Virus record (IMG/VR): IMGVR_UViG_3300034102_001457
Span: 15,858 to 79,857 of that record
DNA: 64,000 nucleotides
Strand: one strand, 5' to 3'
Source: a virus
In this document: piece after piece, positions 1 to 64,000 of the stretch
Layout of the letters: the number at the start of each line of letters is the position of its first letter
Position numbering within the stretch: the first letter of the stretch is position 1
Translations under genes and position numbers: made by a program
The notes under the pieces: generated by a model
Database searches by the model: none
What the model saw: the letters and a program-made list of their open reading frames with translations, nothing else
What the model was told of the DNA's origin: nothing

Positions 1-1
1 C

Positions 2-160
2 GGAGCAATTACTGGCTTATTAGACCATGTTCATACTTACGACGGAAATGTTTTTTCTGTTTCGGAATCTACAGTTGCATCAACTGGAACCTTAGATGGA
101 GGAAATCCATTTTCAGAGTTTGGAAACTTACCAGGAAATCTTGATGCAGGTGAAGCGTAA
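2..160 (+). CDS. 3' end of a truncated virion/fibre-associated protein
   Basis: Open frame from the window edge ([15 protein letters not shown]...TLDGGNPF...LDAGEA*); stop TAA overlaps the ATG of the next gene (TAATG). Confidence 0.65.
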
Positions 161-1116
161 TGGCTATTGTACAAATAAGACGTGGCACTACATCTCAATG
201 GTCTCAATCTACTAAAATATTAAAAGTAGGCGAGCTTGGAATAGATACAACTCTTAATAGATTAAAAATTGGTAACGGTACAAGTCTTTGGAGTAACCTT
301 CCTTTTATTATAGGAGATAGAGGTGCAGATAGTACAGTTCCAGGTCCAAAGGGCGATACTGGAGATCAGGGCCCAGTTGGCCCAACAGGTGCAGCAAGTA
401 CTGTGCCTGGACCACAAGGTCCAGCAGGGCCGCAAGGGCCACAAGGACTAAAAGGCGATACAGGATTAACAGGACCAAAAGGCGATACAGGATTAACTGG
501 CGCAGCAGGTGCACAAGGAATTCAAGGTTTAACAGGTCCACAAGGTTTAAGAGGAGAAACAGGTTTAACAGGTGCAGCAGGTGCAGCAAGCACCGTACCT
601 GGGCCACAGGGTTTAAAGGGAGATACTGGTGACACAGGACCACAAGGTCCACAAGGATTAAAGGGCGATACTGGAGATCAGGGCCCAGCAGGCGCAGCAA
701 CTTTTAATGGACAAACAGATGTAACAAACGCTGGTCTTACAATTGATAAAATTGCTTATCCTGCAATTACTAGGTTAGATGTAACAAATAGTGGATCTTC
801 AGCATATCTATTTATGAATCAATATGGCGGAAGCAATCCAACAATATATGCAATTTCAGGTACAACCATAGCATTTAATTTAAATGTTTCTGGACACCCA
901 TTTTTGATTAGATTTTCTGGAGCAAATTACAACACAGGGCTGATTCACGTTTCAACAACAGGAGTCATATCTACTGGTACCGATGCTCAAGGCAAAACTA
1001 GCGGAACCCTATATTGGCAAATTCCTCAAGGTATAAACGGAAATTACGGATACCTTTGCTCGTTTCATAGTGGAATGACTGGTACCATAACTATTAAGGA
1101 TATAGCAACAATATGA
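160..1116 (+). CDS. Fibre protein: Mtd_N/HylP-like N-terminus, collagen-like G-X-Y region, C-terminal cupredoxin-like domain
   Basis: [11 protein letters not shown]...GELGIDTT...KIGNG...W..LP N-terminus; long GPQGPQG/GDTG repeats; GHPF...[11 protein letters not shown]. Confidence 0.8.
349..688 (+). repeat. Nucleotide repeats inside the collagen region
   Basis: AAGGGCGATACTGGAGATCAGGGCCCAG at 349 and 661; AAAGGCGATACAGGATTAAC at 451 and 478. Confidence 0.8.
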
Positions 1117-1343
1117 CAATAGAGACCGTAGGTAATTGGGAATGGGAAGTAGAGGAAAGCGATACAGCGCCTCTGCTTAATTTGACTATCAAAAATATTT
1201 CTGAAAATAAAACAGTAAAACTACTTAATATTAATTGGGCTACTGGAAGAGAAGACTTTTTAGAGCACTCTTACAATATGGCAATTGAAACTCTGAGCGG
1301 AGGAGACAACTGCTGTCTTGAAGGAAAGGTTGTGATGATATAA
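1113..1343 (+). CDS. Small hypothetical protein
   Basis: 76-aa ORF, ATGA overlap upstream and directly abutting the next gene. Confidence 0.6.
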
Positions 1344-2816
1344 ATGGCATCTAGAATAAGAATAAGAAGAGGCACAACAACTCAATGGAACTCTTCTACC
1401 AAAATTTTGGAGTCTGGCGAACTTGGTATTGACACAACTTTAAACAAGGTAAAAGCAGGAAACGGAATTAATATCTGGTCAGCCTTGCCTTATCTAACAC
1501 CACCAGTTGCAGAAGTACAAGAAATGGCACAAGATGGAGTAGCCGCAGCTTTATCTGCTGGAACGCATTCAAATATAGTTGTATCTTACAGTGATGAGAA
1601 TAACAGCATAAGTCTTTCAACTGGTCCAGATGTAGTAACAACAACTAGTCTTTCAACAACTTTAACAGATTCAACAACTGGATATGTTCCATACGGAGAT
1701 ATTGGTCAGCCAGATGGAGTGGCTTCACTAGATTCAAGTGGTAAGATTCCAGACTCAGAAATTCCAGCCACTATTGCTAGAGATACAGAAATTCCATCAT
1801 CAACATCTTCTCTATCAGAAGGAACAAATCTTTATTTTACAGATGAGAGAGCACAAGATGCGGTAGGTAACAGCCTTGGATCTGGATTATCATACAATGA
1901 TACAACTGGTGCAATATCTGTAGATACTTCAATTATATCTACTAAGACATATGCTGAGACAACAGCTACTACAGCAGCTACTACAGTATTTAATAATATA
2001 TTGGATTCTGCTCCGACAGCTTTAAATACTTTAAATGAACTTGCAGCAGCAATAAATGATGATCAAAACTTTGCAACCACTATTACAACAGCATTAGGAA
2101 CAAAATTAAATACAGCAACGGCAGCTTCTGACTATTTAAAGATAACTGATGCTGCTTCTACATATTTATCACAAACAGCAGCTACAACAACCTACCTAGC
2201 TAAAACTCAGCCAGCTTTAGACTATCAGATTTTTAATAGTGGAACAGGTGGATACGTAGTAAATGGAACTATAAATGGACCAATTACTTTAATTCCTGGA
2301 AAGCCTGCCAGAATTTCTATACAAGCACCAGGACATCCGTTTTGGTTTCAAACTTCATATGGAGCATACAATCAAGCAAATGTTTATGAGACTGGTATAG
2401 CAGGATCTGGAACAGCTACTGGACAAATAGAAATTTTACTTCCACTAGATGCTCCACAGCTTTACTATGCATGTCAATTCCATGAGCCAATGAAGGGTGT
2501 TGTTTTATTTGAAAAAGATAGCAGCCTTCAAACATTTGCCGCCAAGACTGGGTCTTATACTGCAGTTTTAATGGATATGGGAAAGATTATTGAAATGTCA
2601 GGTGGCGGAACCTTTACAATAACAGATTCAACATCATTCCCAGTAGGAACAACATTTGAAGTTCTTCAAACTGGATCTTCTCAGGTAACAATAGCTGGAG
2701 ATGGTTTTACTATTAATGCTACACCAGGTTTAAAGCTCAGAACACAGTGGTCTGCCGCAACTATAATCAAAAGAGGCACGAATAGCTGGGTCGCTTTTGG
2801 AGACTTGGTAGCTTGA
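1344..2816 (+). CDS. Tail-fibre-like protein (Mtd_N-like N-terminus, fibre repeat, cupredoxin-like domain, C-terminal adaptor-like domain)
   Basis: IRIRRGTTTQW N-terminus paralogous to 160..1116; LDSAPTALNTLNELAAAINDDQNFATT fibre repeat; GHPF...YYACQFHEPM. Confidence 0.8.
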   Translation: MASRIRIRRGTTTQWNSSTKILESGELGIDTTLNKVKAGNGINIWSALPYLTPPVAEVQEMAQDGVAAALSAGTHSNIVVSYSDENNSISLSTGPDVVTTTSLSTTLTDSTTGYVPYGDIGQPDGVASLDSSGKIPDSEIPATIARDTEIPSSTSSLSEGTNLYFTDERAQDAVGNSLGSGLSYNDTTGAISVDTSIISTKTYAETTATTAATTVFNNILDSAPTALNTLNELAAAINDDQNFATTITTALGTKLNTATAASDYLKITDAASTYLSQTAATTTYLAKTQPALDYQIFNSGTGGYVVNGTINGPITLIPGKPARISIQAPGHPFWFQTSYGAYNQANVYETGIAGSGTATGQIEILLPLDAPQLYYACQFHEPMKGVVLFEKDSSLQTFAAKTGSYTAVLMDMGKIIEMSGGGTFTITDSTSFPVGTTFEVLQTGSSQVTIAGDGFTINATPGLKLRTQWSAATIIKRGTNSWVAFGDLVA

Positions 2817-2819
2817 TAA

Positions 2820-3902
2820 ATGTCAAGACTCAATAAAAAATTTTTTAGCCGATTAGGTATCAGAAAAGTAGATGTACCCAACCTATCTGGATTAAATAGA
2901 GACCAGGCAATAGCTGTATTAAATGCCGTTGGCTTAGTGCCAGTAGATACTCCAACAAATACAGAAAATATTAATTTAAATCTAGGAATTGTTTCTCAAT
3001 CGCAAGCTGCAGGATCTACGGTTTTAATTGGTTCACAAGTTTCTTTTAATTATTATAATTATGTAGCTCCACCAAACTTTAACCCAGGATTTAACCCAGG
3101 ATTCAACCCAGGATTTGCTAACCCAGGATTTAACCCAGGATTTGGTGTTGTTTGTGATTATGTTGATGCACCAACTTACTGTACTGGTGTAGACTCTCAA
3201 GGCTACGGAGATGCTTATCAGCGGTCATGGACAGCTGGATGTCCAGATGTTTATTTAGGAAGAAGTTTCTGTGGTGTTCCTAACCCAGGATTTAACCCAG
3301 GATTCAACGAACCAGCATTCAACGAACCAGCATTCAACGAACCAGCATTTGACACACCGCTCTTTGGAGGATCTGGAGATCTGACTAATCTTGATCTTAG
3401 CGCACTATTTAGTTTTGGTGGCAAAAGCGTTGGCATTACAACTTTAGTTAGAACTACCGATGGTCTTGTTAAAGCAGGAGATTTACGAGTCGGAGACACT
3501 CTTTTATCTGCAAATATTGAAGGATTCCCTTATGAAGGAGATGAAGGAATAACTGCTCAAGCGATTGCTTGGTCAGATAATAATCCTAGCATAATCCCAG
3601 AAGTTACAACTATAGCTAATATCTATAAAACACAATCTGCATATGCGGTTGTAATTAATGAAGATATATTTTCTCAATACCACTATATTTTAATTAAAAG
3701 AAATGGCGTATCTAAGTTTGAAACTTCAGTAAATATAGTTAAAGAAACTGATTTGGTTTATTCATATGACACTAGCAGCTGGGAGCCTATTTATCTTTAT
3801 GAAATAGTTCAGGCTCCACACGATATTATTTCTATCAACTGTGAGCCATACGATATGTTTTTTACAGAAAGGATGTTAACTCATGATTCAAGCGCAATAT
3901 AA
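2820..3902 (+). CDS. PASTA domain + Pro/Phe repeat + Hint (intein-like) domain protein
   Basis: VPNLSGLNRDQAIAVLNAVGL...VSQSQAAGSTV (PASTA); 7x NPGF and 3x NEPAF; SVGITTLVRTTDGLVKAGDLRVGDTLLS (Hint block A), FSQYH (block B), ISINCEPYDMFFTERMLTHD (blocks F/G). Confidence 0.8.
   Translation: MSRLNKKFFSRLGIRKVDVPNLSGLNRDQAIAVLNAVGLVPVDTPTNTENINLNLGIVSQSQAAGSTVLIGSQVSFNYYNYVAPPNFNPGFNPGFNPGFANPGFNPGFGVVCDYVDAPTYCTGVDSQGYGDAYQRSWTAGCPDVYLGRSFCGVPNPGFNPGFNEPAFNEPAFNEPAFDTPLFGGSGDLTNLDLSALFSFGGKSVGITTLVRTTDGLVKAGDLRVGDTLLSANIEGFPYEGDEGITAQAIAWSDNNPSIIPEVTTIANIYKTQSAYAVVINEDIFSQYHYILIKRNGVSKFETSVNIVKETDLVYSYDTSSWEPIYLYEIVQAPHDIISINCEPYDMFFTERMLTHDSSAI
3081..3143 (+). repeat. 12-bp tandem repeat encoding NPGF x5
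   Basis: AACCCAGGATTY units with one GCT insertion. Confidence 0.95.
3282..3350 (+). repeat. Tandem repeats encoding NPGF x2 and NEPAF x3
   Basis: AACCCAGGATTY x2, then AACGAACCAGCATTY x3. Confidence 0.95.
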
Positions 3903-4428
3903 TATTATAGAGATGAAAATGGTCGGAGAAAACCTTGTGCCCGTATTTTCTGCAATGCCTAATGAACTAAAGGGCTCCTGGATACATGTTACAAAATTAA
4001 ACCATTCATCTATAAAATATGTAAGCGCAATTTATTTTAATGATGTGCATCCCGAAAACACTGTCGTTATTTCAGATTATTTTCCTACAGAATACCCAGA
4101 CTTGTATTGCACCGTTAATAAAAATGGAAGAAATGAAAGAGTTTATGTAAATCCAAAATATAGAAAAATGGGGTTGCTGGGAGTTTCTGGATTAGTTGCT
4201 AGAGCAATATTTAATGATTATTTAAATATAATTATGGATGTGCCTTTAGATAGAAGCGAAAAAACTGAAAAAGCTACTAAATTAGTTAAAGATGTATGGC
4301 AAGAAAAAATAGAAAGCATTCCTCTAGAACAAAAATCATCAATATCAGTATTTGATATTGACCCGCCAAGAGATCCAGCTTATCCAGATGTTTGGCATGG
4401 CCACAGACCAGGAGGAAAAAATGGTTAA
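3883..4428 (+). CDS. GNAT-like acetyltransferase (putative)
   Basis: ERVYVNPKYRKMGLLG matches the GNAT acetyl-CoA-binding motif A (V.P.YR..G); start may be 3913 or 3919. Confidence 0.55.
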   Translation: MIQAQYNIIEMKMVGENLVPVFSAMPNELKGSWIHVTKLNHSSIKYVSAIYFNDVHPENTVVISDYFPTEYPDLYCTVNKNGRNERVYVNPKYRKMGLLGVSGLVARAIFNDYLNIIMDVPLDRSEKTEKATKLVKDVWQEKIESIPLEQKSSISVFDIDPPRDPAYPDVWHGHRPGGKNG

Positions 4429-4951
4429 TAAAATATTTTCAGAACAGGATATAAGTGTTTACAGTTTTTCATATATAAGAGACACAGAGCTTCAAGTTAT
4501 GCTTTCAAGCTTTGAAGAGATTTCATGGATAGAAAGAGTAAATGGTTTTAAAGAAGGAATAATTAAAACAACAAACTTTAAAAATTTAAATTTAGAAAAT
4601 AGGAGGCTATATATTAGCTATATTTCTGAAATAAATTCTTATCTTCATGACAGATCCCTTGCATTTGTTTATCCAATAGAGAATGTGTTTTTAAAAATAA
4701 TTCCAGAAACATCATACATGCAAGAGTTTTTAAACCCAGGACTAATAGATACCATATCAATTATTTATATAGTAAATAGCAATCACACGGGATCTAATAT
4801 TACATTCTTAAACAAAGATATTTCTATACCACTATCAAAAGGTAATTTAATAATTTTCCCATCTTCAGAAGAATATAGGTATAAGATTTCTGAAGTTTCT
4901 TCTGGAGAAATGATTGTTGGAGTTTCTTACGTAGAGGTTAAGAATGATTAA
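4421..4951 (+). CDS. 2OG-Fe(II) oxygenase-fold protein, apparently lacking the metal ligands
   Basis: GGAGG at 4411 before ATG 4421; ISIIYIVNSNHTGSNITF...KGNLIIFPSSEEYRYKISEVSSG parallels the P4H-like C-terminal strands, but no HxD and Y in place of the distal His. Confidence 0.6.
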   Translation: MVNKIFSEQDISVYSFSYIRDTELQVMLSSFEEISWIERVNGFKEGIIKTTNFKNLNLENRRLYISYISEINSYLHDRSLAFVYPIENVFLKIIPETSYMQEFLNPGLIDTISIIYIVNSNHTGSNITFLNKDISIPLSKGNLIIFPSSEEYRYKISEVSSGEMIVGVSYVEVKND

Positions 4952-5534
4952 TACAGAAAGTCAAAATAAAAACGAAAACGTTATATACAGAGAAAAAAGA
5001 AAAACAATCTCAGTTAAAGATAAATTTGATACACTGGGCCTATATGAAAAAATAATAAATGAATTAGATAAATCTGAAAAATTCTATGATTTCCCACATT
5101 CTAATGAAAAAGATATCAAGGTATACGATAAAAATAATTACAATCCATTTTTTATGCATGACGAACAAATGTATTTTCTTTTTCAAAAAGTATCTCTATT
5201 AATAAAAAATGCATGTGAAAAATATCAATTTAGCTACTTAAAAAATAAATATTTTATTTACTCTTCATTAATTGAAGACCAGGACCCGTCTTTATGGTAT
5301 GATGCTGGTGGTACATCAAGACCCTCAATGTTTGGAATAATTTCTCTAGACTCAGAAAAAACAAGATTACTAATTAATGAAGAAGAGTTTGAGATAGAGC
5401 CTGGAGAAATTATTGTTTCGGAAGCGGGCAATAAAATTGTTTATTCTAATAGATTTAAATCAATAGTGTTTTATGTAAGCCCATTATCAGAAATAAAAAA
5501 TCAGTATTCACAAAAGTGGATACCTTTAGTCTAA
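4944..5534 (+). CDS. Degenerate 2OG-Fe(II) oxygenase/cupin-fold protein
   Basis: LWYDAGG...MFGIISLD...IEPGEIIVSEAGN resembles a double-stranded beta-helix; context between two oxygenase-fold genes. Confidence 0.4.
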   Translation: MINTESQNKNENVIYREKRKTISVKDKFDTLGLYEKIINELDKSEKFYDFPHSNEKDIKVYDKNNYNPFFMHDEQMYFLFQKVSLLIKNACEKYQFSYLKNKYFIYSSLIEDQDPSLWYDAGGTSRPSMFGIISLDSEKTRLLINEEEFEIEPGEIIVSEAGNKIVYSNRFKSIVFYVSPLSEIKNQYSQKWIPLV

Positions 5535-5550
5535 AATAAAAGGAGATATT

Positions 5551-6201
5551 ATGATAATTGACACCCCAGCAATTGGAATAAAAATATATAGAAACGCTTT
5601 GCCAGAAGCAATGAACATTCCAGCAAGGCTAGAAAAGGTCTTAAGTTCAGGTAAAAGCTCAATGTTTAAGTGGTCGATTGCCACAGTTGGAGACCACGTA
5701 CAAAAATTAGATTACAGAGATTGTGTCGATTTTAAAATCAAAAGAGATTCTTTGAGGCCAGGGAATGAACTATCTGACGAAATAATATCTGTTCATGATC
5801 AAATAACAGAAAAGCTTCAAGAGTGTTTAAAGGATTACATGAGAGCATACAATACGAACACACTGCACTACATGGAAGCTATAAACTTTGTTCGTTATGG
5901 AGAAGGACAGCATTTTAAAACACACCCAGACAGCGGCCCAAGCTATTCATGCGACGTATCTACTGTTATGTATTTAAATAGCGACTATGAGGGTGGAGAG
6001 CTGTACTTCCCCCATTTTGACTATACCTATGTTCCTCAATATGGCGACATTGTGCTATTCCCATCTAGCTATCTTTTTTCACATGCCGCCTTACCAGTAA
6101 AGTCTGGAATAAAGTATTCTGCAGTAACTATGTTTTCATATAACGATAGAAACCATCAAGATCATGGTAGGTATCAGGGCCAGGTTTCTAAAGTTCTATA
6201 G
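5551..6201 (+). CDS. Prolyl-4-hydroxylase-like 2OG-Fe(II) oxygenase
   Basis: VRYGEGQHFKTHPD (HxD), VSTVMYLNSDYEGGELYF, GDIVLFPSSYLFSH (distal His), VKSGIKYS (2OG-binding Lys). Confidence 0.9.
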   Translation: MIIDTPAIGIKIYRNALPEAMNIPARLEKVLSSGKSSMFKWSIATVGDHVQKLDYRDCVDFKIKRDSLRPGNELSDEIISVHDQITEKLQECLKDYMRAYNTNTLHYMEAINFVRYGEGQHFKTHPDSGPSYSCDVSTVMYLNSDYEGGELYFPHFDYTYVPQYGDIVLFPSSYLFSHAALPVKSGIKYSAVTMFSYNDRNHQDHGRYQGQVSKVL

Positions 6202-6223
6202 ATAGGTAAAGAAACATTTAAGG

Positions 6224-6229
6224 TATAAT
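6224..6229 (+). promoter_or_regulatory. Putative -10 box
   Basis: GGTATAAT in the short intergenic gap before 6250. Confidence 0.55.
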
Positions 6230-6249
6230 TAGGGAAGAGGTGTAAGCAA

Positions 6250-8016
6250 ATGGCAACAAATTTCCCAGCGTCTTTAGACGTTCTAGTTAACCCACAGCCG
6301 AATGATTCGGTTGAGGAAGTTTCCCATTCCGCCCAACATGCAAATGCCAACGATGCAATTGAGGCATTGGAGTCTAAGGTCGGTGCCAATAACTCTACCG
6401 ACCCAAACTCTTTAGACTATAAGGTCAAAACACTTGAAACAAATATCCTAGATATTGAAGAGGTGGAAGATCTTGTCGGCGGCTTGCTTACCACTGGAAC
6501 CCATAACAATATTACAGTAGCATACGACGATGTTGCTAGAAAAATAAATTTAACTGCTACCTATGACGATGAAGAGGTCATGGATGCAATTGCTACTTCT
6601 TTGACAGCAGGCAACGGAATAACAAAAACTTATGATGATGTTGCAAACACAATAACTTTAGCGGTAGATACCTCAGTTATGGCAGATAAGACCTACGTAA
6701 ATACCGCAATATCAAACCTTGTAGATTCAGCACCAGGACTGCTAGACACTCTAAATGAAATTGCGGCAGCAATAGGAGACGATGCAAATTTTGCAACAAC
6801 AATAACATCCGCTCTAGCAACAAAGTTAAATATTACAACAGCAGCAAGCACATACCTTTCAATAGCTGATGCCCCAGAGACAATATCAGATACAACAGGA
6901 GCAATGTTTGCACATAATGGGCATACAAATGTAGTTGCAACTTATGATGATACAACTAATAGGGTAAACCTTTCAGTAATTGCTCAATTAACACAAGAAC
7001 AGGCTCAAGACTATATCGCTCCTCTTTTTGTACATAATTTAAATCCAAACATTACAGCAACCTATGATGATGAAGCAAACAAGCTAATACTAGAAACAAT
7101 AATCCCTCCGTCTAAAGCTATTATGTCAGCTTCTGCCCCATCATCTCCGTCAGACGGTCAATTCTGGCTGGACACTGATGAATTTAGAAGTGGCACAACT
7201 AGAGCCCTCAAAGTATGGAATGCTTTAACTTCAACTTGGGAATACATAAGCTCAGACCTATCTCTTTCTACTACAAATACCTGGACCTCAAAGAATACTT
7301 ATACAAACGGTATTATTATTGGTTTAGATGCCGCACCAACTACTCCAGTACACGGACAAATTTACTACAATAAAATTCTTAACAAGCTAAATGTTTGGGA
7401 CGGCTTATTGTGGAAGGAAGTATCTGGTTCTGGCGGTGGTGGAGGCGGACTCACATTAATTCCAACAGATGCTTCTGCACCAGCAAGTACATTTTTCGTA
7501 GGTCTTATCGAGCCACCAGCGGGAGCAACAACTCTAGGAGATTTGTGGATAGACGTTGATGATGATGCTGGCGCAACAGAATTTATTTATGCTGGACCAG
7601 AAGCCCCAGCAAATTATAATACAGATACTCTTTGGATTGACACAGATGAACCGATAACAGAATTAATATATAGTGCAAATGAGCCAGCAACCCCTTCTTA
7701 CACAGGAGAGCTTTGGATAGACTTAGATGATACTTCAGGACAGTCTATTGTCTCCTCTTTGACCCCTCCAACGCCTGCAGAAACAGATCTTTGGATAGAC
7801 CTAGCAAACGAAGAGGGATACTTAGAGTATAAAGATTTATTTAAAAATGGAGCAGCGTCAGTTCAAGCTTTTTCAAATTTGCCTACTGCTTCTCTTTATC
7901 CAGGGGCAATGATATACGTAGTTTCACAAAAAACAATATATGTATCTGTTGATAATCAATGGAAAAAGATGTACCCAAACTCAGATTCAGAAGTCCTGTC
8001 TTGGATAGGATTTTGA
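6250..8016 (+). CDS. Fibre/appendage structural protein with acidic LWIDxD repeats
   Basis: Repeated NIT(V/A)xYDD motifs shared with 1344..2816; DSAPGLLDTLNEIAAAIGDDANFATT; GQFWLDTD, DLWIDVDD, TLWIDTDE, ELWIDLDD, DLWIDLAN. Confidence 0.7.
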   Translation: MATNFPASLDVLVNPQPNDSVEEVSHSAQHANANDAIEALESKVGANNSTDPNSLDYKVKTLETNILDIEEVEDLVGGLLTTGTHNNITVAYDDVARKINLTATYDDEEVMDAIATSLTAGNGITKTYDDVANTITLAVDTSVMADKTYVNTAISNLVDSAPGLLDTLNEIAAAIGDDANFATTITSALATKLNITTAASTYLSIADAPETISDTTGAMFAHNGHTNVVATYDDTTNRVNLSVIAQLTQEQAQDYIAPLFVHNLNPNITATYDDEANKLILETIIPPSKAIMSASAPSSPSDGQFWLDTDEFRSGTTRALKVWNALTSTWEYISSDLSLSTTNTWTSKNTYTNGIIIGLDAAPTTPVHGQIYYNKILNKLNVWDGLLWKEVSGSGGGGGGLTLIPTDASAPASTFFVGLIEPPAGATTLGDLWIDVDDDAGATEFIYAGPEAPANYNTDTLWIDTDEPITELIYSANEPATPSYTGELWIDLDDTSGQSIVSSLTPPTPAETDLWIDLANEEGYLEYKDLFKNGAASVQAFSNLPTASLYPGAMIYVVSQKTIYVSVDNQWKKMYPNSDSEVLSWIGF

Positions 8017-8028
8017 ACAAATTTATAG

Positions 8029-8034
8029 TATAAT
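8029..8034 (+). promoter_or_regulatory. Putative -10 box
   Basis: AGTATAAT upstream of GGAGG and ATG 8056. Confidence 0.55.
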
Positions 8035-8055
8035 GACACTTGGAGGAATTATAAT

Positions 8056-8676
8056 ATGTCACTAAAGCGTTGGAATGGAACGGCCTGGGTTGTAGTAGCA
8101 GGATCACGACCAGGAGCACAAGGTCCTCAAGGTTTACCTGGACAAGCAGCAACAATATCTGTAGGCGCAGTAAACACATTACCTTCAGGATCAGCACCGA
8201 CTGTTACAAATAGCGGAACATCTTCAGCGGCAATATTAAATTTTAGTCTTCCTACTGGAACGCAGGGCCCAGCGGGTGCTGCAGGTGCAGCGGGACCTCA
8301 AGGAACAGCTGGACAAAGAGGTTCATATAATTTCACTGGAATTGCAGATCCAACAGCACAAAACCCAGCAAACAAATTAGGTTTAGATAATTATTTAAAT
8401 ACAACAACGGGCGATTGGTTCCAATATAATTCAACTACATCGACATGGACATTACAGGGAAATATTAGAGGCCCACAAGGACAGCAGGGATTAACTGGAG
8501 CAACAGGTGCAGTTGGACCTTCTGGTAATGAACTAGCTAATGATATACTTAAGGAAACAACGGTAGCTAGGGTAGATGCAATGCTAAACCTAGGTCTATA
8601 TTATCCAAAGTATACAAGTACTTTGACTCAAACAGAGTTGAACAGTAAATTTGCAGCAACAAGTTATTTATTTTAG
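8056..8676 (+). CDS. Collagen-like fibre protein
   Basis: Three G-X-Y segments; LKRWNGTAW N-terminus; YLNTTTGDWFQY...WTLQGNIRGPQG. Confidence 0.75.
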   Translation: MSLKRWNGTAWVVVAGSRPGAQGPQGLPGQAATISVGAVNTLPSGSAPTVTNSGTSSAAILNFSLPTGTQGPAGAAGAAGPQGTAGQRGSYNFTGIADPTAQNPANKLGLDNYLNTTTGDWFQYNSTTSTWTLQGNIRGPQGQQGLTGATGAVGPSGNELANDILKETTVARVDAMLNLGLYYPKYTSTLTQTELNSKFAATSYLF

Positions 8677-8685
8677 GAGAATATA

Positions 8686-11600
8686 ATGTCAAGAAGACAA
8701 ATAGAACACGCATACTACGTATTTAAGCCAGAATTAGATCAGATTATTATTCCAAGAATAGTAAGACAAGATCGATTGATGCTTATCACAAATACGACAC
8801 AAGGTAAGGTCATCTACAACTTCTCCGATCCTAATTTAACTGCAATATCTTTTTCAGTAGACAATGAAGTTGGCTATGAGCCAAAGACAATTATTACTCT
8901 TAAGTACAACTGTGCATCAATGGCTGCTACCGATCAACTTGCAATCATTGTTGACGAGCCAGCAGAAACAGTAACATTTACAGAGCCGCTTATGGATGCG
9001 GTAAATAAACTTAGAGTCGCCCCACCACAATCTTTAATGGATACAGACTTTGAATATGGTATTCAGAGCTCTAAGTGGGAAGCCTTGGTATTAACATCAA
9101 ATTACCCATCATTCTTTTCTAGAGCAACAGGCGGAAACTCATTTGACGTAGTAAGCGTAACTGGCGATGGCGCAGCGCCAAGATCTACAGTTACTGTAGT
9201 TGTTTCTAGCCCAGCAACAGAACTTGTTGCAGGAGATGTTGTTTCACTTCAAGATACAAAAAATCCTTTAGCTGAAGGAACTTTCCCAGTTGAAACAGTA
9301 AGCGCAGACGGATTTACATTTACATATTTAGCAAGCGGAATTGTTTCTGGATCAATTTCAGATGGAAGCCTTACATCAGTTACTGGTGGAGGAATCTTCG
9401 ATAACGCACACATTCCAGGCGGAAACGATTCTCTCGGACTTCAAGGATGGTCTGCAAACTCAGACGGAGCAGCACAATCTACAATTACAATTACAACAAG
9501 CACAGCTCATGGACTTCTTCCAGGAACACCAATTCTAATCGGAAGCCAGAATGCAAATTGCTCAATCAAGGGATCTTGGAGAATATTTAACGTCTCAAGT
9601 CCAAATCAAATGAAGTTTAAAATGGATTCACAGGTTTCTAACCCAATTGTCACAAATGGCGTAGGACTTTATGCAAAGCCAAATGGTTATGTTCAGCACA
9701 GACCACACGATGGAGGAGTTATTCTTTCAACAACAGACAATGTCTGTGGAGTAAGAGTTATTCGTCAAACACGTCGTCACTTTAGATATCAGTCAGGAAA
9801 GTCAATTCAGTTCTCAACTGGTGTAAAGTTTACCCCTACGTTTGACGTAGATCAGATATCTGTAGCTGGAGTTTTGATTGGAAATCAGGTTGTAACAGTC
9901 CGTACAATTCAAGATCACGGAATGCAACCAGGAGCAAAAATTAAGGTAGACGGAGTTCAAACAGCAGGAACTTACAACCCATGGAATGGCAAGTTTACGG
10001 TTACAAATGTTTTAGGAACAAATGAGTTCCAATATATAATGCCTATTACACAAAATTTAACTGCTACTGATCAGTTCCCAGGAGGAGTTGACGTAACAAT
10101 TACTGTTTACAAGTGGGAAGGTGCTGCAACAAGAACTGGTATGTACAATGACCAAAACGGATTCTTCCTTGAATACGATGGCACATACCTATATGCGGTT
10201 AGAAGATTCTCTAAGAAAGATCTTTTTGGTAAAATTGCTGCAACTAAGTTTTCAAACACAATTACTGGTATAAATACAAGATTCAGAAAGCAGTTGCTGG
10301 TCGGAGACCAGATTGTTATTAAGGGAGCAAACTACACAGTTATTGAAATTGCATCAGACACTAATATGAAGGTTAGCCCTGCATATAAGGGAGATTCTCT
10401 AACAAACTCATCTTATGTTATAACTCAAGAAATTAGAGTTCCTCAGACCGAGTGGAACGTAGACAAGCTAGATGGTAAGGGACCTTCAGGATACACATTG
10501 GACCCAGCATTGATGCAGATGGCCTACATTGACTACACATGGTATGGTGCGGGATTTATTAGATTCGGATTTAGAGGCACAGAAGGAAATATTGTTTATT
10601 GCCACAAGATGCCTAACAACAATAGAAACACAGAAGCTTACATGCGTTCTGGAAACCTTCCAGCAAGATATGAAGCTATTAACTCACCATTCTTTAGCAC
10701 AAAGCTAAAGGCGGGATCATCAGGAATTGTTGGATCTCCATTATCCCCAACAATGATTGTTATGTATGTTGATAGTGTTAAATTCTGGCCAGACCAAGGA
10801 TTCTTGGTTATAAAAGACGACACCAATTTTGAAATTTGTTCTTATACAATTACTAATAGAGAATATAATGCAATTGCACAAGGATATCCTGTTAATATTA
10901 ACAGAAGACAGCCAATGACCTCTTATCTACAGGGTCAGGCAGTTCAGCTATCAGGATCTTCTAGCAATGCAACATATCTTCCAGATAATACTATTACAAA
11001 TGGAACTGGAACTGCACAAGTTTCTGTTCAAACAATTACAAATACCTGTGCTCCAGTAATTAGCCACTGGGGATCATCTGTTATCATGGACGGTAAGTTT
11101 GATGATGATAAGAACTTTATCTTTACCGCTGGTATGCAGAGATTCGTAAACGTTGCAGGTTCTGGTGAAGTTATTGCAAAGATTGCTTCAAAGTCTGCTA
11201 CATCAGGTGTTGCAACAGTAACAACTGCTGCACCGCACCAGTTGCAGGTTGGATATCCAATTAGAATTTCTGACGTAAATACTTCAGCATCAATAACAAG
11301 TATTGTAAGAACTTCTGCATCTACAATAAGAGTTACAACTCAGGGTTCTCACAACTTTGTTCAAGACCAAAACGTAACTATATCAAATTCAGTTCTTTCT
11401 AGAAACCTTCAAAATGGACAGATTCAAACTACCGCAATAGTTGGTGTCTTGAACGGGATTAGAACAATATCTGCAGTGCCATCGTCAAACCAGTTCGATG
11501 TAATCCTTGCAGGTGTATATGGATACACTGCTCAGCCTCAAACAAATTCAAGCGCTGTAGAAAGTTCAACATTTAATGGAACATTTACAGTAAGCGCAGT

Positions 11601-12246
11601 AACAAGCAATACAATTCAGTACACGATACCATTTGGAACTACAATTCCAACAAGTATTGTTACCCCTCAAGGATCCGCTTCACAGAGCTTTGGTTCTTCA
11701 GCAATTGCAAGACCACTTCTTTCAATCAGAATTGCTCCTTCAGCAGATAATGGAATTGGAAGAAATTACGGTAAGAGAGAAACTCTTAACACTATGCAGC
11801 TAGCACTAAGTTCGCTTGGTATTCTTGCTCAGGGAGCATTCTTGATTCAGGGTATATATAACCCATCAGCTTTCCCTACTGGAGTAAACCTTCCAGGCGA
11901 TTGGGAAACTATTAGAATCCCTGGTGGATCTCTAGCACAGGTTATCTACCATGATAATACTGGTAGAACAGGTTCTACTGTAACCAACCCTATAACAACA
12001 ATCAGAGGTGGAGATCAGGCGTTTGCTTTCTACACCGACGGTACTGGTGGTACAAACTACTCAGCTACAACATTTGATTTGTCAAAGGTTAAGGATCTTG
12101 GAACATCAATTCTTTCTGGTGATGGAAACTTTAAAGCACCAGGATTCCCAAATGGTCCAGATATTTTAACAATCGTCGCAACAAACCTAGGATTAACATC
12201 TGGAGATATTTCAGCCCGTTTATCTTGGACAGAAGCTCAGGCATAA
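8686..12246 (+). CDS. Large virion structural protein with repeated beta-barrel (FCCH-like) modules
   Basis: Repeats TITTSTAHGL, TVRTIQDHGM, TVTTAAPHQL, RVTTQGSHNF; RQTRRHFRYQSGK, IDYTWYGAG. Confidence 0.65.
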   Translation: MSRRQIEHAYYVFKPELDQIIIPRIVRQDRLMLITNTTQGKVIYNFSDPNLTAISFSVDNEVGYEPKTIITLKYNCASMAATDQLAIIVDEPAETVTFTEPLMDAVNKLRVAPPQSLMDTDFEYGIQSSKWEALVLTSNYPSFFSRATGGNSFDVVSVTGDGAAPRSTVTVVVSSPATELVAGDVVSLQDTKNPLAEGTFPVETVSADGFTFTYLASGIVSGSISDGSLTSVTGGGIFDNAHIPGGNDSLGLQGWSANSDGAAQSTITITTSTAHGLLPGTPILIGSQNANCSIKGSWRIFNVSSPNQMKFKMDSQVSNPIVTNGVGLYAKPNGYVQHRPHDGGVILSTTDNVCGVRVIRQTRRHFRYQSGKSIQFSTGVKFTPTFDVDQISVAGVLIGNQVVTVRTIQDHGMQPGAKIKVDGVQTAGTYNPWNGKFTVTNVLGTNEFQYIMPITQNLTATDQFPGGVDVTITVYKWEGAATRTGMYNDQNGFFLEYDGTYLYAVRRFSKKDLFGKIAATKFSNTITGINTRFRKQLLVGDQIVIKGANYTVIEIASDTNMKVSPAYKGDSLTNSSYVITQEIRVPQTEWNVDKLDGKGPSGYTLDPALMQMAYIDYTWYGAGFIRFGFRGTEGNIVYCHKMPNNNRNTEAYMRSGNLPARYEAINSPFFSTKLKAGSSGIVGSPLSPTMIVMYVDSVKFWPDQGFLVIKDDTNFEICSYTITNREYNAIAQGYPVNINRRQPMTSYLQGQAVQLSGSSSNATYLPDNTITNGTGTAQVSVQTITNTCAPVISHWGSSVIMDGKFDDDKNFIFTAGMQRFVNVAGSGEVIAKIASKSATSGVATVTTAAPHQLQVGYPIRISDVNTSASITSIVRTSASTIRVTTQGSHNFVQDQNVTISNSVLSRNLQNGQIQTTAIVGVLNGIRTISAVPSSNQFDVILAGVYGYTAQPQTNSSAVESSTFNGTFTVSAVTSNTIQYTIPFGTTIPTSIVTPQGSASQSFGSSAIARPLLSIRIAPSADNGIGRNYGKRETLNTMQLALSSLGILAQGAFLIQGIYNPSAFPTGVNLPGDWETIRIPGGSLAQVIYHDNTGRTGSTVTNPITTIRGGDQAFAFYTDGTGGTNYSATTFDLSKVKDLGTSILSGDGNFKAPGFPNGPDILTIVATNLGLTSGDISARLSWTEAQA

Positions 12247-12258
12247 AAGGAGTATAAA

Positions 12259-14910
12259 ATGGCAGTATCAGATGTCCCAATAATTGGCACGGCTACCAAA
12301 ACTGGATCGACAACAGCAACAGTAGCATTTGCGGCACCACTTAATGATGGTGGCTCTACAATTACTAACTATACTGCCTTATCAACTCCTGGCAGTATAA
12401 CTGCATCATCGGCAACATCTCCAATTACAGTCACAGGATTAAACCCTGGAACAGAATATACTTTTACTGTAACGGCTACAAATGGAGATGGCGTATCTGG
12501 TCCTTCTGCTCCAAGTAATAGCATTACAACAGATGCTGTTGTTCCTGATGCTCCAACTGTTGGAACAGCTACAAAAACTGGAACAACAACTGCAACTTTA
12601 GCATTTCTCCCACCAACTTCTAATGGTGGTAGGCCAGTTACTAGTTATACAGTAACTTCTCTTCCTGGTAGCATTACAGCTACTGGAACATCTTCTCCAG
12701 TTTCAATTACGGGACTGACTTCAGGAACACAATATACATTTACGGTAACAGCTACAAACTCTATTGGTACCTCTAGCCCCTCACAGGCAAGTAATGCTGT
12801 AACTACAGATTACGTAAATCCTAACAGCCCAGGTGCACCAACAATTGGAACTGCTGCAAAGACTGGTTCAACAACAGCAAATGTTCCATTCACAGCGCCA
12901 GCATCAGATGGCGGATATGCAATTACTACATACACTGCCATATCAACTCCTGGTGGTATTACTGGAACACTTTCTCAAGCAGGCAGCGGAACAGTTCCCG
13001 TTACTGGACTAACCCCTGGAACAGATTATACATTCGTAGTATTTGCAACAAACTCACAAGGCGCTGGTAGTAACTCATCTGCAAGTAATACAATTACAAC
13101 AGATGCAGCAGCACCTAGCGCCCCTTTAAATCCTGTAGCTACTAAATTAAGCTCAACAACTGCAAGAGTTACGTTTAATGAGCCAGCTACAAGCAATGGA
13201 GCAGCAGTAACTACTTACACAGTTACATCAACTCCTGGAAATGTCACTGCCACTGGATCAGGATCTCCTATTACAGTTACAGGACTAACTGCTGCAACAG
13301 CCTATTCATTTACAGTAACAGCTACAAACTCCGCTGGCACATCTGTTGCCTCAGCGCCAAGTAATCAGATTGTTTCAGATGCCACAGTTCCTGGAGTACC
13401 AACTGTTGGTACAGCAGTAAAGCTAACATCAACATCAGCACGGATTCCATTTACGCCACCAGCTTCAAATGGTGGAGCAGCAATTTCTAACTACACAGTT
13501 ACATCAACTCCTGGCAACATCGTTGCCTCATCAACAACATCACCTATTACTATTACAGGATTAACTCCTGCGACATCATACACATTTACCGTAAAGGCAA
13601 CTAACTTTGTTGGAGACGGAAACGCTTCCGCTTCAAGTAACAGCATAACAACAGACGCAGCAGACGTATTTGCACCAGATGCCCCAACAATAGGAACAGC
13701 AACAAAAACAGGATCTACAACAGCAACTGCTGCGTTTACTGCTCCAGCTTCAAATGGTGGCGCAGCAATCATTGGATACATTGGTACATCAACCCCTGGT
13801 GGCATTATTGCTTCATCAACAACATCGCCAATGACTTTCACAGGATTAACTCCTGCTACACACTATACATTTAAGGTAAGAGCAGTTAACTCTGTTGGCA
13901 CTGGACCTGAATCAGCTGCAAGTAATATTGTAAATACAGACAGTGCTCCTCCTGGACCACCAACTGTTGGAATTGCTTCAAAAACTGGAGCAACAACTGC
14001 AGTACTTGCATTTACTCCACCAACCGTAACTAACGGTCAGACAATTACTGGATACACTGTTTCATCAACCCCAATCGGTGGATCAGGTGCAGGAGCCACA
14101 TCCCCAATACTTGTGACAGGTCTTACTCCAGCAACAGCCTACACCTTTAAGGTTAGAGCGATTACAAGCTCTTCTGAGGGTGAGCAATCAAATTCAAGTA
14201 ATATTATTACAACTGACTTTGGAAGCTCAGCTAACTACGCTACATTGTCAAATCAAATTGAGACAATCAAGACAAAAATTAATGCTTTAACATCTACAAA
14301 CTTAAATGCAGAGCAGATTTTGTATGTGTCAAAGTCTTTAGTTACTTTATCTGAGGCACTAGGCGTAGAAGATGTTGTTGAAGCCACCGCAAATGCAATT
14401 GAAAGAATTGATGATGCTGGAGCGGCAGCAATTACGCTTGTTAGCGGAACAGCTAATGGGGCAGCAGTTGCAAATCTAAGCAATAAGTATACTGCACTAC
14501 AGGCAACATATGACAATATTAATCCTAGAGTAACCTCTCTTGAAGGAGTGATTACAAATCAAGAATCAAATATTGCATCAGCATCAGCCCTAGCAGTAAG
14601 CGCTGGATATAATCCATGGCAAATTTTAACAGCTAACAAGCTTCTAGTAAATAGAGATAGAGTTTTTGTTAACACACCAGCACTTGGCGGTGGAGTAGGT
14701 GGATTAACATTAACACTTCCAGCAGGACCTGCAATAGGACATGTTGTAGAGATAGTAGATATTTCTGGAAATGCATCAACAAACTTCTTTACTATAGCTA
14801 GAAATGGCGAAAGAATTCAAGGAGTAGAGGAAGACCTTATCTTCAACGTAAACAATAAGGCTATGAAATTAATATATTCAAATACTGCAAAAGGATGGAG
14901 AATCGCATAA
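12259..14910 (+). CDS. Fibronectin type III repeat protein (7 Fn3) with coiled coil and C-terminal adaptor-like domain
   Basis: Seven units of PxAPTxGTAxK...F.PP..NGG..IT.YT.TS.PG...GLT..T.YTF.V.A.N. Confidence 0.9.
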   Translation: MAVSDVPIIGTATKTGSTTATVAFAAPLNDGGSTITNYTALSTPGSITASSATSPITVTGLNPGTEYTFTVTATNGDGVSGPSAPSNSITTDAVVPDAPTVGTATKTGTTTATLAFLPPTSNGGRPVTSYTVTSLPGSITATGTSSPVSITGLTSGTQYTFTVTATNSIGTSSPSQASNAVTTDYVNPNSPGAPTIGTAAKTGSTTANVPFTAPASDGGYAITTYTAISTPGGITGTLSQAGSGTVPVTGLTPGTDYTFVVFATNSQGAGSNSSASNTITTDAAAPSAPLNPVATKLSSTTARVTFNEPATSNGAAVTTYTVTSTPGNVTATGSGSPITVTGLTAATAYSFTVTATNSAGTSVASAPSNQIVSDATVPGVPTVGTAVKLTSTSARIPFTPPASNGGAAISNYTVTSTPGNIVASSTTSPITITGLTPATSYTFTVKATNFVGDGNASASSNSITTDAADVFAPDAPTIGTATKTGSTTATAAFTAPASNGGAAIIGYIGTSTPGGIIASSTTSPMTFTGLTPATHYTFKVRAVNSVGTGPESAASNIVNTDSAPPGPPTVGIASKTGATTAVLAFTPPTVTNGQTITGYTVSSTPIGGSGAGATSPILVTGLTPATAYTFKVRAITSSSEGEQSNSSNIITTDFGSSANYATLSNQIETIKTKINALTSTNLNAEQILYVSKSLVTLSEALGVEDVVEATANAIERIDDAGAAAITLVSGTANGAAVANLSNKYTALQATYDNINPRVTSLEGVITNQESNIASASALAVSAGYNPWQILTANKLLVNRDRVFVNTPALGGGVGGLTLTLPAGPAIGHVVEIVDISGNASTNFFTIARNGERIQGVEEDLIFNVNNKAMKLIYSNTAKGWRIA

Positions 14911-15845
14911 TGGCATCATTAGACACGCTTTTAACATTATCGTCAGGACTTAAAGCGTCCGAACTAGCAACTCTAGGAGTAACTGGAGCATCGCTAGGAA
15001 TTACTCCAGCATCTCTTGGAGTGGTAGATGCAGAATCAAGAATGAATAGAGAAGTAACTGACGGCACACGTCGTCCTTACATGATCCCTACAATTACAAC
15101 AGTAAATGAAAGAAACCAGTCATGGTGGCAAATTTGGTCATCTGGAGACCCATGGACAGGCTACTACAATTATTTAACTGGAACAACGCAGGCGGATTGC
15201 GAAAGAGCATTCTGGTTCTCTCTTGGAACAAATACTAGACAGAATACCGTAGGCTATGCTACAAGCTCATTTGACAACAATAGATTAATCTATGCAAAGA
15301 ACTCTGTAGTAGGAAATGACGATGTTCATATTGCTCACGGAAGAAACTCCGCATACTCACCATTTAGACTAAGAACTATGTTCCTTAGAAATCATCATCC
15401 AACCCTACAAAAGACAGTATCGATGTGGGGAAGCTATTCAAATTACTGGGCATCTGGTCATGATGGCTCAGGAGTTTGTATTGGAACACCTAATACAAGC
15501 GGTAATTATAATACCGTTACTGATATTAGCTGGTCAGTTCCAGTAAATAGAACTGGTGGAAACTCATACTACCAGTGGTCATGGAACGTAACAATTCCAG
15601 CCAAGACAACTGTAGTTGTTGTACAAACTAATACAATGTACTACTGGCAGTCAGGGTATGTTCACTGGTACCTAGATCAAAATATGTTCTATGATTTGCA
15701 TACTACATTTTCTGATTTCTGGATTCAGCCAGATCTTAAAATGACTCAAGCAGCACTTCAATATAATGATCAATTAAATGAATTTAACGTAAAAAGCTCC
15801 TGGCGCATTTGGGCCAGAACAGCAGAAATGTTTGGTAACCGATAA
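14910..15845 (+). CDS. Putative receptor-binding/fibre tip protein
   Basis: Aromatic- and Asn-rich beta protein; TAATG coupling at 14910; followed by a fibre chaperone. Confidence 0.55.
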   Translation: MASLDTLLTLSSGLKASELATLGVTGASLGITPASLGVVDAESRMNREVTDGTRRPYMIPTITTVNERNQSWWQIWSSGDPWTGYYNYLTGTTQADCERAFWFSLGTNTRQNTVGYATSSFDNNRLIYAKNSVVGNDDVHIAHGRNSAYSPFRLRTMFLRNHHPTLQKTVSMWGSYSNYWASGHDGSGVCIGTPNTSGNYNTVTDISWSVPVNRTGGNSYYQWSWNVTIPAKTTVVVVQTNTMYYWQSGYVHWYLDQNMFYDLHTTFSDFWIQPDLKMTQAALQYNDQLNEFNVKSSWRIWARTAEMFGNR

Positions 15846-16222
15846 TGTACTACATTAAATTTGACGCAAATAATATTCAAGAGCAGATGATTCTTTCCGA
15901 AGAAAATCCAGGTGCTGGATGGCACGGAGTCGGAGAAGATATTGATGGCAAGATGTTTAAATTAGTATCTGGAGCACCCATTGCTATGACAGACGAAGAG
16001 AAAGATGAATATTATCTTTCACTAAAAACTACATATTCATATGCTGCTCTAAGGGCAGATAGAAATGAAATGCTAATGAGATCAGACTGGACTCAATTAC
16101 CAAATTCTGGTTTATCAGAAGCAAAAAGAGCAGAATGGGAAACCTATAGACAAGCGCTTAGGGACCTCCCAGAAACAATGACGGAAGACCTTGAATATAC
16201 TCTTCCAGAGGTTCCAGCATAA
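15845..16222 (+). CDS. Tail fibre assembly chaperone
   Basis: LRADRNEMLMRSDWTQLP...WETYRQALRDLP is the typical Tfa/APC-like motif. Confidence 0.85.
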   Translation: MYYIKFDANNIQEQMILSEENPGAGWHGVGEDIDGKMFKLVSGAPIAMTDEEKDEYYLSLKTTYSYAALRADRNEMLMRSDWTQLPNSGLSEAKRAEWETYRQALRDLPETMTEDLEYTLPEVPA

Positions 16223-16231
16223 TGAATTTTA

Positions 16232-16240
16232 TGATACAAT
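16232..16240 (+). promoter_or_regulatory. Extended -10 promoter
   Basis: TGaTACAAT, then GAGGAG and ATG 16260. Confidence 0.55.
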
Positions 16241-16259
16241 ATTCTAGAGGAGTAACAAA

Positions 16260-16583
16260 ATGACAACACTTACCGCACAAATTGAGCTAGCAAAGACAAA
16301 GATCAATGCTTTGTCAGCAGCTACACTTACATCACAAGACATCGTATTCTTGGCTAAATCCCTTGAGTCCCTTGGATCACTCCTAGGAGTTAATGACATT
16401 GTGGCAGTAACAAATACAAAAATTTCAGAGATAACAAATGCATCTAGCGGACAGGTTCAAACAATTACTAATGCTGGGTCTTCTCAGGTAAATGCTGTGG
16501 TTACTTCTGGAAATCAACAAATCGCATTAGTACAATCAGCAGTAGATAACTACAATCTATTCGTAAACATGGGAGTAATATAA
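16260..16583 (+). CDS. Small coiled-coil structural protein
   Basis: Paralogous to the coiled-coil segment of 12259..14910. Confidence 0.65.
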   Translation: MTTLTAQIELAKTKINALSAATLTSQDIVFLAKSLESLGSLLGVNDIVAVTNTKISEITNASSGQVQTITNAGSSQVNAVVTSGNQQIALVQSAVDNYNLFVNMGVI

Positions 16584-16584
16584 A

Positions 16585-16902
16585 ATGGCACAAATTAGTT
16601 TACCAGCAAGAATATTCGGTGGAACAGTTCCAGTAACTGAATCTCAGGTGTATACAGTTCCAGCGGGAGAGACAGATGTAATTACATCTATTACCCTATG
16701 TAACACTACCGATGTTGCACAACAGTCAAGCGCAAAGTTTGCAGGAATTTTCTTTTACAAGAACATTGACCTAGCACCTCGTCAGATCACAGTTATAGAT
16801 GTTAAGCAGGTTCTAAATGCAGGAGATGCAATTATTCTCAGTGCAGGTTTAGCAAACTCTGTTAACGTCTTTATCTCTGGCGTCAAAATAACAACAATTT
16901 AA
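16585..16902 (+). CDS. Small beta-rich fibre adaptor-like protein
   Basis: VYTVPAG...ITSITLCN...LNAGDAI...VFISGV; paralogue of 21776..22108. Confidence 0.6.
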   Translation: MAQISLPARIFGGTVPVTESQVYTVPAGETDVITSITLCNTTDVAQQSSAKFAGIFFYKNIDLAPRQITVIDVKQVLNAGDAIILSAGLANSVNVFISGVKITTI

Positions 16903-16928
16903 TTAAAAATATTTAGGAGAAATAAAAA

Positions 16929-18440
16929 ATGGCAGTTGCAAATACAGTTACGCAAATTGTTCTACCTGGCATAGACAAGGTAGTTCAAGATCAGACCACG
17001 GCAGCACTGGCTTCAAACCCAACAGTCGCAGCGATCATATCAAATCTTGCACAGTCTGGAAGCACAGCGCAACTAAATGCAGCAATTGCAAACGCAAATG
17101 CCGTAGTTACAGAGCTTCCTTCTGTAAACGCTCTGCCTACATTTGCAACGTATTCATGCCGAGACAACAGACCGTTTTGGAATATTTACAACAGTAGATT
17201 CAGACCAATCGATGCAGGAAGCCAACACACTGACTCAGAACTTTGGGCACCATGGGCTGGATGGAACTATACAAACTCACTTATTGGCTCAAGCACAGTA
17301 ACCACATCTTGGAGTCAAGCAACACCATTTCAGCAGGCAGACGGACACTGGATGATGAGACTTATGGCGGGTAACAGAACTTATACCGCAGTAAATCCTG
17401 ATGTTATGCAGTCATACATGCCTTACTTTGGAGTTGTTATTGGAAAGCGTGGAATCAGACAGAACTTCTCTTTATTTAGCTCAAACAACACATTAAGAAT
17501 TATGGAACGTGGAATTGCTGAAGGATATTACGAAACTATAAATCTTAACCAATCAATATATTCTACATGGACTGGACAGGGAGTAACCTATGGTTCAGCT
17601 GGCTACAACGATAGAACTAGAACGCTTGTAGTTATTCAAACAATAGATGCAAATAATAACTACAGAATGCACATCTGGAAGAACGAAGGAACAGATAGAT
17701 CTTTAAATAGCGACAATTACTACCCAGGAACACTGGCTGCTTTCTTAAGAGAAGCAAAAACAGGCCTACTTGATGCAGGTCAAGGCGCTGGAGCGGTTAG
17801 CTATGCATTTAGAGATTTCCAGTGGCAAGCAAGCAACTCTCAGAGCTATGATGAATCAAGATATCGTATGCGTGTGGTAGTTGGAGATAATGGAATTATT
17901 GGAATGGCAAGAATGGTTCCTTCAAATCAAAGTCAATATGCAACATATAATCCAGCAACTTCACAACTGGTAACATCTTTTAATGCAATTGGACTTACAA
18001 CTTCATATGGTATTGAGCAGGGTCAAAGATACGGAATGAGACATCAAATATCTTGGGACAATAACTGGGTGGCAGCGTATAACTGCTACTACTACTATGG
18101 CTCAGGCATGAATGTTTATTTCATTGATACAAGAGATCCTAGAAATTACTTTATTGGCCAACATGGAACTACAAGCCACGGATGCCAAATAGTTCCTTAC
18201 CAAGAAGATAAATTCTTGTTTAACGATTCTACTCACAACGTTGACAACAACTACGGGCTAAGACTCTTTATTCAGGAGCCGCAAGCGGCGCTAGAAGGAA
18301 GAACTACGTCTTCAACTATAGCTAATGGTGGTAACTTAGGTTTAGTAAACAATCCACAGTGGGGTCTGTTTGATACAGACTACACAAGCACAAATTACCC
18401 AGGGCTCCAATCAATGGCGCACTGGACAAGAAGAGTATAA
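16929..18440 (+). CDS. Putative receptor-binding protein, paralogue A
   Basis: Shares YNxRTxTL, NNYRxHxWKN, FQWQASxSQxYDESR, TTSYGIEQG and WDNNW with 19193..20746. Confidence 0.6.
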   Translation: MAVANTVTQIVLPGIDKVVQDQTTAALASNPTVAAIISNLAQSGSTAQLNAAIANANAVVTELPSVNALPTFATYSCRDNRPFWNIYNSRFRPIDAGSQHTDSELWAPWAGWNYTNSLIGSSTVTTSWSQATPFQQADGHWMMRLMAGNRTYTAVNPDVMQSYMPYFGVVIGKRGIRQNFSLFSSNNTLRIMERGIAEGYYETINLNQSIYSTWTGQGVTYGSAGYNDRTRTLVVIQTIDANNNYRMHIWKNEGTDRSLNSDNYYPGTLAAFLREAKTGLLDAGQGAGAVSYAFRDFQWQASNSQSYDESRYRMRVVVGDNGIIGMARMVPSNQSQYATYNPATSQLVTSFNAIGLTTSYGIEQGQRYGMRHQISWDNNWVAAYNCYYYYGSGMNVYFIDTRDPRNYFIGQHGTTSHGCQIVPYQEDKFLFNDSTHNVDNNYGLRLFIQEPQAALEGRTTSSTIANGGNLGLVNNPQWGLFDTDYTSTNYPGLQSMAHWTRRV

Positions 18441-18450
18441 GGGGAAAAAA

Positions 18451-18735
18451 ATGAAATTTAATTACTATGATGGAGTCGCATCCTTCAATGAAAACGGCGA
18501 ATACGAGACAGACATTGTCACATCTTTGCCACATAGACTATCAGTTGTTGACGGAGTTGTTGTTGACAAATATCCAGGAATGACAGATAATGAAGTAAGG
18601 ATTGCAGACCACGAAGCAGCACTTGAGCGTTTAGCACAAGATAGAGCTGAGTGGGATGAGTTGGATGACGAAATTAAAGCAAAAGTAGAGCGCCCAGCAG
18701 ATTTGCCTGAGCTAGATCTACCAGAAGAGGAATAA
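18451..18735 (+). CDS. Small acidic protein, possible fibre chaperone
   Basis: AAGGGG before ATG 18451; follows RBP A. Confidence 0.55.
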   Translation: MKFNYYDGVASFNENGEYETDIVTSLPHRLSVVDGVVVDKYPGMTDNEVRIADHEAALERLAQDRAEWDELDDEIKAKVERPADLPELDLPEEE

Positions 18736-18736
18736 A

Positions 18737-19174
18737 ATGCCAATTACACAGACCCCTAATTCAGTAGTACCAGCACTTTGGACTTACACATATCTCCAGG
18801 CTCCAATCAATGGACAAGGAAAGCCATATTTTAATATCCCAGCTCAGTTTGTTGATCTAGGAACCAAGTCAAGCGGAACCCTTACCCTAGACTTAGCGGC
18901 TTCAAATGTTTTTAGAGTAATTGCTGGAGGTAACTTTACAGTAGCCTTTTCAAACATTGCAAATACAGCAAGCGTAGCACAATTCTGGCAGATGGAAATA
19001 AAGTCTGGCGGAAGCTATACTATCAACTGGCCAGCAGGAATTGTATGGGATGGTGGCGGTGCTTCAAACATTCAGCCAGTACTATCACTAGATACAACAG
19101 TTTTAAATTTTTACACTAGAAATAATGGAACAACAATCTTCGGATCATACGCATTCTCAGATTTGAAAATCTAA
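18737..19174 (+). CDS. Fibre C-terminal/adaptor-like domain protein
   Basis: TLTLDLAASNVF...GSYTINWPAGIVWDGG...P.LS. Confidence 0.6.
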   Translation: MPITQTPNSVVPALWTYTYLQAPINGQGKPYFNIPAQFVDLGTKSSGTLTLDLAASNVFRVIAGGNFTVAFSNIANTASVAQFWQMEIKSGGSYTINWPAGIVWDGGGASNIQPVLSLDTTVLNFYTRNNGTTIFGSYAFSDLKI

Positions 19175-19192
19175 CATAAATAGGAGAACAAA

Positions 19193-20746
19193 GTGGCAAT
19201 ATCAACAATAGCATCAAACAGTACCTCGGTAGCATTACCAGACTTAGACGTATCGGTTTTTAGCAATCTAAATGCTGGATTGAACACAAGCCCTCAGATG
19301 CTGTCTATCCTACTGTCATCTACAGCAGCAGTTAGCTTAAGCGCTTCTATTGCACAGGTAGACTTAATTGATGATAATATTAAAAATAATGCTGTTACAA
19401 AAAACCCACCACTTCCTACATGGGCTACCTATACAAATAGATCTAACGAGCCAGCATTTGTTACTTACGGCAGCAACATGCAGCCTATGTTTGGCGGATA
19501 CTTAAGAGATGATACAGAAGGTCAAGACTGGCCTGATAGAGGTGCAAGATATACAAATACATCTCAAGGATCTAGAAGCACTGGACACTCTTCAGTAAAA
19601 GGAACTAACTTCCAGCAAGATGAAGGTAACTGGCTTGTACGTCTACCAGGACACGCCCCTGCTTCAGGTTCTGACGGTCAATTCTCACACTCAGTTTGGT
19701 ACAACATGGTTAATGAGTACTGGCCATTCTTTGGAACAATGATTCAAAAATCAGGAGTTCGTCCAAGAAATTCAATTTATTACAGAAACAACAACTTAGG
19801 AATATATCCTAGAAGCGGAGTTTCTCCACTAGAGCATGTTCCTATGAGCAGCACATACGCATCATGGACCAACACTAATACTGGATACACAGCTATTTCT
19901 TACAACGTTAGAACTAATACTCTAGCAGTTTTAGAGCCTAGAGATAACTCAAACAACTACAGACTTCATGTATGGAAAAACGCAAACCCTAATAGAGATT
20001 TAGATTCAGAAAACTATACAGCTGGAACTATGCACAGATTTTTGTTAGAAGCAAAAACTGCGGGAACACCAACAGCATTGACACAAACAGCTTATTACTA
20101 CTACAACGATTTTCAGTGGCAAGCTAGCTCATCTCAAAACTATGATGAGTCAAGAAGAAAAGCATACATTGTTATGGGAGATAACAACCTTGTTGGAATA
20201 GCAAGATTTGTTCCTTCAAACATAACTCACTATGCAACATTCCAGCCTAACTTTGCTACAACTTCTGGAACCCTAACTACCTTGAATGGTATTGGAAATA
20301 CAACATCATACGGAATTGAGCAAGGCACTTACTTCGGTATGCGCTACATGCAGACTTGGGACAATAACTGGTTTGCAGCTTATGCGCCATATTACTACTA
20401 TCAGTCAGGATTCAACTGTATTTGGTTTAACTCGCAAGACCCTTCAAAGTATTACATTTCACAATGGGGAAGCACCGACTGGGGAGCACAAATTGTTCCT
20501 TTCAAGAAGGATAAATTCCTTTTCCACGCAGGATCTTCTAACAACGACGGAAACGTAGGTATGAGACTATACGTTGTTGATTTAGGTGGACTTCTAAAAT
20601 ATGGACGGGACTCTGACGGAACAGCGCAGGCGAATGGTTCAAACATCAGCCTTTTCAAGTCAACCTTCACATACTCATTTGATACAAGATATCAGTCTAC
20701 AAATTATCCACTGATTGTTCCAATGGCTGAATGGACACACGGCTAA
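19193..20746 (+). CDS. Putative receptor-binding protein, paralogue B
   Basis: GTG start after TAGGAG; clear paralogy to 16929..18440. Confidence 0.6.
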   Translation: MAISTIASNSTSVALPDLDVSVFSNLNAGLNTSPQMLSILLSSTAAVSLSASIAQVDLIDDNIKNNAVTKNPPLPTWATYTNRSNEPAFVTYGSNMQPMFGGYLRDDTEGQDWPDRGARYTNTSQGSRSTGHSSVKGTNFQQDEGNWLVRLPGHAPASGSDGQFSHSVWYNMVNEYWPFFGTMIQKSGVRPRNSIYYRNNNLGIYPRSGVSPLEHVPMSSTYASWTNTNTGYTAISYNVRTNTLAVLEPRDNSNNYRLHVWKNANPNRDLDSENYTAGTMHRFLLEAKTAGTPTALTQTAYYYYNDFQWQASSSQNYDESRRKAYIVMGDNNLVGIARFVPSNITHYATFQPNFATTSGTLTTLNGIGNTTSYGIEQGTYFGMRYMQTWDNNWFAAYAPYYYYQSGFNCIWFNSQDPSKYYISQWGSTDWGAQIVPFKKDKFLFHAGSSNNDGNVGMRLYVVDLGGLLKYGRDSDGTAQANGSNISLFKSTFTYSFDTRYQSTNYPLIVPMAEWTHG

Positions 20747-20747
20747 A

Positions 20748-21044
20748 ATGTATTATGCGATACTTGACGGAGAAACTGTAAAGAGATCTGGAACACTAAA
20801 CACTTTATTTCCAAATTCCTCTTTTCCACTTTCAGGTCCTAATGACGACTTTAAAGAAGAGAATGATCTAGTTGAGGTTTTAGAATATTTAGAGCATGAC
20901 TCAGAAACACAGAAAATGATATTCTGCGACCCATACTTTTTAGATGGATCTGTTTATAGAGTTGAGCTTGTAGATTTTACTTCAGAAGAGCTAGAATCAA
21001 ATCTGGCTGGTATTGAAGAATTTGAATCCTTACAGGGGGAATAA
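20748..21044 (+). CDS. Small acidic protein, possible fibre chaperone
   Basis: ATG two bases after the RBP B stop; LFPNSSFP motif. Confidence 0.55.
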   Translation: MYYAILDGETVKRSGTLNTLFPNSSFPLSGPNDDFKEENDLVEVLEYLEHDSETQKMIFCDPYFLDGSVYRVELVDFTSEELESNLAGIEEFESLQGE

Positions 21045-21766
21045 TGTTAGTAAACCAGAGATCAGTATTTAAGAGATCAAGATACAGCCAGTTTGGCTTA
21101 CAGCTATGGCTAGACGGCACAGCTGTTGATAACTTTGAAGTAACTCCTGTTACAAACAAATGCTTCCTAGCAAAAGAAAGATCTCAGTATCTAAGAAATT
21201 TTGTGCAGGCAACTCCAGCAAATCAGCCTACTTACGTAATAGCAGCAATTAACTCATTGCCAGCACTAAGATTTGATGGCGTAAACCAATTCATGACATT
21301 CTCAGACCCTACACTATCATGGCTTGCAAATACATCTTTTACATTTTTTTATGTTGCAACCAAAACAGCAAAGACTGGCAGCTCATTTGTTATCGGAGGA
21401 CAAGGAGTGGCAACAAGATCTAACCTAGCTTTTGGTTATACTATTCCTACTTCATCCAGAGCTGTTTTTGGAAATGATGATATCAATGCTATTGTTCCAG
21501 CGGTAACTCCTGGACAACCAGAGCTTTATGCTATAAGATACGATAACACAAATAATAGAAGAGAAGTTAGAAGAAACGGTGTAACTGTAGCCCTTGGAGC
21601 CTCAGACGGAGCCCCATCTAACATGACAGGGCAGACAATCGGACGATACCTTTCTACATACGGACAGTTTGACCTAGGCGAAATACTTATTTACAACAGA
21701 GCAATAAGTGATTATGAAATGGGTCAGGTTGAAAGAGACCTTATTTCTAAGTGGACAATCGTCTAA
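21044..21766 (+). CDS. LamG/concanavalin A-like domain protein
   Basis: LQLWLDG...QATPANQPTY...INSLPALRFDG...GEILIYNRAIS...LISKW. Confidence 0.8.
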   Translation: MLVNQRSVFKRSRYSQFGLQLWLDGTAVDNFEVTPVTNKCFLAKERSQYLRNFVQATPANQPTYVIAAINSLPALRFDGVNQFMTFSDPTLSWLANTSFTFFYVATKTAKTGSSFVIGGQGVATRSNLAFGYTIPTSSRAVFGNDDINAIVPAVTPGQPELYAIRYDNTNNRREVRRNGVTVALGASDGAPSNMTGQTIGRYLSTYGQFDLGEILIYNRAISDYEMGQVERDLISKWTIV

Positions 21767-21775
21767 GGATAAAAA

Positions 21776-22108
21776 ATGGCATATGAACCCCAAAGATTTG
21801 TTGGCCCTTTAATACTAACTCAATTAGCAACTACCCCACTAGAGACCTTTGCTAACAAAGCAATTATAAAAAACATTATTGTTTCAAACATTTATAATGG
21901 AACATTAAAGTATTCTATCTATGTAGCCCCTGCTGGTGAAGACGCTCAAAATTATAACAAGGTTTTCCCAGACATGACAGCCCCAGAAAAATCTATTATC
22001 TCTCACGATGTTACAATAGTAGTAAATCCAGGAGACAGAATATTTGCTCAGGCTAGCATTCCAGGCGGTATCCTTCTTACCATTTCTGGCGTAGAAGTCA
22101 TTCCTTAA
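21776..22108 (+). CDS. Small beta-rich adaptor-like protein
   Basis: IIKNIIVSN...VNPGDRI...LTISGVE; paralogue of 16585..16902. Confidence 0.6.
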   Translation: MAYEPQRFVGPLILTQLATTPLETFANKAIIKNIIVSNIYNGTLKYSIYVAPAGEDAQNYNKVFPDMTAPEKSIISHDVTIVVNPGDRIFAQASIPGGILLTISGVEVIP

Positions 22109-22128
22109 ACACTTCTTTGTAAGTGTAG

Positions 22129-22134
22129 TATAAT
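22129..22134 (+). promoter_or_regulatory. -10 box, probable leaderless transcript
   Basis: TATAAT with a 6-nt gap to ATG 22141; no SD. Confidence 0.55.
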
Positions 22135-22140
22135 ATAATT

Positions 22141-23886
22141 ATGAGTTATGAACTGAAGGTAATCAAAGATTATCCGATTGGCTTTTGGCCTCTGGATGAG
22201 TCTTCGGGTACCACTGCCGCAGATATCTCTGGATGTGGAAATAACGCTACTTATGTAGGGTCTCCTGCATCTAATATGCTGCCAATTATTCCAGGCGGCG
22301 GGTCAGGAACAAAGATAACCAATACTGCTTATATAACAGTACCAACATCAAAAGACTTCTATGGTTCATCTGTTTCAAATGGGCTAGGCAACAAATATTC
22401 TTCAGACAATGACTTTACATTAGAGCTATGGGTAAGTCCATCTATTCAGTCATCTAACCTAACAACCTTATTTGCAGACACTACAGATAAAATTGGTTTG
22501 TATTGGGAAAAGGGAGATGTCGTATTTAAGGTTACCGACACAGAACAAATTAGGTGGGCTACAACTTATACCAAAAAGGCAATGCATATTGTAGGCATAT
22601 ATTCCGTAAGCTCTATTTCTTTATATATCGACGGAACTCAAGTAGCAAATAAAACCATAGACTCTAATTTTAAATTTACAAATACATCGCTAGATCTACA
22701 GATAGGACCAACTTCAGATGCGGGAGACTACCTTGTAGTAGATGCTCCAGCAGTTTATCGATATGGACTAAACGAGGCATCTATTAAAAGACATTATAAC
22801 GATGCTAATTATTACATTCAGCCAATACATGTTGTTAACCCAGAAGAAGGAGTTTTATTTTCTTGCTCTGACAGAACAAATAGAATAGATTTTAGTTACA
22901 CCTATGGGGTCGATACCGAATGGGATAGCCTTATAGATTCAAATACTTATTATGACGACAAAGGAAAGTATATTGGATTTATCCCAACCTCTACCCCCCA
23001 ATCAAAATCATATGTAATTGATGACTTTATTTTCATTCCAATGGAGTCAGGTTTTGTAAATTCTAAAATTGAATGGCGTAATGAATTAGGTATATCCGTT
23101 CAGACTAGCACTGATGGGGTAAGCTACCTAAACTGTGTAAATGGAGAAGCGGTGCCTCAGTATAGAAAGGGAAACTTTAATACAAGCGGTCTTCTATATA
23201 TTAAAATAACTATGTCTACCACAGACGCCAGCAAGTTCTTGCCAAGATTATCGTTTTTTTCAATTAAGTTTTATAGCCAGTCTAAAATTTATGCTGATAA
23301 TTTTAATAGTTATATTGAATCTAGCAATCAATTTGCCATAGGGTCCTTAAACTACTCTCCCCTGATGAGACATTATAATAATGGGATTAGGCCAAATTCA
23401 GGATATGGATTTGATATAAGTCCTAATTCAATTATAAATACAGTAGAGATGTTTTTTACTCCTAAAACAAATGGAGCCAATACTTTATTCTATGATCCAA
23501 TAACTGGCACCAAGTATGCCTGGAATGGGTCTGGCGTGGTCTCTAAGGCCTCTATAAGCAAAGTTTATATCAATGGGGTAGATAAGACCTCACAGACCAA
23601 TATAAGCAATTTCCTGGTCGCTGGAGAGCCTCACCACGTAGTTCTTGTATTTGATGGGGCTGTAAATGGACCCATTCAGTTTAATTATGAAAATACAGGC
23701 GGCCCAGATAATTTATACAACAACATATCGCTATATAATAGAGAGCTTACTCAGTCAGACGTTACTACCCATTTTGATTTATATTGCGGAAGACCTGCTT
23801 CTACAATAATAGATCCAGTAATGAGCCTGACAGAATTGCCTGCTGAATACTATGACAATGACTGGGTTGTGGTTCAAAGCGTATAA
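22141..23886 (+). CDS. LamG-domain virion protein
   Basis: PIGFWPLDESSGTTAADISG, DFTLELWV, LYIDGTQV; second partial LamG at the C-terminus. Confidence 0.8.
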   Translation: MSYELKVIKDYPIGFWPLDESSGTTAADISGCGNNATYVGSPASNMLPIIPGGGSGTKITNTAYITVPTSKDFYGSSVSNGLGNKYSSDNDFTLELWVSPSIQSSNLTTLFADTTDKIGLYWEKGDVVFKVTDTEQIRWATTYTKKAMHIVGIYSVSSISLYIDGTQVANKTIDSNFKFTNTSLDLQIGPTSDAGDYLVVDAPAVYRYGLNEASIKRHYNDANYYIQPIHVVNPEEGVLFSCSDRTNRIDFSYTYGVDTEWDSLIDSNTYYDDKGKYIGFIPTSTPQSKSYVIDDFIFIPMESGFVNSKIEWRNELGISVQTSTDGVSYLNCVNGEAVPQYRKGNFNTSGLLYIKITMSTTDASKFLPRLSFFSIKFYSQSKIYADNFNSYIESSNQFAIGSLNYSPLMRHYNNGIRPNSGYGFDISPNSIINTVEMFFTPKTNGANTLFYDPITGTKYAWNGSGVVSKASISKVYINGVDKTSQTNISNFLVAGEPHHVVLVFDGAVNGPIQFNYENTGGPDNLYNNISLYNRELTQSDVTTHFDLYCGRPASTIIDPVMSLTELPAEYYDNDWVVVQSV

Positions 23887-23887
23887 A

Positions 23888-23908
23888 TTTGTCACATTGA
23901 GTGACAAA
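23888..23908. promoter_or_regulatory. Inverted repeat, putative operator
   Basis: TTTGTCAC-N5-GTGACAAA immediately upstream of a promoter. Confidence 0.5.
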
Positions 23909-23912
23909 AAGC

Positions 23913-23941
23913 TGGACTTAGACAGTAAATAATGGTAAAAT
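23913..23941 (+). promoter_or_regulatory. Promoter for the head module (leaderless)
   Basis: TGGACT-N17-TAAAAT with extended TG; 7-nt gap to ATG 23949. Confidence 0.55.
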
Positions 23942-23948
23942 AAAACTT

Positions 23949-24287
23949 ATGGAAATGAATAACATACGTCGTCAAGTAATAGAAGAATCACCACTTGGGA
24001 TATATGTGTGGGAAATGCCTGATGGCAGATGGATTGGAGATGACGATGGGAACTTTCTTTCAGTCACGGCCAAAAAAGGAAATAGATCCCTCATCGATGC
24101 TTTGGCTAGAGAAGTTCGCTCATATGGCATATATGAAGGCGGGCCTAAGTTTCTTTCCGCTAGGCGCAAAATTAACGACGAAGAATTTGCAGAACAAAAG
24201 CAAAGACTTGAATGGGGACTAGTTCCAGATCCATTTGATATTGGAAACTATAAAGACGAAATTAAAAAGTTAGGTAAATTGAAATGA
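23949..24287 (+). CDS. Hypothetical protein preceding the portal
   Basis: 112-aa ORF coupled to the portal by an ATGA overlap. Confidence 0.7.
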   Translation: MEMNNIRRQVIEESPLGIYVWEMPDGRWIGDDDGNFLSVTAKKGNRSLIDALAREVRSYGIYEGGPKFLSARRKINDEEFAEQKQRLEWGLVPDPFDIGNYKDEIKKLGKLK

Positions 24288-25867
24288 CAAAGTATGTAGA
24301 AGATGATGACTCTCAGGATATTGTAGTTTCAAACGTAGCGGACTGGATGAAGTTTAATACTCCAAGAGAAGAAACAACTACAGATTTATTTAAAGTAAGT
24401 GGAGAAGAGCTTACAAAGATTTCAGGGCTTAGCCCAGCATTTCGTCGCAAGATGAATAGAGACCTTCAAAAAAGATTCCAGGGTATTGATGGAACAGAAA
24501 CTCAGCAGAACTTATTGCAGCAAGCAGTTACTGGCTACGCAATGTTTGATCTTGTTGAGCCTCCATACAACCTAGACTACCTATCAACTATTTACGAAAT
24601 TTCCCCATACAACTATTCAGCAATTAATGCTAAGGTTTCAAATATTGTGGGTCTTGGACACGACTTTATTGAAACACGTAAGACGCAAGAAGCTTTTGAT
24701 AATATTACAGATGATAAGTCATTAGAACGTGCCCGTCGTAAATTAAATCGTCTTCGCCAAGATCTTTATGACTGGCTAGAAGAATGTAATGAAGAAGAAA
24801 CATTTACTGAAACTTTAATTAAGGCTTACACAGATGTTGAAGCAACAGGCAATGGCTACATTGAAATCGGAAGAACGTCAGCAGGTAAGATTGGATATAT
24901 TGGACATATCCCAGCAAAGACAATGCGTGTGCGCCGCCTACGTGATGGCTTTATTCAATTGCTTTATGGCAAGGCAGTTTTCTTCCGCACATTTGGAGAT
25001 CAAGAAACAGAGAATCCAATTGCAGGCGGGCTAGATAGACCGAATGAAATTATTCACCTAAAGAAGTATACGCCTACAAATAACTATTACGGTATCCCAG
25101 ACATTGTGGCCTCATCAAATGCTATGGCAGGAAATGAATTTGCTGGAAAGTATAACCTAGATTACTTTGAAAACAAAGCAGTCCCTCGCTATATTATTAC
25201 AGTAAAAGGAGCAAAGCTTTCTACGGAGTCTGAGCGTAAGCTACTTGAGTTTTTCCAGGTTGGGTTAAGAGGAAAGAATCACAGATCCCTTTATATTCCG
25301 CTTCCACCAGATTCCCCAGATTCTAAAACTGAATTTAAGATGGAGCCAATTGAGGCAGGAACTCAAGAGTCTTCATTTAACGTATATCGTAAATCAAATA
25401 GAGACGAAATCCTTCTATCCCACCGTGTGCCAATTAATAAAATTGGAACCCCAGAAGGAGTTAACTTGGCGGTGGCAAGAGATGCCGATAAGACATTTAG
25501 AGAGCAAGTATGTCGTCCAGCACAAATGAATTTGGAAAAGAAATTAAATAAGATCATTGAAGAGATGACAGATGCCCTTATTCTTAAATTTAATGAGCTT
25601 ACCCTGACAGATGAAGACACTCAATCTAAAATTGATGAGCGTTATTTAAGAATGCAGGTAGTGACTCCTAATGAAATAAGAATTAGAATGGGCATGGTTC
25701 CACTTGAGGGTGGAGATAAAGTTGTTGAATTAAAGCCACAGGCACAGGCAGAGACCAGAGCACAGGCAGGCAAAACCAGAACTAGAGATTCTGAAAGGTC
25801 TGCAAATTCCCCCGATATTTCTGGAGAGGGAAGAAATGCTCAAGGAGATGGAAGACAAGTCGACTAA
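24284..25867 (+). CDS. Portal protein
   Basis: DVEATGNGYIEI, HIPAKTMR, NEIIHLK...YYGIP, YFENKAVP, HRVP...IG, TPNEIR; position before protease and capsid. Confidence 0.92.
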   Translation: MTKYVEDDDSQDIVVSNVADWMKFNTPREETTTDLFKVSGEELTKISGLSPAFRRKMNRDLQKRFQGIDGTETQQNLLQQAVTGYAMFDLVEPPYNLDYLSTIYEISPYNYSAINAKVSNIVGLGHDFIETRKTQEAFDNITDDKSLERARRKLNRLRQDLYDWLEECNEEETFTETLIKAYTDVEATGNGYIEIGRTSAGKIGYIGHIPAKTMRVRRLRDGFIQLLYGKAVFFRTFGDQETENPIAGGLDRPNEIIHLKKYTPTNNYYGIPDIVASSNAMAGNEFAGKYNLDYFENKAVPRYIITVKGAKLSTESERKLLEFFQVGLRGKNHRSLYIPLPPDSPDSKTEFKMEPIEAGTQESSFNVYRKSNRDEILLSHRVPINKIGTPEGVNLAVARDADKTFREQVCRPAQMNLEKKLNKIIEEMTDALILKFNELTLTDEDTQSKIDERYLRMQVVTPNEIRIRMGMVPLEGGDKVVELKPQAQAETRAQAGKTRTRDSERSANSPDISGEGRNAQGDGRQVD

Positions 25868-25884
25868 CCCTGCTCAACCATTAT

Positions 25885-25913
25885 TTGCCTTATATACGAT
25901 AACGTTATAAAAT
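25885..25913 (+). promoter_or_regulatory. Promoter for protease/scaffold/capsid (leaderless)
   Basis: TTGCCT-N17-TAAAAT; 7-nt gap to ATG 25921; no SD. Confidence 0.6.
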
Positions 25914-25920
25914 TAAGCAT

Positions 25921-27219
25921 ATGAACATTGAAAAATCCTTATGGTCTTCCAATGGCGATCAGATAGTTTTATCGGTCCCATTTACAAAAGTCAACCGTGA
26001 AAAGCGTACTGTCTCGGGCTTTGCAACACTAGACAACGTTGATCAGACAGGTGACGTAGTTACCATGGAAGCAAGCATTAAAGCTTTTGAAAATTTCCGT
26101 GGAAACATTCGTGAGATGCACAGCTCAAACGCAGTAGGCAAAATGATTTCATTTAAGCCAGAAACATACTATGATGCAAAGTCACAAGAATTTTACAACG
26201 GAGTTTATGTAGATGCATATGTTTCAAAAGGCGCTCAGGATACCTGGGAAAAAGTTCTAGACGGAACACTAACAGGATTTTCAATCGGCGGAAAGATCAT
26301 TGAATCAGACAACGAAGTTAACAAGTCAACTGGCAAGACTACAAGATTTATCAAAGATTACTCATTGATGGAACTTTCAATTGTCGACTCTCCAGCAAAC
26401 GAACTTTGCAACATCTTGTCTATATCTAAGATGAATGGCGAACTAATATTTAAAGGAATAGCAACTGAGGTTAAAGCAGAAAACATTTTTTATTGTGCAG
26501 ACTCAGACTCAGTATTTATTTCAACAGAAGCATCATACGATTCCCCAGTTACAGGAAAACCTGCAACACTAATTGGATGGGTAGAGTCAAACGATGTTAA
26601 CAAAGCAAAAGAAATAAACAAGATTCTTGATTTACATAAAAAATCAAGATTGTCCACGCCTGAAACACAAATTGCAAAACAGGCAGACATAGAAGGAGGT
26701 AATGAAGTGTCAGAGAATACAGAAAACACAACAGTCGAAGAGACTGTAGTAGCAGAAGCACCAGTTGTTGCTGAAGAAGCACCAGCAGTTGAAGAAGCAC
26801 CAGTAGAAGACGCTCCTGCCGAAACTCTAGAAAAAGCAGCCGATGTATCAGAAGTTATGGTTGATGAACCTGATTTTGCTAAAATGCTTGGCGACCTTAA
26901 GGGATTTTTCTCAGAGACATTGAATAAAGCTACAGAAGCAAATGCAGTACAGGTTTCAACAATTAAAGATACAGTTGAAGCGTTCAGCAAGAGCGTAGAT
27001 AGCCGAATTTCAGAGTTGGCAGAACAACACACAGCACTCTCAACTGCTGTTGAAAATATCAAGAACACGATTGATGGTGTACAGAAGCGTGTCGATGCAG
27101 TAGAATCAGAGACTGCAATTAAGAAGTCCTCTGACCTTGGCGGGTCTCAGGAAGTAATGATCAAAAAATCAAAGTGGAACGGTTCTTTCCTTGGTTCCGT
27201 GAACGAAATTTTTAACTAA
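25921..27219 (+). CDS. HK97-type prohead protease fused to a scaffold domain
   Basis: VSGFAT...DQTGD, REMH, TGFSIGG, ELSIVDSPAN; acidic and coiled-coil C-terminal half. Confidence 0.9.
   Translation: MNIEKSLWSSNGDQIVLSVPFTKVNREKRTVSGFATLDNVDQTGDVVTMEASIKAFENFRGNIREMHSSNAVGKMISFKPETYYDAKSQEFYNGVYVDAYVSKGAQDTWEKVLDGTLTGFSIGGKIIESDNEVNKSTGKTTRFIKDYSLMELSIVDSPANELCNILSISKMNGELIFKGIATEVKAENIFYCADSDSVFISTEASYDSPVTGKPATLIGWVESNDVNKAKEINKILDLHKKSRLSTPETQIAKQADIEGGNEVSENTENTTVEETVVAEAPVVAEEAPAVEEAPVEDAPAETLEKAADVSEVMVDEPDFAKMLGDLKGFFSETLNKATEANAVQVSTIKDTVEAFSKSVDSRISELAEQHTALSTAVENIKNTIDGVQKRVDAVESETAIKKSSDLGGSQEVMIKKSKWNGSFLGSVNEIFN
26707..27219 (+). CDS. Putative internally initiated scaffolding protein (170 aa)
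   Basis: AAGGAGGT at 26693-26700, 6 nt before an in-frame GTG at the start of the acidic region. Confidence 0.6.
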   Translation: MSENTENTTVEETVVAEAPVVAEEAPAVEEAPVEDAPAETLEKAADVSEVMVDEPDFAKMLGDLKGFFSETLNKATEANAVQVSTIKDTVEAFSKSVDSRISELAEQHTALSTAVENIKNTIDGVQKRVDAVESETAIKKSSDLGGSQEVMIKKSKWNGSFLGSVNEIFN

Positions 27220-27243
27220 AATAAAGGTAGGTGAAAATATAAA

Positions 27244-28293
27244 ATGAGTAATGAAAACTTAGAAAAAGCTATCGCTGCAGGTACAACTGCAACAGGTACT
27301 TTTGCAGGAGTTACAGGTGTCGGCGGTCAGCATAAAGCTGGCGAGTCAGGCAATGCTGGTCTCCTAAACGCAGAACAATCAGCTCGCTTCCTGGACTACA
27401 TGTTCGACGCTACCGTAATTGGTAAGGTCGCCCGTACAGTTCGTATGAAGGCAGACACATCTGAGATTGATCGTATGTCCGTTGGTGAGAAGCTTATGAA
27501 GCTTGCAACCGAAGGTGACAATACAGCCGTAAATGGCGCAGTAACTTTCTCAAAAATCTCTTTGACAACAAAGAAACTCCGCATGGATTGGGAGCTTTCA
27601 ACAGAGTCTCTAGAAGATAACATCGAAGGTGCAGATCTTGAAGATCATATTGCACGTTTGATGGCAACACAGGCAGGTAATGACATTGAAGATGTAATCC
27701 TCAATGGAGATACTGCACTAACAGGCGATGCCCTATACAAGTCATTTGATGGCGTTGTAAAGAAGGCAAAGGCTAATGCACACGTAGTAGATGCTCTTGG
27801 AGCAGGCGTAAGCCGTGAGTTGTTTAACAAGGCACTCAAGGCAATGCCACGTAAGTACAAGCAACGTCGTGCAGACCTTCGCTTCCTAGCAGGATCAAAC
27901 CTGATTCAGGATTTCCTATATGCTAACAGCATTGGAACAAACCAAACAATTCCACAAGATATCGCATCAAGCGTAATCCGTGGTGGAACTGCACCTCTAG
28001 GTGGACCAGCAGGATATGTGGCACCATTCGCATTCGGTATTCCGATTGTTGAAGTACCACTTCTTAATGAGACACAGACAGGTTCATACACATCTCCATC
28101 AGGAGTACACGGCGACGTCCACTTGACATTCCCAAATAACGTAGTTATTGGTATCAAGCGTGATGTAACAGTTTACCGCTTCTTCGAGCCACGTAAGGAC
28201 TCAATCGAGTACACATTGTATACTCGTGTTGGCGTTCAAATCGAGCAGGCAGACGCCTGGGTAGTTGTTCGCAACGTTAAGGTTGCTTCCTAA
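27244..28293 (+). CDS. Major capsid protein
   Basis: 349 aa after protease/scaffold; ELSTESLEDNIEG, EDVILNGD, FGIPIVEVP; followed by a strong terminator. Confidence 0.92.
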   Translation: MSNENLEKAIAAGTTATGTFAGVTGVGGQHKAGESGNAGLLNAEQSARFLDYMFDATVIGKVARTVRMKADTSEIDRMSVGEKLMKLATEGDNTAVNGAVTFSKISLTTKKLRMDWELSTESLEDNIEGADLEDHIARLMATQAGNDIEDVILNGDTALTGDALYKSFDGVVKKAKANAHVVDALGAGVSRELFNKALKAMPRKYKQRRADLRFLAGSNLIQDFLYANSIGTNQTIPQDIASSVIRGGTAPLGGPAGYVAPFAFGIPIVEVPLLNETQTGSYTSPSGVHGDVHLTFPNNVVIGIKRDVTVYRFFEPRKDSIEYTLYTRVGVQIEQADAWVVVRNVKVAS

Positions 28294-28316
28294 TTAATTA
28301 GGATTTAACCAGCTGG

Positions 28317-28346
28317 AAAGGCCCCCAATTAATTTTGGGGGCTTTT
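28317..28346 (+). terminator. Rho-independent terminator after the capsid gene
   Basis: AAAGGCCCCCAA-ttaatt-TTGGGGGCTTTT. Confidence 0.85.
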
Positions 28347-28362
28347 CATTTTAATTTAACAA

Positions 28363-28371
28363 TGCTATAAT
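28363..28371 (+). promoter_or_regulatory. Extended -10 promoter
   Basis: TGcTATAAT just after the terminator, upstream of AGGAG and ATG 28399. Confidence 0.6.
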
Positions 28372-28398
28372 TGCTTTAAGTAGAAATAGGAGATTTGC

Positions 28399-28800
28399 AT
28401 GTCATTTGAGACATTAAAGATATCAGAGCTAAAAAAGATTGCAGAAGACTTTGCAGTCGATGCCGACGGCCTAAAGACTAAAGCCGACATTGTTGCCGCT
28501 CTTGCAGAAGAGGGCGTTACTTGGTCTGTATATAACAGCACTATTAAAAAGATAGAAGAAGAGTCAGAAGATATGTCAGTAGAAATATTGCCAAAGTTTG
28601 ATCCAAAAGCAGCACAGCCAGAAAACACAGTATTAGTAAGAATGACAAGAGAGAACTTTAGATTTGATATTATGGGAGTCACCTTCACAAAAGAACACCC
28701 ATTCGTAGCAGTATCTGAAGATGTAGCACAAGAAATTTTTGATAAGGAGGAGGGCTTTAGATTAGCGTCTCCCAGAGAAGTACAGGAGTACTACAGTTAA
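28399..28800 (+). CDS. Hypothetical head-module protein with a Rho-N/HeH-like N-terminus
   Basis: FETLKISELKKIAEDFAV...KADIVAAL. Confidence 0.6.
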   Translation: MSFETLKISELKKIAEDFAVDADGLKTKADIVAALAEEGVTWSVYNSTIKKIEEESEDMSVEILPKFDPKAAQPENTVLVRMTRENFRFDIMGVTFTKEHPFVAVSEDVAQEIFDKEEGFRLASPREVQEYYS

Positions 28801-28814
28801 TCTAAGCCTATAAA

Positions 28815-29795
28815 ATGGCAGAGATATTAATTAATTCACAATCACCGATTGTCCATCAGATCTTTTGGAATGGTGACATTGCAGTTGCTGACGCTTTACC
28901 TGTTGTAAAAATATATGACGTAACGCTAGATGCAAGAGTTAGCCCTGCCGTACTCCCAACAACCGTACTTGCAACAATAACCTCTACACTAGACGAAAAT
29001 AATCCTGGAACGTATGTGGTTAACGTGCCCTATGCTCTTACAAATAGAAACAAAACATTAAAGGTAAATTGGGAATACTCCGTAGGAGGGGTGGCGGTAG
29101 TAAGATCAGATGATGTACAGGTAGTAACTCCATACATAGACTTCAACTATATTCAAGATCTTGGATATAGCACAGATTCTTCAGACCCGTCATATAAGTC
29201 TTACAAAGAATTAATTAGAGCAGAAAGATATGCTCGTAAACAAATAGAAGAATATACAGGTCAGAAGTTTTATCTCTATGACGAGACTTTGACGGTATAT
29301 GGGTATGAGTATGATACTCTTCCATTGCCAGCTAAAATTTATCAACTTCACACATTGTCTGTAAACGACATACTTCTCAGAGACAATATTAATAATATTG
29401 ATAATTGGAACTTCCCAGTTCAAATTTCTGAGAGCGGATATTCAATTAGAATCAATAGAGCAGGAATGGTAGACAATACCGTATATACTGCTAACGGAAT
29501 GGTTCCTCCAAGTATTCACGATTATTCAGGAGTGTTTCACTCTGGAGTTCCTTACAAAGTATTTGCAAGATTTGGCTGGGAGAAAGTTCCTGAGAACGTA
29601 GAATTAGCAACAGCTGAATTGATGAAAGATTATTTTTCTAAGGATACTATCTGGCGCAACAAGTACGTAAAGTCTATATCTACATTCGATTGGGATTTTG
29701 AGTACACTGGAGATGCCTACACTGGCACAGGAAACGCCCTAGCAGATAATCTTTTAGCCGACTATGTCTTAACAATTAAAGCAGAGATTATATAA
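28815..29795 (+). CDS. Head-tail adaptor (putative)
   Basis: AERYARKQIEEYTGQKF, FGWEKVPENVELAT; position. Confidence 0.7.
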   Translation: MAEILINSQSPIVHQIFWNGDIAVADALPVVKIYDVTLDARVSPAVLPTTVLATITSTLDENNPGTYVVNVPYALTNRNKTLKVNWEYSVGGVAVVRSDDVQVVTPYIDFNYIQDLGYSTDSSDPSYKSYKELIRAERYARKQIEEYTGQKFYLYDETLTVYGYEYDTLPLPAKIYQLHTLSVNDILLRDNINNIDNWNFPVQISESGYSIRINRAGMVDNTVYTANGMVPPSIHDYSGVFHSGVPYKVFARFGWEKVPENVELATAELMKDYFSKDTIWRNKYVKSISTFDWDFEYTGDAYTGTGNALADNLLADYVLTIKAEII

Positions 29796-30223
29796 TGAGT
29801 AGCATCGTAGACTCTGTCTTGTCTATGAATTTAGATGTTTATAGACAGTTTGAAACTCAGGATCCAGATACTGGAGCAATCGTAAAAGAGTGGAATTACT
29901 ATAAAACAATTGCATGTCACGCAAAGGGTGTAATTAGCAACTCTGCAACTACCAGATCTAGCGATAAACAAATTTTTTCAAATAAGTATTTAAATGATCA
30001 AGTTATTCAAGTAAGAACTTCTGAAAAATTAACAATCAGAGAAAAGGTAACTAACGTAAGAGATGTCGAGGGGAATACAATTTGGAATGAAATTAACTAT
30101 CCAAACGAGACCCCAACAGTATTTGAAGTAATGGGAACAACACCAATAACAGATCCATTTGGAAGAGTGATTGCTTATAACTCATCCCTAAAGAGATCGG
30201 AGAATCAGCAAATTGGACAATAG
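29795..30223 (+). CDS. Head-closure/stopper protein (putative)
   Basis: QDPDTGAIVKEW motif, size and position. Confidence 0.6.
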   Translation: MSSIVDSVLSMNLDVYRQFETQDPDTGAIVKEWNYYKTIACHAKGVISNSATTRSSDKQIFSNKYLNDQVIQVRTSEKLTIREKVTNVRDVEGNTIWNEINYPNETPTVFEVMGTTPITDPFGRVIAYNSSLKRSENQQIGQ

Positions 30224-30995
30224 CGGAATGCTGATTCAAGCAGCAAGCGGACTTGAAAGAATGATGTACTCTAATCAAAACGGACCATTAAAAGATAGTA
30301 CAGTAGCTCAAATATCAGCATACGTATATTATGAGGCAGCAGTTATATCTAAGCTAACCACCAATAGAGCATTTCAAAATTCATTTGGCAAGCTAATGTT
30401 TGATCAGATAAATCTTGATTTTGGAAACTATATAGATGCATTGGCTAGAAGTAAGCCTAAGTCATTACACCACGTTTACGAATGGAAGAAGACGGGCAAC
30501 AAGTCAGCCAGACTATTTAAATTAAACAAGGGCGTACAGGTAGGATTATCATTTAGCATCAACTATCAGTTTTTGCCATCCAGAACAATAGTCCCATCAT
30601 CCAATGGTAAAAGAAGACATATGTTTATTGGCAAGGCTTCAGTCATGGAAAGAGGAGAGCCTTTGGTAATTAGGCCAAAGAACGCAGAGCGACTTGTTTT
30701 TGAGATAGATGGCGAAACGGTATTTATGCCAAAAGGAGCTTCGGTTACAGTTAAAAGACCTGGAGGCTCAGCGGCACGTAATCAATTTACACTAGCTCAT
30801 TCAAGATTTTTTAGTGGCAATTTAATAAATGATTCAATCAAAAGATCTGGCTTTCAAAGACTATTCAACTCAAGCATAACAAAAGCACTAGGAGTACCAT
30901 CAAACATTAAAAGAGTTCAGTATTCATTTTCAGCAAATACTATTAGATCTCAGGCTGACGAAGCCTTGACCCTAGCATTCGGAGGTGCAATGTGA
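30213..30995 (+). CDS. Neck/tail completion protein (putative)
   Basis: Basic 260-aa ORF between stopper and terminator. Confidence 0.5.
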   Translation: MDNSGMLIQAASGLERMMYSNQNGPLKDSTVAQISAYVYYEAAVISKLTTNRAFQNSFGKLMFDQINLDFGNYIDALARSKPKSLHHVYEWKKTGNKSARLFKLNKGVQVGLSFSINYQFLPSRTIVPSSNGKRRHMFIGKASVMERGEPLVIRPKNAERLVFEIDGETVFMPKGASVTVKRPGGSAARNQFTLAHSRFFSGNLINDSIKRSGFQRLFNSSITKALGVPSNIKRVQYSFSANTIRSQADEALTLAFGGAM

Positions 30996-31522
30996 CGGCT
31001 AACTACAAGTTGGATGCAATGCTAGAATTAAGAAAGTATCTATGGGAAGAGTTATCCAGCAGAGAGATATTTGACGCAGATGATTACTGGAGCGATAACC
31101 TAAACGAGAATATTGTCCCAATTATTCCAGTTCAGCAGGCTCCAGAATTAAATCAATTTATGAGCGGAAAGAAGCATATTGTCTATGACAAGATCGGGAT
31201 GTCCTACGATGATAACTGGCTAATATGCTGTGAGCAGATTCTGTTTACCGTATATTCAACTGCGGTGGCAGAGATAAATGAGATTAGAAATTACATGACA
31301 GATGAGTTTAGAAGAATGGACGAGTCGGCTAGAGATATAAACAGATGGGCAGGACTTTCAGATAAGTTTAAATTCCATAGCGTACATATAGCCGACATAT
31401 CCCCAACGGCGCCATCTGAAGAGCTTCAGGGATTCTTCTCTTCTGAGATTATCCTAGAGATAAAGTACTCAAGAGACACAGATACAAATGGGGCTTCAAG
31501 CACACTGGGCAGATTCCTCTAA
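30992..31522 (+). CDS. Tail terminator (putative)
   Basis: Size and position immediately before the major tail gene. Confidence 0.55.
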   Translation: MTANYKLDAMLELRKYLWEELSSREIFDADDYWSDNLNENIVPIIPVQQAPELNQFMSGKKHIVYDKIGMSYDDNWLICCEQILFTVYSTAVAEINEIRNYMTDEFRRMDESARDINRWAGLSDKFKFHSVHIADISPTAPSEELQGFFSSEIILEIKYSRDTDTNGASSTLGRFL

Positions 31523-31525
31523 GGT

Positions 31526-31554
31526 TTGCGTTTTTACCCATACTAATATAAACT
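31526..31554 (+). promoter_or_regulatory. Promoter for the major tail gene
   Basis: TTGCGT-N17-TAAACT. Confidence 0.5.
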
Positions 31555-31635
31555 TGGCTTAAGAGGAAAGAAGCCTAGCCAGCTTGAATTTAAGATTTAA
31601 ATATATATATATTGAAATATAGGAGGAAAAAAACT

Positions 31636-32346
31636 ATGGCACAATCCGTAGGTAATGCTAGAAATATTCTAGTCGGTGCATCACCACTGTTCTTGTCAAC
31701 TATTGACGTTAACGACGCTGATTACATCGAAAACGCAGAAGCAGGCGTTGCTATTGCAGCAGGCACTAAGACTGTCGGCGTACCAGCATTTGCATCAGGC
31801 GTATCATACGCTAACACACTAAATGCCGTCGATCAGACAGCAGGAAAGTTTGGATACCGTAACGTTGGTTTTACTAACAATGGTCTTCAAATCACATACA
31901 ACCCAACATTCGACTCAGTAACTGTAGATCAGTTGCTTGATACAGCTAAGCTGTTCAAGTCAGCGATGGAAGTTATGATTGCAACAGAAATGTCAGAAGG
32001 TACTCTTGAGAACATTGCAACAGTATTCGGACAACCAGCATCAACTCTTTCAGACAATGGTTTGGCTGGGGCACAAAATAAGAAGGAACTCGGTCTTGAG
32101 GCAGGTGCACTTGGTGCAGCTCCAACAGAGCGTCAGTTAATTGCAGTTGGACTAGCTCCAACAGCATCTTCAACAGCATCAGAGCGTGTATACTATGCTC
32201 GTAGAGTATTGTCTGTACAACAGTCACAATTCTCACTTGCTCGTACAACACCAACAACATTCCCAGTAACTTTCCGTTTACTCCCAGATGCTAGCTACGC
32301 TGGCTCAGAGTACGGCAAGATTATTGACCGTGTTCTAGTAGCATAA
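31636..32346 (+). CDS. Major tail (tube) protein
   Basis: AGGAGG then ATG 31636; NILVGA, NVGFTNNGLQITY.P...VDQL, EGTLEN, FPVTFRLLP. Confidence 0.85.
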   Translation: MAQSVGNARNILVGASPLFLSTIDVNDADYIENAEAGVAIAAGTKTVGVPAFASGVSYANTLNAVDQTAGKFGYRNVGFTNNGLQITYNPTFDSVTVDQLLDTAKLFKSAMEVMIATEMSEGTLENIATVFGQPASTLSDNGLAGAQNKKELGLEAGALGAAPTERQLIAVGLAPTASSTASERVYYARRVLSVQQSQFSLARTTPTTFPVTFRLLPDASYAGSEYGKIIDRVLVA

Positions 32347-32376
32347 TAAATTTAATTTATTAACTATACTACAGAG

Positions 32377-32400
32377 GCCCCTAAGAAATTAGGGGCTTTT
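32377..32400 (+). terminator. Rho-independent terminator after the major tail gene
   Basis: GCCCCTAA-gaaa-TTAGGGGC-TTTT. Confidence 0.85.
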
Positions 32401-32404
32401 GTGG

Positions 32405-32433
32405 TTGTATTAGGATATTTCTTTTAGTATAAT
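32405..32433 (+). promoter_or_regulatory. Promoter for chaperone and tape measure
   Basis: TTGTAT-N17-TATAAT. Confidence 0.65.
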
Positions 32434-32463
32434 GTTTATGAGTAGATCCTAGGAGGACCTAAA

Positions 32464-32796
32464 TTGGCAACAACAGTATATAGCGTAGAAGAGGTACAGC
32501 TTCAAAACGGTCAGACCGTAAAGCTAAAGCCACTATCAATAGCAGAGCTTCGTAAGTTTATGCTAGCAGTTAAGAGAACAGCAGAATCAGAAACAGAAGA
32601 TGAGACCCTAAACATCTTGATCGATGCCTGTGCAATTGCAATAGAAAGACAACTTCCAGAACTAGTAGCAGATAGAGAAGCATTTGAGAACGCCTTAGAT
32701 GTTCCAACTATGAATCGCATCCTAGAAGTTTGCGGAGGGATTAAGCTTGACGACCCAAACCTACTAGCGGCAGCGGTTCTGGCTGGTCAGAACTAG
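32464..32796 (+). CDS. Tail assembly chaperone (gpG-like)
   Basis: TTG start after AGGAGG; lies between major tail and tape measure. Confidence 0.85.
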   Translation: MATTVYSVEEVQLQNGQTVKLKPLSIAELRKFMLAVKRTAESETEDETLNILIDACAIAIERQLPELVADREAFENALDVPTMNRILEVCGGIKLDDPNLLAAAVLAGQN

Positions 32797-33125
32797 ACTT
32801 AGCCGCTTTAGAGGGGGAAGTTTTTTTACTAGGACATTGGAAGAATTACCAGGAACTAGAAGAAAATCTTTCAATGCCAGAACTTGTAAATACTTTAAAG
32901 GCTTTAAAGAAAAAGGATTACGACAGTAAAAAGTTTCAGGCTTCTTTAGCTGGAGTAGATATAGGCGAATACGAAGAAGAAAAGAAAACTTCTAGTTTCG
33001 ACGAGATACAGTTGAGAGCTGCAGGCATAACTGCTAGCGCAGACGATGTTGTATCACTTCAAGGAAGATTCGCAGCAGATGCTGGTTTCGGAATTGGAGC
33101 AGGACTAGGATACGTTAAGGAGTAA
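32464..33125 (+). CDS. Tail assembly chaperone, -1 frameshift fusion (gpGT-like)
   Basis: Correctly phased slippery heptamer C CCA AAC at 32754-32760; -1 frame open from 32751 to 33125. Confidence 0.8.
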
Positions 33126-33136
33126 TCTGAATACAA

Positions 33137-36100
33137 ATGGCTGACGAAACAATCAGTACCAAGATAGTCGCTAATGCCGACTTTTCAGGTCTTATCGCCG
33201 ATGTGCATAAGGTTACAGCCAGCCTATCAAAACTTCAGGAAAAATTAGCTAGCTCTAATAAGATGATGGCAAATCAAATTGCCGTCATGAACAGATCATT
33301 TTCTGACACACTAAGAAGTACAGGTCAGTTCTCCACACACTTTGTAAGTTTAACTTCAGATGTAGAAAAGTTTGGAAAAAATCTAGATAGCGGAAAGTTA
33401 AAGTTAAATCAATACTTTAATGCTTTTAGAGATCAGACTAAAACATCTGGTGGTCTTATTAGAGATCTAGCAAAACAACAGGTAGCATTACAAAACTCAG
33501 TTCTTCAGCCACTTGGAAGAAATGCACAAGGTCTTATGCAGTTCAATGTTCAGGTTCCAAGAGGACTTGATACAGTAAAGAACGCTGCAGCGCTAGCAAG
33601 AACAGAACTTCAAATTATGAATAAGGTTGTCCAGGATGGTGCTGGTCAGATTATTAACTTTGGTAAAAATACTCAGTGGACAGGTCGTCAGTTAACAGTC
33701 GGACTTACCGTACCGCTAGTAGCATTTGGCAACGCCGCTGCAAAAGCTTTTAGAGAAGCAGATCAAGAATTAGTAAGATTAACAAAGGTTTACGGTGATG
33801 TTGCAGGAACTTCTGCAGTAGAGCTTGGCAAAGTAAGAGATGATGTTGTTCAGACATCAAAAGAAATTTCACAGGCTATGGGAGTTTCCTTTAAAGAAAC
33901 AATTGCATTAGCGGCAGATATTGCAGCAACTGGAAAAACTGGAGACGATCTTTTAGGATCAGTAAGGGAAACAACCAGGCTAGCAGTGCTTGGTGAAGTA
34001 GACCGTCAAGAAGCAATGAAAGCAACACTCGCTATTCAATCAGCTTTTAAGCAAAATACAGATGAGCTTTCAGAATCTATTAACTTCCTTAACGCAGTTG
34101 AAAACCAAACTTCAACAACTCTAAATGACCTCGTAGAAGCTATTCCAAAAGCAGGTCCAGTTATTCAAGGATTGGGAGGAAGCGTACAAGACTTAGCTCT
34201 TTACTTAACTGCTATGCGTGAAGGTGGCATTAATGCATCAGAAGGTGCAAACGCATTAAAGTCAGCACTAGCGTCTTTGATTAACCCAACAGATGTAGCT
34301 GTTAAAAAGTTTCAAGGACTCGGCATAGATTTACTCGGTGTAGTAAATAACAATGCTGGAAATCTTACTGGCACACTAATGGCATTACAAGGAGCTTTAG
34401 ATAGTTTAGATCCACTGCAGAAGCAGCAAGCGATTGAACAACTATTTGGAAAGTTTCAATTTTCAAGACTAAATGCTCTTTTTGAAAACTTAGGAAGACA
34501 AGGAAGTCAGACCTTACAGGTTTTGGATTTAATGAATCAGTCTACTGCAGGATTAGCTCAGGTGGCTGATCGAGAATTAACAGCAGTAACAGAGTCAGCA
34601 TCTGGTAAATATAGAAGAGCTCTAGAAGGGCTAAAGGCTTCTCTAGCCGAAGTAGGAGAACAATTTTTACAAATTAATACTGTTTTAATTACAGTAATAG
34701 ATAAGATAGTTCAGTTTGCTATGAACTTGCCTGGCCCAGTTAAGCAGATACTAGCCCTACTTGGTGGAGTTACAGCAATAGCTGGCCCACTTATTATGTT
34801 AACTGGTCTTCTTGCAAACTTCTTTGGTAACATGGCAAAGGGTGTATTCCATATAAAGGCTTTCCTAAAAGGTGGAGAAGGCTTTAAATATTTAACCCCA
34901 GAAATGCTAGCAGCGGAAAAAGCTGGCAAGCTAGTAGAACAATCTTTTTATAGTGATGCTAAAGCAGCAGCAGTACTACAACAAGCGCTAAGAAATTTAT
35001 TAGATGAATTCTCTCTACTAGAAGCAAAGGCAAAATCTGGATCAATAGCTGTAAATCCAGCAGTCAGCACAATGGCTGGGAATCTTGTTATGGCAAGCGG
35101 AAGAGTTGTTAACCCAGCACATCCTCTAGTTGGCGCAATGGGATCTCGTGCAAGCACTCATATGGTTCCTAGATCTGGAATGACAGAGACTGAAAGACTT
35201 CAGCAAACAATATTTGGAATGGTTCCAGGATCAATCCCAGTAAATCAAAAAATTGGTCAAAACCCTCAAATATATATGAATGATAATTTGCCAGATGTTC
35301 CTGGACTTACTAAAATAGGTGGAACATCAACTGGAATTGTTGCAGGCGAAGCTGCAAAGCACCACGCAATGATGGCAACACTTGCAATGCAATCTAAAGC
35401 AGAAATAGACGAGCTTAAGAAGCAAATGGTTGCAACTGGATTATTAAGTAAAGACTTTATGAATCAATTTGATGACATATTGCCAATTGTTTCAAAGCTA
35501 ACAGATAACGCTGCAAGAGAGTCTGCGCTAATTGTTTCTGAATTACGTGCAGGTAAACTAAACGTTGAGCAAGCTAGAGCAAAAATTATAGCATTAAATC
35601 TAGAAACTGAAAGAATGATTTCTTCATCCATGCAGGCTCATGCAGTTTCAATGGGAAGAACTATAAACCCAACAATGGTTCCTACATTAAACCAGCCTGT
35701 AGTAGATGCTACTGGCAAATCTAATATGAGAGAGCTATTCAAAAAAGGAAAGACTAGAGACTTTATTAATAAAGTAGCTGGAGCCCTAGGAGTGAGAACT
35801 TCAGGAGCAGGATATAATATTGAAACAACAGTTCCAAAAAGATTAAATAGAGGAAACATTGTTCCAGGAACTGGCAATACAGATACAGTTCCAGCAATGC
35901 TTACCCCAGGAGAATTTGTTGTAAATAAAGAAGCAACCGCAGAAAATCTTCCTTTATTGCATGCAATCAATCAAGGCAACTTCGGAGGATCGGTATCTTC
36001 TGAAACTAGAAATTATGGTCCTATAAATCCAGCTCTTATGGCAAGTGTTGGAAAGATGTTTTCTAGAACTGGAAGTTTTGCTAGAAGATGGTTCTGGGAT

Positions 36101-39100
36101 ACAAGCACAGGATCAAGCCTTGCTGGACAAAGAAGTTCTTTAATTAGATCTATTTCTAAAAGACCTATTTTAAATAGAAATGGAGTTCCTTACACAGAAG
36201 CAGAATTAAGAAAAGCGCCAAAAGAAGAAATACAATCCTTATGGGCTAATTATGATAGAGGTCACGTAGCCCCACACAGATCAATCAGCGGAAGCGACAG
36301 TTACTTTGCGCCAGGAATACTCATGCCTATGTTTAGGGGCTCTAATAGATCTATGATTAGCGGTGGAGATCCTGTAGCAATTGCAAAAAGTTTAGAAACC
36401 CAATCAATTCATCCAACAGTATTTTTAGATGAAGCGGCAGAAGCATTTGGATATACGGCTGGTGCAAGAACAGATGCTGCTTATAATGCACTTGTAAAAG
36501 CTTTATATGGCAGAGGTAATAAAAAGTTTGATCCAAAGTCTGGGGACTCTTTTGAAAAATTTGCATTTGACACAATCTCTCCATTTTTAAAAAATATTAA
36601 AAACGGTAGTGGCGCAAATCTTCTAGATGATCTTTCAAGAATTGGAACATTAAGAGGAACTCAATCTAATAGATCTTCTACTGGATCTGGAATAGGTTCT
36701 ATAGGACCGTATGCAATTGCAGATGATTACTTTAATCTTAAAATGAATTCTGGTGGAATGGTTCCAGGTTACAACGCAGGCGGAGTTATAGGAAATGTAT
36801 TAAAGAGCACTGCATTTAAAAACCTAGGAGCAAAATTTGGTAAGATAGGAGATAGTTGGGGAGCCACTTCTCTATCTCTTGGCATGGGAAAGAAATTATT
36901 TGGAAGTTCAGGGCTTACTCCTAAAGCACAAAACTTAATGTATGGAAAGCTCATCAGCAATCTTGAAAAAGAAAGACCGTATGGATATGTGACAAATGCT
37001 CAAGGACATCTTCAAAGAGCTTTAGAGCCAGATATTGTAGACATACTTCTTAAATCATCAGCTAGCGATGTACTTAGTTCGGGCGGGAAAAGCTTAAGTA
37101 AAATTGATAGAGAAATATTGCGAACTAAATATGCAAACTGGGACTCAAAATCATGGACTCCATCAACGTCTAAAATAAGAAAACAAATGTTTGGAATGAA
37201 CAAGGGTGGAATGGTGCCAGGAGTTCAATACCTTAATGAAGGCGGAATGGTACAGGGCACCCAATATCTGGAAGATGGAGGAGAAGTTGCTCCCCGTAGA
37301 GGTGGAATGATAAGAGGTCTAATTGCTGGATCAGCAGTTGGCCTAGGCGGACAAATGCTTGGATCAAAGGTTGGCGGACCAATTGGAACTGCTATACAAA
37401 TAGCATCTATGATTGCAAGCATGGGAATGGGCTTTGGCGCAGGCGGAGGTACAAAAGGTGGCGGGATGGTATCTAGACAAATGGATAAAATTCCTACTCA
37501 GTTAAAGCAACCAATAGGTCCATTAAATGGATTGGCACAGGCAGCAGCAAAAACTGGAGGAAGTCTTTCAGGAATACTAAGAGTATTTGGTCCGCTTCTT
37601 AAGGGATTCTCAACATTACTTAAGTTAACTAGTCCTTTAGGATTAGCAATTACTGGACTGACCGCAGGCATAGGTTTATTTGTTAAGATAAAAAGAGAAC
37701 AAGCAAAGGCTTTAGAGACAGGAAGACTTGCATACGGTATGGATGCAGAGGCTGCTGAAAAGGCAGGCTTTAAATATACTGACTATAACGCTAAAATTAA
37801 AACAGCCATTGAAGATGCAAAAGCATTAAAAGAAAAAAATATAATGGTTTATGAAAGCATGACAAGAGCTAACGTTCCAATGACTATGACAATTGAGCAA
37901 TACAAAAAGCTTAAGGAACAAGTAAAGTCAACAATGGGAAGCTATATAGATCTATTTAGCCAAACAGATAGAAAAGATGTTGGCACAGTAGCTGTTCAAT
38001 TAAAGGCACAGTTTATGGCAGCAGGAGATTCTGCAGAAACTGCTACAGCTAAAATATTTACAATGATTAAGCAGTCTGAAAATGCTAACATGGCTGCACA
38101 GGCAATTAGCACTAATGCCTTCCAAAGCATTCAAAATATGGAGCAGGCTTCGGCACAGACAGTAAAAACTTTTGAGGCTGCAATGAAAACTGGAGATGCT
38201 GAATCGCAAGCCAGAGCATTGCACAGTGTATTCCAAGCAATGGATGCAAGCCTACAGTCAACTGTCGATGAGCAAAAGAAGTTGGGAGATACTGGAGAAG
38301 ATACTGCAAATAGAGTTGCTTCAGCGGTTGAAAATAAGTTAAATAAAATCAACCAGCTATTTGGCACTCAGGCAAATCTATCTGAGGATGTTATTAACGA
38401 AATAGGAAAGACAGACCCACTTTTGGCTGAGATGCTCAATGACACAGATACACTAAATAGCGCATGGGCTAAGTATAGATTAACTATTAGCGGAGTTGCT
38501 ATGAATTTCCAATTCATGAGTGGCGAAGCAGCAATTGCCGCAAATCAATTAAATGAAATAGTAAAGGCCCAGGTTCAGCTTAATCCTGCTGTTGTAGCCG
38601 CAAACAAAACATATAAGGGCATGACTGATGAGATTGCAAGACTTGAAAAAGCCCAAAAGGGACAATCTGTAAAAGCTCAATATAATGCTAAAGAAGAAAC
38701 CGATAGATTACAAAAACAAATTGCAGCAATTAAAAAAGCTGCTCAAGATAAAATTGAAGGAATTCGCAAAGCAACTGATGCAGAAAATACTCAGTTAGAA
38801 ATTCAGAAGGCTCAGCTAAGAGCTCAACAGCAATTAATCCAAGGCAATATGTCTGCATATGCTGAAGAGCAAATGACTATTGAGCAGTTAATGAATGAGT
38901 CTAATCGTAAAGATGCAGAGGAAGCAATTCTTGCTAAGGCCGACATTGACATTAAGCCTCTTCAGGATAAGCTAGATGCTATGGCAGACAAGCAAGAAGC
39001 CATGGCCAAGAAGGCGGCTCTTGCTGGGGAAAGCCTAACTGGACTAAGATCTAAAGCTGATACATATAATTCTGGATTAACAGAGTACACAACTAATCTT

Positions 39101-39940
39101 AATAACCTAATGCTAAAGCTCCAGATAGAGGGAGATAAGTTTAAGATGACTGATGAGTTTAAGACAACCATGACTGCCCTTGAAAAGCTAGGAACATCTT
39201 TAGGCATAAAGACCACACCTCAACAAGTATTAGATCAAATTGGTGCAGCACTTTCTAAAAATCAAATTTTAGCACAAGAGGTTAATATATTAACTGGTAA
39301 GATTAGAGATGGAAGCATAACTGGATCTGGAACATTTAAAGACCCATTTAGCTTAGGTGCACAAGGCATTGGAACCAAGGGAGATATTCAGGGTGCAAGC
39401 CTTAAGAATTATGGAAACGTATTAAAAGACTTTGGTGAAATAGGAATTAGCCAGAAGCTTAAGAACTTTGCTTACAAGCAAGGCTTAGTAATGGGAGATT
39501 ATTTTTCAGCAGAAGACGAAAAGGGACTTGTTTCTGTGTTTAAGGTAAAAGATGAAGACGGAAATATTGAAAGAGTAAAAAATCCTTATGTAAAGAAATG
39601 GGGCGGCGGACCAGTAGTTAAAGGACAAACATATGCTACAAATGATAAGCTTAATGCTCTAGGATATCAGCAAGAAGGCTTTATACCGTTTACTCCACAA
39701 GTGAGTGGAACTATTTATCCAAATATTGCCACTATGCCGAGATACGATATTGGCTCTAATACTAAAATGACTGGGGTTAATATTAGCAATAGCCCAAGCA
39801 GCAACAACGTTTATAATATTGATATAGCGCTAAATGGTACAACCGTTACTGCAGAAGATGTAATGCGTAGCTTTAAGAGAGAGCTTGCGTTAGTCAATGC
39901 AAAAGAAGGAATTGACAGAAGATTTGGAGGAAGCCACTAA
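33137..39940 (+). CDS. Tape measure protein with internal cargo segments
   Basis: TP901-like core (LTVGLTVPL, LAVLGEVD, AGPV, EGANALKS), hydrophobic segments, DTVPAMLTPGEFVV motif, coiled coils; longest gene after the chaperone. Confidence 0.92.
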   Translation: MADETISTKIVANADFSGLIADVHKVTASLSKLQEKLASSNKMMANQIAVMNRSFSDTLRSTGQFSTHFVSLTSDVEKFGKNLDSGKLKLNQYFNAFRDQTKTSGGLIRDLAKQQVALQNSVLQPLGRNAQGLMQFNVQVPRGLDTVKNAAALARTELQIMNKVVQDGAGQIINFGKNTQWTGRQLTVGLTVPLVAFGNAAAKAFREADQELVRLTKVYGDVAGTSAVELGKVRDDVVQTSKEISQAMGVSFKETIALAADIAATGKTGDDLLGSVRETTRLAVLGEVDRQEAMKATLAIQSAFKQNTDELSESINFLNAVENQTSTTLNDLVEAIPKAGPVIQGLGGSVQDLALYLTAMREGGINASEGANALKSALASLINPTDVAVKKFQGLGIDLLGVVNNNAGNLTGTLMALQGALDSLDPLQKQQAIEQLFGKFQFSRLNALFENLGRQGSQTLQVLDLMNQSTAGLAQVADRELTAVTESASGKYRRALEGLKASLAEVGEQFLQINTVLITVIDKIVQFAMNLPGPVKQILALLGGVTAIAGPLIMLTGLLANFFGNMAKGVFHIKAFLKGGEGFKYLTPEMLAAEKAGKLVEQSFYSDAKAAAVLQQALRNLLDEFSLLEAKAKSGSIAVNPAVSTMAGNLVMASGRVVNPAHPLVGAMGSRASTHMVPRSGMTETERLQQTIFGMVPGSIPVNQKIGQNPQIYMNDNLPDVPGLTKIGGTSTGIVAGEAAKHHAMMATLAMQSKAEIDELKKQMVATGLLSKDFMNQFDDILPIVSKLTDNAARESALIVSELRAGKLNVEQARAKIIALNLETERMISSSMQAHAVSMGRTINPTMVPTLNQPVVDATGKSNMRELFKKGKTRDFINKVAGALGVRTSGAGYNIETTVPKRLNRGNIVPGTGNTDTVPAMLTPGEFVVNKEATAENLPLLHAINQGNFGGSVSSETRNYGPINPALMASVGKMFSRTGSFARRWFWDTSTGSSLAGQRSSLIRSISKRPILNRNGVPYTEAELRKAPKEEIQSLWANYDRGHVAPHRSISGSDSYFAPGILMPMFRGSNRSMISGGDPVAIAKSLETQSIHPTVFLDEAAEAFGYTAGARTDAAYNALVKALYGRGNKKFDPKSGDSFEKFAFDTISPFLKNIKNGSGANLLDDLSRIGTLRGTQSNRSSTGSGIGSIGPYAIADDYFNLKMNSGGMVPGYNAGGVIGNVLKSTAFKNLGAKFGKIGDSWGATSLSLGMGKKLFGSSGLTPKAQNLMYGKLISNLEKERPYGYVTNAQGHLQRALEPDIVDILLKSSASDVLSSGGKSLSKIDREILRTKYANWDSKSWTPSTSKIRKQMFGMNKGGMVPGVQYLNEGGMVQGTQYLEDGGEVAPRRGGMIRGLIAGSAVGLGGQMLGSKVGGPIGTAIQIASMIASMGMGFGAGGGTKGGGMVSRQMDKIPTQLKQPIGPLNGLAQAAAKTGGSLSGILRVFGPLLKGFSTLLKLTSPLGLAITGLTAGIGLFVKIKREQAKALETGRLAYGMDAEAAEKAGFKYTDYNAKIKTAIEDAKALKEKNIMVYESMTRANVPMTMTIEQYKKLKEQVKSTMGSYIDLFSQTDRKDVGTVAVQLKAQFMAAGDSAETATAKIFTMIKQSENANMAAQAISTNAFQSIQNMEQASAQTVKTFEAAMKTGDAESQARALHSVFQAMDASLQSTVDEQKKLGDTGEDTANRVASAVENKLNKINQLFGTQANLSEDVINEIGKTDPLLAEMLNDTDTLNSAWAKYRLTISGVAMNFQFMSGEAAIAANQLNEIVKAQVQLNPAVVAANKTYKGMTDEIARLEKAQKGQSVKAQYNAKEETDRLQKQIAAIKKAAQDKIEGIRKATDAENTQLEIQKAQLRAQQQLIQGNMSAYAEEQMTIEQLMNESNRKDAEEAILAKADIDIKPLQDKLDAMADKQEAMAKKAALAGESLTGLRSKADTYNSGLTEYTTNLNNLMLKLQIEGDKFKMTDEFKTTMTALEKLGTSLGIKTTPQQVLDQIGAALSKNQILAQEVNILTGKIRDGSITGSGTFKDPFSLGAQGIGTKGDIQGASLKNYGNVLKDFGEIGISQKLKNFAYKQGLVMGDYFSAEDEKGLVSVFKVKDEDGNIERVKNPYVKKWGGGPVVKGQTYATNDKLNALGYQQEGFIPFTPQVSGTIYPNIATMPRYDIGSNTKMTGVNISNSPSSNNVYNIDIALNGTTVTAEDVMRSFKRELALVNAKEGIDRRFGGSH

Positions 39941-40443
39941 TGCCTATGATTTTACCTAGAGGTTCGGTTTTGAGTATAGAGGCAAAAGACCTTCTAGCAA
40001 CTCCAGAAGGAACTACTAAAATTTGGAATAAGATTACTGAGCACAACAGATCAGACATTGGCATGTCCATAGAAAGAATTGAAAAGGTTGTAAGAACTTC
40101 TAACGGAACTTTAAGAAAGAACTATATTGCAGACAAAAGAAGGTTCTCTATGTCTTGGACAATGCTTCCATCTTATCGCACATTAACAGTTGACGGTGCA
40201 TGGGGAGCAGAAGATTTAAGATCATTCTATTTAAGCGATGACGGCAAAAAAGAATTTAATATAAGACTTAACCTGGCAAAGGGTGGGGCAGATACATCTT
40301 CTTCAGGTGCCCTATATACGCCAAACATGGCAAAGACATCATCAGAGCTTTATACGGTGGTATTTGGAGGCTGTAATTTTTCAGTTGTAAAACGTGGTCT
40401 ACAGCCACACTGGAATGTTTCTATTGAACTGGAAGAGGTATAA
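39940..40443 (+). CDS. Distal/minor tail protein
   Basis: Follows TMP; RTSNGTLRK...KRRFSMSWTMLP...WNVSIELEEV. Confidence 0.7.
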   Translation: MPMILPRGSVLSIEAKDLLATPEGTTKIWNKITEHNRSDIGMSIERIEKVVRTSNGTLRKNYIADKRRFSMSWTMLPSYRTLTVDGAWGAEDLRSFYLSDDGKKEFNIRLNLAKGGADTSSSGALYTPNMAKTSSELYTVVFGGCNFSVVKRGLQPHWNVSIELEEV

Positions 40444-43400
40444 TGATTTCGTCTCCTGCAGTTAAAACATTAATAGAAGAAAATACTACAATCCAAACTA
40501 ATATTGGTTGTACAATTGAATATAATATGAATTCAATGGTAGACAATATTTCAGTTGTTGGAACTGATTATGTTAGAGCAGATGGGGCCAAGCCTTATCA
40601 AAAGCTATTTCCAGCATCTTCTGTTGTCAAGGCTTTCAGACCACTTGGGGCTGGAATCAAGTACGGTGTATTTGGAGACGTAGCTCTTAATACGTGGAAA
40701 GATCCTAAAAAGGTAGAGTACCCTTTAAACTTTAGAACTTATTACCCTGGGCTAGATACATACTATAAATACTGGCTATCTCAAAAAGGCGTTGGGGCGA
40801 ACATAGAGATTACATATAATGGACAAACAATACTAACGAATAAAATTGTTGTTAGATTTGAGATATCTCATTCTATTCCTGCAACATGGTCTGTGTATAA
40901 ACAGGGCAACAGTCTTCTTGCAGAAGGAACAAGCGCTGCAATAAAGCCTTTCCCAACTGGTTCTGCAAAGAGCTATGATGCTGGAACATTAACTCTTTAT
41001 TATAACGGAACGGCATGGGTAACCACAGAGCCTGCTACTATATCCGCACCAGTATCTATTACAGGATTAAAGCTAGTAACGCCAGGTGTTACTAATGCTC
41101 ACATAGGAGTAATTGAAGTTTCTCCTAGATGGGTTGCCGATATAACAGATCACATTGTTGGATTTAGCACAAGCCAAGAATCTTCTACTAGTGCAGATGA
41201 TATTCTTCCAGTTGGAAAAGTTTCTGCAAATTCATTATCTCTTGACTTAGTTTCATATGAAGCAGCCAGAAAAATTATTACTTATGATAAGGGTACTGCC
41301 TTTAGTTCTTCTAACCTATACATGTATAAGTCCGCAGAATTAAAACCATACATAAAGGTATATTATTCAGGAGCACCCTATACTGATTCAAAGGGTGCTT
41401 ACGAGAAGGTAAAGCAAGGAACATACTATATTGATAACTGGAGCACCTCAGAGTTTGGAGATATTTCTTTAGACGCACTTGATGGAGCAAAGTTTCTTCA
41501 AGACATTTCCTGCCCTGGAATGGTTTCTAAAGATACTACTGCAGTAGGAATTATTAGAAGACTCTTGGACAACGTTGGATTTACAAACTATAACATAAAC
41601 TATAAAACAGATTCTGCTGGAAAAATAACAGACACCTCTATCCTCAGCCCGTTCTATTGGTGGACAGACGACGGAGAAACTGTATGGAATGCTATTCAGG
41701 AATTATGTAGAGATTCTCAAATGGTAGCGACATTTGATGAAAATAATGTTCTGCAATTTTACACAAGAGACTATTTGTTTTCGAGAACAGATGCTCATTG
41801 GAATTTTAAATATTCAAAAGATGGCAACATCCTTCCTAATATTATTTCTTTTGAAAAGAAAGATTTGCCAGCAGTTAATCAGGTAAAAGTTTTATGGAGC
41901 CCAGTAACATCTAGTCAGCTTATTGGAGACGGACAGCCTCTATGGAAGTCTGGATCTGCATACCTAGGCGCATATTCTTTATCAACAGATATTCCCGCTA
42001 GCACAAGCGGAGGCGGAGCTGGAACGGAAATTAGCCTAGTCCCTATAACAGTCAATCAAGACCTTAAGCAAATCATATATAACTTCGCTGGCTACTTGGT
42101 TATAGATTCTGAAATCATAGAGTATGATGCAATTGAATATCAATACATAAATACTACACTGGGTAGAACAAAGGCATGGATAACTCAGATATCTGATTTG
42201 CAAAAAATAGCTAATGACATAACTACTACCATTGCAGCAAATAAAGCAATTGGGCAAACTGGAAAGATTAGGATCAAATCTAGAGGAGCGTTTGGGACAA
42301 GTGCTGTAGCTCATGCAAAAACTGGCTCAGTTACTGGATGGACTGGATTTGATAATACATTTAGAACTAGTTCTGAAAATACGCAAGGGTCAAGCACTCC
42401 TTCAAGCATTTCTCAGGTTACTGCCACAATTCCAGACATAAATATTACTCCTTCAGAATCAGAAGAGGTAGAAGTATCTCCAGTTAAATTAATTCAAAAA
42501 TCTTTATTCCAGATAACATCTAGCGGGTCGGCTGACAAACAAAATAAATATTCTGTTTCTGTAAAAGATATGGAAATAGCAGATACTGGAAACTTCTATA
42601 ATTTTGGAACAGGTTTATTTTTTAAAGGGGCTAAAAACGATACAAAGGGATCTGGCGGTATAGGATTTTTTACAAGCTCAAATGGACTTGATGGATATTA
42701 TGTTAAATTAGAAACAACAAGTAATCTTCCAGAAAGTGGATCAGATAGGCCTTTATCTATTTTTAAAGTAAAAAATGGAGTAATCACTCCTCTAAAAGAT
42801 ACTCAAGAAAAGGGAAGCAATAAATCTCTAGCCTATTTAGCTCAGGGAGTTTCTTATAAGGTTGATATTCGTGTAAAAGTTGAAAGTTCAATTGTTGCAA
42901 TAGATGTTTTTATTAATAACTTTAAGGTAACAGCAGTTGACTCAGCAGATATAATTTCTCCAACAAGTAACGTGGCCCTATTCTCAAATGCCAACTCAAC
43001 ATTTTTTGATTATGTTTATTCTATTCCTCTTAACGAAACTCAATACAAGGACGGAGTAATTGGAAACCAATACTCTGGAAGATTTGGGTCCACAACCCTA
43101 GACTTTTTATATGGGGATAAGCTTTCAAGCGGATTTGATAATAGTGGAATATCTGGGGGAGCCATAGATGAATTTGGAACTGTAGCCAGAGAACTTTTAA
43201 AAGTAAACATTAAATATGATTCTAGACCAGCCTTCCCAATCATCACCAGTCTTGGCTTAAATAAGTTTGTAGAGCTTTTAGGATACAGGTTAAACTCCTT
43301 TGGCGCTGAGGTTTATGTTCTAAATAATGCTGGTACCTTTATTCCGCTAGACGATTCGAAGTTTGCCTCATTTAGCATAATTGGAAATACACTAGTTCAG

Positions 43401-43724
43401 TCTGGTCAAAATGAATACGTTGACAAAACAATAAACGAGTTTACCGTTCCAGAGCAGGTTACATTTGAGTCGGTTTGGATTCAAAAAGAGTCTGATGCCA
43501 AGAGCCTTTCAGACTGGATAAAAGCTCAGTGGTCAAAGAAGCAGTCTGTTTGCGAACTAGAAGTTTTCTCAAACCCCTTGATTTCTGTAGGAGATATTGT
43601 TACAATTAACTATCCAGCCAATGGACTAAATGGCACACAAAAATTTATAGTATCAAATATTAACAATTCATTTGACGGGGGGCTAAGTACCAGAATAACA
43701 ACTAGATCTATTTATAGTTCATAA
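40443..43724 (+). CDS. Minor tail protein (hub-like)
   Basis: 1093 aa; TVWNAIQELCRD, FDENNVLQF, NPLISVGDIVTI. Confidence 0.7.
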   Translation: MISSPAVKTLIEENTTIQTNIGCTIEYNMNSMVDNISVVGTDYVRADGAKPYQKLFPASSVVKAFRPLGAGIKYGVFGDVALNTWKDPKKVEYPLNFRTYYPGLDTYYKYWLSQKGVGANIEITYNGQTILTNKIVVRFEISHSIPATWSVYKQGNSLLAEGTSAAIKPFPTGSAKSYDAGTLTLYYNGTAWVTTEPATISAPVSITGLKLVTPGVTNAHIGVIEVSPRWVADITDHIVGFSTSQESSTSADDILPVGKVSANSLSLDLVSYEAARKIITYDKGTAFSSSNLYMYKSAELKPYIKVYYSGAPYTDSKGAYEKVKQGTYYIDNWSTSEFGDISLDALDGAKFLQDISCPGMVSKDTTAVGIIRRLLDNVGFTNYNINYKTDSAGKITDTSILSPFYWWTDDGETVWNAIQELCRDSQMVATFDENNVLQFYTRDYLFSRTDAHWNFKYSKDGNILPNIISFEKKDLPAVNQVKVLWSPVTSSQLIGDGQPLWKSGSAYLGAYSLSTDIPASTSGGGAGTEISLVPITVNQDLKQIIYNFAGYLVIDSEIIEYDAIEYQYINTTLGRTKAWITQISDLQKIANDITTTIAANKAIGQTGKIRIKSRGAFGTSAVAHAKTGSVTGWTGFDNTFRTSSENTQGSSTPSSISQVTATIPDINITPSESEEVEVSPVKLIQKSLFQITSSGSADKQNKYSVSVKDMEIADTGNFYNFGTGLFFKGAKNDTKGSGGIGFFTSSNGLDGYYVKLETTSNLPESGSDRPLSIFKVKNGVITPLKDTQEKGSNKSLAYLAQGVSYKVDIRVKVESSIVAIDVFINNFKVTAVDSADIISPTSNVALFSNANSTFFDYVYSIPLNETQYKDGVIGNQYSGRFGSTTLDFLYGDKLSSGFDNSGISGGAIDEFGTVARELLKVNIKYDSRPAFPIITSLGLNKFVELLGYRLNSFGAEVYVLNNAGTFIPLDDSKFASFSIIGNTLVQSGQNEYVDKTINEFTVPEQVTFESVWIQKESDAKSLSDWIKAQWSKKQSVCELEVFSNPLISVGDIVTINYPANGLNGTQKFIVSNINNSFDGGLSTRITTRSIYSS

Positions 43725-43725
43725 A

Positions 43726-43734
43726 TGGTATAAT
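43726..43734 (+). promoter_or_regulatory. Extended -10 promoter (leaderless)
   Basis: TGgTATAAT with a 6-nt gap to ATG 43741; no SD. Confidence 0.6.
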
Positions 43735-43740
43735 AAAAAA

Positions 43741-44157
43741 ATGGTATCCTCAAATAAGAAAAAGCCTTCAGTAAGCGGACAGCCGAACACGGCTGCCCTA
43801 GTTACCGTTGAGGGATCAGAGCTTGATTTTTATACAAATAAAAACTATCTAGCCTATCAGTTAGCTCAATATGCAGCGGCACAAAGAGACGGCAAATTTG
43901 CTAATGATAAGATTGGCGACGATGTCCCAGGCGATGAAGAAGAAGAAGAGACGGGTGAAGGAGAAGAGACTGAAGAGGGAGAAGAAGGCTCAGAAGGAGA
44001 AGGAAAAGGGAGACCAAGTCTTTCTGATATTGAAATAGTTTCAAACGAAGTTGTTCTAGGCGTAGGAGATATCCCTAGTGCAAAAATAGTATTTAAGGTT
44101 AAGAACAGTAGTGGGGTAGAATTAAAAGCAATAAATGTAAGAGTGGAGAAAAAATGA
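43741..44157 (+). CDS. Hypothetical tail-module protein with a Glu-rich linker
   Basis: DEEEEETGEGEETEEGEEGSEGEG low-complexity tract. Confidence 0.65.
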   Translation: MVSSNKKKPSVSGQPNTAALVTVEGSELDFYTNKNYLAYQLAQYAAAQRDGKFANDKIGDDVPGDEEEEETGEGEETEEGEEGSEGEGKGRPSLSDIEIVSNEVVLGVGDIPSAKIVFKVKNSSGVELKAINVRVEKK

Positions 44158-45080
44158 TAACTAAATTTGGAAAAAGATTTTTGACAAGTTACCTTTCTGG
44201 TGGCAATGACTTTGCCTCAAAGGAATTAGCTCTAGGGATTGGGTCATCGACCCCTAATGCAAAAGGCAATGACACAAAATTAGATTTCGAGTTTTATCGT
44301 TTGCCAGTAGAACTATCTGGTTTTAATATTTTACAGTCTGGAGTAGACGTAGACGGAGACCCAGTGTACAGCTATTTTGTAACATACAAGTCTACAATAC
44401 CACAAGATGTCTCTGGGGTAGTTTCTGAGGTAGGACTATATCCTGAAGGCAGACAATCCTTTAATAATTTTGATAGCAAATTTATTACATCCTTCACAAA
44501 TGAGTTTAACTGGTTTAGTGGATCTGATAATCCTACATCACAGGGTAACACTCAAGACGCTAGCGGCAATTATACATTTTTATCAAAGGTTAGCGATAGC
44601 ATGATAAAGGTTGATGTTGCTTCAGGACAAACAAAAGAATACATAAACTCTTTTATTTCTGATGATATATCTGGATACAGTATAAACGACACCATATCTA
44701 TTGCGTATAAAAAAGCAGACAATAATTTATCTAAGATTAGAGTAAAATTTTACAGTTCTGATTTAGCATATTATTATGTAGACTTTACACCACTGTCTGG
44801 AACTGGAGATCGGATACAGACGCTTACGCTAAACAATCTTTTTGCAAACTATACAGCTGCACCTAACTTGCCAGACCCATCTTCAATTATAAAAATTGGT
44901 GTGGCGACAACTGCATCAGGAGGCAACACAACCGTGTACTTTGATGCGATAAGAATAAATGACGAAGATACATTTGACCCAGGGTACGGCTTAATCAGCA
45001 GATCTGTTCTGTCAACACCATTAATTAAAAAAGCTGGTAGACCAGTAGATATTGAATATAAGCTGCAGTTGGATTTCTAA
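44154..45080 (+). CDS. Minor tail/baseplate-like protein
   Basis: MITKFGKRFL...ALGIG...DTKLDFEFYR...SEVGLY, a fibre-anchor-like N-terminus. Confidence 0.65.
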   Translation: MITKFGKRFLTSYLSGGNDFASKELALGIGSSTPNAKGNDTKLDFEFYRLPVELSGFNILQSGVDVDGDPVYSYFVTYKSTIPQDVSGVVSEVGLYPEGRQSFNNFDSKFITSFTNEFNWFSGSDNPTSQGNTQDASGNYTFLSKVSDSMIKVDVASGQTKEYINSFISDDISGYSINDTISIAYKKADNNLSKIRVKFYSSDLAYYYVDFTPLSGTGDRIQTLTLNNLFANYTAAPNLPDPSSIIKIGVATTASGGNTTVYFDAIRINDEDTFDPGYGLISRSVLSTPLIKKAGRPVDIEYKLQLDF

Positions 45081-48041
45081 ATGAGCAAAGACGCACAATA
45101 CGATGCAAAGAACTTTCCATCTGACTTAAACAAAAACAATAAAGTCAAAACTGGACAAGACTACTTTACAATACCTGTTGTAGATTTAAACATCGGGCAA
45201 ACGTATTCTTTTAATTTTCAGTGGGTGTACCCAAATGGCAAAGTAAGCCCTTGGTCAGACGGATATTCAGTAACAGCAGCATCTTATGTTTCTAAATTAA
45301 CTAAGCCCACAATTACGGTTACCCCAGCATCACTGGGCTATACAGTTTCTTACACTAAACAAACTGATAAAAATTTTGACAACGCTATTATTGAAGAGGC
45401 AATCTCTACATCAAATACAGCCCCAACAACTGGATATCAAGAAGTTGGAGTAACATCTTCAAACCCAATAACAATAACAGTTGGAGATGTTTTAAAAAGA
45501 TGGGTAAGATTAAAGCTTACAGATAAAATTGCTGGCAACACAGCCTACTCAGATCCAGTATCAGTTACCCCTATAGACCCAGTAGCAGCATCTCTAGACT
45601 CTACTCCTCCCGCATCAGCAAGCAGCGTTGTGGCAATATGGTCTGGTAACAATATATTAATTACAGCAACAGTTGACGCTGACTCAAAAAAGTTTATTAT
45701 AAAACTTACAAATGGAGTTAATGATGGTTTCTTTACTAAATTCCCATCAACATCTGGAACTTCACAATCAATATTAATTACACAATCCGAGCTGTTCAAT
45801 ACTTTTGGAGAGTACTATACTTCATTTACAGGTTTATTTATTTCAGCAGACTCTTTTGACAATCGTGATTCTGGAGCGTCATTTGTAGTAGGTACAAAAA
45901 CAAATCCTTTATTGAACGTAGTTCCTTCATTTACACTAACTGGAATTACAAATGGTTACACTGCAACATGGACATTGCCACCAGGTGCTTCTTATGCAAA
46001 AGTTTACGAGTCTGGAACATCCTGGGGCGCAGGAGATCCCTCAGAATCTGATTTAGTATTTAGTGGTTCAAGCCCCGCAATTATAAAGAAAACTGTTTAC
46101 ACTCAAAGATTTGTTAAGATAAGATTTGTAACTGACGATGGATTCACATCATCTTGGTCTGCTCAGCAGACGGTTACCCCTATTGACGCAATTGCAGCAG
46201 ATGTAAATGCTCCAGATGCCCCAGCAACAATATCTGCTACGGCTGGAACAGATAATACTGGAACAGTAGGATTTAATGGTTTTGTTAATATAAGTTGGTC
46301 GGCAGTATCTGATTCAACTCTTCGTGGATATAGAATTAGATTTAGGCCATACAAAGCATCAGCCCCATTTGAAAATTATTCTTATGTAGATTCTCCAGGA
46401 ACAGGAACAACCTACAGACTTGCAGGATTAGCTCTAGGTACTACTTATGAAGTAGGTATTGCTTCTTATGATGAATTTAATAACACTTCTTCTGCATACA
46501 CTGCTCTTTCTCCAAATATTCAGGTGGCTGGAGCACCATTTATTGGTACAAACGTTTCGACTACTGGATATTTTGAGGCTGGAGTAAGTGGAACAGATAC
46601 TGGAACATTTAAGTTTGGTTACGGAGTAGATACGGGTAAGCGAGGCCTTGTTTTAAATGCAAGCAACTACTGGTACATTGACTCTGCCCAGTCTGCATTA
46701 TTTAAAATAGGTGGAGCATTAAACAACTTTGTTTCCTGGAATGGAACTAAGTTATCTATTGATGGAGATTTAGGAGTTGCAGGCGGAACAACTATTGGTG
46801 GCAATATTTCTATGGGAGCATCTGGTGCCTCTATTTTTCAAGGAACATTAAATGGGTCTGGGAATTTAACTAGCGACGGATTTTTGTTAAATAGTGGCGG
46901 GCTTGTAATTAAAAAGGGTTCTGTTCAATTAAGACTTGATACTTCAGACGGTGGAATCTATGCACAATACGGACAAATTGCTGGATGGACAATTGACTCA
47001 TCTAAACTTGAAAGAGGATCTACTGGAACATACACTGGAATAAGTTCTTCTGGAACATATGCAATTTGGGCTGGCTCTGATGTATCTGCTGGAAACGCAA
47101 CGGCTAATTTTTCAGTAACTCCAGCTGGTGCTGTAATAGCAAAAAATATAACAATTACTGGCGGATCTTTAACAGTAGGAGCTTCTTCAATTGCAGCATC
47201 TACTGGAAAGCTTATATCAACAGATGCAGAAATTACTGGTAAGATTACGGCAAGCACTGGAAAAATTGGTAATATAAATATTGATAGTGGTGGACTTTAT
47301 ATATCAGATGCAACTCCACCAACATCAAGTACTGGGAATAGAGTTGTTTTTGCTGGCGGTGGAATCGCTGCATATGCAAGCGGAAGCGGTACTCCAAAAT
47401 TCCAACTAGCATCGGACGGAACTGCAGTCGTTGGTGGATGGACAATCAACGCTACGTCCTTGTCGGCATCGGGAATGACATTAGATTCTGGTTCTCAAAC
47501 TATAAGCTTTACAAGCGGGTTCATAATAGATAATGATAATTTTACATACAATGTAGCTGGCAGCACTCAAGAATCATCTACATATTACGCATCAGATGTA
47601 ACAAATACAGATGGATCAGTACAGGATTCTTTTGTCTCATCTCCACCAGGAACAGCTATAGGAAGCTCAATTAGAATCAAGCCTTCTAGTAACTTTAGTG
47701 CAACAACATCTCCCGCACTAGTAATGTCAAAAGATGGAACTAGTTACTCAACACTGCAGGCTGGAGGATCTTATATTAGCTTAAGCAGCACAGGAGTTGT
47801 TATTAATACTAATACAACTGGTGGCATTGTGCTTAAAGGATTTGCAAGCGCATATCACAGAATGTATGATGCCACCAAAGAAGCAGGAGCAGTTTTGCAA
47901 ATTTTTAGCGATGGAAGAGTTACTGCTGGTAGAGCATTCTATAGATCTGGTGCTTCAGAAAATTCTATTACAAACATAAATCATAGTACCTGGCCCTACG
48001 TTGGGCTCATAGGCGACGTTATATTTAGTACGGCGGATTAA
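45081..48041 (+). CDS. Tail fibre/host-specificity protein with Fn3 domain
   Basis: APDAPATI...W...RGYRIRFR...GLALGTTYEVGIASYD; GQIAGWTI repeats. Confidence 0.75.
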   Translation: MSKDAQYDAKNFPSDLNKNNKVKTGQDYFTIPVVDLNIGQTYSFNFQWVYPNGKVSPWSDGYSVTAASYVSKLTKPTITVTPASLGYTVSYTKQTDKNFDNAIIEEAISTSNTAPTTGYQEVGVTSSNPITITVGDVLKRWVRLKLTDKIAGNTAYSDPVSVTPIDPVAASLDSTPPASASSVVAIWSGNNILITATVDADSKKFIIKLTNGVNDGFFTKFPSTSGTSQSILITQSELFNTFGEYYTSFTGLFISADSFDNRDSGASFVVGTKTNPLLNVVPSFTLTGITNGYTATWTLPPGASYAKVYESGTSWGAGDPSESDLVFSGSSPAIIKKTVYTQRFVKIRFVTDDGFTSSWSAQQTVTPIDAIAADVNAPDAPATISATAGTDNTGTVGFNGFVNISWSAVSDSTLRGYRIRFRPYKASAPFENYSYVDSPGTGTTYRLAGLALGTTYEVGIASYDEFNNTSSAYTALSPNIQVAGAPFIGTNVSTTGYFEAGVSGTDTGTFKFGYGVDTGKRGLVLNASNYWYIDSAQSALFKIGGALNNFVSWNGTKLSIDGDLGVAGGTTIGGNISMGASGASIFQGTLNGSGNLTSDGFLLNSGGLVIKKGSVQLRLDTSDGGIYAQYGQIAGWTIDSSKLERGSTGTYTGISSSGTYAIWAGSDVSAGNATANFSVTPAGAVIAKNITITGGSLTVGASSIAASTGKLISTDAEITGKITASTGKIGNINIDSGGLYISDATPPTSSTGNRVVFAGGGIAAYASGSGTPKFQLASDGTAVVGGWTINATSLSASGMTLDSGSQTISFTSGFIIDNDNFTYNVAGSTQESSTYYASDVTNTDGSVQDSFVSSPPGTAIGSSIRIKPSSNFSATTSPALVMSKDGTSYSTLQAGGSYISLSSTGVVINTNTTGGIVLKGFASAYHRMYDATKEAGAVLQIFSDGRVTAGRAFYRSGASENSITNINHSTWPYVGLIGDVIFSTAD

Positions 48042-48043
48042 TA

Positions 48044-51000
48044 ATGGCAGGTAAGTCATATATAAAAGTTGGTGCCTACGATTGGGACCGAATAAAAAAA
48101 ATGTATGTAAAAACTGGTGGACAAACATGGTCTGCAATTAGAAAAGCATATGTTAAAACTAATAATGGATGGAAAAAAGTATTTGACACTACTAGCAATA
48201 GGCCATTTATTGAGGGTAACGATATACCAAAATTAAGATTAAATACATTTAGAACTGACAGTACTGCAGGAAGCATAATTGACGGTACTGCCGATGATCC
48301 AATTAATCCTGTTGTAGAGGCTCCACCAGTTCAAAGAATGGGTCCAACTCAAAATCCACCGAACCTTGATAGTCGCACCCCTGTAACTGCTGGTTGGGTT
48401 GGCAATCAGGGAATAGGAAGACACCTTTGGGGATACAACGGAGATTGGGTATCTGGAAACGGAAGTGCAATAACATATGCTTATGACTGGCTATTTAGTA
48501 CTACTGGTGATTTAAACTATGTAGAAAAAGAATTTCTTGCAACATCGTCTACTGGTAGAAGAGATATGATTACAAATAGCTCTACCCACTTAGGAAGAGA
48601 CGACGGTGATTATTTTGATAAAAACTGGCTTATATTTAGAGTAAGAGCTACAAATTCTGCAGGTAATGCATCTGCACAATCATTACCAGTTTATATAGTA
48701 AGACAGAGACCTAGCGGAACAATAAATGTTATAAATACTGGAGTTGATGTTCCAGAAACATTATCAGCAAGTATTACATATGCTAGCTATTGGTATAATA
48801 AACCAGACGTATATGATTCTTACGTAGAGTGGTTTGCCGTAGATGCCCTTGGAGATGCCTTAACAACAAACAATAGGGTTGCAATTGAATATTTATACGA
48901 CATAGCTGTAACTGGCACAACAACAAAGTCTGGAACAGTATATCACTATGCAACACTGGAAAATAAAATATATATTGCAAGACTTACTCTAAATAATTCA
49001 AATACCCAGGCTCCAGTAGTTCCTGTGATTGGATTTATACCAAGCTCTCCATTTACTGCAGAAGACTCTACATCTCCAGGATCACCACTTTCAGTTACTA
49101 CATTAAACATTTTAGATATATATAGTAATGCGGGCACAGATAATCGGGGATATATCCCAGCAGGCGGACTTATGAAAATTAGATCTAACGTTACAGGTGT
49201 TGATGGAAGCACAACATACAGAATTAGATACAGAATGTATAATTGGCAAAACCAAAGTTACTATGGAATGGATGGCACAAACTACGGAAGTGCTGCATCT
49301 AGCGCATGGACTACAAGAACTGGATCAAGCACGAGCTTTGGTTCTGGCGGGACATTAATTAGTAATATTTCAGTTTCTGGTACAACCGCTACATTAACCC
49401 ACAATGAAGTGGTAAGCTCATCTTTATTTGGATCAACAACTTATGCAATAGATGGAGTAGGCGGATATGATAGATGGCAAATTGAAATAGAAGTTAGTGC
49501 TTTAAAAAATTCAATAAGAAAGTATTACGCAGATGTAGTCGGTGGAATACCATATTATATTTCTAGATCAGCGGCAAATTTATTACTTACTGCAGATCCC
49601 AACCCTGCTCGAAAAAATCAAAATGTAACATTAAGCGGATCAATTGGAGCTTTAGGCGGCGGCAACTCGTACCCAAGACAATACAGGGTTACCTTTGGAG
49701 ATGGAAGTGATAGTGGATGGCTTCCTGTTAATGGATGGTCATACGGAACTGCTAATCCAACCTTCTCAATTGTTAAGCAGTATTCTGCAGCTGGAGAATA
49801 TTATCCTTATTTTCAAACGATCCCAGATTATTCTACTGGTAGTACATATGTTGAAGTCACAGAAGAACTTACTGCTCCAACATCTTTAACGGCAACATCA
49901 GACAGAGGAGACGGAGTATTATTGCAATGGAATGCTGTGCCTGGAGCAAACTATTATGAAATTTATTGGGGAAGTAGTTTAGGCGGTGGCCCAGTAAATC
50001 AATCCACATTTGCAGACTTTGGTCAAGATAATAGTATAACAACAAACTCGTTTTTAGATACAACAATTACTGCTGGATCTACAAGATACTATCGTGTTCG
50101 TGCCAGAATAAATGCGACAGCATCTGGACCAAATTCTTCTGACTGGTTCCCAGGCCCTGGATCAAATGGTATAGCTGGAACTAGAATTCAAACATTACCA
50201 GGGCTGCCTACGTCTTTAACCGCAACTACAAATAGATCAGATGGAGTTAATTTAACATTTAGCGGTTCATCCTTAGCAACAGGATACGATATATTTTGGA
50301 ATACAAATGAAATTTCAAATCCGTCAGATTCAGCAACCCCAGATTTTACAAATGTTTCTTCACCATTTTTAGATACTACGATAAGCGTTTCGGCCACAAG
50401 GTGGTACTGGGTTAGAGGAAGGAATGCAAACGGTACTGGACCGTGGTTTCCAATATCTAATGGTGTAATTGGAACAAGAGTCGGAGTTGCACCAAATGGT
50501 GGAACTGTAACCGTTACTCCAAGTACTGGAACTGCTGGGTCTACAACATTTACCGCATCACCTTCTGGATGGACTGGTTCAGGAACTATATCCTACACCT
50601 ACTCTTGGCAAAGATTTACAAATGGTTCATTTGTGTATGAGCAGCTTGGTACTGGTACAACATTTTCACCCACAGTAGCTCAAAGAAATACAGCACTAGC
50701 TTGGCAAGTAGTTATAACTGCATCAAACGGAATTTCTCCAAATGGTACTGCTAGCGTAGGCTTTACAGTAAATGCTCCAGTATCAAAGCTTGCTACACCT
50801 ACTGGAGTTAATGCTACAGATACTAGAACTGATGGAGTCAACATAACTTGGAACGCAGTATCTGGAGCTGCTTACTATGGAATCTGGTATGGACCAACAC
50901 CAGGATATGATTCAAGTCCAGATTTTGGTGGACCAAATAATCCAACTTTAATTACTGGAACATCTTATTTGGATACAGCCATTAGTGCTGGATCTAATAG

Positions 51001-51685
51001 AAACTACTACGTACAAGCATTTGCTTCTGGTAATCCTACTGGAAGCAAATCAGATTGGGGAGGCCCTGACAACGGAGCAAGAATTACTGCACCAGTTAAA
51101 CTTGCAACCCCTACTGGAGTAAGCGCTTCTGATAACAGAAGTGATGGAATTAATATTACATGGAATCCAGTTTCTGGTGCATCGTATTATGGAGTATGGT
51201 GGGGAGGAGCCCCTGGATATGATAATAGCCCAGACTTCCCAAATATTTTTGCAACAAGCTACTTTGATTCTGGAGCCCCAGTGGGTTCAAGAAATTACTA
51301 TGTCCAGGCCTTTGCTTCGGGAAATCCTACTGGCACTAAATCTGATTGGGGTGGTCCAGATTCTGGAACTAGAACATCTGTACCAGTAGTATCTGCACCA
51401 GCCGCTCCAACTGGGGTAGGGACATCTGGAAGCGGACTTGTTTCTTGGAATGCTTCTAGTGGAGCAACAAGCTATACCGTAGAATACTACACTGCAACAA
51501 ACTCAAGCGGTGCTAATCAGAGTGGACCTTATTATGGGTTCCCTGGAAGCTCGACATCTTTCCAGATTTCTTATCCAGTAGTTAATTCAGTTTTACAAAA
51601 CTGGGCTAGAGCAAGAGTCTCTGCAAGTAATGCTGGCGGGACATCATCTTACTCAAGCTTTGGGCCAGCTTCGGGGTTTGCATAA
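48044..51685 (+). CDS. Large Ig/Fn3 repeat tail protein
   Basis: Repeated APTSLTAT.DR.DGV...W..V.GA.YY...YYRVRA/YYVQA modules; N-terminal YVKT..W repeats. Confidence 0.75.
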   Translation: MAGKSYIKVGAYDWDRIKKMYVKTGGQTWSAIRKAYVKTNNGWKKVFDTTSNRPFIEGNDIPKLRLNTFRTDSTAGSIIDGTADDPINPVVEAPPVQRMGPTQNPPNLDSRTPVTAGWVGNQGIGRHLWGYNGDWVSGNGSAITYAYDWLFSTTGDLNYVEKEFLATSSTGRRDMITNSSTHLGRDDGDYFDKNWLIFRVRATNSAGNASAQSLPVYIVRQRPSGTINVINTGVDVPETLSASITYASYWYNKPDVYDSYVEWFAVDALGDALTTNNRVAIEYLYDIAVTGTTTKSGTVYHYATLENKIYIARLTLNNSNTQAPVVPVIGFIPSSPFTAEDSTSPGSPLSVTTLNILDIYSNAGTDNRGYIPAGGLMKIRSNVTGVDGSTTYRIRYRMYNWQNQSYYGMDGTNYGSAASSAWTTRTGSSTSFGSGGTLISNISVSGTTATLTHNEVVSSSLFGSTTYAIDGVGGYDRWQIEIEVSALKNSIRKYYADVVGGIPYYISRSAANLLLTADPNPARKNQNVTLSGSIGALGGGNSYPRQYRVTFGDGSDSGWLPVNGWSYGTANPTFSIVKQYSAAGEYYPYFQTIPDYSTGSTYVEVTEELTAPTSLTATSDRGDGVLLQWNAVPGANYYEIYWGSSLGGGPVNQSTFADFGQDNSITTNSFLDTTITAGSTRYYRVRARINATASGPNSSDWFPGPGSNGIAGTRIQTLPGLPTSLTATTNRSDGVNLTFSGSSLATGYDIFWNTNEISNPSDSATPDFTNVSSPFLDTTISVSATRWYWVRGRNANGTGPWFPISNGVIGTRVGVAPNGGTVTVTPSTGTAGSTTFTASPSGWTGSGTISYTYSWQRFTNGSFVYEQLGTGTTFSPTVAQRNTALAWQVVITASNGISPNGTASVGFTVNAPVSKLATPTGVNATDTRTDGVNITWNAVSGAAYYGIWYGPTPGYDSSPDFGGPNNPTLITGTSYLDTAISAGSNRNYYVQAFASGNPTGSKSDWGGPDNGARITAPVKLATPTGVSASDNRSDGINITWNPVSGASYYGVWWGGAPGYDNSPDFPNIFATSYFDSGAPVGSRNYYVQAFASGNPTGTKSDWGGPDSGTRTSVPVVSAPAAPTGVGTSGSGLVSWNASSGATSYTVEYYTATNSSGANQSGPYYGFPGSSTSFQISYPVVNSVLQNWARARVSASNAGGTSSYSSFGPASGFA

Positions 51686-51876
51686 TGATTACTAATGAAG
51701 AAAAAATAGAAATGATTTTAAATAAACTTAATAATTTAGAGGCTTTAATAAAGTCTTTGACTGATAACGCCGAGATCTGTAAAGATAAATACGTCCTGGA
51801 GGATGAGCTTCTAGAATGTAATAGGAAAAAAACGGCTTTACTGAACGAAAAACAGGCCTTGACTAATCAGGGTTAA
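51685..51876 (+). CDS. Small coiled-coil protein
   Basis: 63 aa; ITNEEKIEMI resembles LTNADKLNIV of the next gene. Confidence 0.6.
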   Translation: MITNEEKIEMILNKLNNLEALIKSLTDNAEICKDKYVLEDELLECNRKKTALLNEKQALTNQG

Positions 51877-51886
51877 ATGATATAAT
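51859..51886 (+). promoter_or_regulatory. Promoter
   Basis: TTGACT-N16-TATAAT with extended TG. Confidence 0.6.
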
Positions 51887-51904
51887 AATGAAAGGAGGCA
51901 AAAA

Positions 51905-52120
51905 ATGACATTGTTAACAAACGCAGACAAGCTAAACATTGTAAATCAGCACATGAAGAGTATTGATTTCCAAGCATACAATCTTGAACTAGATTTAATT
52001 GAAGCAAATGCTGAATCTCCAGTAAATTCAGAAACTGTTTCAACCATTAATGGTAGAATTAACGCTCTAGCTGCAAAAAGAACTGCTCTAGAATCAGAAG
52101 CAGCAGAACTAGCGGAATAG
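51905..52120 (+). CDS. Small coiled-coil protein
   Basis: AGGAGG SD; 71 aa. Confidence 0.7.
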   Translation: MTLLTNADKLNIVNQHMKSIDFQAYNLELDLIEANAESPVNSETVSTINGRINALAAKRTALESEAAELAE

Positions 52121-52129
52121 GAATATGGC

Positions 52130-52315
52130 ATGGCAGAAAAAGTAGAACTAGTAATTACTGCATTACAGCAACGCATAGGGGAAATTGTATCTAATTATGA
52201 AACCCAAATTGCATTTTTGAGAGCAGAAATTACTCATCTAGTAGAAGAAAAAGAGGCAAAGAGTGAGGCTATTCAAGACTACTCAGAGCATCTTAACGAT
52301 CTCACAGCCGACTAA
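52130..52315 (+). CDS. Small coiled-coil protein
   Basis: ALQQRIGEIVSNYETQIAFLRAEIT. Confidence 0.65.
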   Translation: MAEKVELVITALQQRIGEIVSNYETQIAFLRAEITHLVEEKEAKSEAIQDYSEHLNDLTAD

Positions 52316-52661
52316 TTTCCCTTCAGGTATCGCTGTTAAAACAGACAAGGATACCTATTGGATTAAAGATGGCAAAAGGTATAGGCTAATTTCTAACAGG
52401 GCTGCAGAGTCGTGGTGTTTTACCACTGTACTAGCAACTGAATCGGCGCTGTCTGGAATTAAGATTGCAGGAAAGCTAGGATTTAGAGACGGGTCCTTGA
52501 TAAAAAACCTAGCAGATGGTAAAATGTATTTAGTATCACAGAATAAACTAAGGCATATAGTAGACCCAGATTCGTTTAGCCGATATGGACTAGATAGATC
52601 TAAGGTAATAGAAGTGTCTGATAAAGAAGTATCAGCCCATGATTTAGGAGAAAACATATAA
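52263..52661 (+). CDS. Hypothetical protein with an internal two-fold repeat
   Basis: AVKTDKDTYWIKDGKRYRLI and LIKNLADGKMYLVSQNKLRHI. Confidence 0.65.
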   Translation: MRLFKTTQSILTISQPTNFPSGIAVKTDKDTYWIKDGKRYRLISNRAAESWCFTTVLATESALSGIKIAGKLGFRDGSLIKNLADGKMYLVSQNKLRHIVDPDSFSRYGLDRSKVIEVSDKEVSAHDLGENI

Positions 52662-53080
52662 TGAGCGACACCTTTAATGATGGAGATCCAATTGACGCTA
52701 CCCTATTACAAAAGTTAAAAACAGATGTAGCAAAGGCAACAGCGTTAGCTGGTGCAAAAGTTAGCGCTGGTTCAAATATTCAGGTTGAGCCCAAGACAGT
52801 TGCTGAAATTACAGTACCTAGATTTTTTGGTGGAAAAACTGAGCCTAAATCTGTTGCTAATGGTAAACGACAGACATATACAATTAATTACAAGGATGCT
52901 GGATTTTCTGGTAAGCCCTCAGCAATAACGCTAACCGCTATATGTAAAAGTGGTTTAGCAGACATAAAAGAGCCCTCTATAGTAAGTGGATCGGTTACTA
53001 AGGAAACAGCAGATGTACAAATTTGGGGATCAGGAAATACAAAGTCCATATCAATATTTTTTATAGCAGTTGAAAACTAG
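52661..53080 (+). CDS. Hypothetical virion-associated protein
   Basis: FNDGDPIDATLLQKL N-terminus; beta-rich C-terminus. Confidence 0.6.
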   Translation: MSDTFNDGDPIDATLLQKLKTDVAKATALAGAKVSAGSNIQVEPKTVAEITVPRFFGGKTEPKSVANGKRQTYTINYKDAGFSGKPSAITLTAICKSGLADIKEPSIVSGSVTKETADVQIWGSGNTKSISIFFIAVEN

Positions 53081-53084
53081 CCTA

Positions 53085-53112
53085 TTGACATCGTAGTTCA
53101 ATATGCTACAAT
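53085..53112 (+). promoter_or_regulatory. Near-consensus sigma70-type promoter at the start of the replication module
   Basis: TTGACA-N16-TACAAT with extended TG. Confidence 0.7.
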
Positions 53113-53126
53113 TTAGATAATATTAA

Positions 53127-53151
53127 GGCCACAGACTTGTGGCCCTTTTTT
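53127..53151 (+). terminator. Rho-independent terminator-like hairpin
   Basis: GGCCACA-gact-TGTGGCC-cTTTTTT. Confidence 0.75.
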
Positions 53152-53166
53152 CACGTAAGGAAATAA

Positions 53167-53967
53167 ATGGCTAACGATTTAAAATGGATGCTATCTTCAG
53201 ATCAGCAATTCCCATATCAAGATGATAAAATGATTGCTCTGTGGTTTAAGGTCCTTAAATGGTTTAAGCCAGATGTAGTTGATTATCTTGGGGATACTGA
53301 CGATCAAGCCTGCTACAGCAAGTATACAGAGGGTCGCTCAGCAGAATTTTTAAATTTACACAAGACAGATAGTCGTGACCTTATTGTTCCCATGATGCGT
53401 CATGAAGCAAAGGGCGCAAGAGATTTTTATACTAAGACTAGAGAAATGCTACCAGACGCACAACTATTTTCTGCTCTTGGAAATCACGATGTTAGAATTT
53501 TTAATTATGTAGATGCAAAGCTTCCAGACTATATTAACGAAGTAACTCCAGAAGCACTATGGGGGCTAGACTCATTAGGATACGATTACATTTATTATGA
53601 CTCTCTGCCTAAGCAAAGATTTGGAGATGTTCATGTTCATCATGGAATTTCAATTGCTGCAACTGGTTCTGTTCGTAAAGACATGGAAGATCTTCAAGTA
53701 TCACTTATTCGTGGGCACTCCCATAGAATTGCATCCCACCTTGTAACTTATGAATTAAGAAACAATGGGGAGGGAGAAACTTTGCGTGGCTATGAAATTG
53801 GACACATGTGCGATGAAAAGGGTCCAGGAATGAAATACACACAACACCACGACTGGCAAAAGGGATTTGCTATAGCCCATATTGTAAATGATTATCCTCA
53901 CATTCAGATGATCCACGTTGCCCCAGATTACTCATGCGTTGTAGACGGGAAAGTTTTTGCGCTATGA
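53167..53967 (+). CDS. Calcineurin-like metallophosphoesterase
   Basis: SDQQ, LGDTDD, LGNHD, HHG and GHSH motifs. Confidence 0.85.
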   Translation: MANDLKWMLSSDQQFPYQDDKMIALWFKVLKWFKPDVVDYLGDTDDQACYSKYTEGRSAEFLNLHKTDSRDLIVPMMRHEAKGARDFYTKTREMLPDAQLFSALGNHDVRIFNYVDAKLPDYINEVTPEALWGLDSLGYDYIYYDSLPKQRFGDVHVHHGISIAATGSVRKDMEDLQVSLIRGHSHRIASHLVTYELRNNGEGETLRGYEIGHMCDEKGPGMKYTQHHDWQKGFAIAHIVNDYPHIQMIHVAPDYSCVVDGKVFAL

Positions 53968-54152
53968 TGAAGTGCCAAAAGTGTGGGGGCAGAGTATTTG
54001 TTGACAGAGTATTCTCTCAAAAATTACACACGGAATTATTTTGCATCCTTTGCGGTAAGCGATGGATGATTAATAAAGAAACGAGTGCTTTCGGTAAATG
54101 GCTGGAGAAAACAGACAGAGACTACGAAAAAAGTTCGTCTATTTCTTCTTAA
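53964..54152 (+). CDS. Small zinc-ribbon protein
   Basis: CQKC...CILC; ATGA overlap at 53964. Confidence 0.75.
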   Translation: MMKCQKCGGRVFVDRVFSQKLHTELFCILCGKRWMINKETSAFGKWLEKTDRDYEKSSSISS

Positions 54153-54580
54153 ATGGTAAAGTACATAAAGTACTAAGACTATCTAGAGCTAAAGACGAAG
54201 TAGTAGCGTGGTCCTATTTAGATAAAAAAAGAATGCTGTATTCCTATTCTCAGGTAGATAAGCATATGGAAAAGGCATATACAGTAGCAGAAGCAAGCAA
54301 AATTTTAGGCAGGCACAAGGTAACTATAGAGGAGTATATTTTGCAGGGTAAGGTAAAGCAACCCCAAAGAGTATATCCAATTAGTAATCCAGAAAGCACA
54401 TGGTCTAAATATATGCTTAACGAAGCTAATATTCTAGATATCCACGAGTTCATTCTTGACGCAGGTCATATTAGAGACCTGCCTTCAAGATCAGAATTAC
54501 AGGCTCTTCTCAAACACAATTTAATAATGTATACTAAGACAGAAGACGGAAAATTTGTACCTGTATGGAAGGCGGAGTAA
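54098..54580 (+). CDS. HTH DNA-binding protein (MerR/Xis-like)
   Basis: YTVAEASKILGRHKVTIEEYILQGKV. Confidence 0.7.
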   Translation: MAGENRQRLRKKFVYFFLNGKVHKVLRLSRAKDEVVAWSYLDKKRMLYSYSQVDKHMEKAYTVAEASKILGRHKVTIEEYILQGKVKQPQRVYPISNPESTWSKYMLNEANILDIHEFILDAGHIRDLPSRSELQALLKHNLIMYTKTEDGKFVPVWKAE

Positions 54581-54783
54581 TGTCAACAAAAGTAAAAGTA
54601 GATCTATCATTTACTAGAAACCTAGGCAACTATGAAAGCATTAAGATTGGCATAGGCATAGAAGACGATGTTCGCCAAGGAGAAAATGTAGATACCGCTA
54701 CAGAAAGAGTTTACGCATTTGTTGAGAACAAACTTATTGAAAAGACTCGTGAAGTAGAAGAAGAGCTCAAGCGTGGCAAATGA
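54580..54783 (+). CDS. Hypothetical protein
   Basis: TAATG coupling; TRNLGNYESIKI motif. Confidence 0.7.
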   Translation: MSTKVKVDLSFTRNLGNYESIKIGIGIEDDVRQGENVDTATERVYAFVENKLIEKTREVEEELKRGK

Positions 54784-55093
54784 GCGAGAGTCTTATGTAT
54801 TAATTGGGCTTTACGAAAAGCTGTACCTAGAAAAATATAATAAAAAGCCTAGGATAAATAAGTTTCGTGAAAAGTGGGCTATGCAGGACGTAATAGATAG
54901 CGTTGGCATGGACAGAGCAAAGGAACTTTTGGTATACTACTTCAAGACGACCAAGTCGGGCCACCCTCTTAGTTTCTTTTTCTACAATTTTGACAAGATA
55001 GATTATTTAAAAACAGAGCGTGAAAAGGATGCAAAGCATCGTAGGTTGCTACTACAGGCAACCAAGGAGTTAGTTGAAGGCGGGAATGAATGA
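54773..55093 (+). CDS. Hypothetical protein preceding the helicase
   Basis: 106-aa ORF overlapping both neighbours. Confidence 0.65.
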   Translation: MANERESYVLIGLYEKLYLEKYNKKPRINKFREKWAMQDVIDSVGMDRAKELLVYYFKTTKSGHPLSFFFYNFDKIDYLKTEREKDAKHRRLLLQATKELVEGGNE

Positions 55094-56334
55094 ATACAGA
55101 AGCCGAGTTGATCTCAGCAGTATGTAAGAACAAAGACATCAGTACCCTGCTCGCAGATAATGTAGATGAGATCTTTACTTCGCATAAAGATATTTGGGAT
55201 TCGTTAAAAGCCTATTACTATAAGTTCAAAGCAGTGCCAGAAGCTGGAATCCTTATGGAAAGATTCAAGGACTTTGAGCCAGTAGATACAAAGGCAGAGA
55301 CTGGTTACTATTTAGATAAACTAAAGAATGAATACCTAACTGGCAGACTAAAGAGTATTATTATTCAAAGTGGCTCAGCATTAAAAGAAGATGCAGCATC
55401 TAGAGTATTAGGTGACCTGCAGGCTAAGCTATCTCAGCTTTCTAAGTTTACAAATCATGTTCGTGACGTAGACGTAACAGATATTGAATTAGCAGAAAAA
55501 CATTTCCTATCAGTTAAAGAGCGCTCAGCAATCATGGGAGGAGCTCCAGGAATTCTAACAGGCTTTGATGCAATAGACAAGGCATACCCTACTGGTATGG
55601 CTCCAGGACACCTTATAGTGGCCATTGGTTGGCCAGGACGTGGCAAGACATGGTTTACTTCCTATCTTGCCTGTAAGGCATGGGAGCAGGGCTTTAAGCC
55701 TATGATTGTATCTCTTGAAATGTCTCCAGAGAATATGCGTGATCGTATTTATACAATGATGGGTTCAGGATTGTTTCGTGCCTCAGACTTTGCGAGAGGT
55801 GACGTTAACGTAGATACGTTTCGATCATGGGGCCAGAAAAGGTTTGAGAATAAAAACGGATTTATCCTGGTATCTAACGAAGGCATGGGAGAAGTAAACG
55901 CTAATACTATTCAGGCTAAGATAGATCAACATAAACCAGACTTAGTTATTTTAGATTACCATCAACTGTTTTCTGATAATAAGCGTAGCACAGGTGCCAC
56001 AGAGCGTAACATGAACGTGTCTCGTGAGTTTAAGATGCTTGCTATGACAAACAATATTCCAGTTATTGATATTACCGCAGCAACTATGGACGACATTACA
56101 GATCAAGATGCACCTCCTATGCTTAGCCAAGTTGCTTGGTCTAAGGCTATTGAGTATGATGCAGATATGGCCATAGCTATTCATAAGTATACTGATACCA
56201 ACATGATTGAGGTTGTGAGCAGAAAGAACCGCCACGGAATGGAGTTTAATGTCTTTTTAGATTGGGATATCAATAGAGGTATCATCAAAGAAATTTATGA
56301 GAATCCTTTTGCAAATGACGCATCGAAGAATTAA
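55090..56334 (+). CDS. dnaB: Replicative DNA helicase, DnaB-like
   Basis: Walker A GWPGRGKT, SLEMS, LVILDY, IEYDAD, KNRHG. Confidence 0.93.
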   Translation: MNTEAELISAVCKNKDISTLLADNVDEIFTSHKDIWDSLKAYYYKFKAVPEAGILMERFKDFEPVDTKAETGYYLDKLKNEYLTGRLKSIIIQSGSALKEDAASRVLGDLQAKLSQLSKFTNHVRDVDVTDIELAEKHFLSVKERSAIMGGAPGILTGFDAIDKAYPTGMAPGHLIVAIGWPGRGKTWFTSYLACKAWEQGFKPMIVSLEMSPENMRDRIYTMMGSGLFRASDFARGDVNVDTFRSWGQKRFENKNGFILVSNEGMGEVNANTIQAKIDQHKPDLVILDYHQLFSDNKRSTGATERNMNVSREFKMLAMTNNIPVIDITAATMDDITDQDAPPMLSQVAWSKAIEYDADMAIAIHKYTDTNMIEVVSRKNRHGMEFNVFLDWDINRGIIKEIYENPFANDASKN

Positions 56335-56617
56335 AAGATTTCAAATAGATGTAGAGTTTCATGACAACGCTCAGCTAATAAGCTTAAGACCTCAGTACGA
56401 AAACTTGTTAATTCAGGATATGAGGGGTAAAGGATATGTTCGGGTGCTTGACATAGATCCAGCATTTTCGGTAGACTTTACTGGTGAGACGTGGAAGTTC
56501 TTAATGAGCATTCACGGAGTATATGTGGGAAAGAAGAAGGCATGGCAATCAGAGGGTATAACACAAGGGAAGTCGATACCACGCACTACACGCCAAACCA
56601 TATCAAAGCCATCTTAA
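56315..56617 (+). CDS. Hypothetical protein
   Basis: ORF overlapping the helicase end and primase start. Confidence 0.6.
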   Translation: MTHRRIKRFQIDVEFHDNAQLISLRPQYENLLIQDMRGKGYVRVLDIDPAFSVDFTGETWKFLMSIHGVYVGKKKAWQSEGITQGKSIPRTTRQTISKPS

Positions 56618-57540
56618 GATCTATAGGTCTTGAGATTGTTGGCGAAACTGGTAATGACTTTCTGTGCTACTGCCCATTTCATTCTAACAGACATACCTCA
56701 AGCTTTAGCGTTAGCCGTGAGAAGGGTGCATTTATATGCTTTAATCCTTCCTGCGGTGAAGCTGGAACTTTGCAAGAGCTTGTAAAACGTGTACTAAATA
56801 AAAACGAGTTTGAGGCTATGAGGTTCATATCTTCAAAAGAAGCAGAGTCTCTAGAAAACTTTGATGAGTTGCTTTCAGAGGCAATGGAAGATAAGCCTAT
56901 GTTCCAGGAGTTTTCTTCTGATATATTAAATAAGCTGCACTCCGAACTTATATCTACAAAAGAAGGGGTTGAGTATTTTAAAAGCAGGGGTATTAATCAG
57001 GAGTCCGCAAATTACTTTGACCTAGGATATTCATCTAACATGAAAATGGTAACCGTTCCAGTACACAGTCCAGACGGAATGGCAATAGGTCTAGTTGGCA
57101 GATCAATAGAAGGTAAATCATTTAAGAACAGTACTAACCTGCCAAAGAGCAAGACACTATTTAATATTCATCGTGCCAAGAAAATTGGTGACCATGTAAT
57201 AGTAGTGGAGTCCAGCTTTGATGCAATCCGTGTGCATCAAGCTGGATTTCCTAATGTAGTGGCTACCCTAGGGGGATTTCTTTCTAAGGAACAGCACAGC
57301 CTACTAAATAGACATTTTAATAAAATAACTGTTATGACTGATGCTGATCAGGCTGGAAGAGACCTAGGCAAAAGTATTGTTACTAAATTAAAGTTTAAGG
57401 ACCTCTTGTGGGCTTCGCATGAATATGGTAAGATATATCCACATGGTGCAAAAGATGCTGGAGATTTAACTGATGAAGAAATTAAGGCATGCATTAAAAA
57501 TTCTGTATCCGATATAGAATACAGATCTTGGAACTCGTGA
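56542..57540 (+). CDS. dnaG: DNA primase, DnaG-like
   Basis: CHC2 finger CPFH...CFNPSC; Toprim VESSFD and DAD; KDAGD. Confidence 0.92.
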   Translation: MAIRGYNTREVDTTHYTPNHIKAILRSIGLEIVGETGNDFLCYCPFHSNRHTSSFSVSREKGAFICFNPSCGEAGTLQELVKRVLNKNEFEAMRFISSKEAESLENFDELLSEAMEDKPMFQEFSSDILNKLHSELISTKEGVEYFKSRGINQESANYFDLGYSSNMKMVTVPVHSPDGMAIGLVGRSIEGKSFKNSTNLPKSKTLFNIHRAKKIGDHVIVVESSFDAIRVHQAGFPNVVATLGGFLSKEQHSLLNRHFNKITVMTDADQAGRDLGKSIVTKLKFKDLLWASHEYGKIYPHGAKDAGDLTDEEIKACIKNSVSDIEYRSWNS

Positions 57541-57546
57541 TATAAT
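57538..57546 (+). promoter_or_regulatory. Extended -10 promoter for SSB
   Basis: TGaTATAAT overlapping the primase stop. Confidence 0.55.
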
Positions 57547-57591
57547 AAAAATACAGATGGATTTATACCATCAACTATAAAGGAGAAATAT

Positions 57592-58263
57592 ATGAGTATA
57601 GTAAAGGGTCTGAAAGACCTAAACAAGGCACTAGATAAGCCTACCTACAGTGGTGGGGATGAAAACAAAGGCCGCTGGCTAAAGATTGAAGACGGCGAAA
57701 GCGTAAAGATTAGGTTCCTACAAGAGCTTGATCCAGATTCACCAACATACAACGACAAGCTAGGTTGCGGTTTTATTGCGTTAGAGCACACGAATCCAAA
57801 AGATTATCGTCGCAAGGCTCTGGACACAATGGAAACAGAAGGACGTGACTGGGCTAATGAACAGCATCGCAAGGATCCAAAGGCTGGCTGGAAAGCCAGG
57901 ACCCGCCTATATATCAACGTCTTAGTAGACGATGGTAAAGAAGAGCCATATGTTGCAATTCTTTCACAAGGTACAAGCGGTAAAACAATTACACCTACCT
58001 TAATTGAATACGCTGGCGAGATGGGAAGCATCACTAACCTGATGTGGAGAATTAAACGCAATGGTTCAAAGACAGACACAAGTTATACAATTATTCCATT
58101 AGCAAAAGACGAAACTCCATTTGATTTCACTTCGCTAGAATTGTATGACCTAGAAAAAACAGCAGTGCGTCACGTTACATATGCGGAACAAGAAGCCTTC
58201 TATATGGGCGAAGGTGGACAGCAAGAAGAGTCTTCTGCTTCAAGTAGCAGCGTAGACTGGTAA
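57592..58263 (+). CDS. Single-stranded DNA-binding protein (gp32-like)
   Basis: WLKIEDGESVKIRF, RIKRNG..TDTSY, acidic/Ser tail ending in W; between primase and polymerase. Confidence 0.75.
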   Translation: MSIVKGLKDLNKALDKPTYSGGDENKGRWLKIEDGESVKIRFLQELDPDSPTYNDKLGCGFIALEHTNPKDYRRKALDTMETEGRDWANEQHRKDPKAGWKARTRLYINVLVDDGKEEPYVAILSQGTSGKTITPTLIEYAGEMGSITNLMWRIKRNGSKTDTSYTIIPLAKDETPFDFTSLELYDLEKTAVRHVTYAEQEAFYMGEGGQQEESSASSSSVDW

Positions 58264-58287
58264 TACAAAGTTAAAGGCGGAGAATTA

Positions 58288-61200
58288 ATGTCATTCACAC
58301 ATCTTCATGTGCATTCATACTATTCATTAATGGATGGCCTTAATTCTCCTGCCGAACTTGTAAAGGCTGCAAAAGATGCTGGGCAAACATCGTTAGCAAT
58401 TACAGATCACGGAACATTGTCTTCACACAGAGAAATGCAGATAGCTTGCAAAGATCAGGGAATCAAACCCATACTCGGAGTAGAAGCGTACATATCCCCT
58501 ACGGATAGATTTGATCGCTCCTCTAAAACAGATAAATCAATTCAGGCATACAACCATATAATTTTATTGGCTAAAAATAAAAAGGGCTTAGAAAACATTA
58601 ATGCCTTGCAAGAGCTTGCTTGGAACGAAGGGTTTTATCATAAACCAAGAATTGACAGAGAGGTTTTGAATGATTATAGCGAAGGTATTATCGTTCTCAG
58701 CGGATGTCTTAATGGACTCATTAGTAAGGCTATCGATAAAGGTAACATGGAGGAAGCAGAACTTCTTCTCAAAGGCTTTAAACAAACTTTCGGACAAGAT
58801 TTTTACGTGGAAGTGCAATCACATAACCCTGTGGAGATCAACTCCGCCCTTTTAGAATTAGCAGACAAACTTAAAATTAAGGCGGTGGCAACAGGAGATG
58901 CCCACTTTGCTAAAGAAGAAGATCGTGTATTAGAAGAAGCTATGCTTATTTTATCTACATCTCCAAAGGCAGACAAAGAAGCAGACTTTGATATGTCCCG
59001 TAATATAAAGGATATGCTAGACAGGTTTAATTACTTATATCCAGATAGAAAGATCTCATTTGTCGACTATAATTTATTTATCCAGACAAGGGCAGAAATA
59101 GAGGCAGACTTTAATAAGGCTGGAATTAATAGAACAGATATATATGATAATACTATGGAGATTGCTGAAAAGGTTGGAGAATACGATTTTAACAGTGGAT
59201 TAGACCTCCTCCCAGTCCCTAAGACCAATGCAGACAACAAACTCCGTGAGATGGCCTTAGAAGGCCTTAGAGCACTAGATCTGCAGGATAGCACAGAGTA
59301 CCTAGATAGGCTTGAGGAAGAGTTATCTGTAATTAAAGATAAGTCATTTGCCTCATATTTCTTGGTTGTTGCAGATATGATTAACTGGGCAAAAGAAAAT
59401 AATATTATGGTTGGGCCAGGACGTGGCTCTGCAGCAGGCTCATTGGTTTGCTATGCGCTAGGAATTACAGACGTCGACCCAATTAAATATGGGCTTCTAT
59501 TTTTTAGATTTATTAACCCAGAACGTAACGATTTTCCAGATATTGATACAGACTTTGAAGATCGTCGTCGCAAAGAGGTAAAAGACTATCTAAAGAAAAA
59601 GTTTAAGCATGTTGCATCTATTTCTACATATACTTATTTTAAAGATAAGGGAGTTATTAGAGATGCTGCTCGTGTATTCATGGTTCCATTGTCTGACGTT
59701 AATCGTGCAATGAAATCTATTGACACCTTCGAGGACTTTATGGATTCCCCAAATACAAAAGAATTTAGAATGAAGTACCCAGAAGTTGTTTGGTTGGCAG
59801 AAAGACTACGTGGAAAGATTAGAAGCGTAGGTGTTCACGCAGCTGGAGTTGTTGTTGCCAAAGATGATTTACGAAAGTTTGCTCCAGTAGAATCTCGTGC
59901 AGATGCCAGCGATCCTGTATCTGGTAGAATTCCAGTCGTCGCATACGACATGGATACGGTTGCTGATATAGGTCTTATTAAACTAGATGCACTAGGACTT
60001 AAGACTTTATCAGTGATCTCAGATACATTAAAGTCTATTAAGGATAGAAGCGGAAAGAAGATTGACTTATCTAAGCTTCCTTTAGATGATGCTAATGTTT
60101 ATAAAACCTTGAGCGAAGGATACACAAAGGGAGTATTTCAGGCTGAAGCAACTCCTTATACAAACTTGTTGATTAAAATGGGAGTCAGCGTGTTTGAAGA
60201 CTTAGCAGCATCAAATGCTTTGGTTCGTCCAGGAGCTATGAATACTGTTGGTGCTTCATACATTAAGCGTAAGCACGGTCAAGAAGCAGTTCAGTATATT
60301 CATCCTATCATGAAACCCTTTACCGAAAATACATACGGAGTTATTATTTATCAAGAGCAGGTTATGCAAGCCTGCGTACACCTAGGAGGAATGACCTGGT
60401 CAGAGGCTGACAAGGTTCGTAAAATTATTGGAAAGAAGAAAGATGCAAAAGAATTTGACGAATTCAAAGATAGGTTTATTGTTGGGGCTTCAAAGCACAT
60501 TTCGAAGAAGCAAGCCGAAACGCTCTGGCATACTTTTGAGGCTCATGCTGGGTATTCTTTTAACCGTTCCCATGCTGTTGCTTACTCTATGCTCTCTTAT
60601 TATACTGCTTGGCTCAAGACTTATTATCCTTTGGAATTTATGTTCTCGATTCTTAAAAACGAAAACGACAAGGACGTAAGAACAGAATATTTAATTGAGG
60701 CTAAGAGGCTTGGCCTAAAGGTTTTGCTGCCTCATATCAATGAGTCAGACATATACTTTTCTTTGCAAAAAGATGCAATCAGATTTGGATTAGCAGAAGT
60801 TAAATTTATTTCTGATAGCATTGCTAATAAGTTGATGGACAAAAGGCCATTTACAGATTACAAGGATTTTATTGAGAAAGCTTCTAAAAAGGGAAGCGGT
60901 ATTAATAGCAGAGCGATATCAGCATTGAATGCAATTGGAGCAGCAGCTTTTGAAGATAATCCTAGGGCAGGCAATGAAAAAGATAACTACTACGAGTATC
61001 TAGGCATTCCCACATTTAATCTAGACCTACCGCCAAGAATTAAAACTCAAGCAAGGCCTATCTCTGAATTTGATGACCTAGGTTCATTCGTTATGTTTGG
61101 AATGGCTAAGTCAATTAAAAGAGGAAACGGCTGGGCAAGAATTGAATTGGTAGATGAAACTGGATCTATTGGTCTATTTCATAATGAGCAAACTCCAATT

Positions 61201-61554
61201 GAAACTAATCAGATGTACTTTATATTAGTTGGAGATAATAGAATTGCAAGGTATGTAAAGGTGCAGGATATTAATCCTCAATCCAAGGATTCATTTGTAG
61301 ACTTCTTATATCGTAAAGAGTATGCTCTTGAAGAGAACCAGTACTTTGTGGTAGACTTTACTCCATATAAAACAAAAGCTGGCAAGACTATGGCTCACAT
61401 TGTAATGTCAGATAAAGATAAGAATTTAACTAGAGCTATTGTTTTTTCTAGTATGTATAAAATTGCCTTAGCAAAAATGCGTGAGGGAATGGTGTGCCAA
61501 GTAGTTTTGTCTAAACTAGATGACGGCACCTTAATGGTAAAGGAAATAAAGTGA
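58288..61554 (+). CDS. dnaE: DNA polymerase III alpha subunit
   Basis: PHP HLHVHSYYSLMDG, AITDHG; GPGRGSAAGS; PDIDTDF; HAAGVV; KLDALGL; YSFNRSHA. Confidence 0.97.
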   Translation: MSFTHLHVHSYYSLMDGLNSPAELVKAAKDAGQTSLAITDHGTLSSHREMQIACKDQGIKPILGVEAYISPTDRFDRSSKTDKSIQAYNHIILLAKNKKGLENINALQELAWNEGFYHKPRIDREVLNDYSEGIIVLSGCLNGLISKAIDKGNMEEAELLLKGFKQTFGQDFYVEVQSHNPVEINSALLELADKLKIKAVATGDAHFAKEEDRVLEEAMLILSTSPKADKEADFDMSRNIKDMLDRFNYLYPDRKISFVDYNLFIQTRAEIEADFNKAGINRTDIYDNTMEIAEKVGEYDFNSGLDLLPVPKTNADNKLREMALEGLRALDLQDSTEYLDRLEEELSVIKDKSFASYFLVVADMINWAKENNIMVGPGRGSAAGSLVCYALGITDVDPIKYGLLFFRFINPERNDFPDIDTDFEDRRRKEVKDYLKKKFKHVASISTYTYFKDKGVIRDAARVFMVPLSDVNRAMKSIDTFEDFMDSPNTKEFRMKYPEVVWLAERLRGKIRSVGVHAAGVVVAKDDLRKFAPVESRADASDPVSGRIPVVAYDMDTVADIGLIKLDALGLKTLSVISDTLKSIKDRSGKKIDLSKLPLDDANVYKTLSEGYTKGVFQAEATPYTNLLIKMGVSVFEDLAASNALVRPGAMNTVGASYIKRKHGQEAVQYIHPIMKPFTENTYGVIIYQEQVMQACVHLGGMTWSEADKVRKIIGKKKDAKEFDEFKDRFIVGASKHISKKQAETLWHTFEAHAGYSFNRSHAVAYSMLSYYTAWLKTYYPLEFMFSILKNENDKDVRTEYLIEAKRLGLKVLLPHINESDIYFSLQKDAIRFGLAEVKFISDSIANKLMDKRPFTDYKDFIEKASKKGSGINSRAISALNAIGAAAFEDNPRAGNEKDNYYEYLGIPTFNLDLPPRIKTQARPISEFDDLGSFVMFGMAKSIKRGNGWARIELVDETGSIGLFHNEQTPIETNQMYFILVGDNRIARYVKVQDINPQSKDSFVDFLYRKEYALEENQYFVVDFTPYKTKAGKTMAHIVMSDKDKNLTRAIVFSSMYKIALAKMREGMVCQVVLSKLDDGTLMVKEIK

Positions 61555-61787
61555 CAGACGATATCGAGGGCTTGGTAACATCTATAAGTATAAATCAGGT
61601 TCTAGTCGCTATTCTAGAAGAGTATGGTAAATTAACAGTACCTACTTTAAGATTCCTGGATGCAGGAAATTCAGAAAAAGAATTAGTTATTGACTATAAC
61701 GAAGAGGATCCATCATTTACATTTAGCTTAAGAGAGACAAAAACTAATTTAAATGCTACAATAGAAGAAGAGAGAATAGAGCAATAA
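61551..61787 (+). CDS. Hypothetical protein
   Basis: 78 aa, coupled to both neighbours. Confidence 0.65.
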   Translation: MTDDIEGLVTSISINQVLVAILEEYGKLTVPTLRFLDAGNSEKELVIDYNEEDPSFTFSLRETKTNLNATIEEERIEQ

Positions 61788-62794
61788 TGAAAATTTCACT
61801 AGATGATATACTAGCAAAGCTAGATCCAAAAACAAGAGCAAGAGTTCAATCAGCACAGAATGTCGTTGTTGAAAAACAAAAAACACCAAGCATTGGACTG
61901 AATATGGCTCTTCGTGGAGGTCTAGGTTACGGCAGACAGGTCCTTGTATGGGGAAATAAGTCTGCTGGAAAATCTTCTTTTTGTTTGCAGATGATAGCCA
62001 TTGCACAGAAAGAAGGCAAGACTTGCGCTTGGATTGATGCCGAAGCTTCTTACGATCAATCATGGGCGGAGTCTTTGGGAGTAGACTCATCTAAGTTAAT
62101 TTATTCTCCAGCAAAGACAGTTAATGATATGGTTGATGTTGGCGTAAAGCTTATGGAGGCTGGAGTAGATATGATCGTTGTTGATTCTATATCTGCACTA
62201 TTGCCAGGAATTTATTTTGAAAAAGATGGAAATGAAATGAAAGATTTGCAAGATACAAAGCAAATCGGCGCTGAAGCAAAGGATATGACCCACGCAGTCA
62301 AGATGTTAAACTATGCAAACAAAAACACACTACTTGTACTCATCTCACAACAACGAAATCAATTTGGATCTATGCATGCTAGTCACATCCCCACAGGTGG
62401 CATGGCAGTCAAGTTCTTTTCTTCCACTGTCATTAAACTCTGGTCGTCTGAGGCTGAGGCGAATGCTATTAAAGCTGGGGTTAAAGTTGGCGACAAGATC
62501 ATTGAACAAAGGGTTGGACGACCAGTTAACTGGATTATTGATTACAACAAACTCGGTCCCCCAAATCTATCGGGACAATACGACTTTTATTACCAAGGGG
62601 AAACTCTTGGTGTAGACGGAATAGGCGAAACCCTAGACGTTGCAGAAATGTGTGGCGTTGTAGAAAAGGGCGGGGCTTGGTATACAGTTAATGGAGAAAG
62701 ACTTCAAGGTAGGGCTAAGGCAGTTCAGTATCTTAGAGATAATAAAGAAGTTGCAGATAAACTTCGTGAGGAGATTGATGCCAAATCTAGATGA
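61787..62794 (+). CDS. recA: RecA-like recombinase
   Basis: GNKSAGKS, WIDAE, IVVDSISAL, PTGGMAVKFFSS, KGGAWY, QGR. Confidence 0.95.
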   Translation: MKISLDDILAKLDPKTRARVQSAQNVVVEKQKTPSIGLNMALRGGLGYGRQVLVWGNKSAGKSSFCLQMIAIAQKEGKTCAWIDAEASYDQSWAESLGVDSSKLIYSPAKTVNDMVDVGVKLMEAGVDMIVVDSISALLPGIYFEKDGNEMKDLQDTKQIGAEAKDMTHAVKMLNYANKNTLLVLISQQRNQFGSMHASHIPTGGMAVKFFSSTVIKLWSSEAEANAIKAGVKVGDKIIEQRVGRPVNWIIDYNKLGPPNLSGQYDFYYQGETLGVDGIGETLDVAEMCGVVEKGGAWYTVNGERLQGRAKAVQYLRDNKEVADKLREEIDAKSR

Positions 62795-62966
62795 GTTTTT
62801 AAATAAAGATATTAAGCAAAAGGAATATGAGTTAGAACGCATTCCAGGCCTTAAAGCCTGTGCTAAGTGTGATGAAGATGTCAACGGTGCCACATGGGAT
62901 CCAATAGAATTAGTTATGTCTTGGACATGCTCTAAAGGACACAATACAATTTTTAAGGTTAACTAG
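62778..62966 (+). CDS. Small zinc-binding protein
   Basis: GAGGAG SD; CAKC...CSKGH. Confidence 0.65.
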   Translation: MPNLDEFLNKDIKQKEYELERIPGLKACAKCDEDVNGATWDPIELVMSWTCSKGHNTIFKVN

Positions 62967-63271
62967 TGTCAGAAAGATCAGAAGTAAAAAGAGATGGCGC
63001 TAAGGCTCAAAAGAATAGTGGTCGTGGGGATTATCAAAAGGGTGATGCTAAATGGAACCAGTTTCTTGTAGACTATAAAGAAGCATCTAAATCTTTTACT
63101 TTAAATAAAGAAGTTTGGGCAAAGATATGTACAGATACATTTAAAGTTAATCGAGATATGCACCCAGCATTAAAGATTATTATTGGAACGGATTCCAAGG
63201 TTAGACTTGGAATTATTGAGTGGGCAGTTCTAGAAGAATTGATCCAGTTTTGGGAGGACAACAATGACTAG
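62966..63271 (+). CDS. Holliday junction resolvase-like PD-(D/E)xK nuclease
   Basis: E...NSGRG..KGDA....FLVDYKE. Confidence 0.7.
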   Translation: MSERSEVKRDGAKAQKNSGRGDYQKGDAKWNQFLVDYKEASKSFTLNKEVWAKICTDTFKVNRDMHPALKIIIGTDSKVRLGIIEWAVLEELIQFWEDNND

Positions 63272-63368
63272 CATGCTACTGATATCTTTAGCCTGTTTTG
63301 TAATTGGTTACGGACTAGGTTTGTTTGTAGATAAATGGGATAAGAGGATTAAAAATGGCGGAAGATAA
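63264..63368 (+). CDS. Small membrane protein (34 aa, not in the ORF track)
   Basis: GGAGG SD; MTSMLLISLACFVIGYGLGLFVDKWDKRIKNGGR. Confidence 0.55.
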   Translation: MTSMLLISLACFVIGYGLGLFVDKWDKRIKNGGR

Positions 63369-63690
63369 AAACACCCTTGAGCTAATAAGTCAGATCACAG
63401 AGTTTAATGATCTACACGAGTTCATGAAGGATGAACACCTAGACAAGGCCTTGGCTATTGTAGTAAAGCTATTATTAAATCCAGATGTTCCGTCCGCTAA
63501 ATCCCCTATGCTTATTATGGAGTTACAGGCAATGTCAACAAAGTTTGCTGTTATGGCTTCGTACTATTCAACCATTGCAAAAGATAAAGCTGGAACCACA
63601 AATAACAATAAAAAGAATGTTTATTACTCACTAAAGGAATCTATAGACAAGCTAGTAGATGCACTTAAGTATGTAGTTAGGTACAACTAA
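63355..63690 (+). CDS. Hypothetical helical protein
   Basis: 111-aa ORF with GAGG SD. Confidence 0.7.
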   Translation: MAEDKNTLELISQITEFNDLHEFMKDEHLDKALAIVVKLLLNPDVPSAKSPMLIMELQAMSTKFAVMASYYSTIAKDKAGTTNNNKKNVYYSLKESIDKLVDALKYVVRYN

Positions 63691-64000
63691 TGATTCAAAA
63701 AAGAATTATGCTGGTGTTTATTTTTATTGGTTCAGCAATAGGATTGTTTGTTTTAAATTCTAATCAACCAGAGTGCATTAACCTATACGTAGACTACGGA
63801 AATAATTCTACAGTAGAAAAGAAATGCGTCAGTGCCAGTGGTAAAGTTAATTCTTTAGATCTATTAAAGACAAATGGGTATAATATAGAGGGAACAGTAA
63901 AGTATGGAAATGCTGTTGTCTGCAGAGTAAATAATTTTCCCAACAACAGTGTTGAAAAATGCCAAGACATGCCACCAGAAAATGCATATTGGGCCGTGTT
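63690..64000 (+). CDS. Truncated membrane-anchored/secreted Cys-containing protein (DUF4430/SCO2322-like, tentative)
   Basis: MIQKRIMLVFIFIGSAIGLFV signal anchor; CINLYVDYG, KCV, EGTVKYGNAVVCRVNNFP, CQDMPPENAYWA; runs off the window. Confidence 0.55.
   Translation, partial: MIQKRIMLVFIFIGSAIGLFVLNSNQPECINLYVDYGNNSTVEKKCVSASGKVNSLDLLKTNGYNIEGTVKYGNAVVCRVNNFPNNSVEKCQDMPPENAYWAV

Follow-up and report, generated by a model that had tools for sequence, protein, structure and literature searches.

A phage fibre-block locus encoding a PASTA–repeat–Hint protein with two constant partner genes and accessory oxygenase-type genes

Gene layout and architecture of ORF1

The window analysed here is a stretch of 64,000 nucleotides of viral DNA (IMG/VR record IMGVR_UViG_3300034102_001457, positions 15,858 to 79,857), and the locus under study lies at its positions 2820..6201. 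The original prediction had placed five tightly coupled genes in a fibre block at this site, and all five were present on the plus strand and are translationally coupled. ORF1 and ORF2 overlap by 20 nt, with the ORF2 ATG lying within the His-Asp codons of ORF1 (CATGAT), the starts of ORF3 and ORF4 each overlap the stop codon of the gene before, and ORF5 begins after a 16-nt gap downstream of ORF4 that contains AAGGAG. The features are listed below, with the evidence for each in parentheses.

2820..3902, + strand: ORF1, 360 aa, modular protein ordered as PASTA, linker, 4-Cys module, linker, Hint (ORF list, homologues, AF2 model)
2868..3047, + strand: PASTA domain, aa 17-76 (PF03793 and pLDDT 92-95)
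3081..3143, + strand: repeat array 1, five NPGF copies, aa 88-108, disordered linker (TRF, pLDDT under 50)
3153..3275, + strand: 4-Cys module, aa 112-152 (C112, C121, C141, C151), small folded insert (pLDDT 87-94)
3282..3350, + strand: repeat array 2, two NPGF and three NEPAF copies, aa 155-177, disordered linker extending to K202 (TRF, pLDDT)
3426..3887, + strand: Hint domain, aa 203-356, with Ser1, S285-x-x-H288 (block B-like) and terminal H355-D356 (Foldseek, VIA, conservation)
3888..3899, + strand: tail SSAI after the Hint domain, four residues, +1 Ser (counts in 120 domains)
3883..4428, + strand: ORF2, 181 aa, Hint-gene partner at 49/52 loci, GNAT-like but divergent in fold (AF2, VIA, synteny)
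4421..4951, + strand: ORF3, 176 aa, by alignment an ORF5 paralogue without metal ligands, lineage-specific (hhalign, alignment)
4944..5534, + strand: ORF4, 196 aa, Hint-gene partner at 52/52 loci, probable double-stranded beta-helix without ligands (hhalign, PF13759, synteny)
5551..6201, + strand: ORF5, 216 aa, predicted intact P4H-like 2OG-Fe(II) oxygenase (H125, D127, H178), accessory (PF13640)

The proposed architecture of ORF1, with a PASTA domain, seven NPGF and three NEPAF copies flanking a four-cysteine segment, and a C-terminal Hint domain, was recovered in full by Pfam, residue counts and AF2/Foldseek. The PASTA domain matched PF03793 at 32.9 bits (gathering score 23.2; E 6.3e-8), and the AF2 model showed three confidently predicted domains separated by two disordered linkers. 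NPGF occurs at aa 88-108 and 155-162 and NEPAF at aa 163-177. At the DNA level, the repeat periods are 12 and 15 bp, with 85-97% matches overall; TRF reported period 12 and 5.2 copies for array 1, and periods 12 and 15 with 93-97% matches for array 2. The pLDDT values under 50 in both arrays (aa 156-199 in the second) predict disorder.

ORF1 had 84 metagenomic homologues, and the conserved part of proteins of this type was the Hint domain, while the parts upstream of it varied: one or two PASTA domains, fn3, Ig-like and Cys-module architectures, and fibre-like proteins as long as 951 aa. The 4-Cys module recurred in the same form between the Pro/Thr linkers of other PASTA proteins (P0072, P0073, P0083, P0084); in further ones it was missing, or an Ig-like module took its place. 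The repeats were equally changeable. The unit and copy number of array 1 differed among relatives at 80-90% identity, NPGF gave way to wholly different repeats from lineage to lineage, and relatives that keep ORF2 and ORF4 had unrelated low-complexity tracts instead (PPFF, GAFGAF/FGA, TPFGF, NY-rich, poly-Pro, APPADPP).

The Hint domain, its partners and the oxygenase-type genes

No Pfam or NCBIfam model matched the ORF1 Hint domain. Its AF2 model (aa 200-360; pLDDT mostly above 87, with one 10-residue block at 76) matched BIL2, inteins and the Hedgehog Hint domain at a Foldseek E of 2e-7. The best VIA match was BIL2 (Z 18.0, rmsd 1.8 Å over 136 residues), 106 chains scored a VIA Z of 8 or more, and many inteins aligned with their residue 1 opposite S203 and their final residue opposite D356. 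The horseshoe beta fold, the nucleophile at position 1 and the T-x-x-H type block B by which the Hint superfamily is recognised were all present in ORF1.

Residue conservation was counted over 121 distinct Hint domains (120 for the C-terminal end). S203 was kept in 121/121, S/T285 in 119, H288 in 120 and D356 in 120/120, and both H355 and K202 were kept in 114. The +1 residue (S357) was Ser in 113/120, and the tail after the Hint domain had four residues in 85/120 domains and five in 13/120. This is an atypical Hint subtype, with Ser1 following a nearly invariant Lys, an S-x-x-H block B, a His-Asp rather than His-Asn end, a +1 Ser and a four-residue tail. A terminal Asp is a poor stand-in for Asn in canonical splicing. 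Because six domains have Tyr or Phe at the His355 position and seven have Gly at +1, no single chemistry suits all members. The family is essentially viral: it was found on 189 IMG/VR contigs, whereas 185,579 species genomes yielded a single MAG contig, of 9.6 kb.

The comparison covered 52 distinct viral loci related to this one, each with 5 kb or more of downstream sequence, and searched 8-kb flanks. ORF4 was found downstream of the Hint gene in all 52 and ORF2 in 49, the three loci without it belonging to one group (L067-L072); conversely, a search that started from ORF2 found the Hint gene directly upstream in 35/35 loci having upstream DNA. ORF3 was present in only 15/52 loci and an intact oxygenase in 29/52, the remaining 23 having none within the 8-kb flanks. 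The expectation that GNAT and oxygenase-type neighbours accompany the repeat-Hint gene was therefore borne out for ORF2 and ORF4 and not for ORF3 and ORF5; homologues without their neighbours, which had been named as counting against the original prediction, were found for the latter pair. Co-variation of the neighbours with repeat sequence, which had been suggested as a check, was not seen either. ORF2 and ORF4 persisted over unrelated repeats, and the oxygenase was independent of X-Pro-Gly, occurring with such repeats at 10 loci, all in the window's own lineage, and without them at 19.

A natural control came from a sister lineage, in which the PASTA-repeat proteins have either a canonical Cys1...His-Asn Hint domain (L126-L129, L131, L132) or none (L120-L123), and neither ORF2 nor ORF4 was found at these loci even at E below 10. 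The helper genes thus go with the Ser1/His-Asp Hint type and not with the repeats.

ORF2 had been described as a GNAT-motif protein, and structural modelling agrees with this to a moderate degree. The AF2 model (pLDDT 87.7) had exclusively GNAT-fold proteins among its best 50 VIA matches, at middling Z values of 5.3-6.8 over ~100-112 of 181 residues, and no Foldseek match at an E of 0.001 or better. The sequence had no Pfam, PHROG or NCBIfam match, a PDB profile search returned RibT only (E 0.66), and ESM features pointed to viral PF00583 clusters. R94-x-x-G97, invariant or nearly so, lies in the beta4-alpha3 loop between strand 83-89 and helix 98-114, and resembles GNAT motif A (R/Q-x-x-G-x-G/A), the final G/A of which is Leu in the window protein. 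With Z below 8, these results suggest a divergent GNAT-like fold.

The three remaining genes had been assigned as two oxygenase-fold genes and one intact P4H-like oxygenase, which agrees with our results for ORF5 and ORF3, while for ORF4 the fold is probable only. ORF5 matched PF13640 at E 7.7e-14 (52.9 bits; cut-off 27), and its family kept D127 invariably and H125 and H178 in 90% or more of members. The closest solved structures were P3H1, bacterial and viral P4H, and PHD2, with family profile matches to P3H1 (1.6e-17), B. anthracis P4H (3e-14) and PBCV-1 P4H (1e-9). From these matches, ORF5 is an intact P4H-like 2OG-Fe(II) oxygenase that is predicted to be active. ORF3 aligned to the ORF5 family (hhalign 97.7%, E 1.8e-12) with the metal triad gone, having no HxD and a Tyr in place of the distal His, and is by these alignments a ligand-less paralogue of ORF5. 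The widened ORF4 family was linked to that of ORF5 at hhalign 63% (E 7e-5), and 3/66 ORF4 relatives touched PF13759 (best 1.5e-4), so that ORF4 probably has an oxygenase-type double-stranded beta-helix fold. The wider-family consensus WHDHxG...H...RITIAF reads WYDAGG and KSIVF in the window protein. Given that ORF4 lacks any metal or 2OG ligand, it may be non-enzymatic.

Proposed function and alternative explanations

We consider it probable that this locus encodes an adhesin module that processes itself and has its own dedicated partner genes, and not a RiPP-like cassette. ORF1 would be an adhesin-type modular protein of the phage, and the position of its gene among fibre genes suggests virion association. 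The PASTA domain would bind peptidoglycan, and would be followed by a small disulfide module set between floppy aromatic/Pro-rich linkers, with the Hint domain at the C-terminal end. An N-to-O acyl shift at K202-S203 would produce an ester, which could be resolved via cleavage, splicing to the short tail or transfer to another nucleophile, and by each of these routes the mature adhesin would lose its Hint domain. We infer that ORF2 and ORF4 are dedicated partners of the atypical Hint subtype, most probably aiding or controlling the acyl-transfer/cleavage step or modifying the junction. ORF5, as a hydroxylase of P4H type, and ORF3, as its inactive paralogue, would be lineage-specific accessories acting on some protein substrate.

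The RiPP-like cassette envisaged originally would have the NPGF/NEPAF repeats as substrate, with ORF5, helped by ORF3 and ORF4, hydroxylating Pro/Asn, ORF2 acylating, and the Hint domain freeing the decorated product. X-Pro-Gly is the motif used by collagen-type P4H enzymes, so N-P-G would suit a P4H-like ORF5; within the lineage of the window, NPGF-type repeats and ORF5 are never seen apart, and the most aromatic/Pro-rich linkers were found at loci with 3-6 oxygenase paralogues (L029, L035, L047). However, the oxygenase is optional and indifferent to X-Pro-Gly across the 52 loci, while ORF2 and ORF4 stay in place where the repeats have become unrelated units or plain poly-Pro and Pro/Thr linkers. 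By prediction, the repeats form disordered linkers that separate folded domains, and the product would keep several such domains rather than resemble a leader/core peptide. We therefore regard this reading as unlikely. A related proposal detaches ORF5, together with ORF3, from the Hint system altogether, making it a hydroxylase of prolines in the adjoining collagen-like fibres or a free-standing 2OG oxygenase gene, of a kind common in cyanomyovirus-like phages. Collagen-repeat fibre genes indeed flank the cassette on both sides (160-1116 and 8056-8676; PF01391, E 3e-17), collagen prolyl 3- and 4-hydroxylases are the closest solved relatives of ORF5, and the Hint/ORF2/ORF4 core can do without it. 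This proposal is nevertheless doubtful: over the 52 loci, intact oxygenase and collagen-like gene were unassociated (both at 13 loci, oxygenase alone at 16, collagen alone at 11 and neither at 12), the fibre prolines are mostly in G-P-X rather than X-P-G, and oxygenase genes, where present, lie within the cassette rather than beside collagen genes.

Two further alternatives concern the Hint domain itself. It could be catalytically silent, serving in anchoring or assembly like the capsid-binding end of a decoration protein, with ORF2 and ORF4 as non-enzymatic chaperones like tail-fibre assembly genes. A conserved C-terminal domain on variable fibre-block proteins, followed directly by small genes, does recall fibre/chaperone pairs, ORF4 lacks catalytic ligands, and a terminal Asp disfavours cyclisation. 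Yet the residues that do not vary are precisely those at the catalytic positions of Hint domains (Ser1, the His of block B, the penultimate His, the terminal residue and the Ser at +1), correctly placed in the structure, and the presence in the sister lineage of a fully canonical Cys1/His-Asn Hint domain at the corresponding site argues that processing is the selected function, which makes a silent domain distinctly unlikely. Extremely improbable, in our view, is an ordinary selfish mini-intein that sits near the ORF1 end by chance beside unrelated neighbours. The intein-like position set is complete down to the +1 Ser and, as in mini-inteins, there is no endonuclease, but here the Hint domain is conserved and the 'extein' is not, the C-extein has just four residues, the domain sits on unrelated N-terminal architectures, and it is linked to ORF2 and ORF4 almost without exception in either direction.

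The autoprocessing adhesin module that we favour also has a more speculative extension, which we hold to be a long shot. Together with its GNAT-fold partner, the Ser1/His-Asp Hint domain might act as a protein-ligation device, in which the ester at Lys202 would be passed, with help from ORF2/ORF4, to an amine on a virion protein or on PASTA-bound host peptidoglycan, and in which the oxygenases of some lineages would hydroxylate the aromatic/Pro repeats into an adhesive, as in mussel foot proteins. If true, exchangeable adhesin modules would be fixed covalently. We found no paper describing this arrangement of a Hint domain with two small partner genes, and the layout may represent a new route to maturing or attaching phage adhesins.

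Comparison with known systems

The ORF1 Hint domain has the same fold as BIL domains (C. thermocellum BIL, PDB 2lwy; Tetrahymena BUBL BIL2, PDB 6y75), with Z values of 16.9-18.0. BUBL BIL domains conjugate their upstream domain to other proteins and, by analogy, offer a possible model for ORF1. BILs are found in variable regions of non-conserved, surface-type proteins, and not at conserved sites of essential enzymes (PMC7765530, PMC4031507); similarly, the ORF1 Hint domain occurs in variable surface-type proteins without a homing endonuclease. Type A BILs end in His-Asn and lack a nucleophile at +1 (PMC4031507), and membership of this type is ruled out by the His-Asp end and +1 Ser of ORF1. 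Unlike BILs, the ORF1 domain has Ser1 rather than Cys1, an end that is neither the His-Asn of type A nor the non-intein end of type B, and the +1 Ser that BILs typically lack. It is also phage-encoded, missed by Pfam/NCBIfam Hint models and accompanied by two dedicated partner genes. To our knowledge, no such partners have been described for BILs.

Class 1 mini-inteins (Ssp DnaB, 1mi8; Mtu RecA, 2in0; phage gp41-1, 6qaz) share fold and register with the ORF1 Hint domain, as well as the T/S-x-x-H of block B, the penultimate His and the Ser at +1. In contrast to them, ORF1 has a terminal Asp instead of Asn, a C-extein of 4-5 residues and flanks that belong to no conserved host protein, and the Hint domain itself is the conserved, selected part. 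Assignment to class 1 fails on both the His-Asn end, given D356 in 120/120 domains, and insertion at a conserved host site. The C-terminal domain of Hedgehog (PDB 1at0; Z 17.1) has the same Hint fold and cuts itself off its N-terminal domain via an ester that is resolved by a second nucleophile. Hedgehog is further modified by a separate acyltransferase, an MBOAT, to which the GNAT-like ORF2 is a conceptual parallel. Homology is confined to the Hint fold. ORF1 uses Ser where Hedgehog uses Cys, has no sterol-recognition region and ends in a four-residue tail.

Peptidase_S74 domains, the C-terminal intramolecular chaperone and autocleavage domains of phage tailspikes and fibres, are helical, employ a Ser-Lys dyad and need no partner genes. 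Their fold and chemistry are unrelated to those of the ORF1 Hint domain, and the likeness is a functional analogy between conserved self-removing C-terminal modules on diverse fibre proteins, self-removal being predicted for ORF1. Finally, ORF5 has the PF13640 family and the HxD...H triad in common with the P4H enzymes of PBCV-1 (5c5t) and B. anthracis (3itq), the former of which acts on Pro-rich repeats of viral proteins; unlike these enzymes, ORF5 is an optional accessory of a cassette.

Genomic setting of the five-gene cassette

The source record of the window is 79.9 kb long and 63% complete (CheckV). Its large structural genes bear only a distant likeness to those of T4-like cyanomyoviruses, the identity with a virion structural protein of S-RIM44, Syn1, and S-PM2 being 38%. 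No cultured phage matched the region or ORF1 in megablast and tblastn searches of 50,697 records. Host clues were sought, but WhiB (PF02467) was not found in the 79.9-kb record, nor any tRNA in the window. The cassette sits within a block of fibre genes, with the following arrangement:

160-1116: fibre gene, Mtd_N and collagen repeats
1344-2816: fibre gene, Mtd_N
2820-3902, + strand: ORF1, 360 aa, PASTA and predicted C-terminal Hint domain
3883-4428, + strand: ORF2, putative GNAT-like protein
4421-4951, + strand: ORF3, paralogue of ORF5
4944-5534, + strand: ORF4, putative oxygenase-like protein
5551-6201, + strand: ORF5, predicted P4H-like oxygenase
6250-8016: fibre gene
8056-8676: collagen-like gene

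ORF1 to ORF5 are all on the + strand and translationally coupled. ORF2 starts within ORF1: its ATG falls inside the CAT-GAT (His-Asp) codons at the end of the Hint domain (window 3880-3885), and L004, L010, L014, L017, and L020, which are closer relatives, share the 20-nt ORF1/ORF2 overlap. The starts of ORF3 and ORF4 fall inside the preceding stop codons, and ORF5 begins 16 nt after ORF4, with an AAGGAG site in the gap. ORF3 and ORF4 have a GC content of 27%, but a foreign origin on this basis was rejected, as their GC3 equals that of flanking genes. The C-terminal end of the first fibre protein (160-1116) weakly matches the plastocyanin/azurin-type Copper-bind family (PF00127, E 0.2, aa 285-313).

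Among related viral loci, L010 shares 89-95% identity with the window in ORF2-ORF5 and only 47% in the upstream fibre, whereas L004 shares 94% in the upstream fibres and only 59% in ORF2. These opposite patterns indicate that the cassette and the flanking fibre genes differ in history, with recombination breakpoints inside or beside ORF1.

Modular architecture of ORF1 and its Hint domain

The PASTA domain of ORF1 scored above the Pfam gathering score and is followed by seven NPGF and three NEPAF repeats, true tandem arrays at the DNA level, around Cys112, 121, 141, and 151. The AF2 model, built with 47 homologues, was confident for the PASTA domain, the 4-Cys module, and a third domain at aa 200-360, with pLDDT below 50 in both repeat tracts. 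The C-terminal part had no Pfam, PHROG, or NCBIfam match. Its model matched the Tetrahymena BIL2 domain and many inteins in Foldseek (E 2e-7), and VIA gave Z 18.0 (rmsd 1.8 Å over 136 residues), with Z of at least 8 for 106 chains; the modelled domain is unmistakably of the Hint fold. The original prediction had described a five-ORF cassette at this place, and the Pfam match to PASTA, the repeats, the Foldseek and VIA results, and the coupled genes on the + strand all confirm that observation.

Many inteins aligned their own first and last residues with residues 203 and 356 of the model, which makes S203 position 1, D356 the replacement of the terminal Asn, and S357 the +1 residue. Conservation was counted over 121 distinct metagenomic Hint domains (120 for the C-terminal end). 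Position 1 was Ser in 121/121, and in the motif S/T285-x-x-H288 the two positions were kept in 119 and 120 domains, respectively. At the end of the domain, H355 was found in 114, D356 in 120/120, and S357 in 113 domains; Lys stood at -1 in 114, and the tail after D356 was 4 or 5 residues long in 98/120.

The Hint domain is the conserved part of the ORF1 family, and what lies upstream of it ranges from one or two PASTA domains or fn3 to fibre-like proteins as long as 951 aa. Directly ahead of the Hint domain is a tract that varies by lineage (NPGF/SPGF/TPDF, PPFFPPYF, GAFGAF, TPFGF, NY-rich, poly-Pro, APPADPP), and across lineages there is no common motif for one enzyme to recognise. Many of these tracts are Phe- or Tyr-rich, which may matter in itself.

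The 4-Cys module (window 3153-3275; C-x8-C-x19-C-x9-C) is a mobile unit. It is nearly identical in P0072, P0073, P0083, and P0084, PASTA proteins that lack a Hint domain and have further Cys-rich modules, where Pro/Thr or Val/Pro linkers flank it. Close relatives of ORF1 have deleted it or exchanged it for an Ig-like 'SSVSSSSWNGS' module. A further variation concerns the FGA-repeat group (L073-L082), whose Hint domain stands behind long (GAF)n tracts and ends in LVYD, with Tyr for the penultimate His and Gly at +1. Splicing onto a +1 nucleophile is impossible in this group, which has kept ORF2 and ORF4 and almost never an oxygenase.

Linkage of ORF2 and ORF4 to the Hint subtype

Relatives of the Hint protein were found on 189 IMG/VR contigs, and among 185,579 GTDB species genomes there was a single match, on a 9.6-kb contig (L083, JBBRXZ010000043.1) assigned to a Saccharimonadales MAG. 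The contig probably comes from a phage and was binned along with the MAG, though it could be a host clue. A census covered 52 distinct loci in which the DNA downstream of the Hint gene extended for 5 kb or more. The ORF2 family was present in 49 and the ORF4 family in all 52, while ORF3 relatives occurred in 15, an intact oxygenase in 29, and a collagen-like gene in 24. In the reciprocal scan, seeded with ORF2, the Hint gene lay directly upstream in 35/35 loci with upstream DNA, and ORF4 downstream in all. In the group without ORF2 (L067), the first downstream ORF was unrelated to the ORF2 family and the second to the ORF4 family.

The original prediction had read the cassette as RiPP-like, with the repeats as substrate of the oxygenase and GNAT enzymes and the Hint domain maturing the product. 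This reading is supported only in part. The conserved linkage of ORF2 and ORF4 to the Hint gene is in line with it; a role of the repeats as the specific substrate is not supported, as the tracts before the Hint domain differ by lineage and the intact oxygenase was not associated with X-Pro-Gly repeats. Across the 52 loci, 10 had both an intact oxygenase and X-Pro-Gly repeats, 19 the oxygenase only, and 3 the repeats only. Intact oxygenase and collagen-like gene were likewise not associated (13 both, 16 oxygenase only, 11 collagen only, 12 neither).

A scan with P0073 uncovered a sister lineage that served as a natural control. Its gene occupies the same place, behind a fibB-like gene, and encodes a PASTA-repeat protein either without a Hint domain (L120-L123) or with a canonical one that starts with Cys and ends in VHN plus 1-4 residues (L126-L129, L131, L132); some of the latter carry aromatic repeats (YSFTP/TAYTFTP). 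The same position in related phages is thus occupied by two Hint subtypes. No relatives of ORF2 or ORF4 were found in the sister-lineage loci, even at E <10, and we therefore conclude that these two genes track the Ser1/His-Asp Hint domain and not PASTA, aromatic repeats, or fibre context. A third Hint variant (L133:6986-10272) begins at a Ser after FKFSA and ends in MLVKD before YYQNKKPIV, with Lys for the penultimate His. Downstream of this variant come an ORF of 265 aa (PKTGGTS motif, no Pfam match) and a P4H-like gene, without ORF2 or ORF4.

ORF2 had no sequence-family match in Pfam, PHROG, NCBIfam, or a PDB profile search, and Foldseek against PDB returned no row at E ≤0.001, its top rows being spurious HIV RT matches. 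The best 50 VIA rows for its AF2 model (pLDDT 87.7) were all GNAT-fold proteins, at only Z 5.3-6.8. An invariant R-x-x-G lies in the loop at the location of GNAT motif A, and ESM features led to viral Acetyltransf_1 clusters. With moderate confidence, we regard ORF2 as having a divergent GNAT-like fold. A ubiquitin-like 'RIGG' end was rejected, as it is not conserved in the family. The predicted complex of the Hint domain (aa 186-360) with ORF2 scored 0.00, which has no bearing either way on binding.

Judged by sequence, ORF5 is a P4H-like 2OG oxygenase whose triad is intact, and ORF3 is clearly its paralogue with the triad lost. The identity of ORF4 as an oxygenase-type protein is less certain. 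It had no Pfam, PHROG, or NCBIfam match and only noise in a PDB profile search, and with a narrow alignment its likeness to ORF5 was not significant (hhalign 19%, and 1% against ORF3). When 1.84 billion representatives were searched, the family grew to 114 clusters with the consensus WHDHxG...H...RITIAF, and this profile aligned with ORF5 motif to motif (hhalign 63%, E 7e-5); PF13759 was touched by 3/66 relatives. In the ORF4 of the window, the ligands of the consensus are lost. Three to six tandem intact 2OG-oxygenase paralogues lie downstream of Hint/ORF2/ORF4 in L029, L032, L035, and L047, the lineages with the highest Phe and Pro content in their linkers (PFFPPFF; 30-46% aromatic).

Proposed mechanism and comparison with known systems

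We take the domain identities, the conservation of catalytic-type positions, and the gene linkage as shown, and infer a mechanism from there. The Hint domain would perform an N-to-O acyl shift at K202-S203. The resulting ester would then be hydrolysed, spliced to the +1 Ser at the start of the 4-residue tail, or attacked by an external nucleophile. This step may be assisted, timed, or redirected by ORF2 and ORF4, or the two may modify the junction. GNAT enzymes acylate amines with thioesters or esters as donors, and the invariant Lys at -1 is a typical target for them; the role suggested for ORF2 draws on both points. Ser1 with a terminal Asp is less reactive than Cys1 with Asn, and this may explain why helpers have been kept in this subtype and not in the canonical one. 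ORF5 and ORF3 would be lineage-specific additions, and they may act on the linkers, collagen-like fibres, or something else.

This phage-specific Hint subtype, with its unusual predicted chemistry (Ser1, terminal Asp), caps exchangeable adhesin modules in a fibre block, and its linkage to a GNAT-like gene and a dead-oxygenase-like gene is almost obligate. Should these partners control or redirect the ester at the Hint domain, phage receptor-binding parts would be matured or attached by a new post-translational route, and the system could also provide a new chemistry for enzyme-assisted protein ligation, of interest to biotechnology. A more modest reading is that uncultured freshwater-type phages have modular wall-binding proteins that are predicted to be systematically self-processing.

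Hint domains occur in inteins, Hedgehog proteins, and bacterial BIL domains, and to our knowledge none of these needs dedicated partner genes. The closest known systems are BIL domains and mini-inteins. With non-conserved flanks, a C-extein of 4 residues, and Asp as its last residue, the domain is not a true intein. Nor is it a textbook BIL domain of type A or B, as defined in PMC4031507 and PMC7765530, since it has Ser at position 1, a His-Asp end, and Ser at +1. Literature searches turned up no account of Hint domains in fibre proteins of phages or of paired Hint and GNAT genes. They likewise gave nothing relevant on BIL domains in fibres or PASTA domains in tails of phages, or on P4H together with phage collagen fibres. 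Hedgehog offers a conceptual parallel, with a C-terminal Hint domain, an ester resolved by a second nucleophile, and a separate acyltransferase acting on the same protein. The cassette would represent a new variant of the Hint autoprocessing theme, in which predicted autoprocessing is joined to dedicated partners.

Follow-up and report, generated by a model that had tools for sequence, protein, structure and literature searches.

The protein encoded by ORF 2820–3902 of the window, by which we mean the whole 64,000-nt stretch of IMG/VR virus record IMGVR_UViG_3300034102_001457 analysed here, ends in a genuine Hint domain (residues 203–356). The domain belongs to a large, essentially phage-only family that puts Hint domains at the end of surface-type proteins, and comparison of its members places the window protein in one deep clade that combines a Ser/Asp active site, a Lys fixed beside the predicted scissile bond and a dedicated downstream gene for a GNAT-fold-like protein. 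We propose that the domain is probably a BIL-like autoprocessing cap that uses a Ser ester for its own removal, with the ester hydrolysed by default, and that it forms part of a portable cassette and is not a selfish intein.

The record behind the window, from a lake phage, is 79.9 kb long with an estimated completeness of 63%, and the window itself (38.8% G+C) carries structural and head genes (portal, head protease and HK97-type head genes), replication and recombination genes (DnaB helicase, primase and a UvsX-like recombinase) and several genes for 2OG-Fe(II) oxygenases. ORF 2820–3902 is flanked by fibre-like genes with Mtd_N and collagen repeats, and this position, combined with the annotation of relatives that are 25% identical, suggests that its product is carried in the virion. 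The parts of the protein are listed in Table 1. Its PASTA part, where the family profile also touches PknB PASTA structures, is followed by Pro-rich repeats on either side of a spacer with four Cys residues (C112, C121, C141 and C151), and from its sequence the PASTA/NPGF product is predicted to bind the cell wall. An earlier sequence-only reading of this DNA had described a ‘PASTA-repeat moiety’, which has to be corrected to a single PASTA domain with no repeat; the residues that it picked out at the other end of the protein (S203 after GGK, SQYH, H355-D356 and SSAI) were all exact on re-reading. The Hint domain and the four-residue tail together make up the last 158 residues of the ORF, and no Hog-type sterol-recognition region is present after the Hint module, which is followed by just these four residues.

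Table 1. Parts of the Hint-capped protein and its downstream partner, in window coordinates
Feature	Position	Strand	Basis or remark
ORF, 360 aa: PASTA, Pro-rich repeats, Hint domain, 4-aa tail	2820..3902	+	translation; 44 near homologues
Single PASTA domain, residues 17-76	2868..3047	+	Pfam PF03793, E=6.3e-8, 32.9 bits against a cut-off of 23.2
Repeat region: five NPGF (88-108), 4-Cys spacer, two NPGF and three NEPAF (155-177)	3075..3350	+	translation
Linker with GGK at its end; K202 is -1 of the predicted scissile bond	3351..3425	+	K at -1 conserved in class
Hint domain S203-D356, 154 aa	3426..3887	+	family profile, AF2 model, Foldseek, VIA-align
S203 codon	3426..3428	+	directly after GGK
Block B, S285-Q-Y-H288 (SQYH, residues 285-288)	3672..3683	+	
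Block F, S338/E342/P343/D345		+	
Block G, T354-H355-D356 (codons of H355-D356)	3882..3887	+	
Tail S357-S-A-I	3888..3899	+	Ser at +1 and hydrophobic residue at +4 conserved in class
Stop codon	3900..3902	+	
Partner gene d1, 181 aa, GNAT-fold-like	3883..4428	+	downstream of Hint gene in clade; model; VIA-align

Single-sequence searches barely register the domain. With the C-terminal 158 residues of the window protein, Pfam gave no Hint match at E ≤ 1, the protein remaining under the gathering cut-off of the Hint-clan models (Hint, Hint_2, PT-HINT, Intein_splicing and Hom_end_hint) with none at E ≤ 1; the sole PHROGs match was a weak one to phrog_38766, ‘virion structural protein’ (E=0.019), and single-sequence phmmer against the PDB returned 2LWY alone, at E=0.5. 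A profile built from 52 family members matched the PDB far more strongly, with the Clostridium (C. thermocellum) BIL domain 2LWY as the best match (E=3e-8), followed by the gp41-1 intein (2.7e-7), the Aes123 PolB1 intein (2.9e-6) and the Pho RadA intein (7e-5). In the profile alignments S203 coincides with residue 1, H288 with the block-B (TxxH) His and D356 with the terminal Asn, and the block-G-like LTHD of the window protein lines up with LVHN of 2LWY and LTHN of gp41-1. An AlphaFold2 (AF2) model of residues 198–360 (pLDDT 94, pTM 0.89) gave Foldseek matches that were all inteins, BILs or hedgehog proteins, with probability 1.0. In VIA-align the closest chain was Tetrahymena BIL2 (Z 18.6, rmsd 1.7 Å, 137 residues), with the Ssp DnaB mini-intein at Z 17.9, 2LWY at 17.2 and hedgehog 1AT0 at 16.9, and more than 80 intein, BIL and hedgehog chains aligned with Z between 14 and 18.6; here too, model residue 6 (S203) falls on chain residue 1 and model residue 159 (D356) on the last residue. 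Because the profile matches, the AF2 model with Foldseek and the VIA-align superpositions are three independent lines, we take the Hint domain to be real, its identity being far above chance. The sequence-only reading had named structure prediction as the check on its proposal of a Hint fold, and the prediction delivered that fold (Foldseek 1.0, Z 17–18.6). The non-canonical features that it described, Ser1, an SxxH motif and a His-Asp end, align with the catalytic positions, and D345 stands where inteins have their block-F His.

The family reaches well beyond the window protein. A word-indexed search found 44 nearer relatives and an exhaustive HMMER search 121 clusters at 50% identity (73 at E ≤ 1e-10), with almost all members coming from uncultured phages. 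Three scans of IMG/VR confirmed 224, 223 and 69 loci, the first two sets overlapping; many of these loci are near-duplicates, and we give counts of distinct sequences alongside. Prokaryotic genomes (185,579 species, one genome each) yielded two short MAG contigs and no more. The whole window protein found no match among GenBank phages by blastn or tblastn, and other family members used as queries recovered relatives there that are 23–31% identical, mostly of the Cys/HN type and mostly in Erwinia and Dickeya jumbo phages, where their annotation reads virion structural, tail or tail fibre protein. Dickeya phage AD1 gp108, for example, has collagen repeats followed by G/C...HN (the slash marks a domain boundary) and a 10-aa tail. 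These caps belong to the same family as the window Hint and share its placement at the end of a structural protein, but they fall in a Cys1...His-Asn clade and lack a GNAT-like partner, whereas the window Hint is Ser1...Asp with Lys at -1. Cys1...HN members give sub-threshold matches to the Pfam Hint clan, and the family grades into such members.

Across the family the domain is almost always C-terminal, with a median of ~5 aa after it and 20–98 aa in a few members, and the cargo in front of it is diverse: among 83 proteins we counted fn3 in 29 and PASTA in 23, along with collagen, Calx-beta and varied Ig-like domains. The matches of the word-indexed and exhaustive searches included no Hint-less version that keeps the tail. 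With its terminal position and interchangeable N-terminal parts, the family has the hallmarks of a functional module at the end of surface-type proteins and lacks those of a mobile intein residing in a conserved host gene. The earlier suggestion that this is no selfish intein thus holds, the module being free of an endonuclease and attached to many unrelated N-terminal parts.

The sequence-only reading had called for an alignment of homologues at the terminal positions, and in 120 representative domains we observed conservation of the catalytic positions. Position 1 is Ser in 65, Cys in 26 and Ala in 1; block B reads [ST]xxH, with [ST] in 115/116 and His in 111/116; and the terminal residue is Asp in 73 and Asn in 41 (114/117 together). 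In block F, E342 is kept in 108/119 and D345 in 110/119, and P343 is nearly invariant as well. The +1 residue is variable across the family (Ser 42, Gly 12, Lys 12, Arg 9, then Leu, Val and others), and many Ser-group relatives have Phe, Tyr or Leu where the penultimate His would be. The two ends of the domain go together: Cys1 members have a His-Asn end in 25/26 representatives, and Ser1 members end in [HFYL]-Asp, with a few in Tyr/Trp-Asn and none of the representatives in His-Asn. A maximum-likelihood tree built without the position-1 and terminal columns gathers the Cys/HN members in one clade, with a single Ser/Cys switch and hence one independent pair, and two IMG/VR loci are Ser..HN. 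We tried the association of Ser1 with Asp and of Cys1 with Asn as proof of coupled termini and rejected it on these grounds; because the tree gives one independent event, the split is not counted as coupling and is best described, from the sequences, as a lineage trait. The Ser group itself has seen several changes of terminal residue, from Asp to Asn at least twice and also to Glu and Gly. The subgroup to which the window protein belongs, the S..HD/S class, is more uniform: Lys stands at -1 in 26/27 representatives, Ser at +1 is invariant (27 representatives, 70 loci), and an S-x-x-[IVM] tail is kept even without gene overlap. Some relatives have C-terminal parts of 20–98 aa after HD/S.

The ATG of the next gene overlaps the final 20 nt of the Hint ORF, that is, its last five sense codons and the stop. 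In the window's clade all 84 loci have this gene downstream of the Hint gene, against none of ~170 loci in other clades, as tallied over loci with at least 500 nt of downstream sequence, ‘absent’ meaning no match at E ≤ 0.01. The paired loci comprise 81 with Lys at -1, Ser1 and a terminal Asp (49 distinct Hint sequences; Ser at +1 in 70 and Gly in 11), all 81 of which have the partner, and three with Lys at -2 (K-[GN]/S...FD/N), all of which have it too. It was found in none of the 136 loci of other types from the first three scans (Cys..HN 59, other Ser..Asp 60, Ser..Asn 15 and Ser..Glu 2) and in none of 35 further Lys-less loci from the fourth. The partner as a trait of all Ser/Asp domains can be rejected, given the 60 Ser..Asp loci of other clades that lack it. 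The partner HMM match starts no more than ~30 nt from where the Hint ORF ends in most of the 84 loci; three loci have it ~600 nt away, with a 2OG oxygenase gene between. The pairing is kept down to a Hint identity of 39% and a partner identity of ~20–25%, and it persists despite full turnover of the cargo domains and of other neighbours. In the tree the paired members lie in one clade with weak support (79), and the sequences point to the Lys/partner link as a trait of one lineage and not of repeated events. For one member of another clade with Lys at -1 (P0065), a search of IMG/VR returned no close relatives. Because the pairing is so deeply conserved in the clade, a functional link between Hint domain and partner is a reasonable reading. 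The sequence-only reading did not mention this downstream gene, and its link to the Hint domain is the strongest new lead to come from the analysis.

We consider the partner to be GNAT-fold-like, an assignment of moderate strength. Pfam gave no match at E ≤ 1 and Foldseek weak ones (E ≥ 0.07); the model has a pLDDT of 86.7, and its top 50 VIA-align rows, from a search against representative structures, are all GNAT-fold, at Z of just 5.5–7.1 over ~100–114 residues, including the tRNA-dependent synthases 9wqx and 4v36. A protein-language-model atlas leads from the partner to viral GNAT clusters. Compared with GNAT motif A ([QR]-x-x-G-x-[GA]), the partner conserves a motif-A-like R-x-x-G (R94, G97), the last position being Gly/Ala in the YD/G-associated subgroup alone (RNKGIG) and Leu or Trp elsewhere. 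A C-terminal motif, PPRDPxYPxxW..R.GG, is conserved and predicted to be disordered. Enzymes of the GNAT fold acylate amines with thioesters or tRNA esters as donors, and the Fem and L/F-type transferases of this fold use aminoacyl-tRNA esters as donors.

Among described Hint types, the type-A BIL comes closest in fold and sequence. The window Hint shares with 2LWY the Hint fold and a block-G-like end, and its family, like type-A BILs, occurs without an endonuclease in variable, non-conserved, often surface-type proteins. It differs in having Ser1 in place of Cys1 and His-Asp in place of the defining His-Asn, in carrying Ser357 at +1, where BILs have no nucleophile, in its position at the extreme C-terminus, in the Asp at the block-F His position, and in being phage-encoded and paired with a GNAT-like gene. 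The alignment of LTHD to block G sets it apart from type B, which is defined by the lack of block-G similarity. Type-A BILs are expected to yield mainly cleavage products, although aminolysis can also join their flanks once C-terminal cleavage has occurred (PMC4031507). The closest structure, the Tetrahymena BUBL BIL2 (6Y75/6TMM), is ~18% identical and differs in its Cys1 and Asn, its ubiquitin-like cargo and its eukaryotic origin; it demonstrates transfer of N-terminal cargo from a Hint domain to the amine of a Lys (PMC8616854). The Hedgehog Hog/Hint domain (1AT0) is likewise C-terminal and frees extracellular N-terminal cargo via a (thio)ester and an outside nucleophile, but it has Cys1, a sterol-recognition region after the Hint module and no conserved terminal Asn/Asp. 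Class-1 mini-inteins with Ser1 and/or a C-terminal Asp/Gln have in common with the window Hint the Ser1, block-B His, penultimate His, cyclisable end and Ser at +1, and the spacing of blocks F and G matches that of the Ssp DnaB mini-intein. Unlike them, however, the window Hint has no conserved host protein, a C-extein of 4 aa, a block-F Asp for His and sister groups without a +1 nucleophile. Inteins are inserts in conserved hosts with intein-free alleles and end in His-Asn followed by Cys/Ser/Thr; here the domain is terminal on unrelated cargo and ends in His-Asp, followed by a Ser357 that is invariant in the class and replaced by Gly/Asn in sister groups. Peptidase_S74 chaperone domains of phage tailspikes and fibres are also self-cleaving, C-terminal and removed after folding, with a fold and chemistry unrelated to Hint; the likeness is a functional analogy alone, with no sequence or structure match seen. 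On our reading of these comparisons, the window Hint would work like a BIL or Hog domain, yet it lies outside every curated type.

N-terminal self-cleavage via a Ser ester is the most likely function of the domain, and, with BIL2 as a solved precedent, the most plausible chemistry would be one in which the N-terminal moiety is activated as an ester and then released or coupled. In the mechanism that we favour, S203 would attack the K202 carbonyl after folding (an N-to-O acyl shift) with Ser285 and His288 of block B assisting, so that the K202-S203 peptide bond becomes an ester; the ester would then be resolved, by default through hydrolysis, with loss of the 17-kDa Hint domain and a ~22-kDa PASTA/NPGF protein (residues 1–202) as the mature product. 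The flanking Lys, the Hint domain, the short tail and the GNAT-fold partner gene would together constitute a portable maturation cassette that phages attach to different surface-binding cargo domains. Cleavage, the fate of the ester and any role for the partner are matters that we infer. The terminal Asp, the penultimate His and Ser at +1 are conserved though unneeded for N-terminal cleavage, which suggests that the domain may perform more chemistry than this.

The K202 ester could instead be passed to an external amine or hydroxyl, on a virion protein, the host cell wall or a small molecule, in the manner of Hedgehog or BIL2 and possibly with help from the partner. We regard this as unlikely. 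It is in keeping with the adhesin-like cargo domains, with a GNAT-fold partner that is strictly co-conserved in the clade and has tRNA-dependent synthases among its structural matches, and with the best structural match of the Hint domain itself, BIL2, which makes ATP-independent isopeptide links to the side chains of Lys (PMC8616854); but the partner is missing from most of the family, other Ser/Asp clades included, and its GNAT assignment is itself of moderate strength. A further scheme, which we hold to be likewise unlikely, would make the Hint module and its obligate partner an ATP-independent two-component system. In one version the partner would acylate the freed Ser203 alpha-amine, thereby locking the unfavourable oxy-ester and committing the protein to cleavage; in the other it would use the Lys202-O-Ser ester as an acyl donor to couple the PASTA/fn3 cargo to a virion or host cell-wall amine.

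The domain could also be a working class-1-type intein situated four residues from the C-terminus, splicing to a 206-aa protein that ends in ...GGK-SSAI, and the canonical elements are all there, in the window protein and throughout its subclass: Ser1, the block-B His, His-Asp for His-Asn, and a +1 Ser that is invariant in the S..HD/S class. The tail kept without gene overlap and the longer C-terminal parts of some relatives would also suit splicing, and inteins with a C-terminal Asp are reported, in work by Amitai, Dassa and Pietrokovski from 2004, to splice. We nevertheless judge splicing distinctly unlikely, since the partner-bearing sister groups have Gly or Asn at +1 (YD/G, FD/N), which would bar canonical splicing there, there is neither a conserved host protein nor an intein-less allele, and D345 replaces the block-F His that assists cyclisation in inteins. 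Hint folds can also lose activity, and the loss of the penultimate His from many Ser-group relatives might indicate a catalytically dead fold, retained for a structural or receptor-binding role at the end of a protein that stays full length. This is very unlikely because the conservation pattern, with Ser/Cys in 91/92 and the block-B His and terminal Asp/Asn nearly as constant at identities down to ~25%, is typical of selection on an active site and not on a binding surface. A decaying selfish mini-intein that landed by chance near the end of the gene is scarcely credible: mini-inteins are common in phages, with gp41-1 and Aes123 PolB1 among the sequence matches, but the family runs to 121 clusters that share the (almost always) terminal placement on unrelated cargo, and the family is endonuclease-free, with its own shared insertion (W251-S252 region) and conserved flanks. 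We therefore retain the self-cleaving cap as the probable reading.

Hint domains are familiar from inteins, from Hedgehog and from a small number of bacterial BIL proteins, and it is still unclear what BILs do in nature. In our literature searches no account of Hint domains capping the C-termini of phage proteins turned up, and Pfam and PHROGs miss the whole family, so that such caps stand unannotated in phage genomes, those of the cultured Erwinia and Dickeya jumbo phages included. What is added here, on the strength of sequence comparison, is the definition of the Ser/Asp, Lys-flanked clade, its membership, together with the Cys/HN caps, of a single family, and the strict association with a GNAT-like gene. 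With two genes and ~540 codons, this is a compact natural system in which to ask what purpose a non-intein Hint domain has, and one that could show whether an accessory enzyme steers the fate of an ester intermediate; protein engineering, too, may gain from it self-cleaving or ligating tags that contain no cysteine.

In clades of the family other than that of the window, a protein-modifying enzyme is often encoded immediately 3′ of the Hint gene. Examples include a P4H-like 2OG-Fe(II) oxygenase (PF13640), a GT7 galactosyltransferase with a lectin domain, and a Skp1-type hydroxyproline GlcNAc-transferase (PF11397). Together with the Pro-rich linkers that precede the Hint domain in most family members, these neighbors suggest that the Hint-bearing phage proteins undergo hydroxyproline formation and glycosylation. 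In the window clade, the GNAT-fold-like partner protein encoded directly downstream of the Hint gene ends in a strongly conserved PPRDPxYPxxW..R.GG motif (residues about 161–181), which is predicted to be disordered and looks like a docking peptide. The Hint locus in the window is flanked by four fibre-like genes: two encode collagen triplet repeats, and the other two an Mtd_N domain (N-terminal domain of the major tropism determinant). One of the four, ORF 160-1116, also shows a weak match (E=0.2) to the terminal part of the plastocyanin/azurin family of copper-binding proteins.

Coordinates of genes and regions near family Hint genes
Feature	Locus	Position
Hint-adjacent enzyme	L022 (IMG/VR)	6506-7075
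Hint-adjacent enzyme	L176 (IMG/VR)	3410-4135
Hint-adjacent enzyme	L100 (IMG/VR)	5906-7312
Hint-adjacent enzyme	L084 (IMG/VR)	4456-5532
Region listed with the Hint-adjacent enzymes	window	4352-6201
Partner gene	window	3883-4428
Fibre-like gene	window	160-1116
Fibre-like gene	window	1344-2816
Fibre-like gene	window	6250-8016
Fibre-like gene	window	8056-8676
Short Hint-like ORF	L100, L103, L111-L113 (IMG/VR)	about 5233-5887
gp108	L234 (Dickeya phage AD1)	2002-3441

Directly 3′ of some very long (about 1600 aa) ORFs capped by a Cys1...His-Asn Hint domain, we observed a second, short ORF that partially matches the Hint profile and lacks the catalytic ends, which could be a degenerate or split Hint copy. 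Two metagenomic proteins have unusual domain layouts. P0074 (1108 aa) carries a tandem pair of family Hint domains (about 761–927 and 949–1101) C-terminal to fn3 domains, the second without the usual block-B residues. In P0160 (975 aa), the family Hint domain occupies the extreme N-terminus; its position 1 is Ala and it closes with His-Asn. The 812 aa that come after it contain Listeria-Bacteroides repeats, a reversed layout that suggests C-terminal cleavage only.

Among the matches found, the only isolate phages with family relatives are Dickeya and Erwinia jumbo phages. These cultured phages, of the Alexandravirus type, are represented by Dickeya phage vB_DsoM_AD1 (gp108, NC_048054.1) and by some 35 records from Erwinia jumbo phages. 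They encode a collagen-repeat protein with a terminal Cys1...His-Asn Hint domain and a 10-aa tail after it; the product is annotated ‘virion structural protein’, with the Hint domain itself unannotated. The cultured Dickeya and Erwinia phages offer a practical system for proteomic tests.

Follow-up and report, generated by a model that had tools for sequence, protein, structure and literature searches.

Conserved Gly-Gly joints bound exchangeable inserts in the tape measure protein of an uncultured phage

The tape measure protein (TMP) P0001 combines the parts of an ordinary TMP with a conserved joint module and two inserts in the middle of the protein, and homology to related TMPs breaks at the Gly-Gly (GG) joints bounding these inserts. 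We interpret it as a cassette-bearing TMP (probability about 0.7), whose joints are sites where recombination swaps, adds or deletes inserts and whose inserts would be delivered as accessory infection factors. P0001 shares with ordinary TMPs an N-terminal half of the TP901 type, a long rod on the C-terminal side and a tip-binding end. The inserts, which are predicted to be folded, are each fenced by short h-N-x-GG-h-V-(P/Q)-G joints predicted to be unstructured. Recombination at the joints would then replace, add or delete inserts and leave the ruler intact. By analogy to TM4 gp17 and T5 pb2C, the inserts would most likely be carried in the tail lumen and be expelled into the host envelope before the DNA. 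Because phages with differing inserts have conserved joints at both the protein and the DNA level, the joints are considered to be the places of recombination; since neither insert has an assigned function or a known fold, the term accessory infection factor is used by analogy.

The analysed stretch of DNA comprises 64 kb (the window), and its frame at 33137-39940 encodes a TP901-family tape measure protein. Within the 2267 aa, PF10145 (PhageMin_Tail) matches aa 240-438 with an E value of 4.9e-31 and 108.6 bits (cut-off 33.2), and PHROG tape-measure families, twelve of which match (best 7.3e-119), cover aa 1 to about 900. The gene is located in a tail module with chaperone-like small ORFs on its 5′ side and a minor tail/hub gene on its 3′ side (Table 1). 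It is preceded by a gene for an Ig-domain tail protein and by two small ORFs, which, judged from gene order, probably act as tail assembly chaperones. Downstream lie a 167-aa ORF and the gene for a minor tail protein of 1093 aa, a region that also gives a weak baseplate-hub match. In the C-terminal half, aa 1393-1520 contain 22.7% Gly (GRAVY +0.50) with the hydrophobic window at aa 1497-1520, and the subsequent acidic rod diverges among related TMPs.

Table 1. Positions of the tape measure gene, its segments and its neighbours in the 64-kb window.
Feature	Position (nt)	Strand	Basis or remark
Two small ORFs, tail assembly chaperone position	32464..33125	+	PHROG 10504 and 10474, families without assigned function
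Tape measure protein gene P0001	33137..39940	+	Stop-free frame, 2267 aa
PhageMin_Tail (PF10145) core, aa 240-438	33854..34450	+	Pfam match
Hydrophobic, transmembrane-like segment, aa 535-567	34739..34837	+	Kyte-Doolittle 19-aa window >= 1.4
Joint module, aa 903-953: G-x-IVPG, then DTVPAMLTPGEFVVNKEAT, NLPLLHAIN, NFGGSV at the end	35843..35995	+	Column conservation
Cargo block A (slot A), aa 954-1202	35996..36742	+	Breakpoints after aa 947 and 1210 on either side
27-nt direct repeat, copy 1, encodes MNSGGMVPG	36742..36768	+	Highest-ranking direct repeat in this region
Tandem GG joints MNSGGMVPG-YNAGGVIG, aa 1203-1219	36743..36793	+	Strongest breakpoint of the TMP
Cargo block B, aa 1220-1352, compact alpha/beta domain	36794..37192	+	AF2 model
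27-nt direct repeat, copy 2, encodes MNKGGMVPG	37195..37221	+	81% identical to copy 1
Cluster of four GG joints, aa 1354-1394	37196..37318	+	Breakpoint after aa 1363
Glycine-rich hydrophobic segment, aa 1395-1520	37319..37696	+	Composition; transmembrane-like stretch at aa 1497-1520
Long acidic rod region, aa 1521-2140	37697..39556	+	Composition
C-terminal region, aa 2141-2267, with degenerate joint remnant KWGGGPV	39557..39937	+	Place of the relatives' second joint
167-aa ORF and 1093-aa minor tail / hub-like protein	39940..43724	+	PHROG 10359 minor tail protein, 3.1e-78

A motif scan of the translated ORF located the GG motifs at the positions named in the original prediction. LNRGNIVPG covers aa 903-911 (nt 35843) and NFGGSV aa 948-953, while MNKGGMVPG, LNEGGMVQG, LEDGGEV and RRGGMI span aa 1354-1392 (nt 37196). 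The C-terminal KWGGGPV (aa 2154-2160), which had been counted among the motifs, is indeed present at the site of the relatives' second joint copy, but it is degenerate and missed by the joint profile. Compared with 5000 shuffles of the protein, the motif N-x-GG-x-V-x-G was found three times (0.01 expected) and [NEDR]-x-GG-[MIVE]-[VI] six times (0.09 expected), all six within aa 880-1400; for the looser h-x-x-GG-x-[VILM], six were observed and 1.56 expected (P = 0.004). None of the six frames of the window contained another joint copy or N-x-GG-x-V-x-G motif. Over 64 relatives, the columns of the joint module are 92-99% conserved and the next block is variable, and giant relatives carry the module 3-6 times. 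Also, the GG pairs at aa 1215-1216 and 1357-1358 as well as N1355 do not vary among 31 TMPs with 36-89% identity to P0001. In the AF2 model, pLDDT is about 30 for the joint module and for the four-joint cluster and 30-40 for the tandem joints. Such conservation might have a cause unrelated to exchange.

Homology breakpoints had been proposed to coincide with the GG motifs, and this was observed at both the protein and the DNA level. In the comparison with 64 related TMPs, the three top breakpoints over the 2267 aa lie after aa 947, 1210 and 1363, each inside a GG cluster; the relatives were gathered with aa 880-1480 as query, which favours proteins sharing part of this stretch, so that breakpoints within it may be overcounted, although their exact position is not affected. 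Identity jumps by at least 0.5 at these three positions in 32, 43 and 29 of the 64 relatives, respectively, with aa 1210 as the strongest, and these counts exceed the number of recombination events since the loci are phylogenetically non-independent. By rough estimates, the GG clusters with margins of 5 aa make up about 4% of the protein and about 16% of aa 880-1480, and the chance of three independent hits is about 7e-5, or 4e-3 within aa 880-1480. Using blastn with 40 related loci, homology was found to end at aa 937-956, to resume at aa 1199-1218 (35 loci) and to end again at aa 1360-1374 (33 loci).

Without any exchange, such a mosaic would have to result from very different rates of evolution within a long, repetitive sequence, or from ORFs that were split or wrongly assembled. 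Smug et al. (2023, PMC10684548) cautioned against this in TMPs: in their large survey of mosaicism among phage proteins, they could not confirm any genuine recent mosaic TMP owing to split ORFs and coiled-coil repeats. For the TMPs compared here this explanation is highly improbable. In 38 of the 40 loci, the DNA match breaks off only a few codons from the joints, slot A types show no detectable similarity while their flanks are 80-99% identical, and block B is cleanly present or absent, with joints fused at the deletion. Moreover, all TMPs in the loci examined are single open frames of 2096-2289 aa, and the inserts, as modelled, are not coiled-coil repeats. Being contradicted by the breakpoints, the ends of DNA homology, the deletion of block B and the unrelated slot A cores, an origin without exchange was rejected. 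P0001 represents a clean example of folded inserts that related phages replace or delete at a conserved joint.

Two discrete blocks between the GG clusters, as originally described, were recovered: block A with about 250 aa, a pI of 9.7 and a DRGH motif at aa 1040-1043, and the basic block B with 134 aa and a pI of 10.0. Block A is replaced by unrelated sequences in most relatives. Slot A sequences form ten clusters, at least six of which have cores lacking BLASTP similarity at E < 0.01. Across unrelated types the inserts comprise 217-330 aa; all types end in GG-x-[VI], mostly h-N-x-GG-x-V, and most begin with h-x-x-GG-x-V. A recent replacement is seen in loci L004 and L005 (P0005 type), the DNA of which is 88% identical to that of P0001 up to aa 956 and whose block B protein is 97% identical, while the block A protein is only 32% identical and gives no DNA match. 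A search of 1.84 billion proteins gave only five representative matches to block A. Four of them are long tape-measure-like proteins or fragments starting inside a joint, and the fifth, P0125, shows no joint.

Block B is present in most relatives with 80-97% identity and absent from P0009-P0021 and P0025; a stand-alone homologue of 75-242 aa was not found. In relatives without block B, the GG joints are fused in tandem, and in three of four loci DNA homology extends up to aa 1210 and begins again at aa 1387; in the fourth (L008) it begins again at aa 1456. The two copies of a 27-nt direct repeat flank block B of P0001 in frame at a distance of 453 nt (Table 1), and recombination between such copies could delete the block in frame; the tandem-joint sequence at junctions lacking block B differs from that of P0001.

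According to the AF2 models, the core of block A is helical with a pLDDT of 70-90 and far lower values in the flanks (about 30), and block B reaches about 83-94 over aa ~1217-1354 with both flanks at about 30. Neither block gave a Pfam match up to an E value of 10 or a PDB sequence match. Fold searches also gave no match for block A (best VIA Z 3.7, Foldseek E above 0.03) and no PDB or BFVD match for block B (best VIA Z 4.8, Foldseek E above 0.03). The DRGH motif of block A may resemble that of DNA/RNA non-specific endonucleases of the Serratia NucA type, which have a beta-beta-alpha-metal fold around DRGH...N. There was no nuclease among the fold matches and no Pfam match even at E 10, and the model is mainly helical with a pLDDT below 50 in the DRGH loop. 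H1043 (in DRGH) and N1070 are invariant in 31 sequences.

A close known parallel is gp17 of mycobacteriophage TM4, in which aa 701-750 are homologous to the joint module (joint profile 54.5 bits, E 2e-16). Also by tblastn against the whole phage collection, the joint matched TM4 gp17 with an E value of 4e-4, and both proteins have G-x-G-x-x-D-x-x-x-A, GEF[VI] and NLPLL-x-AIN in common. In gp17, the joint is located directly upstream of the experimentally validated Mt3 peptidoglycan-hydrolase motif around W853 (PMC1796659). As in P0001, a GG motif (RFAGGGL in TM4) comes after the joint, and an embedded non-ruler domain comes next. TM4 without Mt3 is viable, has shorter tails and infects stationary-phase cells less well (Piuri & Hatfull 2006, PMC1796659). 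Mt3 is an established hydrolase motif with relatives among host proteins; blocks A and B, by contrast, belong to no known family. Furthermore, gp17 was presented as a TMP harbouring such a motif rather than as a set of cassettes with conserved joints, and its processing is suspected (PMC1796659).

Strong joint conservation without sign of catalytic residues, blocks without a recognisable enzyme family or fold, and the narrow size range of slot A, as expected under a constraint on tail length or packing, would also fit a purely structural role. The joints could be conserved for a mechanical or assembly job, as hinges that allow folded domains to pack in the narrow tail lumen or as binding sites for the tail assembly chaperone or the tube. 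The blocks would then be neither enzymes nor effectors, and the variable ones would serve to set length or spacing or as surfaces diversifying to escape host sensors; TMPs are reportedly discussed in one paper among the phage protein targets of bacterial sensors. We regard this role as doubtful. Copies of block A with 28-83% identity have His, Asn and Arg residues that never vary, and block B is well folded and conserved, both of which suggest specific functions. In addition, the homologous TM4 joint precedes a domain with a demonstrated potential for peptidoglycan hydrolysis and a measurable infection phenotype (PMC1796659).

The original prediction regarded the GG joints as protease sites of a polyprotein, recombination joints or both. 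As a polyprotein, by analogy with other TMPs, P0001 would be processed in the assembled tail to yield its N-terminal half, its C-terminal half and cargo A and cargo B as free proteins, and the cargo would be freed on ejection. This is compatible with a cassette-bearing TMP, to which it adds one step, and we consider it a tentative possibility with odds well below even. T5 pb2 is processed to pb2* and pb2C (Linares et al. 2023, PMC10038345). The cut separates a hydrophobic stretch from the enzymatic C-terminal piece pb2C, which remains in the tail tip and leaves it on infection (PMC10038345). The cut follows R1127, two residues before AEGGMMYPG, which is one of only five GG sites in pb2 (1219 aa) and resembles the xxGGMVPG motif of P0001. 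However, the joint profile does not detect pb2, the likeness comprises a motif of 6-7 residues with spacing shifted by one residue, and pb2 has one GG-motif site near its C-terminus, whereas P0001 has a series of sites in mid-protein.

Lambda gpH matures into gpH* and gpHC by a cut in a glycine-rich region, the exact site of which is unmapped (PMC12617516). Its aa 754-782 are weakly similar to the joint (10.9 bits, compared with at best 3.3 among 3000 shuffles), and the order of elements in aa ~731-785 is that of the joint (ATGGFTGTGG, GEFVFTKEAT, YATGGYVG). The joint-like segment belongs to the C-terminal cleavage fragment, with the cut lying upstream; it occurs once, near the C-terminus, and no insert comes after it, whereas the joints of P0001 carry inserts. 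Cleavage would also suit the joints, which should be accessible since they are predicted to lack structure, and whose residues are invariant far beyond the needs of a flexible linker. On the other hand, neither the T5 nor the lambda TMP has a known protease and none is evident beside the P0001 gene, the only protease match within the window being a prohead protease (25921-27219). Moreover, the cut in T5 and lambda frees a C-terminal piece, whereas cuts at the mid-protein joints would sever the ruler into four.

A broader version, which we consider unlikely, would make TMPs of a widespread siphovirus family delivery polyproteins. Their joints would be cut post-assembly at a T5-like motif, each phage would inject its lineage-specific set of free proteins (blocks A and B in P0001) before the DNA, and the joints would double as recombination sites for trading payloads. 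If true, this would be a phage-tail counterpart of polymorphic toxin systems. In the latter, a short conserved motif precedes a variable module that is swapped by recombination among relatives, and the relatives of P0001 resemble this in having at least six unrelated slot A families behind the same joint. In polymorphic toxin systems, however, the variable module is C-terminal, whereas in the TMP it is internal and has no recognisable toxin domain. Also different from these systems, no immunity gene was identified, the downstream gene encodes a tail protein, and delivery would be by the tail. Of the modular TMP originally envisaged, exchangeable blocks stand, with breakpoints at the joints and blocks swapped or deleted. 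Their description as effectors analogous to polymorphic toxins is not supported so far: Pfam, solved-sequence and fold searches gave no match for either block, and the window contains neither orphan cassettes nor an identified immunity partner.

Embedded enzyme motifs in TMPs (TM4, T5) and TMP cutting (T5, lambda) were already known as isolated cases; to these is added a conserved joint common to P0001 and TM4 and, weakly, lambda. Such a defined motif makes two old questions testable, namely where and why TMPs are cut and which role a TMP has after the tail has been measured. P0001 itself adds little on function, since it comes from an uncultured phage and both of its inserts lack a known family. 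Should such inserts reach the host, TMPs would represent a large untapped source of proteins that act at the very start of infection.

Finally, synonymous third-position identities in several loci amount to 57-67% in block B, compared with 48-54% in the N-terminal part and 34-47% downstream, the excess in block B being modest and based on about 65-75 codons per locus. These identities indicate that segments of the TMP have different histories.

The tape measure protein (TMP) of this virus is encoded by a single open frame of 2267 codons (window 33137–39940, + strand). PF10145 matched TMP residues 240–438 (E 4.9e-31), and twelve PHROG tape-measure families matched the protein only across approximately the first 900 residues. 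Protein matches from GenBank phages (130-kb Streptomyces phages and Gordonia phages) covered only residues 1–685 with about 33% identity, and at the nucleotide level (megablast) the TMP gene had no match among GenBank phages. The tail module around the gene has a normal layout: portal, prohead protease, capsid, an Ig-domain tail protein and then a pair of small ORFs at the position of the chaperones are located 5′ of it, and on the 3′ side follow an ORF of 167 aa and a minor tail/hub protein of 1093 aa. The source IMG/VR virus record comprises 79.9 kb with an estimated completeness of 63%.

The TMP carries short motifs of the type h-N-x-GG-h-V-(P/Q)-G, here referred to as GG joints, and all motifs listed in the original prediction were found in the protein at their expected positions (table). 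The form N-x-GG-x-V-x-G was counted three times and a somewhat less strict form six times, compared to 0.01 and 0.09 expected, respectively, from 5000 shuffled versions of the protein; all six copies of the latter are inside aa 880–1400. The two motif-bounded blocks that had been proposed were also recovered, namely block A (aa 954–1202; ~250 aa, pI 9.7, with DRGH at aa 1040–1043) and block B (aa 1220–1352; 134 aa, pI 10.0). Block A is preceded by a conserved segment (aa 903–953), hereafter called the joint.

GG motifs in the TMP; positions are residues of the protein
Motif	Position (aa)	Strand
LNRGNIVPG	903–911	+
NFGGSV	948–953	+
MNSGGMVPG-YNAGGVIG	1203–1219	+
GG motif cluster, four copies	1354–1392	+
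KWGGGPV	2154–2160	+

With TMP residues 880–1480 as query, more than 1200 related TMPs were obtained from metagenomes, many of them with high identity over just a part of this region. The full protein was aligned to 64 relatives, and identity was compared at each residue between the adjoining stretches of 25 residues on either side; the breakpoint score is the number of relatives in which the two values differ by 0.5 or more. The highest peak of the whole protein was located after aa 1210 (MNSGGMVP / GYNAGG; 43 of 64 relatives). Breakpoints after aa 947 (HAINQG / NFGGSV; 32/64) and after aa 1363 (MNKGGMVPGV / QYLNEGG; 29/64) were the other two of the top three, followed by peaks of 10–17 relatives at aa 34, 689 and 1530. 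Because the relatives were retrieved with the breakpoint region itself as query and the lineages are not independent, the event counts are overstated, but the positions are not. On the DNA level, homology to 40 related IMG/VR loci (blastn) stops at aa 937–956, restarts at aa 1199–1218 and stops again at aa 1360–1374. In three of four loci without block B, DNA homology extends until aa 1210 and restarts at aa 1387; in the fourth (L008), it restarts at aa 1456. Homology breakpoints thus coincide with the GG motifs, as proposed, both in protein (64 relatives) and in DNA (40 loci). Rate variation alone was also considered as the cause of this mosaic and was rejected.

In the relatives, slot A, which extends from the joint to block B, is occupied by inserts of ten clusters with lengths of 217–330 aa, or 630–720 aa in giant relatives. 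At least six of these clusters lack mutual BLASTP similarity at E < 0.01 after trimming of the motif-bearing ends. Every insert type bears a GG-x-[VI] motif, mostly h-N-x-GG-x-V, at its end right before block B, and the inserts usually open with h-x-x-GG-x-V directly after the joint. The type represented by the related protein P0005 (loci L004 and L005) is clearly a recent slot A replacement: its DNA is 88% identical up to aa 956 and its block B is 97% identical in protein, with a block A of 32% protein identity and no DNA match in between.

Block B shows 80–97% identity in most relatives and is absent from the related proteins P0009–P0021 and P0025, in which block A is followed by three tandem GG joints and then by a glycine-rich hydrophobic segment. 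The joints flanking block B are encoded by a pair of 27-nt sequences that rank first among the direct repeats of the region (81% identity, in frame, with a distance of 453 nt), and recombination between the two copies would result in the in-frame loss of block B. The tandem GG joint array at the end in relatives lacking block B is related but not identical. Synonymous third-position identity at several loci was 57–67% in block B, for which the samples are small (~65–75 codons), 48–54% in the N-terminal 890 aa and 34–47% downstream. These differences between segments fit separate histories. The claim that the GG motifs are recombination joints between exchangeable modules was supported by the breakpoints at the joints, the at least six unrelated slot A types and the block B deletions. 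It is well supported that the joints are module boundaries at which folded cassettes are exchanged, added or lost through recombination; the short DNA repeats encoding the joints offer a simple mechanism for this exchange.

Within the region, conservation is highest in the joint, a segment of ~50 residues (85–99% column identity at most positions). Giant relatives (3100–4100 aa) contain 3–6 joint copies with other sequence behind each, and many relatives possess a second copy near the C-terminus. In the giants P0066, P0068, P0081, P0084, P0105 and P0122, the joints are mostly 130–1000 aa apart, and the last one is located near the C-terminus. Third-position identity in the joint (window 35831–35977) tended to be higher than in the N-terminal 890 aa for the related loci L009–L037 (52–81% versus 47–54%), in small samples of ~30 codons per locus that are not independent. 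This would be consistent with homogenisation of the joint DNA by recombination.

A joint profile comprising 166 distinct copies matched aa 701–750 of TM4 gp17 (L044) with 54.5 bits. The joint homologue in this protein is followed by RFAGGGL, and the segment with both (aa 698–766) is located directly upstream of Mt3, thus joint, GG motif and insert succeed each other as in the TMP analyzed here, and this layout is common to an experimentally studied TMP. More GG sites are present after Mt3, with KGGKPKGG at aa 886–893. Mt3 is a motif around W853 with peptidoglycan-hydrolysing potential, which helps in the infection of stationary-phase cells; its deletion shortened the tail, with the phage still being viable (Piuri and Hatfull, PMC1796659). 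In lambda gpH, aa 754–782 matched the profile with 10.9 bits (best of 3000 shuffled controls, 3.3 bits), and the order of elements in gpH 731–785, judged by eye, is the same as in the joint. The joint-like segment is part of gpHC, which is released by a cut in the glycine-rich region (PMC12617516). T5 pb2 was not detected by the joint profile. The cut mapped after R1127 of pb2 (PMC10038345) is located two residues before AEGGMMYPG, one of the five GG sites in this protein.

For block B, a model built with a 31-row alignment revealed a compact alpha/beta domain (pLDDT ~83–94 over aa ~1217–1354), and the joint clusters on both sides reached a pLDDT of ~30. The block A model has a mainly helical core with pLDDT 70–90 (aa 989–1040 and 1061–1168), while the initial 35 residues of the block and its DRGH loop, as well as the joint and the C-terminal joints, stayed below 50. 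Due to the low pLDDT of the flanks compared to the folded blocks, the monomer prediction shows the joints as linkers that have no structure of their own and connect the folded units. Cleavage at the joints is plausible by analogy, given their invariance, predicted accessibility and resemblance to the T5 site; however, the similarity to T5 is short, and in lambda the position of the cut is not mapped.

For the identity of the inserts, a PDB sequence search with TMP aa 880–1480 gave no hit. Fold searches revealed nothing above background for block A (Foldseek against PDB, and VIA-wide; best VIA Z 3.7) and block B (PDB, VIA-wide and BFVD; best VIA Z 4.8), with no Foldseek match at E < 0.03 for either block. 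A comparison of block B with the ESM Atlas (best score 0.83) was uninformative and gave no lead, and no stand-alone block B homologues of 75–242 aa were found. An exhaustive representative search with block A (1.84 billion proteins) yielded only five clusters, and four of the five representatives are long tape-measure-like proteins or fragments that begin with the joint's internal Met. P0123 and P0124 are such fragments, and P0060 from the search with aa 880–1480 looks alike; all three are most likely truncated gene calls and not stand-alone genes. In the fifth representative, P0125 (1766 aa), no joint copy was found. It matches block A query aa 144–201 (approximately TMP aa 1098–1155) in seven separate stretches, so that a portion of block A may be repeated in a protein of a different kind.

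Block A copies with 28–83% identity all retain H1043 (in DRGH), N1070 and several residues of Arg, Thr and Gly. DRGH followed by Asn ~27 residues later is reminiscent of Serratia-type nucleases. A nuclease reading of block A was not supported: Pfam gave no match even with E values as high as 10, the model is mainly helical and the fold matches did not include a nuclease. In view of the invariant H1043 and N1070, it is retained only as a lead. In the precomputed Pfam annotation of the relatives, only PF10145 was present, apart from an OmpA-like domain (PF00691) in the three giants P0096, P0110 and P0117, where it may hint at peptidoglycan binding. The proposed analogy to polymorphic toxin systems was not supported so far, as neither a toxin domain that could be recognised nor an immunity gene or orphan cassettes were found. 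TM4 Mt3, the nearest tested case, argues for a possible accessory role of the inserts in envelope penetration rather than for a toxin.

In the literature, no paper was found pairing the GEFV motif with "tape measure", and nothing relevant was found on "tape measure protein" together with "polyprotein". A survey could not confirm genuine recent TMP mosaicism (PMC10684548). In published work as searchable, embedded TMP motifs and TMP cutting appear as single cases. The TMP analyzed here represents a clean case of cassette exchange, which is uninformative about function.

Further genes were observed at other positions of the window. A 490-aa protein (1344–2816, +) carries an N-terminal PF18454 Mtd_N (major tropism determinant) domain (E 2.4e-10); in some phages, diversity-generating retroelements act on Mtd-type proteins. 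An ORF of 1186 aa without Pfam hit and, next to it, an 883-aa protein consisting of seven fibronectin type III repeats (both 8686–14910, +) are located upstream of the head genes. Also encoded are a DnaB-like helicase (55090–56334, +) and a complete DNA polymerase III alpha subunit of the DnaE type (58288–61554, +) with PHP, core, finger and HHH domains.
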